Shown: positions 1 to 64,000 of the stretch, piece by piece
How positions within the stretch are numbered: position 1 is the first letter of the stretch
Layout of the letters: the number at the start of each line of letters is the position of its first letter
NCBI RefSeq assembly: GCF_009834535.1
Contig: NC_045696.1
Span: 68,822,001 to 68,886,000 of the forward strand
Length of the DNA: 64,000 bases
Reading direction: 5' to 3'
Origin: Camelus ferus
Lineage: Eukaryota
The notes under the pieces: generated by a model
Databases searched by the model: none
What the model saw: the letters and a program-made list of their open reading frames with translations, nothing else
What the model was told of the DNA's origin: nothing
Program-made: the position numbers and the translations under genes

Positions 1-470
1 GTGGCAACATCCTTCCCTTAGGGATCAAGACCTCTAAACCAGCAAAGTTCAAAGTTGTGGGGGATAGGAAGCAAAAAATAAACCAAAAAATAAACAAACA
101 AAAATCACTAATATATCATCGGGGTAATTTTGAGCAAGCTTTCCCACTCCTTAATTCTTGGAGCTGAGGAAAACAGCACCAAACCATGGTTGCTAATTCA
201 GGGTATATGCCGGGATACCCCAGGCCTGCGAGGTGCCAGTTCACCTAGGTGGTTCTGTAACTGAGTCTTCCAAAGCCCATCCCACTGTTCAGTCAGCCCA
301 GCTGCTTCAGGGTAATGGGAGATACAGTAAGACAAAGGAATTCCATAAGTTTGAACCCATTGTCAGATTTCATTTTCTTTAAAATCAGTTCCTGGTCAGA
401 AGCAATGCTATACAGAATACCACAGTGGTAAAGAAGGTATTCTCCAAGTTCACTGCTGAGTGTCCGAATG
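1..470 (-). mobile_element. ERVL/MaLR internal integrase fragment
   Basis: LGEYLLYHCGILYSIASDQ followed by sequence matching H.PEAAGL.E.W of the ERV-L integrase. Confidence 0.85.
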
Positions 471-474
471 ACAG

Positions 475-705
475 TAGCAGAGATCAGCACTGAACCCTTG
501 ATTGGGACACGATTCCATGGGGAACCAGCCCACCACCTGGTGGCAGTTTGATTACATTGGACCGTTTCCATCAGGGAAGGCACAGAACTTTGTTCTCACT
601 GGAATAGGCAGTGACTGTGGGTATGGGTTTGCCTTCCTTCTTCACAATGCTTCTGTCATCTCTGGACTTCCAGAATGCTTTCCTCTCTATTATGGTATTC
701 CTCAG
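475..705 (+). mobile_element. ERVL/MaLR internal integrase fragment (opposite orientation)
   Basis: QPTTWWQFDYIGPFPSGKAQNFVLTGIGSDCGYGFAF matches ERV-L WWQVDYIGPLPSWKGQRFVLTGIDTYSGYGFAF. Confidence 0.9.
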
Positions 706-711
706 CTGCTT

Positions 712-890
712 AGGCTTCCAGGCTGCATGGTGGACGGTTTCCAAGAAGGAGCATTCCAAGAGAAAGGAAATGGGAGCTTCCAGAACCCTTAAGCCTGGGG
801 TCAGAAATCCCAGAACATCACTGCTTTCATATGCTGTTGGTCAAATCAATCACAGGGCCAGAGTTAAGAAGTTGGGAAATACACTCCACC
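712..890 (-). mobile_element. MLT1 (MaLR) LTR fragment
   Basis: ttggtcaaatcaatcacagggccag...ggaaatacactccacct is the typical MLT1H/J/K reverse-strand signature. Confidence 0.65.
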
Positions 891-1695
891 TTTTTTTATT
901 AAATTGAACTATAATTGCTTTACAATGCTGTATTAGTTTCAGGTATACAGCAAAGTGATTCCTTCATATATAAATTCTTTTTCAGATTCTTTTCCACTAT
1001 AGGTTATTATAAGATATTGAATGTACTTCCCTGTGCTATACAGTAGGTCTCTGTCTTTTGTCTATTTTATATATAGCTGTGTGTATTTGTTAATCCCAAA
1101 CTCCTAATTTATCCCTCCCCCCACCCCTCTCCCCTTTGGTAACCATAAATTTGCTTTCTATGTCTGGGGATCTCTTTCTGTTTTGTAAATAAGTTTATTT
1201 GTATCATTTTTTTTAGATTCCACAGTAAGTGATATCATGTGATATTTGTCTTTGACTTCACTTACTATGATGATCTCTAGGTCCATCCATGTTGCTGAAA
1301 ATGGCATTATTTCATTCTTTTTTATGCTGAGTAATATTCCATTGTATATATATACCACATTTTCTTTATCCAGTCATCTGTTGATAGACACTTAGGTTCC
1401 TTCCATGTCTTGACCATTGTGAAGTGCTGCTATGAACACTGGGGCTCATGTATCTTTAAATTAATTATGTTCAGTAGTGGGATTACTGGATGGCATGGTA
1501 ACTCTATTTCTAGTTTTTTAAAGAGACTCAATACTGTTCTCCATAGTGGCTGCACCAATTTACATTCCAACCTAAAGTGTAGGAGGGTTCTCTTTTCTCC
1601 ATGCCCTCTCCAGCACTTATTATTTGTAGACTTTTTTGATAGCCATTCTGAGTGGTGTGAGGTGATCTTGATTTGCATTTCTCATTGTGGTTTTG
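891..1695 (-). mobile_element. LINE-1 3' end (ORF2 C-terminus, 3' UTR, polyA)
   Basis: [24 protein letters not shown] and IKKNEIMPFSATWMDLE ORF2 motifs; T-run at 891. Confidence 0.92.
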
Positions 1696-1737
1696 ATCAT
1701 AGCATTATCTATTCATTGGGAAAATAGAACGTAGCTT

Positions 1738-1750
1738 TATATATATATAA

Positions 1751-1791
<41 letters not shown>
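1738..1791. repeat. (TA)n(CA)n microsatellite
   Basis: Directly visible. Confidence 0.95.
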
Positions 1792-1792
<1 letters not shown>

Positions 1793-1844
1793 TTCTGAGC
1801 GTCTATAGCTTTGGCAAAGGCAAAATTTCCCTCTCCAAAACCCC

Positions 1845-2238
1845 CGTAGACACTCCAGATCTCCACCCAGATTCTCTCCTCTCTGTAGATGCCCCCATCC
1901 CTCAGCTAGGAATATTGCAAATGCTGATGGTTCACTGGAAATAGCCCACATGGTAGGCTCCCAAAGGCCAATGACTAGCTGATTCAAGCATCCAAAGGCC
2001 TGTCCACCCCAACCCCGGCCTGATTAGAGACACCTCTGAAGGGCTATCTCCCTTCCAAAGGCCCCCATAAGATAGACTGAGACTCAGTTGCAACCATACC
2101 ACATGTTTCTTTCTTGTCTATCCAGTCCTGGATTCCTCACCTCCCTACAGGTGTTAACTCCCAAGAGCATTTCCCAGTAATCTTTGCAAGCAACTCTCCA
2201 TCTCTGAGCCTGTTTCCAGGAAACTCAATCTAAGAAAC
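1845..2238 (+). mobile_element. Solo ERVL LTR (LTR16-like)
   Basis: Ends ...ctccatctctgagcctgtttccagggaaactcaatctaag, like LTR16/LTR33 3' termini. Confidence 0.6.
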
Positions 2239-4124
2239 CCTTACGCCCTACATAGGGCATCACCACTGCTACACACCTGGCGCATCCTGCTTTCCTCATC
2301 AAGCCTCAACAAGTGGACACAGAGCCGAGGGAATGTGATGTAAGACATAAACGCTGCAAAAGAGGCAGCCACAGGAAGATAGATACCCCCTGCCCTCCGC
2401 CACAACCTGAGGTGGCTTAGGAACTGAGAGGACCTGAAACTTCAGACCCCCCACGCTCCCTTCATGACACAGGATGGAGAATGAGTGGAAGATTTAAAGA
2501 TGTCCGCCATGTGATCCGTAGCAGGGACTACATAAACTGTAAGGGAGAACAGGAAAACAGGGGAAATTAGGTGCAGAGGGAGAAAGGAAGGGAGGGAGGG
2601 CATGTGCGGGGTTGGGGGCAGGAGAAGAAAAGAGAAAGAGGATGGAATAGTGAAAGATTGGGAGAAACAAGGGAGCCACAGGAAGAAAGAAACAGAGTTA
2701 GAGAAAGAGGAAGGAAGGCGGACTACTCTAAAGCATGCTTTTACTTCCTAAAGTAACTTCTTTTAAATTTGTACTTCCTTTGCAACTCTAGAGTATTTCT
2801 ATGCTCTTTTGTGGCTTGTTTTTATAGTTTCCATCTGGATTGGGTTTTTATTTTTATTTGGCTTGATTTGGCTTTGTTTGCTTGTTTTCCTGTTTGCTCA
2901 AATTTGAAAGAAGATCCGGAAGGCTCAGTGTTTTCCAGCAGACAGGTGGCACAGATGCCCTCCTCACTGCCTGCCTGCCGGGGTTCCCCTCACTCAGGTC
3001 ACAGCCTGGAGCGGGTGACTGTCCTGGAGATGTGCATCACGAGTGACTCACTCAAAATAAGAAGGAATGTTTCAGTTCCCCCATCGCCCATTTTTATGAC
3101 TATGAGGATTAGACAGCTTTGAACCACCTTCTGGGCATTCATTACACATCACCACAACAAAAAGAAACACAATCCAAAAAGGCATTGAAAAATAATTTCT
3201 GTTTTTCTTGACATTTCTCATAGAGGTGCCAGATGGGGTGTTACATTGTGTAACACAAAGCAACGTGTCCTGAACTTTCTTTTCACCCATCTATTTCCCA
3301 TTTGCCATAGCATATCCCTCTAAAATCTGTTTCTTCTTTATCCAAAGCAACACAGAAACCTTGCCCTTACTGGCTCTCCTGAGTGCCTCCCTCAACAAAA
3401 CCTGGTAATTTATCCCCTCAACTCCTGCCTAAATCTCTGGAGTTCCTTCCCTACGCCCAATTTTTTTCCACTTCTCCATATTCATTACTTCTATCAACAC
3501 AACAAAGGCATGTAGGGGAAGGAAGGAGCAGGGTGGTGCTGTCTCAGGAAACCAAGCCTCTGAGTACACTGCCCCCGAGGCTCTAATTCTCTGCCTGGCT
3601 GGTTTTTTATCTTGTGCCAGGAAGAAACTAACACAGACTCTTCCTCTGTTTTCCTCCCACCGAGGGAATTGCTGTGTCCAGCGGGCATGGTGACTTAAAG
3701 ATGAAGGGTGGGCATGGCCGGGAGAGAGGAACTGGGGGAGGGGACTGTCAAGTCTGCTTTGCAGGGCATCATCCTGACTAGTCTTGTGCTTCTGTTTCAC
3801 AGGTTGAAGGGAAAAGCTTGTCATTTTAAGCCCCTCAGCATCTCAGTGGGAAATTTCTCAGACACCAGCAAATGGTCTGTCGCTATCCGTAATTCTTAGT
3901 GCTGTAGCAGTTGTGTCCTTTGTGTGTTTTTGCACACAAGTTTGCTGGGAAGGCGGAAAAAGGCGTATCAAGGGTATTAGATTGATGCTATCTTGGACAG
4001 CCATGTTTTAAAGGGAACAGCTGGTTGACAGCATAAAGGATGGATTGAAATGAGGAGAAACAACAGAGTGGCCATTTGAACGCCGAAGTCATAGTCTGCC
4101 TCCTCCTGGGAGGAGTTGGCAGGA

Positions 4125-4310
4125 AGCACAGAGGTTAAGAGCTTGCACTTTGTAGTCAAACAGACAAGGATGGAACCAGGGCTCTGCCACTTACTAGGAG
4201 TGTAACTTTATATCCTCTAAAGCCTTGTTTCATCATTTGGCTGATCTGGGGGAGGGGGTGTGTGGGGATAATGGTCCCTACCTTACTGGGTGCTTATAAG
4301 CATGAATATA
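4125..4310 (+). mobile_element. MIR SINE
   Basis: ggttaagagc...ggctctgccacttactag...ggataatggtccctacc core. Confidence 0.75.
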
Positions 4311-5789
4311 TGGAAATTTTACATTTGCTTTTAAAACCTTGAGCTGGAACTAGTGGCAGGCAGAAAAAGGGAGATTTTCCTCCAAGGTAAGTGTCAGGAC
4401 AATAGTCCAGAGCTAAGCTCTGAACAGAAGGAAAGCAGAATTAACCCAGATGCAGCCTGGGACAAGGAGAGAGGCTAAAGTAATCACAGATCTGTAACTA
4501 ACTCCCACAGGCTCCTGCAAAGCAAAGTTTAAAAACTCTCTGGAGGAAAGAATCCTGAATTCAGGCCCTAGGTTTTCCACAGATGGAGATCAACTAAATA
4601 GAGGATTACAGAGCACTACCCTCAGGGAACGGGTCCCAGTCAGCCCTCAAGGCCATCAGGGACAGGCCCAGAGGCTCCTTTCCCATGAAAGAATCCTGTG
4701 CAGGGGACATGTGACTGCTTCGTGGCCGCCTGGCCATTGATCATGGGCAACCTGACCTCTGGTTAGATGACAGCCACACTTACCAGTGTTTTGGTCTCTA
4801 TTCTATTAGCTAATACATTCGCTGTGCTTAGAGCCAGGCTTTTTTTTTTTTTTTTCCCTATTGCTATGTTTTTTCTTCTTCTTTAGAAAATTTGCCAGTC
4901 ATTCATACAGAAGACCTGGATTCAAGCATTAGGATGCAGGTGGACATCTGGTAACTGGTATGACCCAGCCTTGCTTTATAGGTCTGCTCATAATTAGAGA
5001 CATACCTACGTTGCAAGTCTGTGGATGGGTTTCAGTTAGTACATAAGCTGGTACCTATATATTAATTCATACGTAACTGATTTCACACTGACAGCTGACT
5101 TAAATCTCAATCCAGTGTTATCTGTAAATGCATTAGGTGTTTACATTGCAAAGACTTGGTTCTATAATCCACACAGGTCCACCCCTACAGGGCATGCTGC
5201 ATACTCCAAGAGCCAAATAAGTAATTGTAGAAGAATTTCATGCACTTACTTTTCTGAAAGGAGACAAAATGATCAAATTCATAAGAGGTAGCAACATTTC
5301 TCATATGCCTACCTTTCTTGCCTTGCACTTCTTAACCTTCTGTTCCCCCTAGCACCTCTCATTTGCCCCCCATCCATCTACCTGTCTCCCTAGGTCATTT
5401 CTCTCTGCTGTAAAATCCTTCTTGACCCATCCTCACAAAAGTCTAGAAACTGGGCTGGCAATGACAAGTTTAGAGTGCCAGGGATGAGGAAAGCCTGAGG
5501 GAGCAGGGAAAGGCTGACCTGGCAAGTGTGATGTTGGCTTTGGTGGACAAAGGGGAAAAGGAAGTATATGGATACTCTCTGATTAATATTAATTTTCACA
5601 ACAGAGTCTTATGTCTATAAGTGATAGGTATACATTCAATCATCATTGTATTTACTGCCTCAAAAAGCATTATTATAATAATAAAAATAAAAATTAATTT
5701 ATGCCCCCAACCTTCTTATAAGAGTTTAAAATTGCTTTCAGAGATGCACAAAACATAACAGTATGTTCTATATTTTAAAATAGCTAAAA

Positions 5790-6960
5790 ATAAATAATAG
5801 AATAATATATGCATTGCCTTTCAACTTAGCAATCCCATGTTTGGAAATCTGTGCCTAAAATATACTGGCCAAAATAGAAAATGTTGTACACAAAAAGTTA
5901 TTCATTACAATGTTATTTGTAGTAGCTAAAGATTGAAAACAACGTAAATACTTACCAGGAGGGAACTAGATGAATAAAAATGAAATATCCACCCTCTGGA
6001 GAACTATGGAGCTGAGCAAAGGAGTGAGGATTGTCTCTATAAACTGTTACGATCATCTCCTGGATATTCTCTTGACTTAAAAAAGGAAAAAAAAAAACAA
6101 AACAACCAAAGGGCAGAACTGTGTATAGAGATGACTACCTTTGATCTAAGGATGAGAGATATATATTTGCATATATTAAAAGTAAATGGAAAAATAAACA
6201 AAACAACAAAGAAAGTTCTTGCCTGTTGGGGGAAAAGGGAACAGGGTGGATCAATCATGAAAAGAAAGACAGCCAAGTGTTATGTGCCTGTTGATAGAAC
6301 GCTAGAGGAATTGTGCAACATTAGTCATCAGATATCATGTCAAAAAATGTATATCTGAAGCTGATCAGGCCTGTAGGTAACCTAGAGGAAATGCAGGGTG
6401 TGGTGCATATCTCAGACATTACCACAAGGATGCTACCAGCAAAGTCTAAAATGTGGGAAATTTTGCAAGACGTGTTTTTTTCCCCCAAATAAATAAATGG
6501 CAAAGGAAAAATAAGGGAGGGGGAACTCTCATAAATTAAAAGAGAATGGAGATGTACAGCCGAATGTGATGTGTGGACCTGCTTTGGATACTGATTGAAT
6601 TAAACAGACTATGTTGAAAAGTGTATGTAAGATAACATGAGAAATTTGATTATGGACTGAGTTAGATGATTCTAAGGAATTCTTGGTAATTTTGTTAGGT
6701 GTGATAACGTCATGGTGGATTTTTAGGAACCTGTCCAAAATGTTTAGAGATGCATACTGAAGTATGTAAGAGTGAAATGACCTGTGACTTAGGACTTGCT
6801 TCAAAATTCTCCAGGCATGAACAAAAAATAAAGGAAGCAATAATGCATATGTGGCAAAATCTTAATAACTGTAGTCTGGAGGATGGATATGTGGAGGCTT
6901 TTTGTACTATTCTCTCTACTTTTAAGTATGTTTGGCAATTTCATACTAACAATTTTTTTA
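5790..6960 (+). mobile_element. Old L1 (L1MC/L1ME) 3' fragments
   Basis: gcaatccca..., ttagagatgcatactgaagta, ttgtactattctctctacttt motifs. Confidence 0.7.
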
Positions 6961-7079
6961 AATCAGTAAAACCAAAACAGAGGATGAAGAGGAGTAAACT
7001 GTAAGATGGGTCCAGGACTGGACAGTGCACCAGTGAATCCCATGTATTCCCACACATGTGTTACAGGAGTGGCTACAAA

Positions 7080-8050
7080 TCTGGCCCGATGTTTGCAGCC
7101 ACCAGCAAGAAAAAGGAAACAGGAAGAATGAGAAGGTTCTCAGTGTCTGTACAGCAAAAGCAAACAAGATGTTCAGGCAGAGCACCGTTCCTGATGCTGA
7201 GGCCTAAGCAAAACCTCTCCTGTGGGTCTTCATTAGAGAGCCACTGAGAGGTGCGTGAAAGGCACCATCCTCAACAACATGTTCCAAACAAACCCAGGAA
7301 GGCTTCCCTGGGGCTGTGACTGACCTCCCGGGCCGCACTTCACCAACAAGCTCTCTGAGTTCTGAGACAAGGACCCTCAGAAATGCCTACAGCTCAGGCA
7401 ATTGAAGCAGTGTAGACATTATCACCCACTCTGTCCCTCTGTTCTCTCTGAAATGCTCTGGACTGAGGATGGCTCTGTGCTCTTCCCCTCTGGGGAGGCA
7501 CTGCAGAGCTGGGAGTTGGCCCTTTGTAATACTCTCTTAATGAAAAAAATGAGCACTGGGTTATTAAGGAGCCTCCTCAGGGGCTCACATTTTCCAGTGG
7601 CTTCCAAACTGAGCGCTGTTTGAGATACATTCAGCATGCTCTGTACCTGAAGTAACTGGTTCAGCCATATTCTCTATCTCTAAAAACAAAATTAAGATTC
7701 TATCTGTAACTACAGAATTCAAATCTAAGTGGACAGATTTTCAGCAATCTTGGATGGTATGTTTGAAAGAGTCTGATCTAAATTCGAGGCTATGTGGTAT
7801 ATATAAAAGTTATGAAGGTCCCTGAGTGATGGGGGAAGAAACAGTCATCCTTCAGGGTGGCTGAAACAGATGCATATAATAAAAAGTCATGATGAACACT
7901 AATCTGGAGAGGCACACCATGCACACAAAGACTCAGCCCAGAGAAAACAGTCATTTTGCTCAGAAATACAGCAGCAATTTGGAAGCAAGGATATATTTAC
8001 TTCAGGATGATTGATGGTATTTCCAAGAAACACTGGAGAGCTCAACCAGA
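7080..8050 (+). pseudogene. Possible decayed SCAN-C2H2 gene remnant (unit D)
   Basis: RMRRF (7125), MLRPK (7194), TIL (7264) and AVT (~7313) in SCAN order; EMLW (7450); HTKTQPRENSH (7922) and CACTGGAGAG (8031) resemble zinc-finger linkers. Confidence 0.25.
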
Positions 8051-8117
8051 TCCAGACTCTTCACTTTCTGAGCATGACCTCCAAGCTCACACCGTCCCTT
8101 TGATTGTCTCTCCCTTC

Positions 8118-8243
8118 CCCCAGTTTTTCTTTAAATGAGGAAACTAGTGTCCTGACAGGTAAACTGACTAACCAAAGTCACTGAGCTCCTACGAGGCAGA
8201 ACTAGGATTCAGACCTAGATCTGAGCACAACACTCTTTTCACA
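8118..8243 (-). mobile_element. MIR SINE fragment
   Basis: atgaggaaact...aaagtcac...ggcagaactaggattc. Confidence 0.65.
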
Positions 8244-8261
8244 AAACGAAGACAATTCTGG

Positions 8262-8368
8262 GGAGAGGGAGGGAAATAGCTCAGTGATAGGGCACACACT
8301 TAGCATGCACAAGGTCCTGGGTTCAATCCCCAGTACCTCCACTTAAAAAAAAAAAGAGAGAGAGAGAG
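8262..8368 (+). mobile_element. Camelid tRNA-derived SINE (vic-1 type)
   Basis: A box tagctcagtgatag, B box ggttcaatccc, A/GA tail, imperfect TSD agacaattctgg 8250-8261 / agacagtcctgg 8369-8380. Confidence 0.88.
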
Positions 8369-9079
8369 AGACAGTCCTGGAAAGAGAGGGGATTGAAGGA
8401 AAATGAAAGACACGAGGATGAGAAATGCTGTACAGGGTAGAAGAGGCTGAAGAGGGAGTTGAAGGGCATACAATAGCTTGCTGAGCCCTAAGTTCTGAAA
8501 AAGCCTCAGCAGCAGGATCAGGGATGCTTTCTGAGGAAGCAGGAAGAGGCTTGGAGGGAAGAGTAACACCAGGCTACTCCAACTCCTTAAGTTGGATCCA
8601 GTGATGTCACCTCCTTTGTCCACTTCTTCCCATATCGTTTCCTGAGTCCACCTGATGTTGGCGTTCTGCTCAGATAGACAGGCAGATGCAGCTGAGGGGT
8701 TGGAGTTTGACATATCTGCCCCCATTGTCTCGACCCACAGCTTTCCTGTCCTCTATAGTGGACTGAGGGCTCTGGAGGGTGGAAGAGGAAGAGAGAGACC
8801 TGGGTGAACTCTCCTTGCCTTGTCCTCTTCCAGCGAGTACAGTCAGTCCCTTTCTGATGTCAGCTGGGCTTTCTGAGAACTCCTTCCCGCCCCCTCTAAA
8901 CGCTGGGAACTTTGCCTTTCATGGTTTCCAGACACATCTCTCTGCATGTGACTTGCAGTCTGTGTCATGTAGCTGGGCCCCTATTACCAATCAGCTGTAC
9001 ATTCAGCCCTGCCTCTGCTTCTAGAGTCAATCTTTCGTTCTTTTGGAGGCAAGGCAAGTCTGGGGGGATAGATTTATAG

Positions 9080-9640
9080 TGGCTTCTACATTATGTTTCA
9101 AGTGATAGAAATTCTAACTCAATATACTATGAACAATTGAAGGAATTTACTTAAAAGTCAACCTTTTAGGTACCCTCAGCCAGGGTTAGGTTGAATTTCA
9201 AGAAGGTTTGACCAAGTGGCTCAACAAAATCATTGAAATCCATGTTGTTTTGTTTTGTTTTGCTTTGTTTTGTTTTTTCCTTTAATTTTTCTGTTCTGTC
9301 TTTTGGGGTAGAAACTTAAGCTAAGTCCGGCTGCCCTGGTAGTTGCAAGATGGATGCCTGCATGAACCAGACAATATAGGCTTCTTTTTTCACATCCAGG
9401 GGAAGAAGAAAAGCTTCTTTTCCCCATCTTAGAGTAACAGTCCTGGCCATGCCTTTGATGAGACCAACTAAGGCAATCACCCATACCTGGTCCAGTCACT
9501 GTGCAAAGGGGCTAAAATTACACCGCTGGTCTGGGCCAATTATGGCCCACCTCTGGGAGGTAAGAGGTGTCAGTCCTGCTCAAACAGCATGGCTGCTACC
9601 AAAGAGGGGATGGAGGGATGCTAAGAAAAACCTGACAATA
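9080..9640 (-). mobile_element. MLT1 LTR containing a (TTTTG)n tract at 9245-9278
   Basis: caagtgatagaaattctaactcaa...gcaagatgg...ccagtcactgtg signature of old MLT1. Confidence 0.55.
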
Positions 9641-10134
9641 TGCCCAATGGTTTCCACAGCTGGCTGGGCCACAGCCGAGTCTTTCCCTTTTATCTCCCAC
9701 CTTTGCTCCATAGCCAACCCCAGGAGATGTCTGTTGGGCCTGATATGTTCTGTCAGCAGGACCAAAATTCTGCAGGCTGCAGATTTCCTCCCAGGGCTGA
9801 GGTATGTCATTCAGTGGTGCTGCCAGCAGGGGGGTCATTTACGCCTTCCTCTCACCTTGTGTTCCAAAGGTGCTCCCTCCCTCCTTAGGGAAGTGTCACA
9901 AACATTTCAATAACTACATGGGTCAGCTAGGAAATTATTACTTCCCTTATTCCAAAAAAAAAAAAAAAGAAGTAGTTTTTAAAAATAAGTAATTCAACAA
10001 ATAATTTAAAAGTTATATTAAATAGGTGAGAAAATGTGGTCAAAGAGAAATTAAGAATGAAAAAACAAGATGAAACAAATCTATAAGGTTATTAAATTCG
10101 TGTTTTAAAGGAGAATGTGTGCAAAATCACAGCC

Positions 10135-10195
10135 ATTGATTGGTGCACCCTCCTGAACTAAGCCATCGCCATGGCAACCAGAGCAGATGATGTCA
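10135..10195. promoter_or_regulatory. Compact CCAAT + RFX X-box + CRE-like module
   Basis: GATTGG 10138-10143, ATCGCCATGGCAAC 10165-10178 and TGATGTCA 10188-10195 in otherwise AT-rich unique DNA. Confidence 0.4.
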
Positions 10196-10519
10196 TGTAT
10201 CTGGTTAGTACTCTGTCTTCTAGTGATGCATATCTAGGGTAGTTTCGTGTTTCTAGTTAACTTTTAAGTCACTTATATGAAAAAGAGAAGATTTATTTAA
10301 AAATGTTCTATGATTTTCCTGCCAGCAAACCATGGAGGCATTTTTTTAACTTTTTTTTAGCCTCCTTGTATTGGTAGCAGATATAAATTCAAAAGACACA
10401 GAAGCCCTCTGAAATATTAATTAATCTTTAGTAAGTTCAATTTTTTATAAGCATGGATTATATTTCTTAAAAACTTCTTAAATGTCTTCACTCAAAATCT
10501 CTATGTCTCCCCTTCCTGG

Positions 10520-11790
10520 TCTTAACTCAATCCTTCCCAACCAAGCTTCCATCCCATCACCTCTACTAAGATTATCCTTGCCAAAGTCATCAATGACTCC
10601 CTTCTTGGAAAATCCAGTGGTCAATTCACATTTTACTTGACGTCTCAATATCATTTGGGGTGTAGGGGGCAGTTTCTTTCTTTCCATTTTTAACTACTTT
10701 TAAAAATTGGCTTCTGGGACTCTAAACTCTGATTTCCCTTCTACATCACTGTCCATTCCTGCTCAGTTTCCTTTGCTGGCCCCATCTGCCTCCCAGCTGT
10801 ATAAATACTGAGTGCCTCAGAGTTTAGTCCTCAGACCTCTTTTCTCCTAGCCTCACTCCTTATGTAATCTCATTCAGTTCCATTTATTCTATGAGGACTC
10901 CTCCATGTATACCTCCAGCCCTAATCTATCCAAGATTTATGTGCCATCTGTCCACTGGACATGTCCACTTGGGTGTGTAACAAGCATCTGAGAGTTCATG
11001 CACCCCAACAGAACTTGAGATGTGTCCCTCCCCCTGACTACTCTGATCTCCCCCACCCCACTACCAGCTAAGCCCAAACCAGGAGTCATCGTGAACACCT
11101 TTTTCCCTCATTCCCCACATCCAATACATCGACATGTCCTGTGGGCTCTATCTTCAAAATACACTCTGAATTTGACCACTTCTCACAGTCTCCACCGTCT
11201 CACCCAGTCCAAAGCCATCCCATTTCTGGCCAGGGTTTTTGCCATAGTTTTCTGTTTTACCACCCTGCTTCTGCTTTTGTCCCCTTTGAATCAGTTTTCT
11301 ACCCGGCAGCCAAAGCAGTCATTTCAAAATGTAAATTAAGTCATATCACTCCCTGCTTAAACTCTCCGATGGATTTCCACCACTCTCAGAGTAAAATCCA
11401 ACTTTCTTACCACACCTTCATCTCACCTCCTGCTACTCTCGGCCTCCCTCCTCTGCTTGTATCATACTGACCTTCTCACTGTTCTCCAGGCACATCAGGT
11501 TCTTTCCACTTTTGCCCTTGCAGTTCCCTTTACCCACACGCTTCCCCTGGACGCTCACTCGGCTGGCTCTGTTTACATTTTTCTGCATGTCACCTCCTCT
11601 GCCTGGCTTTCCATGAACCAGCCTATTACCCTCTATTTCTTTACCACTTATTTGTTTTCTTCTTAATACGTATCACTAACTGGTGATAAAATAACTGTTA
11701 CATAATTATTTATCTGTTTGTTTAGCTTTATATTCTAGTGCCTGGAGCAATGTCAGGCACCCAGTAAACATCAGGTGAATAAGAGAATGA
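10520..11790 (+). mobile_element. L2 LINE 3' portion
   Basis: aaagtcatcaatgac..aaatccagtggtcaattc, ggacatgtccacttgggtgt and terminal gtgcctgg..tgaat motifs. Confidence 0.85.
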
Positions 11791-12279
11791 AATACCTGTT
11801 GAAATGAATTTCCCCAGCCTGCTTTCAGAGTAGGACTTGGTATCTGAGTTAATAACATTGTAAAAGATATCTTTTCTAAAACATTCTTTTAGGCGCCTGA
11901 GCACCCCCCCTCAACCTGGATTTGGTAAATCTATGCTAAATTTCTTTCGGTCCTGATAACTTAAACCTCAACAGAGTCAGAGCTAAGGTTGGAGGCTGGT
12001 AATGAAAGTCTCTCCCTTAGTAAAGCTTTTTGCAGCTGAAAGGTGTGGTCTCCGTAGCCCCCAGGTGTAATTTGAGCAAGCTGGCCTGGTGAAACTCTAG
12101 CTAGGTTTTGGAGCCCTTTGTTTGCCTGTTAGGATTAAGAAAGGGTATATGTGATGACGTTGTTGTAGTTGTTGAAAGACACAAGGGGGCAGCAAATCCA
12201 GCTCTTATTTTTAAAGGCGAACCAGGTATTCTGATAACTACTATTTGATGTCGGATAGATTGTATACATTTCATTATGT

Positions 12280-12680
12280 CCGTCCAGTGAGTAATAGGCA
12301 GCAAAGAAAATGAACTATAGCTACAAGCAGCAACACTGATGAATCTTACAAACCTAATGTGAAAGAAGACACAAAAGACATGATTCCATGTAGATAACAT
12401 TCAAAACTAGGCAAAACTAAACAACATTATTTAGGAGGCGTACACAGGTGGTCAAACTATAAAATAGAGCAAGGAAATGATAGTCACAGAAGTGAGGCTT
12501 ATAAGGATTGAGGTGCTCATGGTCAGGATGGACATACTGGAGGTGTAAGTCCTAGCATTAATCTCTTTTCCACCTTTGCAGAAGTTACATAGGTGCCCAA
12601 TTTATAATTAATTGCTAAATTTTACATTAATGGTCTGTGTCCTTTGTGTATATGTTTACATTTCACATTAAGGTTTTTTT
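12280..12680 (+). mobile_element. Old L1 3' UTR fragment
   Basis: gatgaatcttacaaacctaatgt...tcaaaactaggcaaaactaa. Confidence 0.7.
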
Positions 12681-13619
12681 TTCTAGGAAAGGGAAAGAAA
12701 GAGGTTAGAATGTGAGCAAGAAGGTAGAAACACACAGAGACTGGGAGAAAGAAAAACAGAGACTGAGAAATTAAGTAGCAAAGTGAAGCCTGGAGTTACA
12801 CAAGAAGAGAAGAGAGATGCTGAGAGAGGGGCTAAAAAGAGAGAAAGAACCAGGAAAGTCCAAAACGAAATTTTTAAAGGAAGATAGTGTGAGGGAGAGT
12901 ACGTAACAAAGTAGGAGGAGGTGGGGGAAAGGAAGGAAGAAAAGATGAAGGGAGAAACAGAAGGAGGTGAAGAGGGTTGAGGACAGAGTATAAAAGATGA
13001 AGGTGCAGAGTTCCTGGGAAGAAATACCAACCAGAAAATCTAGCAGAACAAGGGGAAGTGCCCTTGACCAGGGGAGGGGAGGGGCAATCAACTCTGATAC
13101 CCTGGGCGGAGCTCAGTCTTGCAGTGGGCTGCAACTGGAATATGATGATGGAAAAGGAAGATGCCAAGAGACCTTCCGGGTCAGGTAGGAGTTTTTTACC
13201 TGTAGATCCATGGACAGACAGGGCTGTGAAAGGCAGGGCTGGGGCCAAAGCAGGGATGGTGATCCTCAACATCCTTTATAGGGATGGAATCAAGACTTCA
13301 GAACTGCCCATATTAGAGATGTTTATGTAAACCCTCTCTCTCTCTTTGCCTATCTTCAGATTTAGTCTACAACCTCCCCTATTCTCCTCCCACACCATCC
13401 CTGCCCACCTCATTACTTGGCAGGAACCCTGGGCCTCAGTGAACAGCCTGGACACACTGCTGATGCACTGGAGACATCCATGGTCTCCATGTTGGGGGGA
13501 ACAGGTGGGACAGGCTAGGGCACAATCCATCCTATTGCTCAGAGAAAGATGTTCACTCAAAATTATGCCATAAGGAGGGAGGTAAGTTGATCAGTTAAGC
13601 AGAAACTTTAGTTACCCTT

Positions 13620-14061
13620 ATTGAAAAACAAAATTCAACTGAGTAGATTTGGAGATCTAATTGGCTTGATTAAATGACTCACGAATGGGGCAGCATCTTA
13701 TCTGGCAAGCACAGAGATACTCTGAGGAGTACAAAATGAAAGGCTATTTATAGAGAGGGTGGGACCTGGAACTATCAGCAAGAGAAAAATGAAAATTCAT
13801 TGGAAGAAAGCAAGAGTTCAGGGTGACGATGGCTTCTTATTGGCTGAGCAGTGGCATTTTCCCATTGGCTGGGCTTGTTGCTGGGCGAGAAGAAGATATT
13901 CCTTCCTCCTGCCAGGATAGTAAAATAATGTCGCTTCCTGACAAAAATGCAACTTCCTGTTGGGATCTATAATTGAAGACGAGTGGAGGGTGTGAGAGCT
14001 CCCTCTACAGGCCTTCCTGACTCCCAATTTTAATTGCAGTATTCCATTATTAATTTTCACA
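13620..14061 (-). mobile_element. Solo ERV1-type LTR
   Basis: gaaaaacaaaattcaactgagta...ttccattattaattttcaca; CA terminus; family not resolved. Confidence 0.55.
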
Positions 14062-14225
14062 CTCTACTCAGCACCTTATCGCTGTTTGCTTTCTCAGCAA
14101 CAAAAGTTGCTACGGTTTGGAAAAATTCCAAGTGTTATCATGAGTTGGAGTCTAAAAAATGCCATTTTTACTTCTTATGTAACTCTGCCTCTTTCTCCTA
14201 TCCAAACTGTATCTTCCCCACATAG

Positions 14226-16892
14226 GGTATTTATCTAAAGGCACATCTCTGGGGATCTGAATCCCTAGTCTATTTGTTTTGAGAAGCCTTTATCCTAGAG
14301 GAATCTAATAATTAGTCTAGCTAAAATTCACACCTTGGCCTGAGTCATGAAAGGGCAGATTGGCCAAGGAATGGGGGCATAGGTGCTACTGGAGGGAGAC
14401 AGTTTTATGTGCTCCCCAGGGCCATCCAGAGCTTTGTGAGGGGTGAACCAGAGGAGGAGTGGGGCTTCTGTTGGAATCAGAATTGTGAGAAACTTAAACC
14501 CAACTGCCATCCCCCTGGCCCAGGGCATAGGGGCTGGGGATCTGCCAAGGCATCCTTGCCAAGATGCTCTTTGGAGTTCATACTCTTAGCACCCCTTCTG
14601 GCCAAACTCCATCAAAACACACCAAAAAAGTATATAAACGTTGAGTAATCATCTGTAACAGCCCTGGACCACAGGGAATAGTGTCCCCAGTGACCCAGAA
14701 ACTGAAAGATATTTTTTCAGAGAATGATGCAGATAGGATGGGATTGAGAAGCATCTTGCCCAACTAGTCATGTGTGAAAAGAGGGTCTGAGAGGAAAATA
14801 AGTGAGTAAGAGCCCTGCCAGAATCTGCAAAAACCACCAAGTAGAGCAGGAGGGCTAAGGGTAAAGACAGGTCCTAGGCAGCTGGGGGATCCAGCAAAGG
14901 AAAGACGGGAGAGAAGGGAAGTCGTTTAAGCCATGAGCATAATCCCTGTAAACATAGTTGTGAGACAATGTAAGGTTACCTAATAATTCTTGAGAGATAA
15001 GATATACAATGCAAAAATTTAATAATCTGTGTAAATTAATATTAGATGAGCTTTATTAAGTAGCTATGTAGAGTTTGCATGCATTATCTCACGTAATCCT
15101 GATATAATACCAATGCAGTAGATCCCATAAATACATTTACTTAAAGGGTGAAGAAACGTAGGCTCAAAGAGAACTTGACCAAAACCACATAGAACCAAAA
15201 TGTTACCCAGGCTAGTCTGACTTTGAAGCCCAGGCTTCTAACAACTACAAAAGATTTCCTCTCATGTGATTCCAACAAAAACTAAGGAATTCATGAGATG
15301 GGCAGAGAGTTAGGTGTTGGGAAGCCAGCACACCATGTGATATTATTCTCAGTTTTCCCACGTGGAAGTGAAGTGTAGTATGATTAGAGGCCATTCTTTA
15401 AAATCTCTTCCATCCCAAATAATTTGTGAAGTTGACCCCCTGTAGACTCTTTCAGGAATGATATCTCCAGGTTGTGCTGTTGTGTTGTTTTTTTAAAAGG
15501 TTCACACTTGATGGATGATGGTGAACAAGAAAGTGCTATCAGATTCTAACAATAGAAAATTATCACTTCAGTATTTTCCAGGGTCAGGATGCAAGTATAA
15601 TTGGAAAAGTGTGCTTGAAAAGTGTTGCCCCATCCCGTCCTGTGGCATCTCCCTGGCTACACCAGCTCATTGAAAGCAGTGATCATGGGAAATGGGGGGC
15701 AAGTTTGGACAGAATGACTTGATGACCCGGTGAAATCAGATGGGGAGAGACCATTTTGAGGATAACTCACTGCTGAGTGGTTTGTCATATGTTCTAGGAA
15801 ATGAGGGTGGAGCAGAAGGTGGAATGAAAATAAAAGCACTATTTCACTACTCATCATGTTGAACACTGAGGCACAGACAGCATCACGATCGTAGCGCCCA
15901 GTGACCAAATATAAAACACAAAGGAGAGGGGTGTTCTCCCGGATGGAATGCCATGGGGCTTTGGCACATGGTAGCTCCACTGCATCATGATCATCAATCC
16001 CAGTGGAACTATGGTACCCAGGACAGCAGCAGCAATGCCCAGTGGGACAAGGTGATACCTGTTGGGAGATGATGGTTCTTGAGAAAAGATAGTAGAGTGC
16101 AAAAGAAAGCAAGTATCAAAAATATCCAGCAACGAGGATGGTGTGCAGCTGGAAAATGGCAATGCAGAAACAGGAGCAGCAGGATTCAGTGAAATGGACA
16201 GATCCAGAACGAGTGTCAGCAGAGCCTGTGGTTGGCAGATAGAGCAATGCCCCACAGTAGAGAGCCAGGACAGAAACAGGAAAATCATGGCTGCCCTTGT
16301 AACTCACAGAGATGACTGTTGGGAAAGGGGTTCCTTTATTAAACTGATACTGTATTCCCCAAAACTATCAGGGCGAGGAAGAATCTACTCTTTGGGGAGA
16401 TAGTTGAACTTAACAGTCTCTGGTTCTCATTCCTTGAGATCCACCCTCTGTGTTGGTCAGGAGCTAGCAGCCAACTTGCAATCAAAAGCATCAGATGGTT
16501 GCTTATCCTGACATCTCTGAGCCATGGCCTCCCTCCAGACTTATGTGAGGAAAATAAATTCCTGTTTGTTTAAGCCAGTGCTGGACTAGTTTATGTTGTA
16601 ATTATGAGCATAGTATTTCCAACCTCAAAAATAAATGAAAGGAATGACACCTTAGAACACACAGCTGGGTACCATGTGTACCTCGGCTCAGAGCCCCCAA
16701 ACCCCAACCCATCATGTGCTTCTCTTTACTGGGTCCTCTGTCAGCTACTGACCTTGTTGATGTCAGTGGCCATCTATTATTCATCACCTAAAAATACTTC
16801 AAGCACAAGACTCCCCAAAGTTCAGACCCAAGAGAGAAAGAGCTAAAATAAGCAAGAGGCCAACCAAGATTCCAGGGATCATTTTGGTGGGG
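14226..16892 (+). pseudogene. Decayed SCAN exon, linker exon and KRAB-A exon (unit A)
   Basis: Acceptor ccccacatag|14226; SFVRGEPEEEWGFCWNQ..NCHPPGP resembles the SCAN-preceding GLVIVKVEEE..W.Q..PPGP; HTKK 14618; CTGTAACAGCCCTGGACC ~ LEQFLT 14653. Exon at 15500 contains GAACAAGAAAGTGCTATCAGA ~ GQEVLSE. 16745-16783 reads LLT..DVAIYYS ~ KRAB-A LLTFEDVAIYFS. Confidence 0.5.
16200..16602 (+). mobile_element. MLT1 LTR fragment
   Basis: tgtgaggaaaataaattcctgtttgtttaagccag 3' end. Confidence 0.6.
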
Positions 16893-17136
16893 GTGGGGAG
16901 GCAGTTGTTGTTTTACCTATTTTATAAATAGGAGAGAGACATGCACTAGTTTACAGCACCCATAGAGAGGGAGGGATTGAAAATACAGAATTCTGAGAGA
17001 ATAAATGATAGCACAAGATAAGGGAATTTTCCTGAACAGAAGAGTAAGTTCTTATTCTTCTGGGACTAGACAAAAAAGGAGGTGATAACTAGACAAAGAT
17101 TCAGGTGTGAAAGAAAAATCAAAATGGAGTTGGTAT

Positions 17137-17580
17137 TGCTAAGAGAGCTAAAAGGGAGCCAGGAGGCCACTGAGGAAGTGTGACTTATGCACATCTCAGC
17201 CTGGATGGAACCTGACCTTTTGACTACTTTCTTGTCCTAAAAAGACATCCAGAATATCTACCAGAAACTCAGGATACTTGTTAGATCCTTATCCTAAAAT
17301 GACTTGAGACAGCCTCTCTACTTATCAAACTCCTACCCTAAAATAAATTGTGAGTCCTTAAGGACAAATATTTCCTGACTTGCATCAGTCGATCACAGTT
17401 CTCGCCAGGCAATTTTTAACAACCTTGTGGCTTTTTGTCTTTCTAATCCCCTGACTCTTTCTCTTCCCCAGAACATTCTTTAGGTTTTACCCAAGTCGGG
17501 TTCTCCTGAATTGCAATTCTCAAGACCTTAAATAAATGCTTTGCTTATTTGCAGCCTCCTGCATTGTTTTTTGGTTGACA
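17137..17580 (+). mobile_element. Solo ERV1-type LTR
   Basis: TG...TTGACA termini; AATAAA near 17532 followed by a U5-like tail. Confidence 0.65.
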
Positions 17581-17994
17581 CGGGTGTGCAGGCAGGAAAC
17601 TAAAGGAATGAAGTTGAAGAGAAGGTTCTACCAGGTGGAAGATACATATGAAAAGTTAGGATGAAGGCTTGAGGAGAAGTGATGGTGGTTTGGAAGAACC
17701 TTTGGGAGGAATAGACGAGGAGCTATTTGAACAGGTGAGGAGGTCACCAGAGGATTTGCCCCAGGCTTACATATAATCAAATTAGACTTCTGGTTAGAAA
17801 TGGCAGCAACCTAAATACTTGCCTTTATTTCTACTCCCTTCCCACACCACATAAATACCAGATAAAATGATTTTTTAATATAAATTTATTAGGACAGACA
17901 GAATGGGAAGTGAGACTATAAAGGTCAGGAGAATTTAATACAACTTTAGAAAACAGAATCGGTCAGATGAGTACTAACAAAAAGTAAATCATCA

Positions 17995-18133
17995 AAAAAA
18001 AGTGACAATGAATATATGTATGTTCATGTATAACTGAAAAATTGTGCTCTACACTGGAATTTGACACAACATTGTAAAATGACTATAACGCAATAAAAAT
18101 ATTTTAAAAAATAAAAATGTTACACACACACAC
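17995..18133 (+). mobile_element. Young 5'-truncated camelid L1 3' end with perfect TSD
   Basis: TSD acaaaaagtaaatcatca at 17977-17994 and 18134-18151. Confidence 0.85.
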
Positions 18134-19299
18134 ACAAAAAGTAAATCATCAGTAGTCAGAAAACTGGAAGTGAAGTGCCTGCAGGTAAAAGCAGAATGCA
18201 TCACTCACCTGAGGCATCAGCACCACCTGGAAGCTTGTTAGAACTCCAACACTCTGGCCCCACCATAGACCTAGTGAATAAGAATCTCTGGGAGTGGGTC
18301 CTGATAACTGTGCTTCAGCAAGCTTTTCAGGTGATTTTTATGCAAATTAAGTTTGAAAAGCACTGCAATAAGTAAGGTATCAAAACCCAGAGTTTTGGGA
18401 ATGATAAGCACCTGGTATTCTCTGAGGACAGGGGTTCTGAGTGAGGCCAAACTTCAAAAGAACTAACTGAAAGTCAGTTTGAAGAGGGGTTAGAATCCCA
18501 GATTTCTTCCTTCAGTTCAAGCAGCCAGTTAACTGCACAAACAAGAAGTTTACTCTCAGAAAATGACGACGTGGGTCGACTTGACTTGAGGCAGAAGGAC
18601 CAGAAATGGCTGAAAGTAAAAATGAGTCAACACACTCAAAACAGGGAGATGAGAGGAAAATCTGCTTATTAAAGTAAACTTCTCTCTCTTGGCTTCCAAA
18701 ATGTTGGAAAGCAAGTGTGTTATTATCTCCCTCCCCAAGCAGGACATGGGAGAAGTTCTCCATAGTTAGACTGAGTAGCCTACAAGTACTGACATAATGG
18801 GGTAACCCCTCCCCCCCCAAAAAAGGCTGGGTCTCTTGCTGCCCAGCTACCCTGTAGTGAGGCTCACCAGCCTACAATCCCCACCAGAGCACTTCCAATT
18901 TCAGTGCCTCTTTTAAGTAAGAAAAGGGAGCCAAAGATCACAAGACATTTGAAGAAAGAATATAATGTGAAAGTCACAAAAGTAGACCCCCCTGCAAAAA
19001 AAAGGAGTTGAAGAAAGGCAATGCAAGAAGCAGAGAAAAATAACTCAAAACTATAATTAATGCCCTCTGAAAGATTAAAGATATTGCATACATGAAACAA
19101 GAAGGCTATAGAGTACTTGAAGAATAAAAATCATTCTTAGAAATTTTAAGAGTCTTTAGGAAAAATCAAAATTGAAATAAAAGAATTGAAAGGTAACGTT
19201 GAGGAGATTGCTAAGAAATCAGAACAACAACAAAAAGGCGAAGAGAACACAGGAGAAAAGAGATAAGAAAATCAGAGGATTGACCCAAGAGACTCAATG

Positions 19300-20210
19300 T
19301 TTTTAGGAAACTCCATACTGCTTTCCACAGCAGCTACAGCATTTTGCATTCCCACCAACAGTGCACAAGGGTTCCAATTCCTCAACGTCCTCATCAACAC
19401 TTGTTGTCTTTTTTTTTTTTTTTTTGACTAATAGTTATCATGACGGGGGTATAAGACAATATCACATTGTCATTTTGATTTGCATTTCTCTGATGATTAA
19501 TGATGTTGAGCATTTTAAAAAATATCTGTTGGCCAGTTGTATGTCTTCTTTGGCAAAATATATATTCAAGTCCTTAGCCCATTTTTCAATTGGATTATTG
19601 GGTTTTATGCTAGTTGAGTTGTAGGAACTCCTTATCTATTTTGAAGATTAAACCTTTAACTACTGTGTGATCCACTAATCCTACTTCTGGGGATTTATTC
19701 ACAAGAATTGAAATCAGGGTCTCAAAGAAACATTAGGACTTTCGTGTTCACTGCTACACTATACACAATAGCCGAGATGTGGAAACAACCCAAATGTCTG
19801 TTGATAAATGGATAAAGAAAATGTGGTATATATATTCAATGAAATACCACTGAGCCTTAAAAAAAAGAAGGACAATATCTGACAACATGGATGAGCCTTG
19901 AGAACATTATACTCATTGAAATAAGCCAGTCACTGAAATGGTGCATGATTCCACTTATTTGAGGTGTCTAAAACAGTCAAATTCAGAGTCGAAGAGTAGA
20001 ATGGTGGTTGCCAGGGGCTTGGGAGGAGAAAGCAGGGAGTTACTAACCATGGGCATAAAGTTTCAGTTAAGCAAGATGAATAAGCTCTAGAGACTACTGT
20101 CCAGCATTGCCTCTGTAGTCAACAACAATGAATGACACTCTTAAAAATTTGTTAAGAGGCTAGCTCTCATGTTATGTGTCCTGACCACAATAAAATAATT
20201 TTTTAAAAAA
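19300..20210 (+). mobile_element. L1MA-type element with 5' inversion
   Basis: 19300-19655 is minus-strand ORF2; 19657-20210 is the adjoining plus-strand 3' end. Confidence 0.8.
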
Positions 20211-22754
20211 TCCGGGTTTCAACATCTGCCCTAAAAACCAGCCAAGGAAGGATTCTAAAGAGGAGAAACCCCTCTGATGCAGAGAAAAACCTCATCTCTG
20301 TCAAAAATGAAGTCACCAAAGCAACTATGCTAAAGATCCATGCAAGGATCCTATTAAAAACAAATGAAGAAAAGAAAAGAAAACAAACAGGATATAAAGG
20401 ACATTTATCAGAGGAAAAAAAGTTGCTTTGGATAACTTGAAAATTATGACTATTTTACCACAAAAGTTTAAAAAATTAAAGATTTGATTGCAAAATTGAA
20501 AGAACATACAGTGTCCCAGGAAAAAGTAACACAGAGACCTCCCGTAAAACAAAGTTACTGAACTTCAAAGACAAAGAATTCTTTGGGGAGCTATGCAAAA
20601 ATAGTAAGTCATTTACAAAGGACAAAAACAAGGCTGATCTCAGATTTCTCAAGAGCAAATTTCCATTCCAGTAAATTGTGGAGCAATGCTTATAAATCCT
20701 CAAGAGAAATCATAACCGAAGACTATTTTACACATTCAAAATGTCACTCAAGTGCAAAGGTGAGAAATAAACATTTTGAATATTTGATGAGCCCTTCTAG
20801 TAGAAAATGCTAGAAAGATGAACTTCAGTCAGCCAAGAGATAAATGAGAAAAACAATAGGACTGGCATTGAGATGGATCTACTTTACTGTAGGACAAAGA
20901 TTAAAGCAAATGCAGGGGTTACGGTAACAATGCAGAATGTAAAAGTAATAATCCTGACTGAATGGAAACAACATATATATAACAGATTTGAGAAAATAAT
21001 TGGGAGAATTAGTAGGTACTAGTATTTGCTGAAATCACTCGTGCTTTATAGCAAGAGGTCAAAAGATATCATTGGAAGCTGATAAATCAAGTAAAAGTAA
21101 TGGAAGTTTATTCAGCAATACAAAGGTAAGTGCTAAGAAAAATGGCAACTAAAATTGAATGGAGGGGGGAAGAGGAAGCCAAAGGAAATACACTAATTTG
21201 TGGCTGCCCCCCATGTGGAGTTAGATTCTGTCTAAACAGACATAGTATTAAACATTTTAAGTTACAGTCAGAATTATTTTAGGTCAAAAATAAATATTTT
21301 TCAAGTATTCAAATAAACACACACATTCTAAACAATTACAAAACACACTGCGTGGTAGATATGAAGATACAAAAACATAAAACTAAATAATATGACAGAA
21401 CTAAGCTAAAAATATTTGCTCTGTGAAAGACTCTGTTAAGAAGATAAGACAAGCTACAGAATGAGTGAAGATATCTGCAAAACACGTGCCTGACAAAGAG
21501 CTAGTATTTAGACTATGTATTTAAAAAAACTCTCAAAACTCAACAGTAAAATAGAGACAAGTTGGTAAAAGGGAACAAATTTTCAGTTATAAGATGAATT
21601 AGGTCTAAGGCTCTGATGTAAAACATGGTATCTATAGTTGATAACACTGTGCTGTATCATTGAAATTGGCTGAGAGTAGAACTTAAATGTTCTCACCCCC
21701 CCCAAAAAAAGGTAAATATATGATGGTTGCCTTAATTAATTCAAAGAGAGGAAAGCTTTCATGATGTATATGTATATTAAATCATGTTGTACACTTTAAA
21801 TACCTTACAATTTCGCTTATCAATTATGCCTCAATAAAGCTGTGGGGGAAACCACAATAATAATCAAAAAAAAACCCCAAACAGTTCACCGAAGAGGATA
21901 CATAGATTGCAAACCAGCATTTAAAAAGACATTCAACATTATTAGCCAACTGAGAAGTGCAAATTAAAACCACAGTGAGATATCACTACATACCTAGCAG
22001 AATAACTAAAATAAAAAATAGTGACAACACCAACTGCTGGTGAGAATGCAGAGAAATTAGATGACCTCTAACTTGCTGGTGGGAATATAAAATGATACAG
22101 CCACTCCAGAAAGCAATTTGGCAGTTTCTGAAAAACTGAACATGCATTTACCATGCAACTCAGCAATTGCATTTCTGGGCATTTCTTACACAGAAACCTG
22201 TACATAAATGTTCACAGCAACTTCATTTGTAAAGGCCCAAAACTGAAATCAGCCCAGATGTCCTCCAGCTGGTGAAGAGTTAAACAAATTGTGGCATATT
22301 CCTCATAGAGTACTACTCAGCACCAAAAAAGGCACAAATGACTCAGAGAAAACAGCTGAGATGAATCTCCAGAGAATTATGCCAAGTAAAAAATGCCAAT
22401 CCCAAAAGGTTACATACTGAGTGTTTCTGTTTATATTTCAATCCTTCAATGACATAATTATAGAGATGGAAAACAGACTAGTAGTTACCATGGATTAAAG
22501 ACGGAGTGGGGATAGGTGGTAAGTGGGTGTGGCCATTAAAGAGCAACATGAAGAATTCTTCTGGTGATGGAAATGTTCTGTATCTTGACTATATCAATCT
22601 CAATATCCTGGTTGAATATTTTAGGATATGTTTATAGGATGTTACCTTTGGGGAGAACTGGCTAAAGGGCACAGAGGATCTCCTTGTATTACTTCTGACA
22701 ACTGCTCATGAAAGGACAATTATCTCAAGTTGTAAAATTTAATTTTTAAATGCT

Positions 22755-23745
22755 GATAGGTTTATTTTTTGCCTTCAAAGTTACTAACCATAGATACAAT
22801 GAAGTTTTTAACATTGATACACAAGTTATTTCAAGAAAACAATTTAAAGAATCATATTTGGATATCATTTTCTGAGTACTAGCTGCAGTTGAGTGATAAG
22901 AAGTAACATCATGGGTCATGTCATTTCATAAACAACACTGTCTCCGAGACTTAAAAAAGAAAAACCCCATCATAACCCCAGCATTATAGAATTCATTACT
23001 AAAACTAGGAGAACTACCTTGAATGATGTAAGTCTCCCATTAACAACCAGTAAAAGTTTGAATGTCTTAGCCTGCATAAGAAAACCAGGTCTAAGAAGAA
23101 AAACACTTTTAAAATATTTTGTTCACTATTTGAGATGACTGGAATGCTTTGCTTCAATCAAAAAAGTAAAAAGTAGAAGACTAACATATCTTTCAAAGGC
23201 ATTTGAAAGTTAAAGTCCTTCCACTGCAAGAAAATAAGATCAATCTCATTAAATGAAGGAAATTATGGTGAGATTTAATCAACAAATGTATGTCATGTTA
23301 AACTCACTTACCAATACCTTTCAAAATTTCCATCTTTGTATGGGTTAAATAAGGATAGGCTTAAAGACAGATTTGCAAATATACCGACTTTGAGTATGAT
23401 GATTAGATTTAAAGATCTGTGTGATTAATCCTTTTGTGATTATGTAAAAATGCTAGTCAATATTTGCAGGATAACATAGGTAGATAAGATACCTGGTCTA
23501 CCCTTGGATGATTTAATCGGTGTAAGGAGGAAGGGTTTTGTGTATACAATTCGAACTTTCATATCCACTTGTTTGCAAAGAAGGGTCTTATAATATAGCA
23601 TCTCCAACTACAAATCTGAAAAAGATTTCAGCGTACCACTGCAGTTACTGCAAAGATGAACGAGGTAAACTGTTAACATTTAACAGCTTTGATATTCCTT
23701 TAAAGTTAGAACTAAATTAGCATAGATACTGTATTAGCAGCAATC
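22755..23745 (+). mobile_element. Fossil C-terminal half of a hAT Charlie/Buster-type transposase
   Basis: Ordered motifs across frameshifts: LFQENNL 22826, HKQH 22927 (HCxxHRQHL), IEFITKTRRTTLND 22986, KFECLSLHKKTR 23054 (FERLLLHTEVRW), LTYLSKAFE 23181, LQENKINLIK 23224, VINPF 23421, SYPL ~23558, ASPTTNL..FS (dimerisation domain). Confidence 0.75.
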
Positions 23746-23899
23746 TTACTAACTTTTGTGAATATTATTTTAAAATAAAAGTACCATTTAAAATTTAGTT
23801 GCCTAAGAAATCTGTGATATGGACATATCATCTTGACTCGTGGCAGGGAGATAAGGCATTTGTGATCGAGGAAGAAACAGCTCAGAATGGTGGTCCTGG

Positions 23900-24600
23900 T
23901 CTCTGAAAGCCTGAGGTTGCTCACGGACAAGAGGGCGCCTCCTCGAGGCCTTGGCGGTTCCTCGCTTGTTGACCCACTCGAGGCCAGGCTGTTTGTCTCT
24001 GGCTCTCACCTCCCAAGGTATGAGAATCTTTTACTAGTTTACCTAACACTAGTCTGCGCTGTGCGCTAAGCCCTTTGCGGGGCGGCAGATGAGGCACTGA
24101 GGCCAGACCAAGGACAGCTGAGTAACTGGAACTCCACAGCGGCTCAGAGCGCATCATACTCAGCAATCACCCCGCCCCCGGCCGCTCCTCAGAGGGGCGT
24201 GGCCGGAGGCGGGGGCGGGGCCTGTCGCCTGGGAAACCACGTGCTGTGCAGCCGTGCACTTCCGGCCTCAGTTTCCGTTGAACGGCGGCAGGTAGTCGGG
24301 GTGGACCGTTGCTGCCCGCAGACGCCAGCGAAGGAAGAAGGGTCTTTGAGGCTCAGAGCCACCGAGACCCCAGCTCCTCTTAGCCGACTGGCCCCCCACT
24401 AATCTATGCGTCGAGGTCCGCGTGCCCCTCCCCTGGGAAAAGCTGAAGTGCGGACGCCTGAAAGAACCGCTGCTGGGCATGGGTAAGAAAGTTCCCTCCT
24501 CAACCTCACCCTCAGCCTGGTCCACCCAGCAGGGTTGAAGGCAGCAAACTATGCCACAGCAGTAGCTTCTGGAGGTCACTCATCGTCGCCACCTGTTCCT
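23900..24600 (+). promoter_or_regulatory. CpG-island promoter with probable first exon (~24270-24482)
   Basis: Only CpG-dense non-coding block in the window. GC boxes (~24171-24222), X-box-like GTCGCCTGGGAAAC 24224-24237, CACGTG 24238-24243, ETS site CACTTCCGG 24257-24265, Inr-like TCAGTTT at ~24270, CCGTTGAACGG (MYB-like palindrome) 24275-24285, donor TGG|GTAAGA at 24482/24483. Confidence 0.8.
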
Positions 24601-24956
24601 GGCTTGGAGAGGCGGAAATCTGACTTTGAAGTAGCTTTGAAGGGATTCTTGCTCAGGCCTTTTTTAGTGGTCAGTCTGTTGTTGCCCAATTAGGGTCCAC
24701 AGAAGCTGACCTTATGAACACCCAGGATGTGAGAGATACTAATTAGTGGTTGAATCAACAAAGAATGTGTCTCACCTACCTACTTCATCCCCTCGCTACC
24801 TCTTTCCTAAGGGTTCTCACTGGCTCAAAAAAGTTTCTTCCTCAGTGAATTCCAGTAGATTAAGATTTTGGAGTCTCCTTTAAGGTTCAGGTCCTCAAGG
24901 ATAGTCCAGGGAATCTCCCCACTTCCTTTCTTCCTCCAGAGACATAAGCCCCAACT

Positions 24957-25141
24957 AGGACCGGCTTCATAGAGGTACAGCCTGTGCAGTCACAAGGCTC
25001 CCTGCTCAGAAGGACGCTGTCCTCAGAGGGCCCTGTGCTTGTTTTAACGCTCTGTGGTGGAAATCTTAAAAGTTCTTAATTTTTGAATAAAGGGCCCCAA
25101 TTTGCACTTTTCACTGGGCCCAGCAGATTATGCACTAACTC
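24957..25141 (+). mobile_element. MER45A-like hAT MITE
   Basis: ggaccggcttcat..cctgtgcagtc..ctcagaagg..cactgggccc..attatg matches the MER45A consensus as recalled. Confidence 0.75.
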
Positions 25142-25584
25142 TCATGTTTTCCCAAAGGTTTTCTTTGATGACATTCAATTATATATAAAAAATATATTTA
25201 CAAGTTTCCCTAGATAGACCTCTCAGTAGCTATTAAGACATCAAGAGACAGAGGAGAGATGATTCTGTTGACTAAACTGAGAGTTCCTGGAATCATGAGA
25301 TCTTTGTGATCCAATGGCTCACCCTCCACATCTCCTCATTGTATTTTAGGACCTTTGAAGAATATGCAGAATGTGGAAATACCACACCTCTGAGCACAGC
25401 AATGCTTGGCTCCTTGCCTAAGGAGAGAAGCAGGTGAGGAATCAGCTAATTATATATTAATGGGTGCTCTGGGACTGCTTTTACAGGTGCCCTGGAAGGG
25501 CTGGAGCAGGTGGATGTGGGGATGCAGAGAACAGAGGCTGTGTTAATTTGACAAGAGTAGGAGACTTAGAGAAGGAGGTTCTAA

Positions 25585-25868
25585 ATCTGTGTTGTCTAGT
25601 TCCTTGCCACAAACTACAGGTGGCTATTGAGCACTCGAAATGTGGCTGTCTGAAATATGATGTGCTCTAAATGTACAAAGCAACCAGATTCCAAATTCTT
25701 TCTTTTTAGAGTAAGTCTATTTTTATAAGTTAATTGCATGTTGAAATGGTATTTTGGATATATTGAACATATTAAAATTTCACTTGTTCATTTCTACTTT
25801 TTGACATGACTACTAGAAAATTTGAATTATACTTGTGCTCACATTACGTTTCTTTTGGAGAGCTCTGT
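25585..25868. mobile_element. MER33/MER3-like hAT MITE
   Basis: gtggctattgagcactcgaaatgtggct...actagaaaatttgaattatac. Confidence 0.75.
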
Positions 25869-27459
25869 TCTAAAGTTTTTGGAATATTGGAAGCTACTTG
25901 CTTTAAAAGTTCAGAAAATGTTTCATCTCCCTCAAAAAACTCACACTGCCTTTCATCTCCCAGAAAGCACCCCTACCTGCTGTTAAAATATCACCCACAT
26001 AACCCAGCTAACCCCCAGCTAAAGGCCTTAGCATTTAAAGAAGTGCCACCTAACCGGAAGTAGTCTAGGATAGACTTACAATCACTTTTACAGGAAAGGA
26101 ATGCTCAAACTTCTGTCAGCTGTTGCCACTAGAATCAGTTCAGTTGCTGGTAGAGGTATTTCTGCTACTTTGGCTCTTTATTTGGTCAGATTAGCAGAAG
26201 CGAACTATTGAGAAACTATAGGAAAAGGAAGGAAGAAGTAAGTGAGGGTGGGTGGTCACCTCACCAGCCTTCACTCCAAATCGTTACATTGTTCCAAACG
26301 ATGGGATTACAGCAGCCTTGGCCTGGCTGCTTTTTGTCAATCCCATCACCTTGAAAAGTAACTAGCTTTAGTGAAGAAACTGCCTGGTCCTCCAGTCTGA
26401 AGGAGAGCCAAGAACAGAATTAAAGCTCTTACTTAAGCAGCTTCCCTTAGTTGTGAAATGCACACCTGTGGACTCCAGTATCTTCATCTTAAGTTTCAAA
26501 TGGCCCTTAAAAGCAGTGTGGTGAGTGAAGATGTGAGCTCTAAACCAATGTGAATTAGATGCTCATCTTAACCCAAACCTCCTAGAGCCTCTCGTTCCCT
26601 GGAAAGTAGCTCTAAATGTGTATGTAAGGCCCTGAGGCCCAGGCCTGTTCTGGTGTGCGAGTCTCAGTATCAGTGGATTGCCTCAAAGAACTGTCTTGAA
26701 AGGGATCTGCCCAGCCGCTGGGGTTGCAGCCAGAGCATTGGCTGCCGTTTCTCCCATCCTTTGGGGAGGTGCCGTCACCGGCATGGTTCTGTTTGTTTTC
26801 ATATTGCCTACATTTTCTGAAGTGATTCAGTTTTAGGTTTGTGTCTTCCCCTGGAAAGATTTGGCTTTGTGAGCTATTTCACCCAAGTTTGCTCCCTGCT
26901 GCTTACCCCTTCACCCGTGAGGCTCACTCTCAGCTGTGCCCTTGAACCGCATTGCCTCATGAGCTACACTGATTGACCAAAGCCCAGAACCTGGATCTCC
27001 AGCCCCTCAGAAACTTGCGGATGACCAAGATGAGACTCTGTCCCATCAGTGTGGGAGGACCTACCATCACGTGGACATGTCTAGACAAGAGATAAAGAAA
27101 GTTTTAAGCAGAAAAGCCTTGGCAAGTTGAGTTGGAGAGAATCTCAGCTCAAAATGCTGTCTGAACTTCCGTGATTTCACCCAGCTTGCAAAGGCCAGGC
27201 TTCTGTTTATCTCTCAACCACGATCAAGTCAGCACTCCAAGATAGGATTCAGGTGTCCCCAGCAAAGAATGTGAACTATTTGGGAATCCACAGAAGTGAT
27301 GCTTTGGGGAGAATAACTTGGAATTCTGGACTTTTTGCAATTTCCAGGAGGCTGAAGCTCAGGCATTGCCCCCAGCACCAAGTAAGATATCTATCAAATA
27401 GATGTGTCCTAAGAAGAGCTGGCTTGGTCTTGTCCTGATCTTTGACTTTTGCCAGTGAC

Positions 27460-29245
27460 AGTATCTTGGCCTATAGTTTTCTTTGTTAGAAATTTTCAAC
27501 TACAAAGTCAGTATCTTTACTAGATATAAATTTGTCCAATAATTTGCTCCTCTGTAATGTATTTTTTTCTTGTGGCCATTGGCAATATTTTCTTTTTAAC
27601 TTTGATTTTTTTCAGCAATTTGGATATGATGTGTCAGGGTGTGTATTTTTTGGTTTATCCTGCTTGAAAATCTTTTCCTTCAATCTATAGTTTGGTATAT
27701 TTCATTATTTGGGAGGAAGATTCAGCAATTCTTTCTTCAAATATTTCTTCTGCTGTTCTCCTTCTGGGATTCTAAATCCCTGCTGGAATTTCCTATCTGT
27801 CCAGTCATGTTTTCCACTAGAACCTTTAACATATATGATTAATGATAATTATTAATCAAAGTTATTTTAAATTTCCCCTCTCATGGTTTCAGTACTTCAG
27901 TTCTCTGAGTCTGATTCTGCTGAATGCTTTCTCTGTTGACACTGGGTTGGGTTTTTTTTTTTTCTTCCTTTTTGTATGTCTCATATGCCTGGCATCTTGT
28001 GTAAGAGAGTAGAGATTACAGGAAAGAAAATGTCGGGCTCAAAATAGGCACGTTTCTTCTGCTAAGTCAGTAATGCGGTGTGCCGAATCAGTCTAACCAG
28101 TAGGTAAGGTGGGTTTGGGCTTTATTGTCTCACCCTCAGAACACAACAAGTTTTGATTCCTCTAGTATTAACGTATGCTTAGGATGTGGGCTGGAGAGTT
28201 AGAGGGATTTCCTCAATGTTCCTTTTTCACTCAGCTTCTAGCCTTCCCTGCAAACCTGCGTCACAGGGGGATCTCTCTCCGTGCTTTTGCCTTCCCCCCT
28301 GCTTGTTACCTGGTGCTTGCTAGCTTGGGAGCGGGGGCCAGGGAACTCTTAGTCATTCTGGTCCAGCCTCTTTTAGGGAAAGCCTTGTATTCTTAAGCCT
28401 TGAGAGGGGGCCTTCTCAGACCTTCAGTCTCCCTGTGGCAGACAGGATTTCTGCCTTGAATCTTTGATGGGTCTTGAGGAGATGAGAGTCTCCTAACCCT
28501 CTTCCGGTGCAGGAGCACGCTGAGTGTATTGGCAAGGGATCCTGCCCCTCCTTACCAAGAGGTAGGGGTTGTTTGTCCTCCCCTACTCCTACCTACCCTT
28601 ACTCAGTATCACCGGACCTTTGCATGTATGCTGGAGGCAACAGAATTTGCTGTCCCTTCCCTGGTGGCTTGAAGCTATTATTTATAGGTAAGGAAGGGTC
28701 TGCACAGGACTTTTGCCTTCCCCACGATGGGAGCTTACTCCCCTCCAACAGGCTTTCACCACCAACACTCTGGTCTCTTGCTTTGTCCGAGATCTTTCTC
28801 ATTGGGATCCAGTGGAGAACATGGAGAAGAGACTGAAAATGAGAGCAAACTCGTTGTCTGAGGCGCCCAGGGCTTCTGCACTCTCATGCTAGTCCACACT
28901 TGGCCTTTAACAACTTAATGATTTTAGCTGAACTCACCTTGTGTTGTACTTGATGTCTCCTCTTCTGTGCTCGCATCTTATCTCTCCTTCGTGGGGCCAG
29001 TCTCTCCTCGAATTTCAGGCTGCTTGATTAGTCTGCAACCCTAGCTGCGGTGACCCATCATCCCAGCTTGCCTGGGACTGAGGAGTTTCCCAGGACATGA
29101 CACATTCAGTGCTAAACACAGGAATGTCCACTTGGCCACCCTAATGTCTGCCCTCTGGTAGGTTCAAGAAAAGGTATTTTGTAGTTTTTCTGGTTGTTAA
29201 GGTAAGAGGGATGCTTTTTCTAGGTGTTTACGTCTTTGGCAGAAG
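27460..29245 (-). mobile_element. Old L1 5'/ORF1 region, with a MER81-like MITE at ~29047-29143
   Basis: T-rich antisense ORF1 texture; ggtgacccatcatccc..gggact..ggccacccta. Confidence 0.6.
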
Positions 29246-30099
29246 CCAAATTACTGAAATATTTATGTATATTGAATCTGAACAAAAGCGGTTCTTGAGA
29301 CAGTAGGAAGCCATATGGGGAAGCATCTGTTCTTACTAAGGCAGAGGGGTTCTCGGGAAGTCTTTCCTAGAATAGAGAGGAGGAAAAATAAGTTTAGTTT
29401 CTGCCATTCCTTTGTTTGTCAGGAGCAGATTTATCTGATTACTTAAATGAACTCTAGTTGAAGAGGTGGATTCACACCTGCTTTTTCCACAGCTCTATCC
29501 GCCATTCAGCTAGCACCCGATTTGGGCTTTACTCCCCTGCAGGCAAGTCTCTCCTATAGATTTTTGAGTGAAATTTAAAAACTTAAAAACTTAAAAACTT
29601 AAGGTCTTTTGTGGATAAGAAAGAAGGCCGAGTGCAGCAATAAGCTTTCTACAGCAAGAATACTGACCACCTCTGGGTAGATGTGTGTGTGTGCACATGC
29701 ACGTGTGACTTTGCTATTAAATGTCTGGGGACGTATTTACTTACATTGCTATGGCTAGTATATCTGCTCTTGTGTTTTTCGTTTCAGATATTGTGGGAGC
29801 CAGGAGTGTTTATGACCCCTGTAGCCAGCATTAATGGTTATGAGGTACACAGCCTCCAGGCAATGCTCCGTATTTTGTGTGATAAGGAAGGCTCTATCAT
29901 TTTCTTGGTTACTGTTTTGAGTATCCTTGAGTATCCAGGAGAAATACTTATGGCCTCTGATGAGCTTGTAAGCTGTGTATGTGATCTCTACCTATTAAAT
30001 GGTCAAGATAGTTTGATTACTACAGTAAGAACCATAAGACCAGAAGGATGTATAATCTAAATAGCTATGAGGTATATATGGTTGTAGATATAGTTATGA

Positions 30100-30365
30100 T
30101 AATAACTAAGACTTGTATAATGTTTATTGTGTGTCAGGCATTATTCTAAGAGTTTTATATTCATTAACTCATTGATAAACTTACATAGATAAACTTCATA
30201 ATGATGACTTCATAATTATGATGCTAGCTGTTACTATCCACATATTACAGATTAGTAAAATGAGGAACAAGGGGGTTTACTGGTATGTTCAAGGCCACAC
30301 TGATAGCAAGTGGCGGCACTGGGACTTGAGCCCATGCAGTCTGTTTCCAGAGTTAGTCACTATGA
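30100..30365 (-). mobile_element. MIR SINE
   Basis: tgtcaggcattattctaag...caaggccacac..agcaagtggc..gggacttgagccc. Confidence 0.75.
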
Positions 30366-30374
30366 CAGTGGCCA

Positions 30375-30660
30375 AAGACACATAAAAACAAACAAGAAAA
30401 CAAACAAAAAGGCATAAAATAAACAAACCAAATTGAAGAAAAACAAACACTAGATAGAGAGATCAAGGTAATGGTTACAAGAGACGAAGGGGAAGGTGGG
30501 AGAAGGGTGAAATGGGTAAAAGGGGTCAACTCAATCGTGACAAAAGGAAACTAAACTTTTGATGGTGACCAAGCTGTAGTGTACACAGAAGTTGAAATAT
30601 AATTGTGTACACATGAAACCTACATTATATTATAAAGTAACATTACCTCCATAATTTTTT
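30375..30660 (+). mobile_element. L1 3' UTR fragment
   Basis: aaaggggtcaact...gaagttgaaatataattgtgtacacatgaaac. Confidence 0.75.
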
Positions 30661-30688
30661 AAATTTTTTAAAAAGACACAGAAGAGTT

Positions 30689-30801
30689 GGGGAGGGTATA
30701 GCTCAGGTGGTAGAGCACATGCATGAGGTTCAATCCCCAGCACCTCCTCTAAAAAATAAATAAACCTAATTACCTCCCCTCAACAAAAGAAATCTATTAA
30801 A
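30689..30801 (+). mobile_element. Camelid tRNA-derived SINE (vic-1 type) with TSD
   Basis: ggggagggtatagctcaggtggtagag..ggttcaatcccc; TSD aaaagacacagaagag 30671-30686 / aaaagacgcagaagag 30802-30817. Confidence 0.9.
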
Positions 30802-32159
30802 AAAAGACGCAGAAGAGGGAAATGTTTCAACCTGCAGGAGGGTGTATAGGCATAGGAGTTTTATATATGCGATAAAAGGCTTTTAAATAACATTTTGATT
30901 TTAGGTTGTGTACCGAACAAAGAAGTGCAGAAAACTAAAAGAGGACATGCTAAGGAAAAGGATTCAGAAAGTTGTACAGTGATGCCTTGAATTCACTACA
31001 AGTCAGTGGAGTATGAATTACACAGACAAGCATGATCACATATTTGATGGAAACTTCATGTGATGCAGATAACTTGGTAATGGTGGAAATGTGGAAAAAA
31101 ACAGCTTGCAGGAAGATTGCTATTTCTGTGTCAAGTATTTTCTGTATAAAGTATTTTCAGTTTCAAAACTGAAGCCATTTGCCATACAGAAAAAAAAAGT
31201 GGAAAAATTTTATCAATTCCATTTATGATAAGTAAGAATAAAACCGATGAATGGTATGTATAAAGAACTTTGGTTTAAAGGTGACAAGGACATTACCAAC
31301 GCACGTGAAGCACAGCAAGATTCACAAATGACTAGAAAATCTCACAACTTTACAAACTAGTTCTTATAACCCAGAGGCCGCTTAGGGCAGTCAGGAGGTA
31401 TGCCCGCAGCTTTCGACGAGTCTGTAGCAGGGACTCTTGACTTTCTCAAGAGTGGGATGCTTTGCGGACTTGTGATTGGTTTTCAAGCCAAGTGATTATT
31501 ATAACAAATATAGCTTGTAGCTGTGAGTGGGGTGAAGTCTTTTAACCTAGCCTGAGAGTAATCACCGATATCCTCCTTATAGACCTATTGGGTGACCGAG
31601 ATGACTTTGTAGAGCTGTTAAGTGGTACTCATTTGTATAAGAACCTGATATTCTCACAAAAGTGAAAAGTGATTGTATTTGCATCTTGGCCTCTTTGGGG
31701 TAGGAAGTTCCCTGTTTCTCTTAAGGGGAAAAAAAGGAACTTTTTACATTGTGTGCTTTTTTCTTGTTTAAAGTTTCAGATAGTTTTTTAGTTTTGCATG
31801 TATTTTTACATTGGGAGTGAAGAACTAAGGCTGTAGATAGCATCGATCTCTGAGTTTTAAACAACTTTTTAAGTAAGGTTTTCAGAAACTTAGACAATTT
31901 TTCTTAATTTTGAAAGCTATTTAATTTTGTGAGCTAATTACATTAGCAACTAAAGTTTAGGAAGTTACGTCTTAGAACTTTATGACTTTTTACGCTTTCT
32001 ACTTTGGGAATTGACTTTAAATGAGGGCAGCAGGGTGATGGTGGGTAGGATTAGTGCAGTGACATGTGACATACGACTGAATGGAAAAAAGGAGAGCCAG
32101 TGACCTCACTGTGCAATCAAATATAAACATAATTTAATGATTATGCCTGTGTCATCACC

Positions 32160-33135
32160 ACTGAGATGAGAAATAGAAAATTGCCAGCATTCCAGGAAAT
32201 TACTGCATGTTGCTTCCAAATTACAGCCCTTCTCCTCGCCACAGGTGACTACTATCCTGACCCGTGTAATAATTCCTTTTTTATACCAGTGGTTCTCAAA
32301 GGATTGTCTAACATCAGCATCATCTGGGAATTTGTTAGAAATGCAAATTCTTGGGCTGCCTTCAGGCCTAATACACTTAAACATTTTTGTTGGATGCATA
32401 GTTATGTGATTAAAGTGTAAAACAGTGATTCTCCAACGTTAGCATATATCAGAATCACCTGGGTGGCCTATTAAGCTATAGATCCTAAACCCTACATCTA
32501 GGTTTCTGATAATCTCTGTTGTCTGTTTCGTTCACTAATTCTAATTTTCCTATATACTGGGTATTATTTGACTCTGTGCTAGTCATTACACATGAAAGGT
32601 TATTTTTGTAGGAGTAATCAGGCCTATAATGAAAATACTTCGCCCTGAAGAGTATTTGCATTTACTTCTGCCAGGCACCTGGGGGCACTACCAGTCTGGG
32701 ACCACCTGTTCAAAGTTTGCTGTTTCCTGGACAACTCAAGGGATTGTTAATTATGTTTTAATTCTCTTCAGATTATTCCAATTCTTGTTCACCTTCACTC
32801 TGAGATCCTGGAACCCTGGCTGGTGTGGGGGAAGGTCTCCCATCGGACTCCCCAACTTGTGTGGACCCAGAGTTTTGTTTTCTGTTCCCTTCTGCATCCT
32901 GAAAGGCCATCAGAATGGAGGTTCTAATTTTCTGAGATTCCCTCCAGGCGTGTTTACTTCTCTGGATTCTTGACTTCTCTTTACTTTTGGCTGATAATTC
33001 CTTACTATTTTTTAATCTCTTTGACGTTTTTAAAAAGATTATTCTAAATATATTTTATCCAGTGTTTTAGTTGTTTTCTGCTGTAGGACTGATGCAAACA
33101 ACGTGAACGACCATTAGCAGAAACAGGAAATCTGA
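32160..33135 (-). mobile_element. Old L1 fragments with two MER5A pieces (~32288-32365, ~32423-32510)
   Basis: cagtggttctcaaa..catcagcatcatctggga..gttagaaatgcaaatt; atcagaatcacctg. Confidence 0.65.
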
Positions 33136-34599
33136 AAAATATGCATTATTAAGGCACAGCAGTTTTTCAAAATACTGTGGTTTTTCAAAACATTAAACTA
33201 TATGGATTTTTATATCCTTTAAAAAAAAAAAAACTTCTGTTTTTAGCTTACAACTTTCCCCAGACATGGGCCACACAAGGCGGTTTTGGCACAACAAACT
33301 CTCCTTGTGAAAAGATTGCCAGGATTGTGTATTTATGACCTTTCACCACTCCAAAATGCTCCGGTACTTCCTAGTAGGCTCCAAGGAATGCTCCACAATT
33401 TCAGGAAGCCTCACAAAATGCAGAGATGTGCCTAGTACAGGATCCATTTCACAGTTTGTGGTACTTTTTGTGAGGTTTAACTTTTCCATAGCTTTGACCA
33501 GTCTGGAGACATGAAATTTAGGAAGCATCAATGGTTTACACTCTTACCCCTAGGAAGCTTTCTGTCTGGGATAGCACATGGAATGCCCCGAACTTTACTT
33601 AGTGTCAGGTTCTAAACATTTGGTGGATGATATTTTAACCACCTCCATCTCCCCCCAAAAGTGTATCACATCATCTCTTTTTCCTGATAGGTTGATCCCT
33701 TGAGGTAGGCAAGATTCTCAAGGAGAAAATACCCCTTCCCAGCCTGTTCCTGATGAGTCAGAACACATTCTTTGTGGGCCAGAATAAAGCTGTTGTATTT
33801 ATATTTAGAAATCTTTTGAAGGGGATTGGACATGGAAATACGTGAATCACACACTTGTTCATTTAGAAGGTAAACTGGCAGACTTTTCAGAGATCAGAGG
33901 TGGTTAGGATTTGGTGAGATACTTCATCGTGAGTACTCTAATTAGTGCTTAACAATTAGGATTTATAACAATCCCTGTAGGCTAGGCTTGGAGTAGGAAT
34001 AAACAAACTCTCATAGCTATTCCTAGAGTCTTTAAGGATGCTTGACAGTCACTTGATGGATGCCAGGATTCCTTGAAAGTGGTAAGGGTTGGTTGTGGTG
34101 GAGCCCACAACCCCTGTAAGCTTGTAGGTCAGGATAAAAGTCAGAATTTAACCCTGATGGCAGCAAGAATTAGCTTATCTCAGATGAAGGCTGTAACTCA
34201 ACTAGTTAGAGCAGAAAATGTCTTGAGATAGTAGAGCGGGTGCTGTTCCCCCAGTGCCTTTCTTTTCTCTCCCCAAGATGAGCCTTGAATCTGTGGGAGT
34301 ATGGGGCTGGTGCAGGTTGGGAGTCCCACCAGCTTAGAGGGGCACAAGTCTCCTCAGTCTGTTTTTTCTTTATCAGTTTAGAGGGTGATGTCATTGATAG
34401 GTAAACCAGTAAACCTATACTCTAGCCAACTTGTTACTAGACCTAAAGTTCATGTTTTGAATACAGACTTTCAAATTGAACCACAGAATGGAGGAACTCT
34501 CCAGTTCAGTTACAAATAACAGGGGGCCTCTCCATAGGGGCTTTTCAGCCACGAGACCTTTTAAATGACAAGTTAGGAGCCACCACAATCCACCCCTTA

Positions 34600-36860
34600 G
34601 TTGATAACTTTTTGTCTAGACCAACATGTTGACTCTAAAGCAACGTGATGCTGTCATTTTCGTATAACTCATCACTTAGAAATATTGATTTAATAAATAA
34701 ACTTCCTTAATATAAATGCCTACTTTACTATGAGGTATGGAGAACCAGGACCACATGAAATTCACTCAGTTTAGCCACTTCCTTATTGATATATCTTATT
34801 GAATCCCATGTGTTTTGGGAATTGTCTGGGATGTAGGTATTTTCCCTGTTCAATAGCACATGGTCCATCCTTCCTTCCCCACTAGAATATAGTATTAAGG
34901 ACATGTGGTTTTGGACCGCCGTGTATCTTATAACTACCATTTCTTCAGAACTACCGTTGCATATACAGTAGCTGTATCACAGATCTCTGAGGTTGCCTTG
35001 TCAACCTGAACTTTGGAAATTATATAGTAAATTCTCTTCCTGAGCCTAATAAGGATTTTAGGGAGCCATTTAGTGGCTCCCAGTGCTGGTCTAGTTAGTC
35101 TCCAATAGCAGCTCCCACTGTATTTCTGAGGCAGCCACTCCCTCCCCACAGGACCAGTCCTGCACCGAGTTTTCCTTCTCTTTTTCCCTCTTACCGGATT
35201 TTGTGAAAATCTTCCTGTATTTCGAAGTGAGAGACTCTACCAGAGTTCAGTAGGTGTTCTGTGTGATTCAGTGGGTTTGTAGATGTAATTCTTGGTGGAT
35301 TTGTGGGAGAGGGTGAGCTGTGAGTCTCTCTACTCCGCCATCTTGGCACCTCTGTATTTTCTCTTATAACTGCAGTAGAGCCTCCATGTATTACTACTTT
35401 TTTTTTTAGGATATTACTTTTAAATTTAGCCTTTGCATAGGCTGTCCAGTTTCTGAAATTTGCCTGATTTTTTACTTAGTAATATGATTTCCCATCCTTC
35501 AATTTTTCTGGAATAAAGTATGTATCTTCACAATTGGAATCTGTATTATTCTATATATACAGCCTCTAGACCAATTAGATAACTTGGCATATAACCAAAT
35601 TTGTGCAATTTAGTCTTTTCTTGAGAAAAGTCAGTTATTACAGGTGTTCTGAATCACCTGAGCTATCTCGTGCGATCATTTCTTCAGGGTGGAGCTGCTG
35701 TCATAACCAGTGCTGTTGTACTGGAATGAGGACCTCCGGCTTATTGGCTATAACCTTATTTAAACTGGTATTATAGCCAGACTTTCTAGAATTTATCTTC
35801 ACTCTCTTTAATGAGGGTAATAAATACCTGTTTGAATTTCTTTCTAAGTTTCCATGCAAGTTAGTGTCGGCTAACAGCTGTATGTCATTGGCATTGAACT
35901 TCTGGGCAATGCTGGGTAAGCGCTCCTAGTCCAGGAGTCTCCAGGGGATAGCAGTCTACTAGCCCACTTTACTGGGAGCTAATACCTGGACTGGTTCAAA
36001 AATATCTTTGTCCTACTGCACATCTCTGTCTTACTCCAAAAGGTTTTCATTGAGAAGACTTTTAAATGAGAATGATTTCAAGAACCCTAGCTAGTACAAC
36101 TGGTACTCTCATTGGGTTTGGAAGCAGCCCAGTTGATTTCTTCCCCTATATCCTTCCAAGCTTTTTCTGAGTGGTTGGAGCCAATTAGCCAACAGTAGAA
36201 TTTGTTACAGAAGGAATGGTGAAATCATATCCAAAGAGTAGATCAAAGTCAGCTAAAGGTTCTTTTTTCTGTGGGGAAAAGAGGAGAGGATGGGGCGGAG
36301 ACAGTAGTGTGTCTTCCCTGTCTTTATTACCTATTTGGTGTTTCCAGGCCTGTCTTTTATCTCTGTGAGCCCATAAACTCCTGCAGGGGTACTTGTGGCT
36401 TGGTTTCCATGAAACATTTGTGTCTCAACCACACCCCACTCTGTACCCCACCCTACATACCCACTAGTCTGTTACTTGCATATGAAGCCTCCTGCTCCCC
36501 TGTGTTCCCAGTGGGGAAAGTGTCCTAATCTGAGGACACTGGCCTCCCTACTAGGGCATTTGTCTCAGAACTGTCTGAAGTTTGGAGATTAGGGTTCAAA
36601 AGCAGACAGTAAGGTTGGAAATCTCTATCAGTTTTCTTGGTATTTCCTTACCATAATATTTATGGATTGCCCATTAATTTGGGCTTTTTGCACCGTATCT
36701 TTTAATGGCCAGACCAATAGGTCTTTCTACTGAGAACATCTTCTTTCTCTTTTTTATATTTCCCCTCATTTTCCTTTGGTTATTTTGGGAACTGAAATTT
36801 CCAGAAGTCTTCCTAAGCTATATTTCCCAAAACTGTGTATAGCAGGGACTTCTAGTTAAC
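34600..36860 (-). mobile_element. Heavily deleted class III (ERV-L/ERV-S-like) provirus: gag, pro, pol and env remnants
   Basis: gag KDLLVWPLKDTVQKAQINGQSINIMVRKY 36726-36631; TAG near 36550 then GSRRLHMQVT (protease N-term); LFGY..IP (RT) ~36230; env WLPQKYSGSCY..RLRKR (35047-35033) and TAVQNHMSL..TYIPDNS. Confidence 0.7.
35143..35352 (-). mobile_element. Isolated first ~200 nt of an L1 5' UTR
   Basis: Reverse complement begins gaggtgccaagatggcggagtag..ctcaccctctcccacaaa. Confidence 0.8.
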
Positions 36861-36864
36861 TACC

Positions 36865-37410
36865 CCTCTTTACTCTTTTTTTCTTTTTATTAACAGAATC
36901 CTGATTTGCATGAGATGGCAATGTGCTCAGCCAAAAAACTACATTGTCCATCCTCCACTACTGATAAGGATGACAGTGTGACACAGTCCTTGTCATTGTC
37001 TAACTAATGGTGTTAAGAGGGGTTCCTAGTAAAGCTCCTTAAAAGGGGATAGCTTCAGGGCATGTGCCCCGTGGCCCTAGTTTCTACCCCTTTTTTCTGT
37101 GTGCATCTTAGAGGAGATGCTGGACAGAATAGACATCTAGCAACAAGGTGACCATGTGAGGAAAGCCAAGAAAATAGCTTGGGTCACGTCTGAAAAGGCT
37201 GGGCTAACAGGCAGATGGGCCCTAAGTATGAACTCAGACTCCATGATTTTTGCACACTACCACCACCCCTGCCACCTTGGGGTTGGAGGGGGAAGAGTCC
37301 CTTTGTCACTACAGGTCCATACTGCTCACGTATCTGTAACATCTTTTGCAGTAGGACTGTGCTGCCATAATTTACTCTTACCATCTGAGACCTAGACTTT
37401 TTTTTGCATC
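36865..37410 (+). mobile_element. MLT1J-like LTR
   Basis: aacagaatcctgattt..ggcaatgtgctcagccaaaaaactacatt. Confidence 0.65.
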
Positions 37411-38334
37411 TAAATCCAGTAAAAATAATTCTGTGGTCTCTTTATCCTCAGTTCAGAAGTTGACATTTCTTACTAACAGACTATCTAAAACCCTCCAGAG
37501 GAGTGGGGGAACACAATTTGAAGTCAGTTCAGTAGACAGCAAGTTTGTTGACAATTAGATTAAAAAAGATTAATATCCATAGCTACTGGCTTTTAAAATA
37601 GTAGTATGAATATACCATAAAATGGTTTTACAATATATTACCAGTTTTAAATATATATGTTTGTGTTTTAAGTTTTGTGGAGCTGAATTATTTTCTTTTT
37701 AGATTCTTGTTTATTTTCAACCAGCTATTTCTATTTTGTATTACTTGTAGTAGAATACTGGAACAGATTTAAGATCTCCAAATATGAAGGGTTATTGTGA
37801 CAACTTACAAAGTTCAAAAAAAATTCATGTATTAAAAATTGTGATTATAAAATTGTATCTACAAATGTCTCAGTTTATAGAAGGTTAATATCTGTGTGTA
37901 CATATATATTATCTAGAACAAGCTATTTTATTTCTAGATAAGTGGAATTATAGTTTTTAGTGTTCTTTTTAAAAAATTTTTTTCTATAGCGAATTAACTT
38001 TTTTTGTAAGAACAATTTTTTAAAGATAAAAATTCCTCTTAATGGGTAGTTAACAAGAGAAGGAGAAGAGCATTGCTGAGAAACAAATAGCAGGAACCTC
38101 AGGAACCAAGGGGCACTTACTTTTGTTGCTGGGGCACCATCATAGCTGCCGGATGGCTCAGGTTACGGTGGACTCCAGAAATGCTCCTGAGCTGCTGTGG
38201 GATCTGAAAGGCGGTGAGCCCTGACTGTCGTTGCTGGGGATGCTCTTTCTAGTCTGCTTTTACTTCTTAACTTCCTCAAGTTACCTTCCCCCATCCCATG
38301 TGAAAATATCTCTCTGATCCTTAAAAACTACTTT

Positions 38335-38730
38335 CATTTGTTCAGTAAACTAGGATCTGGTTTATATGCCAAACCCCTAGGTAATGCTGAGGATATGCCA
38401 GTGAGCCAAACAGACCTTCATGGAATTCCATACATGGTGTGGGAGAGAGATGCTAATCAGATCATACGATGTATAAAATGGGACACAGTGGGATAAAGAC
38501 TTTGAAAGAAAAGAATAGGCTGCTAGGAGGTAGAGTTATGGGGCAAGAGGGGAGACCCACATTATATTATGCACTCCGTATGCCAATCAGAACTCATTTT
38601 AAGCTGGAACTGTAGGAGGGGCAAGAGTCAGGTAAGTGGCTATTGTTTGTGGGGGGAAGTATTTTAGTCATAAGAAACCGCACGTGTGAAAGCTCTGAGC
38701 GGCAGTGAGCCTTGTAGACCTGAGGAAGTG
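38335..38730 (-). mobile_element. L2 fragment (another at ~38885-39030)
   Basis: tcatttgttcagtaaac..tatgcca..tgctgaggata L2 3' end reversed. Confidence 0.7.
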
Positions 38731-40377
38731 AATTGAATTGGCTCTTAATCTTCACTCTTCTTGATAAGGTTCCCTGTGTTTGCCAGAGATAAACTTTGGG
38801 ACAGTGGTCATGTCTGAGTTATAAAGTAACCTTTTTGCTTTGCCCAAAGAATTGAAGCCACTGTTATGAAAAGGATAAAAAACATAATGAGTGTTCATTA
38901 TGTACCAGGCACTATAGTAGGCACTGGCATATGGAGTGAGTAAAAACAGAGTTCCTACCCTTGTGGAACTAATTAAATAGACTGGGGCAAATAATAAATT
39001 TGCAGATATAATTACAAACTGTGAGATGACCATGTCTACTTACCTTGTCAGCCAGTAAACAAAATCATAAGGTAATATTCTTCAGGGATCCCAGACTGAG
39101 GGCTACCTGATATGAGTGTATACTTGGAGTGTTACACAAAGATGCCTGGCCAGGGACGTTAATGGGGACTAAAACACTCATCAGAATTTCCCTTACCAAG
39201 CCATGCCCTTGTGCAAGGCTACATCTTCCTAAAGGAAGGGTATGTTTTTCTTTGTACCAAGGTATCAGTAGCATGTCTTCCTCTGATATTAGAAAGGAAT
39301 TCCCTATTCTCAAAATTGAGTGGGAAGCTCTATCTTGTAAATGTGTAGTTGCCTTGAACACAGAGATGTATCTGAGGTGGATGTCAAAGTCATAAGTGGG
39401 TATAATTGTAGGCTTAGAAAAAATAGAAAATGAAAAGGCCTAGGACATTGGTATTTTTAGGACATAACTTTAAAAAAAAATGGATCCTACGTCTACAGGG
39501 GTTAGAGCAATATTATAGATGTAAGAGAGAGTAGATAAAGGACAACACAGTGGTGGGATTGTGGAGGAAGGAACTGGACTGTGTGCATCATGAGGATGGT
39601 TATATTGTGTTGAATGAACTTGTGGGCATCACATTGGGAAAAGCTGTGGTGGAGGGAAAAAGGGATCCATGTATAAGATGATGTATTTCTGTATCCTGAG
39701 CCTGGCTAGTTGAACAAGTGTTTATTCCCATATCTTAAAATTTCAACTCCATTTTAAAATCATGGACTTAGTTTATGGGAGTGATCCTGCTTCTGGGAAG
39801 AATCTTGCCAGAATAAGTCCAGAAACAAAAAGCAAAGAACGAGGGGCCTGGTGTCTTGAAGTTACGGCTCTTCCCAGCAGTTGTATCCTATTGGACAGCT
39901 GGAGCAGACCTCTCCGAGTCTAAGTATTTCATCTGAAAATTAGAGGCTGCTTTCCTTGGTGGGTTATGACTCTTGAAAGGTATTGAGCAAAAACTCTGTA
40001 AACCATGAGGCAATAAAGAGGATATGTTTTTCATGAAATGCTGAGTTTCAGTGGCCTTTGGGCTGGGTTTAGTTGGCTGGGTTGGCAGAATCTCTACCTT
40101 GAAATGGTCTTTCTGGGTGGAGATCTGAGCTCCTCTGTCTTCTGACTGCAACAAGGGCTTTGACTACGCTCTAGCATAGGCAATTGAAAAACTTTTAGTC
40201 ATACAGACTTAACACAGTAAGTTTCCTGACTCGGTCAGTTTATGTTTTGAGCACAGGCCATGTATGTCTTCTCATGGAATCTGTGGTCAATTAGGATCTT
40301 CTCTCTTTTTGATGAGGCCCATAAAATTGAGGTAACTCTCAAGCACCAGCAGCAGTGTTAACAGATGCACTTGAGAG

Positions 40378-40697
40378 TTGAAGTTCAATTTGTGTGGGCA
40401 TACTACAAAGGACAGCAAATTGGCAAGGTGGTCCAGGGGATAGGAAGATGTGCCATCTACATTGAACAAGTGCAGCAGGAGAAGGCCTATGACACCTCTG
40501 TCCCTGTGGTTATTCACCCCAGCAAAGTGGTTATCTCTAGGACAAAACTAGACCAAAATTGCAAAAGAGCCTTGAACATAAAGCCAAATGTCACCCAGTA
40601 AGGGAGTAAAAGGGCAACTATAAGGAAGAAATAATTAAAGTGATACAGGAATAAAATAATCTTATCTACAACTTCCATTAAAAAATGCTAAAATGAA
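40378..40697 (+). pseudogene. RPL26: 5'-truncated processed pseudogene of ribosomal protein L26 (uL24)
   Basis: [52 protein letters not shown] aligns to RPL26 [52 protein letters not shown]. 1-nt frameshift near 40565; native CAGGAATAA stop ends 40654; RPL26-like 3' UTR (taatcttat...attaaa) then a decayed AT-rich tail; intronless. Confidence 0.93.
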
Positions 40698-40959
40698 TAT
40701 GTGTATGTGTCTGTATATCTATCAATAGATTAATTCAATATAATTCATTTAAATAAATGTATAAATATAAATGGATATATATTCATGTTTGTATATTGAT
40801 AAAGATACATATTCATACACATATCTAATGTCTTTATGAAGACCTATGGGGAGATTTCCTTGTCTCCAGATTAAAAATTAATTTTGAGTCTCATGAATGG
40901 CAGATTTCTCTATTTTTTTTGGAGACCCTGACCTTATAATAGATCAAGTTCCTCATTTT

Positions 40960-43900
40960 CATGCATTGTTCTTATGCCCAGAACACACATAAGACAGAAA
41001 AACAGGCAAAAGATTTTAACAGATGACCTATATATACACATAAGAAAGATATAAAAATGTCTCTTACACATTAAAAAAAATGGATATCTAGCCTTACTTA
41101 GAGGAATGCAAATTAAATTACAGTGAAATACCATTTCTCACCTATCAGATTAGGGAAAGTTGGATAATATGACACCCCTAGAGCACTTAGCTTTGGTGAC
41201 CAGAGGAGAGTGTGCTGCTGAGCTCCATAGGATGTCTGTCTCCTATATAAGATCACGTCCCCAAGATCAGGAAACATAACTGACCTACCCTAATGCATAG
41301 AAATAAACAGAATTAGGCAAAATGAGGAGATAAAGGAATATGTTCCAGGCAAGATAAAACCCCAGAAGAATAACTAAGTGAAGTAAAGATAAGTAATCTA
41401 CCCAATAAGAGTTTAAGGTAATGATCATAAAGATCATCACCAAACTCAGGAGAAGAATGGATGGACACAGTGAAAATCTTAAGAGTTAGAAAATATAAAA
41501 ACCAAACAGAGCCGAAGAATACAATAACTGAAATAAAAAATACACTAGAAGGGATCAACAATTGTATATAATGCTGTGTGAACACTGGAGTGCATGCATC
41601 TTTTCAAATTGGTGTTCTTGGTTTTTCTGGTTTTGGTTTTGGTTCCTTTGGGTTTTTGGTGGTTTTTCTTTTATTTCTTTTTTTTTTTTTTTTTTGGTGG
41701 GGGGGATATATATCCAGGAGTGGAATTCCTGGGTCATATGATAGTTCTGTTTTTAGCTTTTTGAGAACCTCGGTACTATTTTCTACAGTGGCTGCACCAA
41801 CTTCCATTCACACCAACAGTGTAGGAAGGTTCCCTTTTCTCCACACCCTCGCCAACATTTGTTATTACTGTTCTTTCTGATGATAGCCATTCTGACAGTG
41901 TGAGGTGAGATCTCATTGTAGTTTTGATTTGCATTTCCTTGGTGATTAGTGATGTTGAACATCTTTTTATGTGTCTGTTGGACATCTGCATTTCCTCTTT
42001 GAAAAATGTCTATTCATTTCTTCTACCCAGTTTTTAATTGGGTTGGTTTTTTCATTTGTTTTGTTCTGTTTTGTTTCATATTGAGTTGTGTGAGCTGTTT
42101 ATATTTTTTGGATACTAACCCTTTAATAGTCATATCATTTGCAGATATTTTCTCACATTCAGTAGGTTTTCACTTTGGTTTCCTTTGCTGTGCAAAAGCT
42201 TTTAAATTTAATTAGATCCCATTTATTCATTTTTGCTTTTATTTACTTTGCTTTAGGAGACAGATCCAAAAAATATTGCTGCAATTTATGTCAAAAGAGT
42301 GTTCTTCCTGTTTTTCTCTCGGATTTTTATGGTTTCCAGTATTACATTTAGGTTTTTAATCCATTTTGAGTTAATTTTTGTATATGGTGTTATAGAATGT
42401 TCTAATTTCATTCTTTTACGTATAGTTGTCCAGTTTTGCCAGCACAGCTTGTTGAAGAGATTATCCTTTCTCCATTGTATATTCCTGCCTCCTTTTTAAT
42501 AGATTAATTGACCATAAGTGTGTGGGTTTATTTCTGGGCTCTGTGTTCTGTTCCATTGATCTATGTGTCTGTTTTTGTGCCAATACCATACTGTTTTGAT
42601 TACTGTAGCTCTATAGTATAGTCTGAAATCAGGGAGCATGAGTCCTTCAGCTCTGTTTTTCTTTCTCAGGATTGTTTTAGCTATTCAAGGTCTTTTGTGT
42701 TTTCATATACATTTTAAAATCATTTGTTCTAGTTCTGTGAAAAATGCCATTGGTATTTTGATAGGGATTGCATTGAATCTGTAGATTGCCTTTGGTAGTA
42801 TGGACATTTTAACAATATTAATTTTTCCAATCAAAGAACATGGTGTATTTTTCCATCTGATCTGTCATCCTCAATTTCTTCCATCAGTGTCTTACAGTTT
42901 TCTGAGTACAGGTCTTTTGCCTCCTAAGATAGGTTTATTCAAAGGTGATGCAAAGGTGAATGAGACTGTTTCCTTAATTTCTCTTTCTGATAATTCGTTG
43001 TTAGTACACAGAAATGCAACAGATTTCTGTATATTAATTTTGTATCCTACATTTTTACCAAAATTAGTTTTCTGGTGGCATCTTTAGGATTTTCTGTGTA
43101 TAGTATCATGTCATCTGCAAACAATGACAGTCTTACCTCCTCCCTTCCAATTTGAATTCCTTTCATTTCTTTTCCTTGTCCGACTCTTGTGACCAGGACC
43201 TCCAATATGATGTTGAATAAAAGTGGCAGGAATGGCCATCCCTGTCCTTTTCCCAATCCCAGAGGAAATGCTTTCTGCTTTTTACTATTGAGTATGATGT
43301 TAGCTGTGGGTTTATTTAACTTTTTACCATTCAGTTTTCCTTTTTAATGGTACCCCCTGAACTTCTATTCATTGCCTATACAACAGGTAGGCTCTACTTT
43401 CATCTTTACTTCTTCCTGAACCTTCCATTTTTAATTGCATTATTTCTTATTTGTCAAAACATAAATTATTATTCTCAACTCAAACTTTAGGTCTTAGATC
43501 TACAATTAAATATATTAAAATTTTACAGACTTCTGGTTCTAGTTGTGCAGTAAGGAGCTTGGAAGTCACCATGTTGTCCCAACAATAAGTAAAAAGCTTA
43601 ACATACTGAAAGGTCAACAGTTCCTCTTAGATCTGTAAGAGAAAGTCAGACATTGGGCAAACAGTTGCTCCCAGGATTGGACACACGGGTGAATACCAGG
43701 AGTCATGGCTTACCTAAACAGAGACTCACCAGTGGAAAAAACCACGGAAGCTGGTGCCAGGGAAGGAAAACATGAACTGTAATTTGACAAGTTACTAGAA
43801 GTTCAGTGTAGACAACTCTGAGAATTAAAAACTCCAGAGATTCCTAGTTATAGGGGAGGAGGGAATAGTTATGGGTGGGCAGAGTTTTGTGAGTTTACCT

Positions 43901-46900
43901 CCAGGGACTTGACCATATTTTCACAATAAATGTTGGAGAAAAATCTCCTTACACTCCCTCAGGGGAAGGAGAAAGAAACCATCTCAGAATATGCCAGAGA
44001 ACTCTGTTCTTCTTAACAAGGCTTGCCCTCAGGAGAAACTATTCAACCAGAGCCTGGCTGTTGCAGGGGCAGGGCAAGTACACTATTCCAGCACATTCCA
44101 GCCTTCTTGTTCCACCTAAGTGGGGGAAGAGAGAAACTGAGAAACCCTTTGAAGTTCAGTCCAGGGGTAGCAGCCCACTAAACAACTGAGACCTAATCAT
44201 AGGACTGTAGAACGCCATCCCCTACACCTTATCACTACATTTCTAAAAGCCTGTTTACAGCAGTTCCTTTTAACCAGTATATCACATCCAGCTATCATGA
44301 AAAATTACAAAGTGTACTAAAAAACAAAAAACACAGTTTGAAAAGATGGAGGAAGCTTCAGAGCCAGTCATGGCAGGAATGTTGGAATTATCAGCCCAGG
44401 GAATTTAAAACAACTATGAGTAACATGCTAAGGGCTCTGATGATTAAAGTAGACAGCTGACAAGAAGACAGGAGCAATGCCGCAGAGTGATGGGAACCCT
44501 AAGAAATCAATGCTAGCAATCCAAACACTGTAACAGAAAGGAAGAATGCTTTTGGTGGGCTTATTAGTAAATTGTCAGCTAAGGAAAGAACCTCTGAACT
44601 TGCGTATATATCAAAAGAAACCTCCCCTAAAGGAGCTGAACAGTATACAAAAATCAATTGAATTACATATATAGTAGAAATGAATAATTAGAAACTTAAA
44701 AAAATTTTAAATAGTACCGATGACAGTATACCAAAACATGAAAAACAAGTGTAAATCTAACAAGATATGTGCTGGATTGTATGCTGAAAGTTACAAACAC
44801 CAGTGAAAGAAAGTAAAGCCCTAAATAGAGATACTGTATTCATAGGTTAGAGAATTCACTATTGTTAAATTGTCACTTTCAAATTGATCTATAGCTTCAA
44901 CACAATTCCAGTCAGAAACACAGAGGGCTTTCAGAAACAGACAAGTTGCTTCTAAAATATATGGAAATACAAAGGACCTAGAATACCCAAAAGAATGAAA
45001 AAGAACACCAGTGTTGAAGGCCTCAGTACTACCTGATTTTGATACTTACTATAAAGCTACAGTAATTGAGCTGGCATGGGCTTGGTGCAAGAATAGATAT
45101 GTACAATGGAGGAATGAAATCATTTTATTAAGTTAGCTTGGCGTTGACCATTTCAGATGAATTTCATCAGCTACCTGGCAAAGCCTTTCATCTGTATATT
45201 AATGTTTTATTTCTAGGACGTTTCCTTCAACTATAATTTTAAATAATAGTTCCATTGCTTTTTATTTCTTCAAGGATTCCAATTATATCTAAGTTGCATT
45301 GCCTGTCTTCTGTGTCATTTATGTCCTTCCTGACTCTTTATCTCATTTCACTTTGGCTGGCTGTCTTCAGTACTGCTCATTAAATTTCCATTTGAGTCCG
45401 TTCTCCCTTGGGTGTTGTAGTGAGTTAAATGTTGGCCTCCCACACGATGTGCCCACTTCAAACCTGTGAATGTGACTTTATCTGGTAAAAGGGGCTTGTA
45501 GATGTGATTAAGTTAAGGATCTTGAGATGAGACCCGAATCCAATGGCAAGTGTCCTTAGAAGAAAAGGAGAGAAGGCATTTAAAATAGAAGGCAATGTGA
45601 AGGTGGAGGTGGAGATTAGAATGATGTATCATCTATCAGCCAGGGAACATCAAGGATTGCTGGCGGCCACTGGAAGCTGGGAGAGCGGGATGAAAACTGG
45701 GAGCACCTACAGGAGGGACCAGCCCTGCCCACTTCTTGATTTCAGACTTCAGGCCTGCTGAACATGAGAGAACCAGTTTCTATGGTTTTCAGTCACCCAG
45801 TTAGTGGTAATTTGTTAAGGCAGCCCCAGGAAACAAATACAGTTACTTTCTTAAAATTTACTTGTCAATTCTGAGATGATTTTTCTTTTTGTTCTGTTTA
45901 TTTCTTGAGTTCAAACAATTCTTTTTTAAAGTATCTTCCTATTTTTTTTCCAAATCCATTTATGTTTTTAATTTCTGATTGAACATAGTTTTCCATATTT
46001 CCAAATGCTTATTTGAGGTTATTTAGTTCAACCTGAAATGTGTTGTGGTTTTCTTTCACTTCATGGTTGTTTGGGTTTTGTGTTTTGCTTTTTATTTCCC
46101 TTGAAATGAAGGAAGATTTTCATCACTTGAGATATTTGATTCTCTTCTTTCTCTCTCTCTCTCTCTTTTTTTTTTTTTTTTTTTCTGTAAGTAGCTTTGC
46201 ATAGATGTATTCCTTTTTCTTCAGTTTTGTTTGTGGCTTTGAGATGGTTTACAAGATTCTTAGCTTAATGGTGCCCTCTTCTGTCAATGTGGCAAAGTAC
46301 AGCTTTTTTAATGCTTGTTTTTAATATGTTCTGTATTTGAGATCTAAGCCTGTTACATGCACGGAGGAAAATAAAGATTTATCTTAAGGCCCTCACCTTT
46401 CCAGTTCAGTGTGATTGAAACTTATTGCTGTCTCAGGAAGAGTTTCCAAAAGCACTCAGTTTTCCTGCATGACCCCAGAGTGGTATCTTCACATTTCCTT
46501 AAGAAGTGCTTTCTCTGGGCTTTCCCCAGACTTACTCCCTACTTCCCTCTCTCTCTGTAAACCACTGTTTTGGCATATCTAACCAAAACAAGGAGGCTTA
46601 AGCCAACAATAATGCAGTTGTAGGGGGAAAAAAAGGAACAGAAATAACAGGGATCGAGGGGAAAGGGGAATTCTAAGATGACGGTGATGAGATGGAGCTG
46701 TATGACAATACTTGTTTAGTGTGGGGTTGGAGATCCCCAGCTCAGGGGGATGCCTCCCTCACATCCCTCCTCAAAAAAGGAAGGGAATAGAATATCTAAT
46801 ATTTATAAATAAATATACTGAGAAGAGTTCATAGCTCTGTCAGAATTTGGGGATAAACTGATTATATTACAAAAAAACCCTAAGTAAGCACAAATGTAAT

Positions 46901-47320
46901 CATTAACCCTAGGGTGAGGGGTCGAGGGGAGGAAGAAAGGAAATGTAACCATGCACTCAGAGTCAGCTACAAATAACATTTATACGGCCAAAATGTAGTC
47001 ACTGAATATTGATTTAGCCAAATATGATACTGTTAAGACTATATTAGGAGTAGGGTATAGGGTTGGTGTGTATGGGTAAGGGGTGAATAGCTGAATTATC
47101 AGATAATAATTCAGATAGCTGAATTATCATCTTCCAGTGTAGTAAATAATTTCTGAAACTGATGAATTAAAATAGCAATATAATTATATTTTTAGAAAGA
47201 TGGAAAAAAATACCATAATAAGTACCTGAAAAATTTGAAAGCTGTTGCCTCTGGGGAACAGGAATGGAGAGGTGGGATGGGAGAGAAGAAATGGAGAATG
47301 TGTGCTTTTGTTAGGACACT
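40960..47320. mobile_element. Large L1 mosaic: + ORF1 piece 41171-41562, - ORF2 41563-43315, + 5' UTR/ORF1/ORF2 43530-45120, older fragments to 47320
   Basis: [37 protein letters not shown] (RT, 43047-43256) and MQIKTTMR motifs. Confidence 0.9.
45416..45841 (+). mobile_element. MLT1B/C LTR
   Basis: tgtagtgagttaaat..acctgtgaatgtgac..gtggtaatttgtta..ggaaacaaataca. Confidence 0.85.
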
Positions 47321-48229
47321 GATGTGATCTGAGGGTCATGCTTAGGAAGCACTGATGTAGCCTTCTCTGTCCCTTTCCTCCATATCAGATACCTTCACAC
47401 ACACACACTCAACACACTCACACTTCAGCTACCTTGAAGGCAATCCTCCTCCACCTTCTCGACATCATGTCATATTCTAAAACTCAAATTAAGCCTCGTG
47501 TTCTTCTGAAAGTCTTCCCTGTTTGCTTGGACAAAATTGGCTTCTGAGTTCTCATATTCATTATCCTGTACACTTGTTTGGCATCTCATCATGTTTTGTT
47601 TTATATTGTTAGATAGCAGTGATTTGGAACTTGCAGCACATGCTGAGCCCTCAGGAAGCAGGGGAATAGTAAATGTTCAATAGATTCAGACATGTCCCAA
47701 GAGAGGATGCAGTGTCTTACTTCAAAACCCTAAGCCTGATGATCGGCATCCAATACTTAGAGGAGAGGGAGGGATGGGAAAGAAAAGGGGCTGGGAGTGG
47801 GGTGGGGAGCAGGGGATTTAGAGCAAGGTGCTCAGTGCTTACTCCCCAAAAGATATTTCCTAGAAGGGGCCTTGAAACAGATAGGAAGGAGGGATTAGTG
47901 GGCAAAGGGAGATCTTTGAAATGTTTGTGGTTTTGCTTTGTATTTTTCTCCAGCCTAACAAAGAATCTAGAGAAAGTGTTAAAGAATCTCAGCAGCAACT
48001 ACCATGATAATCTAATTGCTTCCTTCAGATCTTGTGTCCACTCACTACTGACAGCCCCACTGAACTTATCTGTGATGCCCTTGTTAATACAATTTCACAT
48101 ATCCACAGCCTCTCAGTAAGTCCAGCTGAAGTCTGATTTCATCCAAGGAGCCTTCTCTGACTACTCTGTCTCCCTCATGATCTCTTGATTCTCTGAACTC
48201 AGAGCATTTCTTTCTGTATGACTTTGACT

Positions 48230-50823
48230 TTGGGGCACCCTTACCAGTGTGTGCCTCCATCTCCCACTCTACGTGCTTTGCAGCTAACAGCCAACACTGT
48301 GACCTGAAGGCCTGAAGACACTTTTTCTCCTAGGCATTGGGGCTGCCCACCCTTGCTGAGAGCAGGAGGTGCCTGGGGGTTTTAGATATACCATCTACTC
48401 TCACATAGCATCTTTGCTGTGAAACAAACCATGGAGAGTCAGTTACTCTCAAAGTCTCTGCAGATTCAGGATGAAGCTGACACTTCATGCAGCCATGCTT
48501 GGCCTCTTGTGTTTCTCTCTCCTGCACCTCCCAAGTCCTTACTAGTATCTTCCTTAAAAAATCACAAGCCCCTGAATCCTTGACTTAGGATCCGGTTCTG
48601 GGAGAACCTAATTTAAGACAGTTGGTAGCAGAAGTGGTCCCAGGAAGCACATTCAAAGATGAGATCCTGAAGTTGGATCCTACATTAGCCAGACAGAAAT
48701 GTCTCTGTATCTAGTGCTGATAGGCCCTGGCATGCTGTAGCTTCGCAATTACCAGATCCTTCACTCATGGTTAACTGAGACAGGACACAGGTAGGGGGAA
48801 TGCATGAACTTGTCAGTATCTTCAGCATTTGAGAGCGACAAAGGAGATCATAATTGTAACTGTGGTAGTATTTGGTCACCATCATTGAGTGTCCTTGATA
48901 TATTGAAGAGAGAAGGCCGTGCCATCAGCAGTGTAGAACTATATACCATTCAAAACAAAGAACAGCTCCTAGCGTGATACTGTGACACTGAGCCCTGATA
49001 GAAATGGGCATCTGATCTTAGGAAATCAAGTAACTCTGGTACCACAGCTGCTCACCTTAAGCTGAGAGCTGTTTGAACTATCAAATCACAGTGTCTGGCC
49101 CAGCAGCAAGCCGTCATGTGATAGTAGTAGTATATTCTGGATGCAGCTGGAGCTGGTCCAGAGGGCACAAGTAATCTGCATGGACAAATGGCCCAGTTCT
49201 CTCTCATCACTCATCACCAGGGCACCAATACTTCTCTGCTAACAACTGGGAATTTTCCTCTGACCAGCTGACAGAGGAGGAAGATAACCAGACCTGACTC
49301 ATGGGTTGCTGAACATGTCCACCCGGAAAAGGGAAGCATTTCCTTCTGACTGGGATTGAAGAGTATTCCAGGAATGGGTTTGCCTTTCCTTCCCACAGGC
49401 CTCAGGTCACTATCCAAGGGCTCACAGAGCATTCGATTTAGCAGTGTGAAATACTGCGTAACAGTGCCTTGGACACGTGGCCACAGGCACAAGACAGTGG
49501 GAGCCACTGGTCCTACCACATACTACATCATCCAGAGGCTGCTGGCCTAACAGTGTGTTGAATCAGCCTCTTAGAGGCACAGTTGAGATGCCAGCTTGAA
49601 GGTGATACCCTGCTAGGGTGGAGTCCTACATAATCAATAGGTAGGAGATGTGAGTCTGGCAGTCACCTGGTAGAAGTGGGAAGTGGCCCCACTTACCATC
49701 ACTCCCACTTGAAGAATTTGTACTTCTTGTCCCTGCAAACTTAGGTTCTGTGGGTCTAAAGGTCTGGTTTGCAGGGCAGATATGCCTCCTCAGAGCATAC
49801 CTAAGAATCCCTTTCAACTTAAAGCTATGGCTGCTACCTGCTTAGTGTCAGTAAAGCAAGAGACACAGAAATGAGTTAGCATACAGTTGGGGAAACTGGT
49901 TCTGGTCATCATGAGGAGGTAGACTTGTGCTATAACGAAGGTGGGAAGGAATGTGTTTGGGTCACAGGGACACCCCTTGGTACTCCCACGGCCAGTATTA
50001 AGTGTCAGTGAGTAGTTACGGAGCCACAGCCTGATAAAGGCATGGTGACCAGGGGCTCAGACCCCCGGGGTTGAAGGTCATCTCACCAGGCTAGTCACCT
50101 CAACTAGCAGAAGTGGTAGCCAAGGGCAAATGGGGTGGTCTCTAGTAAGGGTGGTGGAGGAGGAAAACAACAAATCTTAGGTACAATCTCAGGTCCAACT
50201 GCCATAGTGAGGGCTGTGGCTTACCTCATTAACATACCTCTTACAAATTTTCCTCCAGAAACTGACCAACAAAATTTTGAAGAAGCTGTGATGGGATGGA
50301 GTGAATTTAACAAGAGGTACAAGAGGGGGAACTCTAGCAGTGTGAGGACCCACCCTCCACATCCTCTCAGACCTCTTTGATGTTCTGTGCACTCATCCCC
50401 CAGCTTCTGCGTGCTTTGCAACAAGTGGCTTGAACCTGAGACCTGGAAAGGATTGATCTTGGGCAGTGCAGCTGCCTCACCTGTTCCACCACTTCCACCA
50501 TGTGATTGTCAGACACGAAGTGTCTGGAGTTTCACATTCCTGCAACTGCAAGGAACCTCATTAGCCAAGGCCTGACCACCAGTGGGGACTTCAAAACCTC
50601 AATTCCCTTGCTTCTAGATAGGACAGTTACTAAGGTGCAATTTACACCCCAGAAATCTCTGTGGGATAAAGGCTGAAGCTAGAACTTCACCTGGAAGTGC
50701 CCCTTTGCTGGCCCCCCCCCCTTTCCTGTCTTGCATCTATTCCTCTGAGAGTAATTCCTTAATCACTACCACCCACCTTAATTCAGTGACTGCTTTTAGG
50801 AGACCCTAAGTGACCTAAGACAC
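48230..50823 (+). mobile_element. Two-LTR ERVL provirus (LTR16/ERV3-16A3-like), internally deleted
   Basis: Similar LTRs ~48230-48620 and ~50335-50823, both ending taagaca; PBS-like tggtagcagaagtgg at 48623; integrase remnants at 49370-49600 (G.GFAF, HWSYH..HHPEAAGL). Confidence 0.75.
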
Positions 50824-51119
50824 ACTTCCTTGAGCCATAGGAAACCATCTGTGTCACTACTTTTGCAAACTTGTGTTGAGATTTAGGCCTAACAATGTTA
50901 ACTTCACTCTTTTGTGAGTGTATAATTTTACTCCTTAACTACTCTGTAAATGCCTTTGAAAGCAGGGACTTTGTCTTATTAATCTTGTATCCTTATCTGT
51001 ACAATGGGAATAATACCAGTACCTTCTCATAAAGTTGTTAGAAGGATTAACACTAAAAATATTAAGTGCATAAAAGTGTTCCTGGCTTGTGGCAAAGGTT
51101 GTATGAGTTTCTCATTAGT

Positions 51120-54100
51120 GTTTTTTTTTCCCTCAGCCTTATTGAGATATAATTGACATATAATATTGTGTAAATTTAAGGTGTACAATGAATTTCTTTG
51201 ATGCACTTTTATATGTTGCAAAGTGATTACCACTATAGCCTTAGCTGAAACCTCCAATACATCACATAATTATCATTTCTTCTTTTATGGTGAGAATACT
51301 TACGATCTACTCTCTTACAGCTTTCAAGTATACAATACAATATTATTAACTATAATCACCATGGTGTGCATTAGATCCCCAGAACTTATTCTTATAACTG
51401 GAAATTTTTACCCTTTGATTAACACCTCCCCATTTCTCCCACCCCCCAGGCCCTGGTAACCACCACTCTCTTCTCTGTTTCTATGAATTCTGCTTTTTTA
51501 GAGTCCACATGTAAGTGATATCATACAGTATCTACCTTTCTCTATCTGATTTATTTCACTTAGAATGCCCTCAGGTTTCATTGATGTTGTCACAAATGGC
51601 AAGATTTTTTTCTTTCTCATGGCTGAATAATATCACATTATATACACATACACACACAAAATATAAAGATCTATATGTCACATCTTTAACCATTCATCTG
51701 TTGGACACTTAGGTTGTTTCCATGTCTTGGCTATTAGAAATAATGTTGCAATGAACATGGGGTGTAGATATCTTTTCAAAGTCTTGTTTTCATTTTCTTT
51801 TTTATTCCCAGAAGTGGGATTGTTGGATCCATGGTAGTTCAATTTTTAATTTTTTTGAGAACCTCCATATTGTTTTCCATAATAGCATCACCAGTTTACA
51901 TTCCCACCAACAAATAGTGCACAAAAGTTCCCCTTCTCTGCACCCTTGCCAACACTTGTTACCTCTTTTTGATGAGAGCCGTTCTAACAGGTGTGAGGTG
52001 ATGTCTCATTGTGGCTTTGATTTGCATTTCCCTGATGATTACTGATGCTGAGCACCTTTTCATGTACCTGTTGGCCATTTGTACATTTTCTTTGGGAAAA
52101 TACGTATTCAGTTTTTCTTTCCTCTGCCAATTTTTAAATTGGATTGCTTGTTTTTTGCTACTGAGTTGTATGAGTTCTTAATATATTTTAGAATATTAAC
52201 CCCTTACCAGATAGATAATTTGCAAATATTTTCCCCCATTCCATGGATTGCCTTTTCATTTTGTTTATTGTTTCTTTTAATATGCAGAAGCCTTTTAGTT
52301 TTATGTAGTCCCACTTATTTTTGCTTTGTTGTTTGTGCTTTTGGTGTCATATCCAAAAATTTATTGCCAAGACCAATGTCAAGGAGCTTTTTCCACGTTT
52401 TCTTCCAGGAGTCTTATGGCTTCAGTTCTTATGTTTAAATCTGTAATCCATTCCGAGTTAATTTTTTTTGAGTAGTCTAAGATGGGGGTCCAGTTTCACT
52501 CTTCTGCATGTGAACAGAATGGTTTTTCCAACATCAGTTTTTGAAGAGACTGTCCTTTCCCCATTGAGTATCTTACAGCCAGTGTATAGTTTGTGTGTGT
52601 GTGTGTGTGTGGTTTTAAGCCATCCAGCCACTTGATGTCTTGACTGAAGAAGTCACCGTTTACATTTAGAGTAATCATTGATAGGTACCGACTTATTAAT
52701 GCCATCTGACTGTTTTCTGACAGTTTTGTAGTTCCCTCATTCCTTTCTTCCTCTCTTGCTGTCTTCCTTTGTGAATTGACGATTCTCCTTAGTGGTAAGC
52801 TTTGATTCGCTTCTCTTTAGCTTTGTGATTCTACTGTAGGTTTTTGCCTTGTGGTTTCTGTGAGGCTTATAAAAAACATTTTATGTATGTAAGTAACAGT
52901 CTGTTTTATGCTGATAAGCATTTTAACTTCAACAGCGTGCAAAATTCTACCCTTTTACTCTCTGCTTTTATGTTTCTGATGTTACAATTTACATCTTTTT
53001 ATATTGTGTATTTATTAACAAATTGTTGCTATAGCTATTTTTAATACTTCTGTCCTTTAACCTTTATACTTAAGTAGTTAAGTAGACTTAAGTAGTTAGC
53101 ACACCACCACATTACAGTATTAGAGTATTTTGAGTCTGATTATAAGTTTAACTTTACCCCAGTGTGTTGGATGCTGTCATGTTTTCATGTCACTAATTAG
53201 CATCCTTTCATTTCAGCGTCAAGGACTTCTTTCAGCTTATCTTATAAAGTAGGTTTAGTGGTGATGAATTCCTTCAGCTTTTGTTTATTAGGGAAAGTCA
53301 TTATCTCACCTTTATTTCCGAAGCAGTTTTGCTGGGTAGAGTTTTATTGGTTGGCAATTTCTTTCTCTCAGCAGATACATTTGAATATATCATCCCATTC
53401 CTTCCTGGCCTACAAGGTCCCTATTGAGAAATCCACTGATAGCCTTGTGGAGTTTCTCTTGTATGATTTTTTTTCTCTTGCTTCTTTTAAAATTCTCTCT
53501 TTGCCTTTTATTTTAGACAGTTTTGTTTTAATGGGTCCTGGATAAGACCTCTTGGGTTGAAATTTTGGGGTGACCTATTAGCTTCATGGACTTGGATGTC
53601 CAGATATTTCCCCAGGTTTGAGAAGTTCACAGATCTTACTTCTTTCAATAAGCTTTTACCCCCTCTTTTCCTTCAGGACTCCAGTCTTGTACATTATGTC
53701 TTTTCATGGTGTCCAGTAAGTCCCTCAGGCTCCTTTCATTCTCTTCTCTTTTTGCTCCTGTGATTGGATAATTTCAGTTAGTCTGTCTCTTACTCACTAT
53801 TCTGTCTTCTGCTTGGTCAAGTCTTCTATTGAAGCTCTCTGTTGAATTCTTCAGTTCAGTTATTGTATTCTTCATCTCCAAAATTTGTTTGGTTCTTTTT
53901 TATGTTTTGTATCTTTTTGTTGAACTTATATGTTCTTGTATTGTTTTCCTGATATCATTAAATTTTTTGTCTGTGTTCTCTTTTAGCTCTCTGAGCATCT
54001 TGAGAACAATTATCTTGAATTCTTCATCAGACAGTTCCTGGATCTTCATTTCTCTGGGGCCAGTTACTGTAGGTTTACTGTATTCCTTTGATAGAGTCGT

Positions 54101-55535
54101 GTTTCCCTGATTCTTCATGATTCTGGTAGCCTTGTTTAGGTATCTGTGCTTTTGAAGAATCAGTGGCCTCTTTCAAACTTTATGGGCTGACTTCGGTAAG
54201 GAAAATTTCACCTGTGAGTGAGGGTACACCGAGGGATACTGTGATGCCAGGGCTAGTGTGCAGGGTTCCAAGTATGTGGCAGCACTAGGTCCAGCAGGGG
54301 CATACCGTCTCTTCAGTTCACATCACTGAGCTTCCCAGCATCAACAACTGTATGTCCTCAGAAAGGACTGTAGGGAGTATGCAGCAGTTACAAGAGCTCT
54401 TGGGGTCCTCAGCGGTGCCTCCAGGTTCAGCAGCTAGGGACCAGGGCAGGCATTGTGGTGGTGTGCACACACTCAGCTGTGGGGACCAGCGGCAGGTGCT
54501 TCTGTCATGGCAGGAGCCAGTTGCAGATACATACATGACGGGGGCCAGGACGGGCAGCAAGGGCCAGAGACAACTACAAGCTCACTGGCAGCTCCTGGGC
54601 GCCGGCTATCAGCATGCTCTCTCATGGCTGCATAATCTTCCCCTGGGTGTGTGAACTGCAGCGAAGACTGATGAGGGTGTACAGGTGCTGGAGGAAAAGC
54701 ATGTGCAGGTAAGCTCTGTGGTTCAGGCCAGTGACATAAGACAGGGCCTGATCTGGGCCCACAAGTAGTGCACACTGCAGTGAGGGCCAGCGATGGATGT
54801 CAGTCTAGCATCATAATAATGAACCGGAGGGGCTCGCTCTCAGTGCACACACAGCAGGGGACAGCTACAGGGGTCCAAGCCAATGTTTCGCACTAGTACA
54901 GCCTCAGATGCCAGAGCTGGCTGCCAGTGCAGTTCTCAGGCTCTGATGGGAACAAGGGTTAGTAGGGGGTGATGGAGCAGGGAGGGATCCAGGCAGCTGG
55001 CATCAGCGAACACAAACACCTGTAGGACAAAAGCTGGTGAAATCTGCAGGGAGTCTGTGACACCTGTGCTGGCCATTGGCTCTTATTCAGTGGCCAAAGG
55101 CACTGTGTTTGTCTGCAGAGCAGGTCACTGAACTGTGAGCACTCCTGCTACATGGCTGCTTTTGTTCGGAGCCACCTGTATACATCTCAGCTTCGCCTGT
55201 CTGTAGGGTGAAACCTAAGTAGGTTGTTTGTGTGGTACCCGAAAGGTTGGAGAAACTGCTCACCCCACTATTCCTTTCCTAGCAAGGGGAACTCTTTCTA
55301 GCTAGGACGTTACCTCTTGGCACTGAGAAGTGCCAGCTCAGGGGATAGGATGATGCAGGCAGAATGAAACTAATTTTCTCAGGGCTTTTGTTCCACCATG
55401 TGCTAAAATTTCTTAAGTGGAATCCAGAACTCTCCCAGAGCTATTTTTGTTCATGGCCGGCTTTCTAATTATTAGTCTTTGTGTGGGGATAGGGTTTGGG
55501 GTCTCCTGTGCCACCATTTTGGTGCCATCACTCTC
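51120..55535 (-). mobile_element. L1MA-type element with both ends and an internal ORF2 deletion near 52575
   Basis: PolyT at 51121; ORF2 3' motifs; ORF1 MKIQELSDEEFKIIVLKMLRELKENT 53900-54118; 5' terminus (rc gatggcaccaaaatgg) at ~55530. Confidence 0.85.
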
Positions 55536-57484
55536 CTTGTCACTATTGTCAGTATTATCTTTGTAGGTCCGTCACAGAACGAGGCACAGTGTATGCACAC
55601 CAGTATTCATCAGTGGAATGGATGGGTGGATGAATAAAGGAACAAATTTAATATATTTTAAGTTCTAAAACAAGAGGGTATAAAGAGACAGCTAGTAGGA
55701 CTGGTGGGCACTATATTCAAAGAGCTTTAAATGAACGTTAGCTCTAGACTAGAGTCTGTCCTGTGAAGGTTGCTGAGTTGGCAATAGCAGAAACTTCAAC
55801 GTAAGGACAAATTTAGGAAGTGTTACCACTCCTGAGTAGTGAGCTGGCAGTGTTGGTGTTCTTCCAGCTGGTAAACATGAAATACCGCTCTGTGGCTTCT
55901 GATGGAATTCACCATGCTCTGATGAGAAATAACTCACATGTCTGAAACTGAAGGTAAAAAAGCTGAGATTACTAACTTCCAGCCCAGTATAGCAGACAGT
56001 GAGAGCAGCATGGCCACCACAGGCCAGACCGCCAACTCCCTTCACTTGGTAAGCACCGCCTGGAGCACTATAAGCCACTACAGTTGGATGGCTTTATTGT
56101 AAAAGGGCTTCTCTGTGTTTGTGCTTTCGCCCGGAACTCTCGGTTGAATACGGCTTTCTTACTCAGTGCTGCCAAGGCCACCCGCTTTCGCTGTGCAGTA
56201 TGTTCCAAGAATGGGATATTTCCTGTTGGGAAAAAAAGGTATTCATGTAAAGACCTAGCAGATACTTCCCTTTTGATCTGCTTCCACAGAGATTCAAGAA
56301 GGTTCACAGCCTTTGTCTCAACCTAAGCTTGCAGGGTGTAACGGACTTCCAGCTGCTTTCGTGTCTGTGCCTGAGACTGGTCCTTTTCCATTTATCTAGT
56401 CATGCCTCAGGACAGACCTTTGACAAACGGGTCTCAGAGCTTCCCGATAAAAAGCTTTATGTAACTTTTCCCCACCTATTTTAAGACTCCTTCAATCTTT
56501 CTTTGGCAAGAGGTAGAAACAAACATCTGAGGAAGCACAGTGTGAGCTTTGGGCGATGCCAGGGCCTGAGCTTTCAGCCCTGACCCTGTTTACTCTCTGG
56601 GCAGGCCCAACTGTAGGCTGCTCCGGGGCAGAGATGTTGTCACTAGACGCAAACACACACCTCATCACCTCAGTGAGATAGACCAGATCTCACGTCGCAG
56701 AGAGTGGGTCCCTTTTGTAGCTAAGGTCTTTAAAAAGTCAGTTACTCAAAGCAGCCACACTACTTTGCGGCTTCCACTATAATGTTGCCCCTGATTCCCG
56801 TCCTGGCTGACCTATGCCTGTTCACACACATGCACAACCATATGGAACTTTTCTGTCAGAGCCCATTTTGCTTCCCCAAATTTCGCATGTTGCTTTGACC
56901 TTGTTTTTCTTTTTTAATTGAAGTGTAGTCAGTTACAGTGTGTCAATTCCAGCCCCCTCAAAGCTCTACCCAAGGAGGACTGAGAGGAATTGGTCTAAAG
57001 TGGATCTGTCTTCAAGACGGCCATCACTTTCTTCTTCTTTTCCTCTTCTGTGAGCGCCAGTGCCAGGCACCAACCATTCTTGCTGCCAGCCCTTACACCA
57101 AGTTCATTGTTGTCAGGCTGCAGACTGCACGCCACACTGCGTTTTCAGTACCCCATAGATGTTTCAGGAAATAAGAACTTACAAGGTCATCTCATACTGT
57201 CACTACAGTCCTCTCCTGTTCCACAGGACAGGCTGTAGGACAGTCAGCATCTGATCCCCTCCCACTGGGCCCCTTAAGCTTGAGCGAGGCGGGTTCACCC
57301 CAGCTCTGTCCCCTCCCCTTTGGATGAGGCCCTTTCTGGAGCCTCTTTACCAATGAGGCAAATAGAGACCCATAGGATCCCTTCTCCCATCTCTGAGACA
57401 GAGCCAAATGGTTGAATGAATCCAGATTCGGTGTAAGGGAAACTCCTATAATATTTATTCACTTCAACTTTTAATGAAGAGATA

Positions 57485-58710
57485 CTTCCATTTCTGGCCG
57501 AGAGAGAGTAGAAGAGACTTGATTTACCCTCCTGAATGAAATAGCTAAAGAACTACAAAAAATGCAGAATAACAGTTTTGAAGACATTGGATGTCAGACA
57601 ACAGAGAACAGGGATCCTGAGAAATGAGAAACAAAAGAGCTTAGGAGCAGTACCTGAAAAGAACAGATGGTTTGCCAGGAAACTTACTTGCATCCCAAGC
57701 AAAACTCAAAAATATTGATCAGACTACAAAAATATCTAGCACCCAAAAAGAAAATATTTATATCTGGCATCCAGTCTAAAATTACTGGGACTTGAAAAAA
57801 AAAAAAAGCAGGAAAAAGCGACCCATAGAAAGGAGGAAAATCTACTGAAACTGACCCAGAAATAAAACAGTTGGTATTATTAGTAGATAAGATCATTAAA
57901 AGTTGCTAAGAGTGTATTTTATATTTTCAAGAAGGTAGAGGAAAGATGAAAACTGCAATATCTCAGATGAAAAATACTTGGGTAGAATTAACGGCAGACT
58001 TGACATTGCAGAAAAGTCCGGCAAACTGAAGATGTAATACCAGAAACTATCCAAGATAAAACAGGAGAAAAATAGAATTTTAGAAAATAAAAAGAGCATC
58101 AGTGAGCTATGGGGCAGCATTAAGCAACCTACCATTCATGTGATTAGAATTTCCAAAGATGAGAGAGGAAGAGAAAAAATGTTTGAGGAAATCATGGCCA
58201 AAATTTTTCCAAATTTGATTGAAAGTATAAACACACATATCTAAGAAGTTCAAATAACTCCAAGCAGAAGAAACAAAGAAAACTCCTGACTACTGTGGGT
58301 AGTTTGGTAGGTGCGGCTGGTCCCAGATCCAGCTGGTTGCCAGGCCCTGCCTGTTGCTGTGGCTGGTGGGTGGGACCAGGTCAGGAGCTGTCTGGCTGCA
58401 GGGGCCCTAGGGGACCCCAGGGCTGGTATTGGCCCACTAGTGGGTGGAGCCAGGTTCTGGGGTGGGTGGTTCCTGACACAGCCAGCTGCGTTAAAGATCT
58501 GGAGGCATTTTTATGATATATTTTTAAATTAAAAAAAAAAAAGGACATGGTCTTAATTGCACAAAATAGATCTATTTTAAAATAGAATTGGGCATTGTCA
58601 GTAGGATTATCTTTGGATGATAGGATGGAGGAGATGGGACCTTTTCCCCTTTATGATTTTGTGTTTTGATAATGAATATATATTACTTTTATAACCAGAA
58701 AAAGCATTTC
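57485..58710 (+). mobile_element. Old L1 5'/ORF1 and 3' fragments
   Basis: agagcatcagtgagctatggggcagcattaag..aaatttttccaaatttg ORF1 signature. Confidence 0.75.
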
Positions 58711-60336
58711 CCTTAAAAAAAAAAAAGATATTCCTGCCTATTCCTCAAGACTGTCACCCATTAAGGCTCCCCATATCTCTTTCAGAATGAATCTTTCTTC
58801 TATGAGTTCATTATCGTGCTTTACCGTGTATGATCATACATGCCTTCGTACTTGGCATTTGCATAGTATTTTTCTTCTCTGTAGTCATAAGTGCATGCCT
58901 AATAGCAATAACCCTACTTTCCAGGTTTAGCTTTCCAGAGAATGGTGTCTGTCTCTGTCCTCTCACTTGAACCTGATAATACTACACCCAGACAGGGCAG
59001 GCCCACTCTCCCAGACTCTTGACCTCTTGGAGGGCGGGTGCTGTGAGTCTTCATCACTGTCTCCCAGTGCCATTCACAGTGGTGCTCACTGTGCACTTGC
59101 TGGACTGAAGGGAATCCCTATTCCCTTTATAAACTTGTTTCCCAGTCAGTCCTGAGACGGACTGGATGGCAGCTTGAAAACACTGGATGATGGAGTTTCA
59201 TGGGTGCAGGTGAGACCTTTTCCTCTCCTGAAACTGATGCCATCATCCCAGCCCATAGGGGTGAATTTTCTGGGTTAGACTATTCCAGCCCCAGATAAAG
59301 TGGAAAGTGTTCCTAGGGCCACAGTGCACTCCCCGTCACATCACAGCACATCCTGGAAGGCTGCCCCGAGGGTCACAGGGGAAGTAGAAACCAAAGCCAC
59401 AGGGGAGCAGGGGGCTGGGACTAGGGTGGGGGTGGCAGAGTCCTGGAGCACCTTCTCCCCTTCCTGCTTGTGGCTGCAGAGCCGTTCGTGGAGTGGCTGA
59501 AGCACGAGGCCAGGCTGTGGCGCATTCTGTAAGAACAGAGAGCATGGAGCTGGGCTTGTGTCAGTTCGGAGAGCTCTTGGTGGGGTGGGTGTGGAGGTTG
59601 CAGGGGAATCTCTCTCTATTGTCCTTCGTCTTTGTGGCTTATGTCTTCTCTGAGTGGCTGGTGTGGTCAAGAGGAGCCAGGGTCTCATTTTTCCTCCCTC
59701 ACCCCTGTCATACCTGGTAGCACGCTAGGAACCTGGGGCAAGACAGCCTGGGGAGGTTGCAGAAGCTCCCCTCCAGGCCTGACCAGAGAAGCCCAGTGCC
59801 ACCCCAAGGCCCAGCTCACCAGGGCCTACAGAGACTTAAGGCCACTGGAAATTTGGCAAGCACAAGTCTGTTTCCAAACTAATTGAAATCTATTTTTCTG
59901 TCATTCCTATTTTAAGCCCCCATTCTCTTAAGATTCAGGCAGAAACCTAACTTGGTACATCTGAGTTCCAGGGAACTTGCAACCGTAAGGCATTAGGTGT
60001 AGGGGTCAGGGAGTATAGTCGTCCGTGTTATCTGGCCTCTCAGCACTGCTCAGGGGTCCCACATTCACCATCTCATCAGGAAGGGGCATTCACTCAGCTG
60101 CTTCTCTGCCTCTCCAGGCATGGGATCTCTTCAAGGCTGCCTAACATCCCATCTGCCTGGGCCCTGTTCAGCCTCACTCTCCAAGGATTTGCTGGTCCTT
60201 CCAAGAGCTGTGGCTGGGGACAGGGCCCAGAGCCCTCCCTCTAGGCCCTGAGACAGCCATGTTCCTCTCACTGTCCTTTCCAGCCCGTCCAGGGGACTCT
60301 GCTGTAGTTGGGGAGTTACAAGCAGGGGTGGGGTGG

Positions 60337-60760
60337 TACTTTTATTTACTAGAGCTGCCATAACAAAGTACCACAAACTGGGTGGTTTCAACAGCAGAAA
60401 TTTGTTGTCACGGTCCAGGAGGCTAGAAGTCCAAGATCAAGGTGTCAGCAGGGTTGGTTCCTTCTGAGAGCTGTGAAGGAAAATCTTCCACGTCTCTCCC
60501 TTAGTTTCTGGGGGTTCACTGGCCATCTTTGGTTTGTACAAGAATCCCCCCGATCTCTGCTTCTGTCTTCACTTGGCATTCTCCTGTGTGCATGCCTACC
60601 TCCAAATTTCCCCCTTTTTATAAGCACACCAGTCATGTTGGATTAGGGGCCCACCTTGCTCCAGCAGGACCTCATATTAACCAGTTACTTCTGCAGTGAC
60701 CCTATGTCCAAAGGTCACATCCTTCGTTGAATTTTAGGGGGACATAGTCAACCCATAGCA
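60337..60760 (-). mobile_element. MLT1B-like LTR
   Basis: gctgccataacaaagtaccacaaactgggtgg..aagtccaagatcaaggtgtcagcagg. Confidence 0.88.
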
Positions 60761-61230
60761 GGGGCAGTTCATAGGAAAGAGGAATTAGTTTTTCTCCCCT
60801 TACTCCTGCTCCCCTTCAGGTTTTGTATCTAAACAGTTTGGCTATTCCAGGGGGACATCACTGACTTGACATCATTCCTTTAAGGGTTTTAGGCTTTTGG
60901 AAACCAAGGTGAAGACCTTCCTTTCATTCTGCTTTCTGCCCTACTGCAGCCCTTCCCAGAGGTGTTGGATGAACAACAGGTTAGTTACTTGAATCTGAGC
61001 AAAAGGAAGAAGAGTCAGTAAGCTGTCGCTATCTCAAAGATGCTGTCCTGCCATGGTAAGTAAGCATTCCTCCTCCTGCAGAACTGAGAAGAGGCGAGGG
61101 CCAGAGGAGCTGGTGGGGGAGGATTTGGGGATTCAGGATTCCAGCTGTGCCCTCTTTGGAGACAAGAATTAACAATGAGAAGTCGTTCCCTTAGCAAGTA
61201 AGGAAAGAGGGACAAGCTTTTTAAAAAACA

Positions 61231-61236
61231 TTTATT
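61231..61236 (-). terminator. Polyadenylation signal of ST6GAL1
   Basis: tttatt on + equals AATAAA on -, followed by U/pyrimidine-rich sequence. Confidence 0.75.
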
Positions 61237-61994
61237 TTAAAATTTTACATAATCTTTGGGTCATTCAGAATTCACTTAGGCATGTTTCTGAGATTGACGT
61301 CTCAACCCCAAACCAGTATCAATAGCTTATTTAATTGGTGGAAGGATTTGAGGGCCTCATGATACAAGATGAAGAGATGGATACTGAAGGAGACAGAACC
61401 CCTTAGAGACAGGGGCTTTCCTGCAGAACTCACTCACAATTTTAAAATTATCTATCACAGTATTTAGCATCTAACCAGTCTAACAATAATGTCCACATCT
61501 TATTTGTATTTTACCAGCTTCTATATAAAGCACAGAATTAAAAAGTCCTATAGCCCTCAGAATCACACTTAAATTAATTTGATCCCTTATCTTAATAATA
61601 ATTAAAAGCTAGCATCTACCCAGTGTAGTCTCAGTGGGCACACCAACATCTCTCTCCTGATGATGGAATGCCACCTTCCTCTGCACTCAGTGCTCATGAC
61701 TCAGACTGCCAGGAATCCGTGGGCCCAGAGATGAGGCCACCTGCAGCCCTATGCCCTGCCCATCCCCAAGCAGATCAGGCCTGGGCTGCAGGCAGGGAGC
61801 AGGACGGGCACGTTGTGCACCCTCCACTGCCTTGGTTTCCTGGGTGTTCCAAGCAGGGTAGTTGTTGTCTCCCACTAGGTCAGTTAATTCCCTGAGGAAA
61901 GGGCCTCATCTCTGGCCTCCTTTGAATCAGGGTGCTGCCCAGATGTGAGCACAGAGCAGGTCCCTAGTAAAAGAAGGGAGGATCCAGCATGTAC

Positions 61995-62150
61995 TGGGCA
62001 CCAGCAATGTGCCGGGTGTTTCATGCAATCCTCACGACAGCCCTGTGAGGCAGGCTCACCACCCATTTTACAGATGTGGTAGCAGAGCTAGTAATAGGGG
62101 AGCATCACTTTGAAAACCCAAGGCTCTTCACTCCACGGCTTTTTCTACTG
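61995..62150 (-). mobile_element. MIR within the ST6GAL1 3' UTR
   Basis: aatcctcacgacagccctgtgagg..cccattttacagatg. Confidence 0.7.
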
Positions 62151-63713
62151 CCCGTGTAAGCCAGTGGTTTGGCAGCCAAAGAGGACTCCAGCTCCACAAT
62201 GGCTGGTTTGGAGCTCAAACATTCAAGGCCCTTGAGCACATGGGGCGAGCCTCAGGGGTCCAGAAGCCTGTTCCAGTCCAGTGTGGGTCCCCGTCAGGGG
62301 AGGGGACTTAGCACAGTGGTCCAGGAAGTGTGTGGACAGACTACAGCTGGCAGGCCCCCTGCCCAGAGACTCTGAAGTCCCTCCCTCGCGGGAGGGGTGG
62401 AGGGTGTGGCACTCTGATACCCTGGTGAGAATCAGTCATGATCTCCCAAGGTTCTGACCTCTGAGAGTGACTTTAAGTCCTAGGGGACCACATCCCCACT
62501 CCCTGAGAGACCTTTCACAGAAGGCTCATGAAGGTCAAAGAGATTGGGTCAGAATATTTTAAAGTGGAAAAGGCTTGAAAGTGATTTGGGAATGGGGAGG
62601 CTACTTTAAAGGGAAAAACGAGATGGCAGTTAGGAGGAGGTTTGGGGGTGGGTGTCAAAAAGGAAGAGATGGATGCGGTGCACACACGTAGCTTGCAGGC
62701 AAGGGTCAGGCCAGGCGAGCCTGGGGAAGTCAGGGTTTTGGCACCTGGCTGGCCTGGCACCTGCTGTGAAGCTGCACTTGCTGCCTCAGACGTGAGTAGG
62801 GGGCTTCCTCAAAAAATCACTTGAGCCTGTAAATTCAGGCAGATCTTAGAGAATAAATATGGGTCATAAAGGAAAACACATCTCAAATGACTCAGATAAA
62901 ATCTAATTGACATGTTTTCCTCTTCTAAAATCCACTCCATAGCCTCCTCCCTCCGTGAAGCCCTCTGTGACCCACCACACAGGAAGTGGGCGGTCCCTCC
63001 TGCGTGCAGACACACAGCAAGCCCACCACCCTAGAAGCCCTCAGCTCGCCGAGCACTGAATCCTACCTGAGCTGGGAGCAACTTGAGGCTGGAGACCGGA
63101 TCTTTCTTCCTGTAGTCTCATCTCCTCTTGTATGGACCCAGGCCACGGGCCACCACACCTGCCAGAGCGATGGAACACTGCCTCTCCCAGGGCATGGGCC
63201 CCGGGAGCAGCTTTGTTCTGGAGCAACTGAGCCTGTTTCCTAGACCCTGTACAGCATCCTTGCCCCACAGAGGCACCCTGTACTGGGTACAATCATAATT
63301 TGGGAGAGTTTCTTTACAACATGAAATAAGTGTCTAGGCACAGATTTCAAGCATTGCAGAGCCCTGGTTTGTGAGAATGCCATTATACTGGTGGGAAAAG
63401 CAGCCCTGGTGGGAAAGGCGGACCCTCCCTTTACCTGTACGGGAAGAGGGGCAGACCGTGTCTGGAAGGAAGTGGCAAGTATGTGTGTGCATGTGAGGGG
63501 TGACAAGCTCTGGGCTCACACACTCCTGTGGCAAAAGTTCAGGCTGGGCCTGGGTCCCTGCCCTTAGGATCTGGAAGCCCCAGAGCTCCTGCCAGAAGGC
63601 CTAGAGTGCAGGCTGTGATTATCTGGGAACATGGTCTTCCCCGGGCCACGGTGGCCAAGAGTCCAGCTGTAAAAAGCCCGATGGAGAAGGATGAGGGAGC
63701 CTGGCCAGAGAGC

Positions 63714-63961
63714 TTAGGCTCCACAGCGAATGCTCCGGAAGCCAGGCAGTATGGCTTTCCCCAGCAGGTAAATGTCCTCGTCTGTGCCCCGGTTGAGGTG
63801 CTTCACCATGTTCTTCTCGAAGAGGAGCGGGTGGTAGGCGCCCATCGTGCAGGCGCTGTCGAAGAACTTCTGGTAGTAGTAGCACACGTCGGTCTTGCGC
63901 TTGGAGGGGAGGAACTCATAAATATCCACCTGGTCACACAGCGTCATCATGATGATGATGC
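63714..63961 (-). CDS. ST6GAL1: Last coding exon of beta-galactoside alpha-2,6-sialyltransferase 1 (gene continues beyond the window end)
   Basis: Translates (G)[81 protein letters not shown]: end of sialylmotif S, motif III (YYY) and motif VS (HPLLFE). Pyrimidine-rich acceptor cctctgctcccctccctag abuts 63961, phase 1. Confidence 0.98.
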
Positions 63962-64000
63962 CTAGGGAGGGGAGCAGAGGTGAGTCCCGCCCAACGACCA

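Follow-up and report, generated by a model that had tools for sequence, protein, structure and literature searches.

In SCAND3/ZBED9 (Buster4), exons 1-2 encode a SCAN domain and the last exon holds a transposase of Buster type (PMC3575427, PMC3606216), which is the architecture proposed for the locus studied here. PGBD1 is similar in that SCAN and an often decayed KRAB are joined to a last-exon transposase, and its origin is placed in the therian ancestor (PMC9538788). According to a census of host-transposase fusions (10.1101/2020.05.07.082677), such a gene usually arises by splicing into an acceptor that lies shortly before the transposase ORF, with hAT elements making up 23.4% of the fusions and KRAB accounting for 32 events; the genes counted there are described as annotated and RNA-supported. 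Human fossils of transposable element (TE) proteins number 546,821, versus 27,240 derived from host genes (PMC9004415).

In a 64,000-nucleotide stretch of Camelus ferus DNA, called the window here, an earlier note had proposed an additional, now dead, SCAN-KRAB-transposase fusion from the letters. The locus is fixed by the last coding exon of ST6GAL1 (63717-63962, reverse strand), which matches PDB ST6GAL1 chains in phmmer (E 4e-49) and PF00777 (E 1.4e-5). Our analysis partly confirms the observation as a whole; the fusion remains a candidate reading.

The transposase remnant and its neighbours

At 22891-23708 on the forward strand, frameshift-aware profile alignment with 24 clade members revealed a decayed hAT transposase of Buster/Charlie type, represented by its C-terminal half, which starts at the HRQH motif, takes in the insertion domain and reaches into the dimerisation region. 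The remnant scores 38 bits against the clade profile (shuffles 10.7 ± 2.0; 0 of 60 reach the score), covers columns 275-586 of 605 collinearly and shares the consensus residue at 87 of the 275 matched positions. When its thirds were scored separately, none of 150 shuffles reached the score of any of them, and over both window strands this is the top profile site, with 35 bits versus 19 for the next. The homology over both the insertion domain and the C-terminal dimerisation region makes the remnant a member of the Buster/Charlie hAT group. Its catalytic motif lies at about 23601-23635, where an E codon at 23618 aligns to the conserved catalytic glutamate across a frameshift; with nine frameshifts and nine stops in the alignment, the copy holds no intact ORF with this glutamate.

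The glocal alignment path extends to about 23770, which is compatible with the end near 23780 given previously for this same-strand half. An AATAAA follows directly (23774-23779, forward strand) and would fit a gene end and a transposon 3' region alike. No sign of the N-terminal half, with its BED finger and the first two catalytic aspartates, was seen when 13-23.5 kb was scanned as 17 overlapping pieces (z at most 2.5) or when the entire window was scanned, and the copy is therefore truncated, as the earlier note had supposed. A possible 5' extension up to the L1 edge (22763-22890, forward strand) is not significant, its score being reached by 20 of 200 shuffles; an acceptor-like context, a pyrimidine tract plus AG ending at 22780, can be read from the sequence. 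No second copy of the transposase is present within the window, and repeat searches found no elements bounding the unit. The clade member L061 is a complete element that has terminal inverted repeats (TIRs) of 15 bp and an 8-bp target duplication. The best match to its TIR in 23700-24500 was 11 of 15 at 24350, in a search of low power, and 13 window sites reach 11; the left element end is absent. That match falls inside a CpG island (23500-24500) immediately 3' of the remnant, with observed/expected CpG of 0.60 and 0.70 in two 500-nt bins; the remaining 26 bins between 12 and 26 kb have 0.00-0.31.

On its upstream side the remnant is adjoined by L1 3' pieces. Those at 19296-20221 lie on the reverse strand, with mixed orientation within the stretch, and show 61-70% identity to other window copies in blastn (E down to 7e-49), the partner copy at 41.7-42.2 kb adjoining an RVT_1 match (E 7e-7). 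Those at 21448-22410 lie on the forward strand and are 61-67% identical to window copies. The L1 block claimed earlier holds for these two stretches, which match other window repeats that adjoin a reverse transcriptase-coding piece; the remainder of 17600-22760 is assigned to L1 by eye only, and none of 12 frames of the block matched Pfam. By eye, L1-like sequence seems to continue to about 22760. Further repeats are seen at about 13616-14077 and 17004-17600 (LTR-type by eye). A multi-copy repeat between two candidate exons (15926-16233) was recognised from RNA contigs that fit here and then continue unlike the window, with loose ends.

Standard searches did not detect the remnant. Pfam matched none of three frames of the transposase region and gave nothing relevant in 15 pieces, phmmer of its frames against 1.84 billion proteins returned no match, and the region was absent among the best 60 tblastn matches listed with 24 Buster ORFs. 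A general Buster profile, tried in 12 local and 12 glocal settings, gave z values between -0.4 and 1.4, although controls were detected, and relying on it alone would have led to a wrong rejection of the transposase. The clade was picked after inspecting the window (z of 4.1 and 2.6 in glocal mode, of 1.7 and 0.7 in local mode), and closer references were retrieved with the most window-like piece of L061; the two outer thirds of the remnant, mostly outside that query piece, are significant on their own. The best single scorer on the remnant was P0008 (z about 10).

Three other groups were rejected: a ZMYM6 profile scored 9 bits (30 of 60 shuffles as high), and the ZBED5-like and SPIN-like profiles scored at noise level (37 and 41 of 60). 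SCAND3 presumably groups with the ZBED5-like transposases, whose profile fails on the window; a search directed at SCAND3 yielded four ZMYM6 proteins among 21 candidates. A quick tree of 37 rows, for which 9 of 45 references were left out because they covered too little sequence near the anchor motif, gave the window copy a branch of 3.38; it is not used as proof because it is a quick tree and the window was aligned through the clade profile.

Candidate exons upstream

The candidate SCAN-like exon (14226-14860, forward strand) consists of eleven ordered words spread across frames, namely PEEE (14448), GLLL (14462), CHPPGP (14505), KASLPR (14547), DAL (14563), W (14599), HTK (14618), LDH (14664), ENDAD (14720), ERKISE (14789) and EPCQ (14810). 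Their likeness to SCAN genes is judged by eye. A chain of five short SCAN patterns, excluding the best by-eye parts (14547-14571 and 14789-14821), scored below the shuffle mean; equal or higher scores came from 147 of 200 shuffles and from 229 of the 256 bins of the window. The power of this chain is 0.47-0.87 at a decay of 0.3-0.45, and of 100 true domains decayed to a plausible degree it missed 4-23; for a decay like that of the transposase, the result corresponds to a likelihood ratio of roughly 0.1-0.4 against the fusion. SCAN was also undetected by Pfam, which matched none of three frames, 12 pieces and two read-through pieces, in four PDB searches that included read-through sequence, and in the Atlas, where no match was usable. 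A 107-codon open frame had no homologue among 125 candidates, and motif scans of viral and metagenome contigs for SCAN and KRAB gave no match. The Pfam, PDB and phmmer blanks upstream mean little, because the real transposase half is blank there too. The SCAN exon of the earlier note was detected by none of Pfam, PDB, Atlas and the pattern chain, the chain being a weak test.

A GQEVLSE-like exon had been claimed at 15500. In this candidate post-SCAN exon (15500-15581, forward strand) an acceptor is followed by VHT (15500), EQE (15523) and VLSD (15533), and the word ties for second rank among 1404 acceptor sites, three places, itself included, scoring at least as high. EQE and VLSD stand in different reading frames, and the word exists only across frameshifts. 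We regard it as borderline, with an estimated chance of about 0.06-0.1 of arising in the available space.

The claimed KRAB-A start (16745-16783, forward strand) was not supported. Its word ranked 104 of 1404 with a short pattern and 319 of 1403 with a longer one, and is split into LLTLLMSVAIYYS in one frame and DV in another; the motif does not continue, no GT donor is present at the expected exon length, and Pfam is blank. These are short patterns, which a badly decayed KRAB could escape. A pyrimidine tract plus AG precedes all three claimed exon starts, as it does 1404 window sites.

The claim that no zinc fingers lie in between was upheld. The C2H2 linker pattern had 6 matches in the window versus 8.7 expected, and the largest lag-84 excess (0.047, about 2.5 sd among some 210 bins) falls in an L1 piece; the C2H2 array exon of a SCAN/KRAB zinc-finger gene was not found. 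With respect to RNA, three contig sets aligned to 13000-17600, with the transposase outside, showed no GT..AG joint among the four joints listed, and no raw read was placed from a 1% sample of a run. RNA runs with 0.11-0.33 of the words yielded short contigs of low depth as well as repeats, which DNA or background could explain. A dead gene is not required to be transcribed.

An ordinary fossil or a dead gene

The remnant is probably an ordinary ancient hAT fossil that decayed neutrally, the upstream words being chance resemblances. An autonomous cut-and-paste hAT transposon of a Buster/Charlie clade would have landed near ST6GAL1 by about the time placental mammals arose, or earlier, and decayed neutrally afterwards. 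Later L1 insertions (17.6-22.8 kb) would have deleted or covered the N-terminal half, so that the C-terminal one is left. Such a remnant would make no protein and have no gene function, and the SCAN-, exon-2- and KRAB-like words would reflect chance likeness in old unique DNA. The commonness of TE fossils in human supports this reading (PMC9004415). Furthermore, simulated neutral decay of a distant clade member, L017 (0.25-0.35 substitutions per site, 5% indels), gave scores of 34-96 and conserved-column mismatches of 0.17-0.42, and the window values (40 and 0.28) lie inside these ranges, so that neutral decay of a distant member reproduces the statistics of the fossil. Codon positions 1 and 2 of conserved columns are equally hit (12 and 13 of 42); the third-position count (2 of 42) was not used, since it merely reflects that the closest synonymous codon was taken. 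Counting against the fossil reading, conserved columns appear decayed by about 0.25 versus the 0.55-0.7 suggested by the total score, as expected for a protein drifting under selection before its death. The exon-2 word, placed behind an acceptor and in the expected order with its high rank, and the lack of a convincing TIR, at the low power given above, also count against it. The statistics within the copy are compatible with a neutral fossil and with a formerly selected gene alike. Two MITEs that were to serve as an internal clock could be aligned along 60 bases only.

We consider it doubtful, though worth weighing, that the locus is a dead host-transposase fusion, in which a SCAN exon, with or without KRAB, was followed by exon 2 and an acceptor before the transposase. 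Its product would have been a SCAN(-KRAB)-BED-hAT transcription regulator, dimerising through SCAN and hAT and binding DNA through its transposase, and the gene would have died around the placental base, L1 later removing the junction. Order and strand fit, from the SCAN-like words through the acceptor with the exon-2 word and the KRAB-like word to the transposase and AATAAA; the eleven by-eye words are in order, no zinc-finger trace intervenes, the decay pattern allows earlier selection, and capture by acceptor splicing is the usual route in the census, where hAT and KRAB have the shares given above (10.1101/2020.05.07.082677). If the SCAN exon were real, a same-strand transposase less than 8 kb away would be an unlikely coincidence. 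However, the SCAN chain is negative, the KRAB word is not above chance, the read-through piece is blank in Pfam and PDB, the junction is absent and no spliced RNA was seen. In addition, a weak search of 674 candidates gave 19 clade matches, none of them mammalian, and no SCAN or KRAB family is among the eight Atlas rows listed for the clade. The by-eye SCAN words and the rank of the exon-2 word would also suit a dead SCAN gene, either SCAN-only or a SCAN-zinc-finger gene whose finger exon was deleted, which the L1 block could have done as easily as delete the transposase N-half, with the hAT fossil as an unrelated neighbour. This is improbable, as two rare things are needed side by side, the SCAN test was negative and no finger trace exists. 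Most improbable of all is a stand-alone, N-truncated domesticated transposase that would have used the acceptor at 22780 before it was lost; it would be FAM200-like, a label that also occurs as a Pfam name in the Atlas rows of the clade. An acceptor-like site on the 5' boundary of the remnant, the AATAAA at its end and the presence of the C-half alone agree with it, but that boundary coincides with the L1 end, a simpler cause of truncation, the 5' extension is insignificant and the clade matches include no mammalian relative.

As an ordinary fossil, the remnant has little import beyond the Buster clade having once reached the mammalian line. The ST6GAL1 region is not known to be a SCAN cluster. 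With odds that we put well below even, the locus could instead have held an undescribed SCAN(-KRAB)-hAT gene of early mammals, from a Buster clade to which none of the mammalian genes compared belongs, lost about the placental base and perhaps intact in marsupials or monotremes. If so, it would be the death record of a host-transposase fusion and would add an independent SCAN-hAT capture outside known SCAN clusters. As the census is described as limited to annotated, RNA-supported genes (10.1101/2020.05.07.082677), extinct fusions are invisible to it, and even one such fusion, if true, would mean that the birth rate is undercounted.

Comparison with known systems

Like the members of its clade, among them P0003 and P0010 (prawn), P0015 (cobra), P0031 (beetle), L061 and P0008, the window copy has a collinear C-half with the words HRQH, RFKDL, QLL and D.RLKL; unlike them, it is a broken copy with its N-half missing, and its identity to individual members does not exceed 31%. 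Clade proteins bear the names 'SCAN domain-containing protein 3-like' and 'FAM200C-like', which we take to be automatic labels only, and the SCAN domain is absent from their Pfam lists.

SCAND3/ZBED9 differs from the locus in that one of its exons is a GINGER2 integrase, its transposase derives from Charlie10 and the gene is alive in most eutherians, as described in PMC3575427. PGBD1 is unlike the proposal in that its transposase is piggyBac rather than hAT and is under purifying selection, and in lying within a SCAN-rich domain, a location to which its SCAN capture is attributed (PMC9538788). ZMYM6, ZBED5, ZNF862 and POGK are domesticated transposases as well, several of them acquired via splicing; the ZMYM6 profile is at noise on the window. 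Finally, the TE protein fossils described by Frith (2022, PMC9004415) are likewise relics of transposases, badly degraded and with frameshifts, that go unnoticed by BLAST.

The transposase remnant and its clade

A decayed hAT transposase C-terminal half of the Buster/Charlie type lies at 22891-23708 on the forward strand, as the earlier note had claimed; it is firmly established and has been assigned to a clade. Single reading frames of the region gave no match in Pfam and none in a phmmer search against 1.84 billion proteins. Intact Buster-type transposases were collected by motif scan (two loci, then at least 120 stretches), and 24 open frames of at least 250 residues, from at least 122 loci, formed the reference set for an aligner that compares a profile with DNA, allows frameshifts and models neutral substitution. 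The profile built on all 24 frames gave no signal on the region; in its control, it did detect (z 7.5) a held-out member that had been decayed with 5% indels and 0.5 substitutions per site. A profile of six members with a shared distinct motif set reached z 4.1 in glocal mode, and searching for homologues of the piece most like the remnant yielded 19 proteins among 674 candidates, the named ones coming from prawn, sponge, cobra and insects and none of the 19 from a mammal. With these homologues included, the clade profile scored 38 bits against 10.6 ± 2.0 in shuffles (0/60 as high). The remnant was the top-scoring site over both strands of the window (35 vs 19 for the next) and each of its thirds was significant alone (0/150 shuffles). 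The alignment spans profile columns 275-586 of 605 with 87/275 identities, and the reading frame carries nine frameshifts and nine stops. Profiles of ZMYM6 (4 proteins) and of groups that we call ZBED5-like (14) and SPIN-like (3) by resemblance stayed at noise level on the remnant. The database auto-label of the clade is 'SCAN domain-containing protein 3-like', and a SCAN domain is absent from its members' domain lists.

An intact eukaryotic Buster transposase was also seen at 2238-4181 (-) of the 6-kb contig L002, which belongs to a gammaproteobacterial MAG; it adjoins bacterial-looking genes there, and contamination from a host or chimerism of the contig is the likely cause.

The N-terminal half with the BED finger was undetected over the whole window and in 17 pieces spanning 13-23.5 kb, and the 5' start of the remnant coincides with the edge of an L1-rich block. 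The L1 block proposed upstream is backed by pieces at 19296-20221 and 21448-22410, with which L1 copies from other parts of the window align; one copy aligning with the former piece adjoins an RVT_1 match. Pfam recognised 0/12 frames of the block itself. The RVT_1 match (E 7e-7) belongs to an L1 ORF2 piece at 41600-43350 (-). L061, a complete element of the clade, has TIRs of 15 bp and an 8-bp duplication; past the remnant, its right TIR is matched most closely at 24350 (11/15, inside a CpG island), at about the expected distance, and 13 window sites reach 11/15. Short hAT MITE-like repeats, presumably MER5-type, were seen at 18180-18370 and 32280-32520, and the end of one at 32301 (-) agrees with the L061 TIR in 12/15 positions.

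At 41-44 conserved columns, 0.27-0.28 of the first two codon positions differ, a level that simulations reach at ~0.25 substitutions per site, but the total score corresponds to 0.55-0.7. Such a pattern would fit a protein drifting under selection and then dead. However, simulated neutral decay of L017, a distant clade member (0.25-0.35, 5% indels), yields equal numbers, so that the decay fits both a domesticated gene and a transposon whose lineage is remote from the references. Converted to time, these values would date the death of the frame roughly to the placental radiation or earlier.

The candidate upstream exons

A pyrimidine tract and AG precede all three exon starts claimed upstream, a context shared by 1404 window sites. 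For the SCAN-like exon (14226 to ~14860), Pfam, PDB and Atlas were all blank, which carries little information because the real transposase is equally blank in Pfam and phmmer. Power was known for one SCAN test alone, which chained five short patterns typical of the domain; it scored 2.9 bits against 5.1 ± 3.0 in shuffles (147/200 as high). Simulated SCAN domains scored that low in 1-12/100 cases at decay 0.25-0.35 and 11-23/100 at 0.45, against 30% of shuffles, a likelihood ratio for SCAN of ~0.1-0.4 at the transposase's decay level. Outside the chain's coverage, words in the right order across frames (PEEE 14448, GLLL 14462, CHPPGP 14505, KASLPR 14547 running into DAL 14563, W 14599, HTK 14618, ENDAD 14720, ERKISE 14789 and EPCQ 14810) have a putative likeness to SCAN genes, chosen post hoc, and speak the other way.

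The exon-2 word behind the acceptor at 15500 fared better, being tied second among the 1404 acceptor sites (as high or higher at three separate places, itself counted); with some 28 acceptors available in 2.6 kb its chance probability would be ~6-10%. The KRAB-A word at 16745 ranked 104/1404 (319/1403 with a longer pattern) and a GT donor is absent at the expected exon end; KRAB is the weakest element of the model in the earlier note. Its statement that zinc fingers are missing between these exons and the transposase holds, no trace of them being found.

RNA was compared with 13000-17600, using three contig sets and one raw-read run (four of at least 24 runs). Over unique parts the contigs are scattered, 150-600 bases long and of depth 2-12, alike in candidate exons and introns; 0/4 joints listed in the contig sets have GT..AG ends, all four lying within repeats, and the raw-read run gave 0 matching reads in the 1% sampled. 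There is no spliced transcript among the contigs, which are no proof of absence.

Surroundings of the locus

The window is mammalian, since the last coding exon of ST6GAL1 lies at 63717-63962 (-; PDB chains, E 4e-49); its SINEs we take to be camelid. The remnant is ~40 kb past the ST6GAL1 stop and ends just ahead of the CpG island (23500-24500, observed/expected 0.60-0.70). Within it, 24000-24500 holds GC boxes as well as a CTTCCGG motif (~24259) with a donor-like site behind it (~24291), and is probably a promoter in the direction of ST6GAL1; RPL39L presumably sits at the matching human region. The same motif and a donor-like site occur at 13150-13195 (+), ~1 kb ahead of the candidate SCAN acceptor; this could be a dead first exon, although CpG is depleted around it (0.06). 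A decayed RPL26 retrocopy with a polyadenylation-like end lies at 40300-40660 (+; PF16906, E 2.7e-8). An old unique AT-rich stretch at 30900-31700 (+), behind an acceptor at ~30905, has the cysteine-bearing words CYFCVKYF and KKKWKNF, which by eye resemble the zinc finger seen in hAT genes of the ZMYM1/ZNF862 type; Pfam was blank in six frames or pieces and Buster signal was absent. This may be another fossil, on the downstream side of the CpG island.

Fossil or fusion

Of the dead SCAN-KRAB-transposase fusion first proposed, then, the transposase half stands, whereas the SCAN chain is negative and KRAB unremarkable. The reading that we moderately favour is an ordinary hAT fossil: an autonomous element would have inserted here in early mammals and decayed, L1 insertions would have taken its 5' half, and the SCAN-, exon-2- and KRAB-like words upstream would be chance. 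Table 1 of PMC9004415 gives 546,821 TE protein fossils in human alone. The literature searched, mostly outside subscription papers, held no SCAN/KRAB or transposase pseudogene beside ST6GAL1.

On the main rival reading, a SCAN gene spliced onto an acceptor ahead of the transposase ORF and so captured the enzyme, giving a regulator that later died. We consider this rather unlikely, as the SCAN chain falls below the shuffle mean and the KRAB word is poor, though such a fusion works without KRAB and the ordered SCAN-like words and the exon-2 word speak for it. It is a testable possibility: if SCAN were confirmed, most weight would shift to fusion, because a same-strand transposase so near, together with the lack of a finger exon, would be improbable by chance. 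A list of 106 published fusions (10.1101/2020.05.07.082677) may bear on the novelty of this locus and, in its section 5, capture through an acceptor before the transposase ORF was the route in 8/9 examined fusions; a gene so formed here would have been comparable to SCAND3 or PGBD1.

Follow-up and report, generated by a model that had tools for sequence, protein, structure and literature searches.

Genomic context of the island

The window, that is, the whole 64-kb stretch of camel DNA that was analysed, carries one CpG island, the coding portion of a sialyltransferase last exon and a processed pseudogene of RPL26, and their coordinates are collected in Table 1 together with those of the elements found or predicted in and around the island. 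The sialyltransferase exon, which we take to be that of ST6GAL1, is the syntenic anchor of the locus, and a candidate polyA signal of the gene is located at 61236, about 37 kb from the island. With this exon on the minus strand, it is the 3' end of ST6GAL1 that the plus strand of the island faces. RTP1, the second gene that would flank an RPL39L locus, was not found in the window, so that synteny involves the ST6GAL1 anchor only.

Other features of the window include slight CpG retention at 56001-56500 (12 CpG, o/e 0.43), which may mark an enhancer some 5 kb beyond the ST6GAL1 polyA signal, and a pair of short SINE copies of tRNA-like type, each with an A-rich tail, recognized by eye at 8260-8350 and 30690-30760. 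Moreover, self-comparison of the window reveals old fragments, 60-73% mutually identical and presumably of LINE-1 type, at 900-1800, 19000-22500, 40900-45200, 50900-54200, and 57500-58300.

Table 1. Position and strand of the features discussed in the text; shuffle counts refer to dinucleotide shuffles of 23900-24600
Feature	Position	Strand	Remarks
CpG island (core 24001-24500)	23690..24530	.	GC 55%, o/e 0.66, 42 CpG; no other in the window
Best placement of human RPL39L promoter bisulphite primers	23981..24097	-	Reverse primer 18/22 at 23981-24002
Strong donor, candidate for a divergent transcript	24004..24012 (24009)	-	Rank 17/3154, above the donor after 24482
MYB-like sites	24123, 24275, 24306	latter two +	Consensus match; latter two within 24258..24311
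Three GC boxes	24172, 24194, 24212 (24172..24220)	.	Three reached in 0/400 shuffles
X-box-like site, one mismatch	24224-24237	+	Observed count reached in 23/400 shuffles
E-box, directly after the X-box-like site	24238 (to 24243)	+	58/400 shuffles
ETS site	24259 (feature block 24258..24311)	+	12/400 shuffles
Inr	24268	+	Single Inr in 24240-24300; start predicted at about 24270
Predicted first exon	24270..24482	+	Ends with ATG 24479 in Kozak-like context; GT donor at 24483
Exon-like 180-nt stretch, candidate second exon	29788..29967	+	Good acceptor, modest donor; no protein relative
RPL26 processed pseudogene, 5'-truncated, frameshifted	40380..40654	+ (sense to the promoter)	Pfam PF16906, E 1.6e-8; PDB uL24, E 2e-17
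Coding part of the sialyltransferase last exon, syntenic anchor	63714..63962	-	Pfam GT29 (family 29)

Architecture of the promoter

CpG islands are defined by a length of at least 500 bp, a GC content of at least 55%, and a CpG o/e of at least 0.65, and the longest stretch of the window that qualifies measures 841 bp, with a GC fraction of 0.551 and the o/e given in Table 1. Its core has a GC content of 62% and an o/e of 0.70, against 0.18 for the 64-kb window, and holds 34 CpG where 8.9 are expected (P about 1e-10). No second stretch with GC >55% and o/e >=0.6 occurs in the 64 kb, and the promoter-type CpG island reported at 23900-24600 in the preliminary description is thus real. The retention of its CpGs suggests that the island is unmethylated in the germline.

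The island has a TATA-less core with GC boxes, an ETS site, and an Inr. Specifically, 140 bp (24172-24311) pack GC boxes, X-box-like, E-box, ETS, Inr, and MYB-like sites, according to consensus patterns. When the motif counts are set against 400 dinucleotide shuffles, the GC boxes (0/400) and the ETS site (12/400) exceed chance, while the X-box-like site, the E-box, and the MYB-like sites are singly marginal; for the last of these, two A-MYB-like sites are reached in 22/400 shuffles and all three MYB-like sites in 34/400. The set of motifs described previously is therefore present, with a clear excess over chance for two of its members, and so is the donor described with it. Ranked by a weight matrix, the plus-strand donor after 24482 takes place 81 among 3441 GT sites (top 2.4%), which makes it good and not exceptional, and an ATG in good Kozak context precedes it by four bases. 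The predicted first exon displays no unusual RNA fold (z 0.88), and no Rfam match was obtained in 22500-29000.

The strongest donor of the island is on the minus strand and hints at a spliced divergent transcript. Two donors stand back to back at the upstream edge of the island, at 24004-24012 on the minus strand and at 24018 on the plus strand. U1 and polyA site counts reveal no bias in the sense direction, and this, together with the stronger minus-strand donor, indicates that the promoter may be bidirectional. The orientation toward ST6GAL1 that had been attributed to it hence stands insofar as the plus strand faces the ST6GAL1 3' end, but it perhaps describes one half of a bidirectional promoter.

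Probable transcription from the island

The share of 53 sampled words from 24150-24700 was determined in each sequencing run, and this segment is present in 20 of the 24 runs listed. Nine of them, from three studies, are recorded as RNA and contain word shares of 0.40, 0.40, 0.43, 0.45, 0.49, 0.60, 0.60, 0.74, and 0.76; five are labelled as reproductive system and four are shown without a tissue. The further runs comprise five that are guessed to be RNA and six of unknown kind that contain all words and are probably DNA. Three runs labelled as liver or mammal share no words with the segment, and these three give no evidence of tissue specificity.

An exon that extends from 24200-24270 to 24482 predicts a word share of 0.35-0.49, with which five of the nine RNA runs agree; the remaining four (0.60-0.76) exceed it and call for an earlier start, intron sequence, or DNA. 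The island is present in RNA-seq assemblies and, given that 40-76% of its words recur in the nine RNA runs, it is probably transcribed, as had been proposed; this conclusion is drawn from shared sampled words, and the strand, start, and splicing of the transcript are predictions.

Search for an RPL39 copy and for downstream coding exons

The window was scanned in six frames with an RPL39 HMM built from 31 eukaryotic L39 proteins of metagenome loci, and the best domain reached 2.1 bits; with mammalian RPL39 as the query, tblastn against the window returned a best E of 0.35. Simulated decayed RPL39 copies were recovered in 40/40, 39/40, 30/40, and 16/40 cases at 10, 20, 30, and 35% substitution, respectively. 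This sensitivity excludes an intact or moderately decayed RPL39 in the window, while a deleted copy would leave no relic. The earlier observation that no RPL39-like reading frame lies downstream of the promoter is accordingly borne out for both a coding copy and a relic. A putative RPL39 relic at 34361-34251 on the minus strand (tblastn E 0.009) was obtained with 1 of 31 queries and was discarded, as the mammalian query did not reproduce it.

The ribosomal protein relic that the window does contain is that of RPL26, 16 kb downstream of the island. About 42 of 69 residues (about 61%) are identical to PDB uL24, and the relic carries a polyA signal and has no good acceptor ahead of it. Just after it, at 40697-40824, comes an AT-rich, imperfect palindrome (about 130 bp, 74%).

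According to the preliminary description, the promoter had belonged to a coding gene that has since died. In 24.5-40.9 kb, where 95 plus-strand frames reach 40 aa or more, Pfam recognizes RPL26 and otherwise five sub-cut-off matches only; no match was returned for 73 minus-strand frames, for 77 of the 129 frames in 40.9-61.2 kb (those outside 56-61 kb), or for 144 of the 197 upstream frames, in lists that omit L1-rich blocks and one short stretch. The exon-like stretch at 29788 belongs to the 7 best acceptor/donor pairs of 24.5-41 kb, and the ATG of the predicted first exon, joined to it in phase, opens 16 codons only. None of the exon-like downstream frames tried has a relative in Pfam, PDB, Atlas, or the protein database. 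The open 60-codon frame at 29788 was rejected as a protein, its lone match being an unspliced frame of near-identical DNA and its Atlas values reaching at most 0.86 with low recognition, and a 110-aa frame of the island was set aside because its match is a tandem-repeat artefact only.

Two further segments have a protein-like appearance. The first, at 30905-31700, opens in an acceptor-like manner and contains protein-like frames as well as mildly retained CpGs (o/e 0.46); one of its plus-strand frames (30905-31699) has no relative among 90 candidates of 145-464 aa, and an Arv1 Pfam match at the cut-off (E 8e-4) falls on the opposite, minus strand and is probably compositional. The second, at 35600-36300 on the minus strand, has a protein-like reading with scattered stops and no Pfam or meaningful PDB match. 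The ATG before the donor notwithstanding, descent from a dead coding gene is thus left unsupported, in a comparison that took few frames to the large databases and that may overlook exons in decay.

Relationship to the human RPL39L promoter

The position and orientation of the island relative to ST6GAL1 presumably agree with those of the human RPL39L promoter. As a proxy for orthology, three published human RPL39L promoter/5' UTR bisulphite primers (supplement of PMC11924184) were scored on both strands, and their best joint placement in the 64 kb falls in the island, running from 24097 to 23981, under both global and local backgrounds. Taken singly, the reverse primer has its site at rank 1-3 of 127,958. 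Shuffled primers equalled the island score in 2/150 and 0/150 trials under the two backgrounds, and realistic control primer sets did so in 3/90 and 4/90, for an empirical and post hoc P of about 0.03-0.04. The signal stems mainly from one degenerate 22-mer, and the score is ordinary as a whole-window maximum, being reached somewhere by 25/150 and 77/150 shuffles; an incompatible second placement at 24670 scores nearly as high, and shuffled primers also favour the island under the global background, with their top match there in 10/150.

Other comparisons were uninformative: the spacing of the human array CpGs gives no clear register, a human RT-PCR primer has no match (best 15/22), and the 120 N-terminally extended RPL39 proteins listed of 467 do not match the island, none of these 120 being RPL39L-like.

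The human RPL39L main promoter is described as an unmethylated region of similar size (hg19 chr3:186,857,139-537; PMC11924184), with probes that span about 600 bp (PMC11924184, PMC6607393), and is accompanied by an additional upstream LTR promoter about 42 kb away (PMC11924184, PMC6607393). It therefore resembles the camel island in extent and in the suggestive primer match, and differs from it in that no RPL39 CDS lies downstream of the camel island on the same strand. Orthology between the two, claimed in the preliminary description, is likely, with much of its weight coming from the presumed position and orientation; the primer test and the one syntenic anchor are suggestive of it and fall short of proof.

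Germline specificity

Promoters of the E2F6/MGA type are germline-specific CpG promoters that are silent and methylated in the soma. The island contains an E-box and neither an E2F6 nor an NRF1 site, and thus lacks the combination of E-box and E2F6 site that marks this germline-specific, somatically silenced class. A-MYB, in turn, drives the promoters of pachytene piRNAs, marked by its binding and by 26-31-nt RNAs downstream, or of meiotic lncRNAs. The island resembles these promoters in a pair of MYB-like sites where the start is predicted, in its X-box-like site, and in RNA runs with a reproductive label; conversely, its MYB excess is marginal (22/400 shuffles) and the likeness is known here from motifs.

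In human, five fractions of placental cells carry the RPL39L main promoter in unmethylated form (beta 0.02-0.04 over seven probes; PMC11924184), a probe at its edge shows partial methylation that is anticorrelated with expression in tumours of the lung (PMC6607393), and RPL39L RNA is detected in many normal tissues (PMC2660244). Given the missing E2F6/NRF1 site, the unmethylated state in placenta, and the expression in many normal tissues, the term "germline-type" is not supported in its strict sense, and the findings are better matched by an island that is open broadly, perhaps with enhancement in testis, than by a promoter restricted to the germline.

Origin of the island and age of RPL39L

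The reading preferred here, to which we assign a probability of about 0.55, is that the island is an active TATA-less CpG-island promoter without a coding gene of its own, probably orthologous to the RPL39L promoter, in its pre-insertion state, and producing a non-coding RNA. Sp/KLF and ETS factors would hold the island open and unmethylated, and RFX and MYB might boost the promoter in germ cells. Pol II would start near 24270 and generate a first exon of roughly 210 nt that is spliced at 24482, giving rise to a spliced non-coding RNA that would run toward ST6GAL1, with some divergent transcription probable. The camel island would most likely correspond to the state that preceded the insertion of an RPL39 retrocopy downstream, the latter being subsequently reached by splicing from the first exon. 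The preliminary description assigns this co-option to the human lineage and places mouse Rpl39l elsewhere, as may be the case.

It is unlikely that RPL39L is instead an older, boreoeutherian retrogene at this locus, of which the camel lineage deleted the coding exon and kept a promoter relic that still fires. Such a loss could account for the distance from the island to the ST6GAL1 polyA signal, about 37 kb here, when the interval from the human RPL39L promoter to the end of ST6GAL1 is presumably roughly 60 kb. In a genome-alignment dating, the entry taken to be human RPL39L (chr3, male-biased) is assigned to branch 6, before the primate branches 8-12, which would be compatible with an older retrogene lost in the camel lineage, but the method relies on best-to-best alignments irrespective of linkage, and the mouse entry, on chr16, leaves synteny unsettled (Zhang et al. 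2010). Linkage-blind alignments do not separate an old CDS from old non-coding exons, so that the latter, or further copies, may inflate the apparent age of a retrogene. Moreover, no RPL39 relic was found in the window, and rat St6gal1 presumably lies on chr11. Rat Rpl39l is placed on chr10 (PMC10012579), and RPL39L is not raised in cow testis (PMC5123215; PMC10093926), all of which argues against an old retrogene at this site.

In its favour, rodent Rpl39l and human RPL39L are handled as orthologues in the literature (PMC11924184, PMC5123215). The publications consulted state neither whether RPL39L is syntenic between species nor whether it arose independently. Independent out-of-X retrocopies of the same X-linked gene have been described in different lineages, including RPS4 and EIF2S3 (PMC4446799), and constitute a precedent for different sites per lineage, in a study that does not analyse RPL39L.

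A CpG island of lineage-specific or enhancer-like nature, unrelated to the human RPL39L promoter and located in the same interval by coincidence, is improbable: the post hoc P of the orthology evidence and the preference of shuffled primers for the island under the global background leave room for it, but the island is the only one in 64 kb, has the side and orientation that would be expected, and hosts a site ranking 1-3 for the reverse primer. Slightly less credible still is a lost multi-exon coding gene of which the island formed the promoter and start exon, with ATG 24479 as its start codon, since the Kozak-context ATG four bases before the donor, the exon-like 180-nt stretch, and slight CpG retention at 31001-31500 are countered by an in-phase join of 16 codons, by the lack of relatives in Pfam, PDB, Atlas, and the protein database for the frames tried, and by a single at-cut-off Pfam match (Arv1) that is on the opposite strand and looks compositional.

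Significance of a putatively unrecruited promoter

The preferred reading, an orphan promoter seen before the arrival of the retrocopy, falls within a mechanism that is already established, namely the recruitment of orphan CpG islands by retrocopies. In one survey, CpG islands without ties to other genes harbour 103/200 (51.5%) of the novel promoters of human retrocopies (Carelli et al. 2016, PMC4772013). The camel island shares with such proto-promoters a gene-free island, Sp1-type sites, and a donor-bearing first exon able to reach a distant insertion; it differs from them in belonging to a species without the retrogene, so that it would represent the unrecruited state of a presumed recruitment. 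It is therefore a fresh example and, plausibly, a pre-insertion view of the RPL39L locus, and, the general mechanism being established, at most a clean worked example of it. Its importance is modest and derives from the standing of RPL39L as the foremost case of a ribosome specific to germ cells, and from the treatment of the human and rodent genes as orthologues in the literature.

More tentatively, and with rather less than even confidence, human RPL39L and rodent Rpl39l may be separate retrocopies that captured different promoters, in which case the window would preserve an active, testis-biased non-coding RNA gene that later served as the human insertion site, and in the same unit of which an older RPL26 retrocopy died. 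If so, a single locus would have experienced a failed recruitment (RPL26) and, in primates, a successful one, and the mouse knockouts would describe a convergent gene and not the ancestor of the human gene. If an outgroup had an empty and transcribed pre-insertion site, one could test whether the testis bias of the promoter arose before the retrogene or after it.
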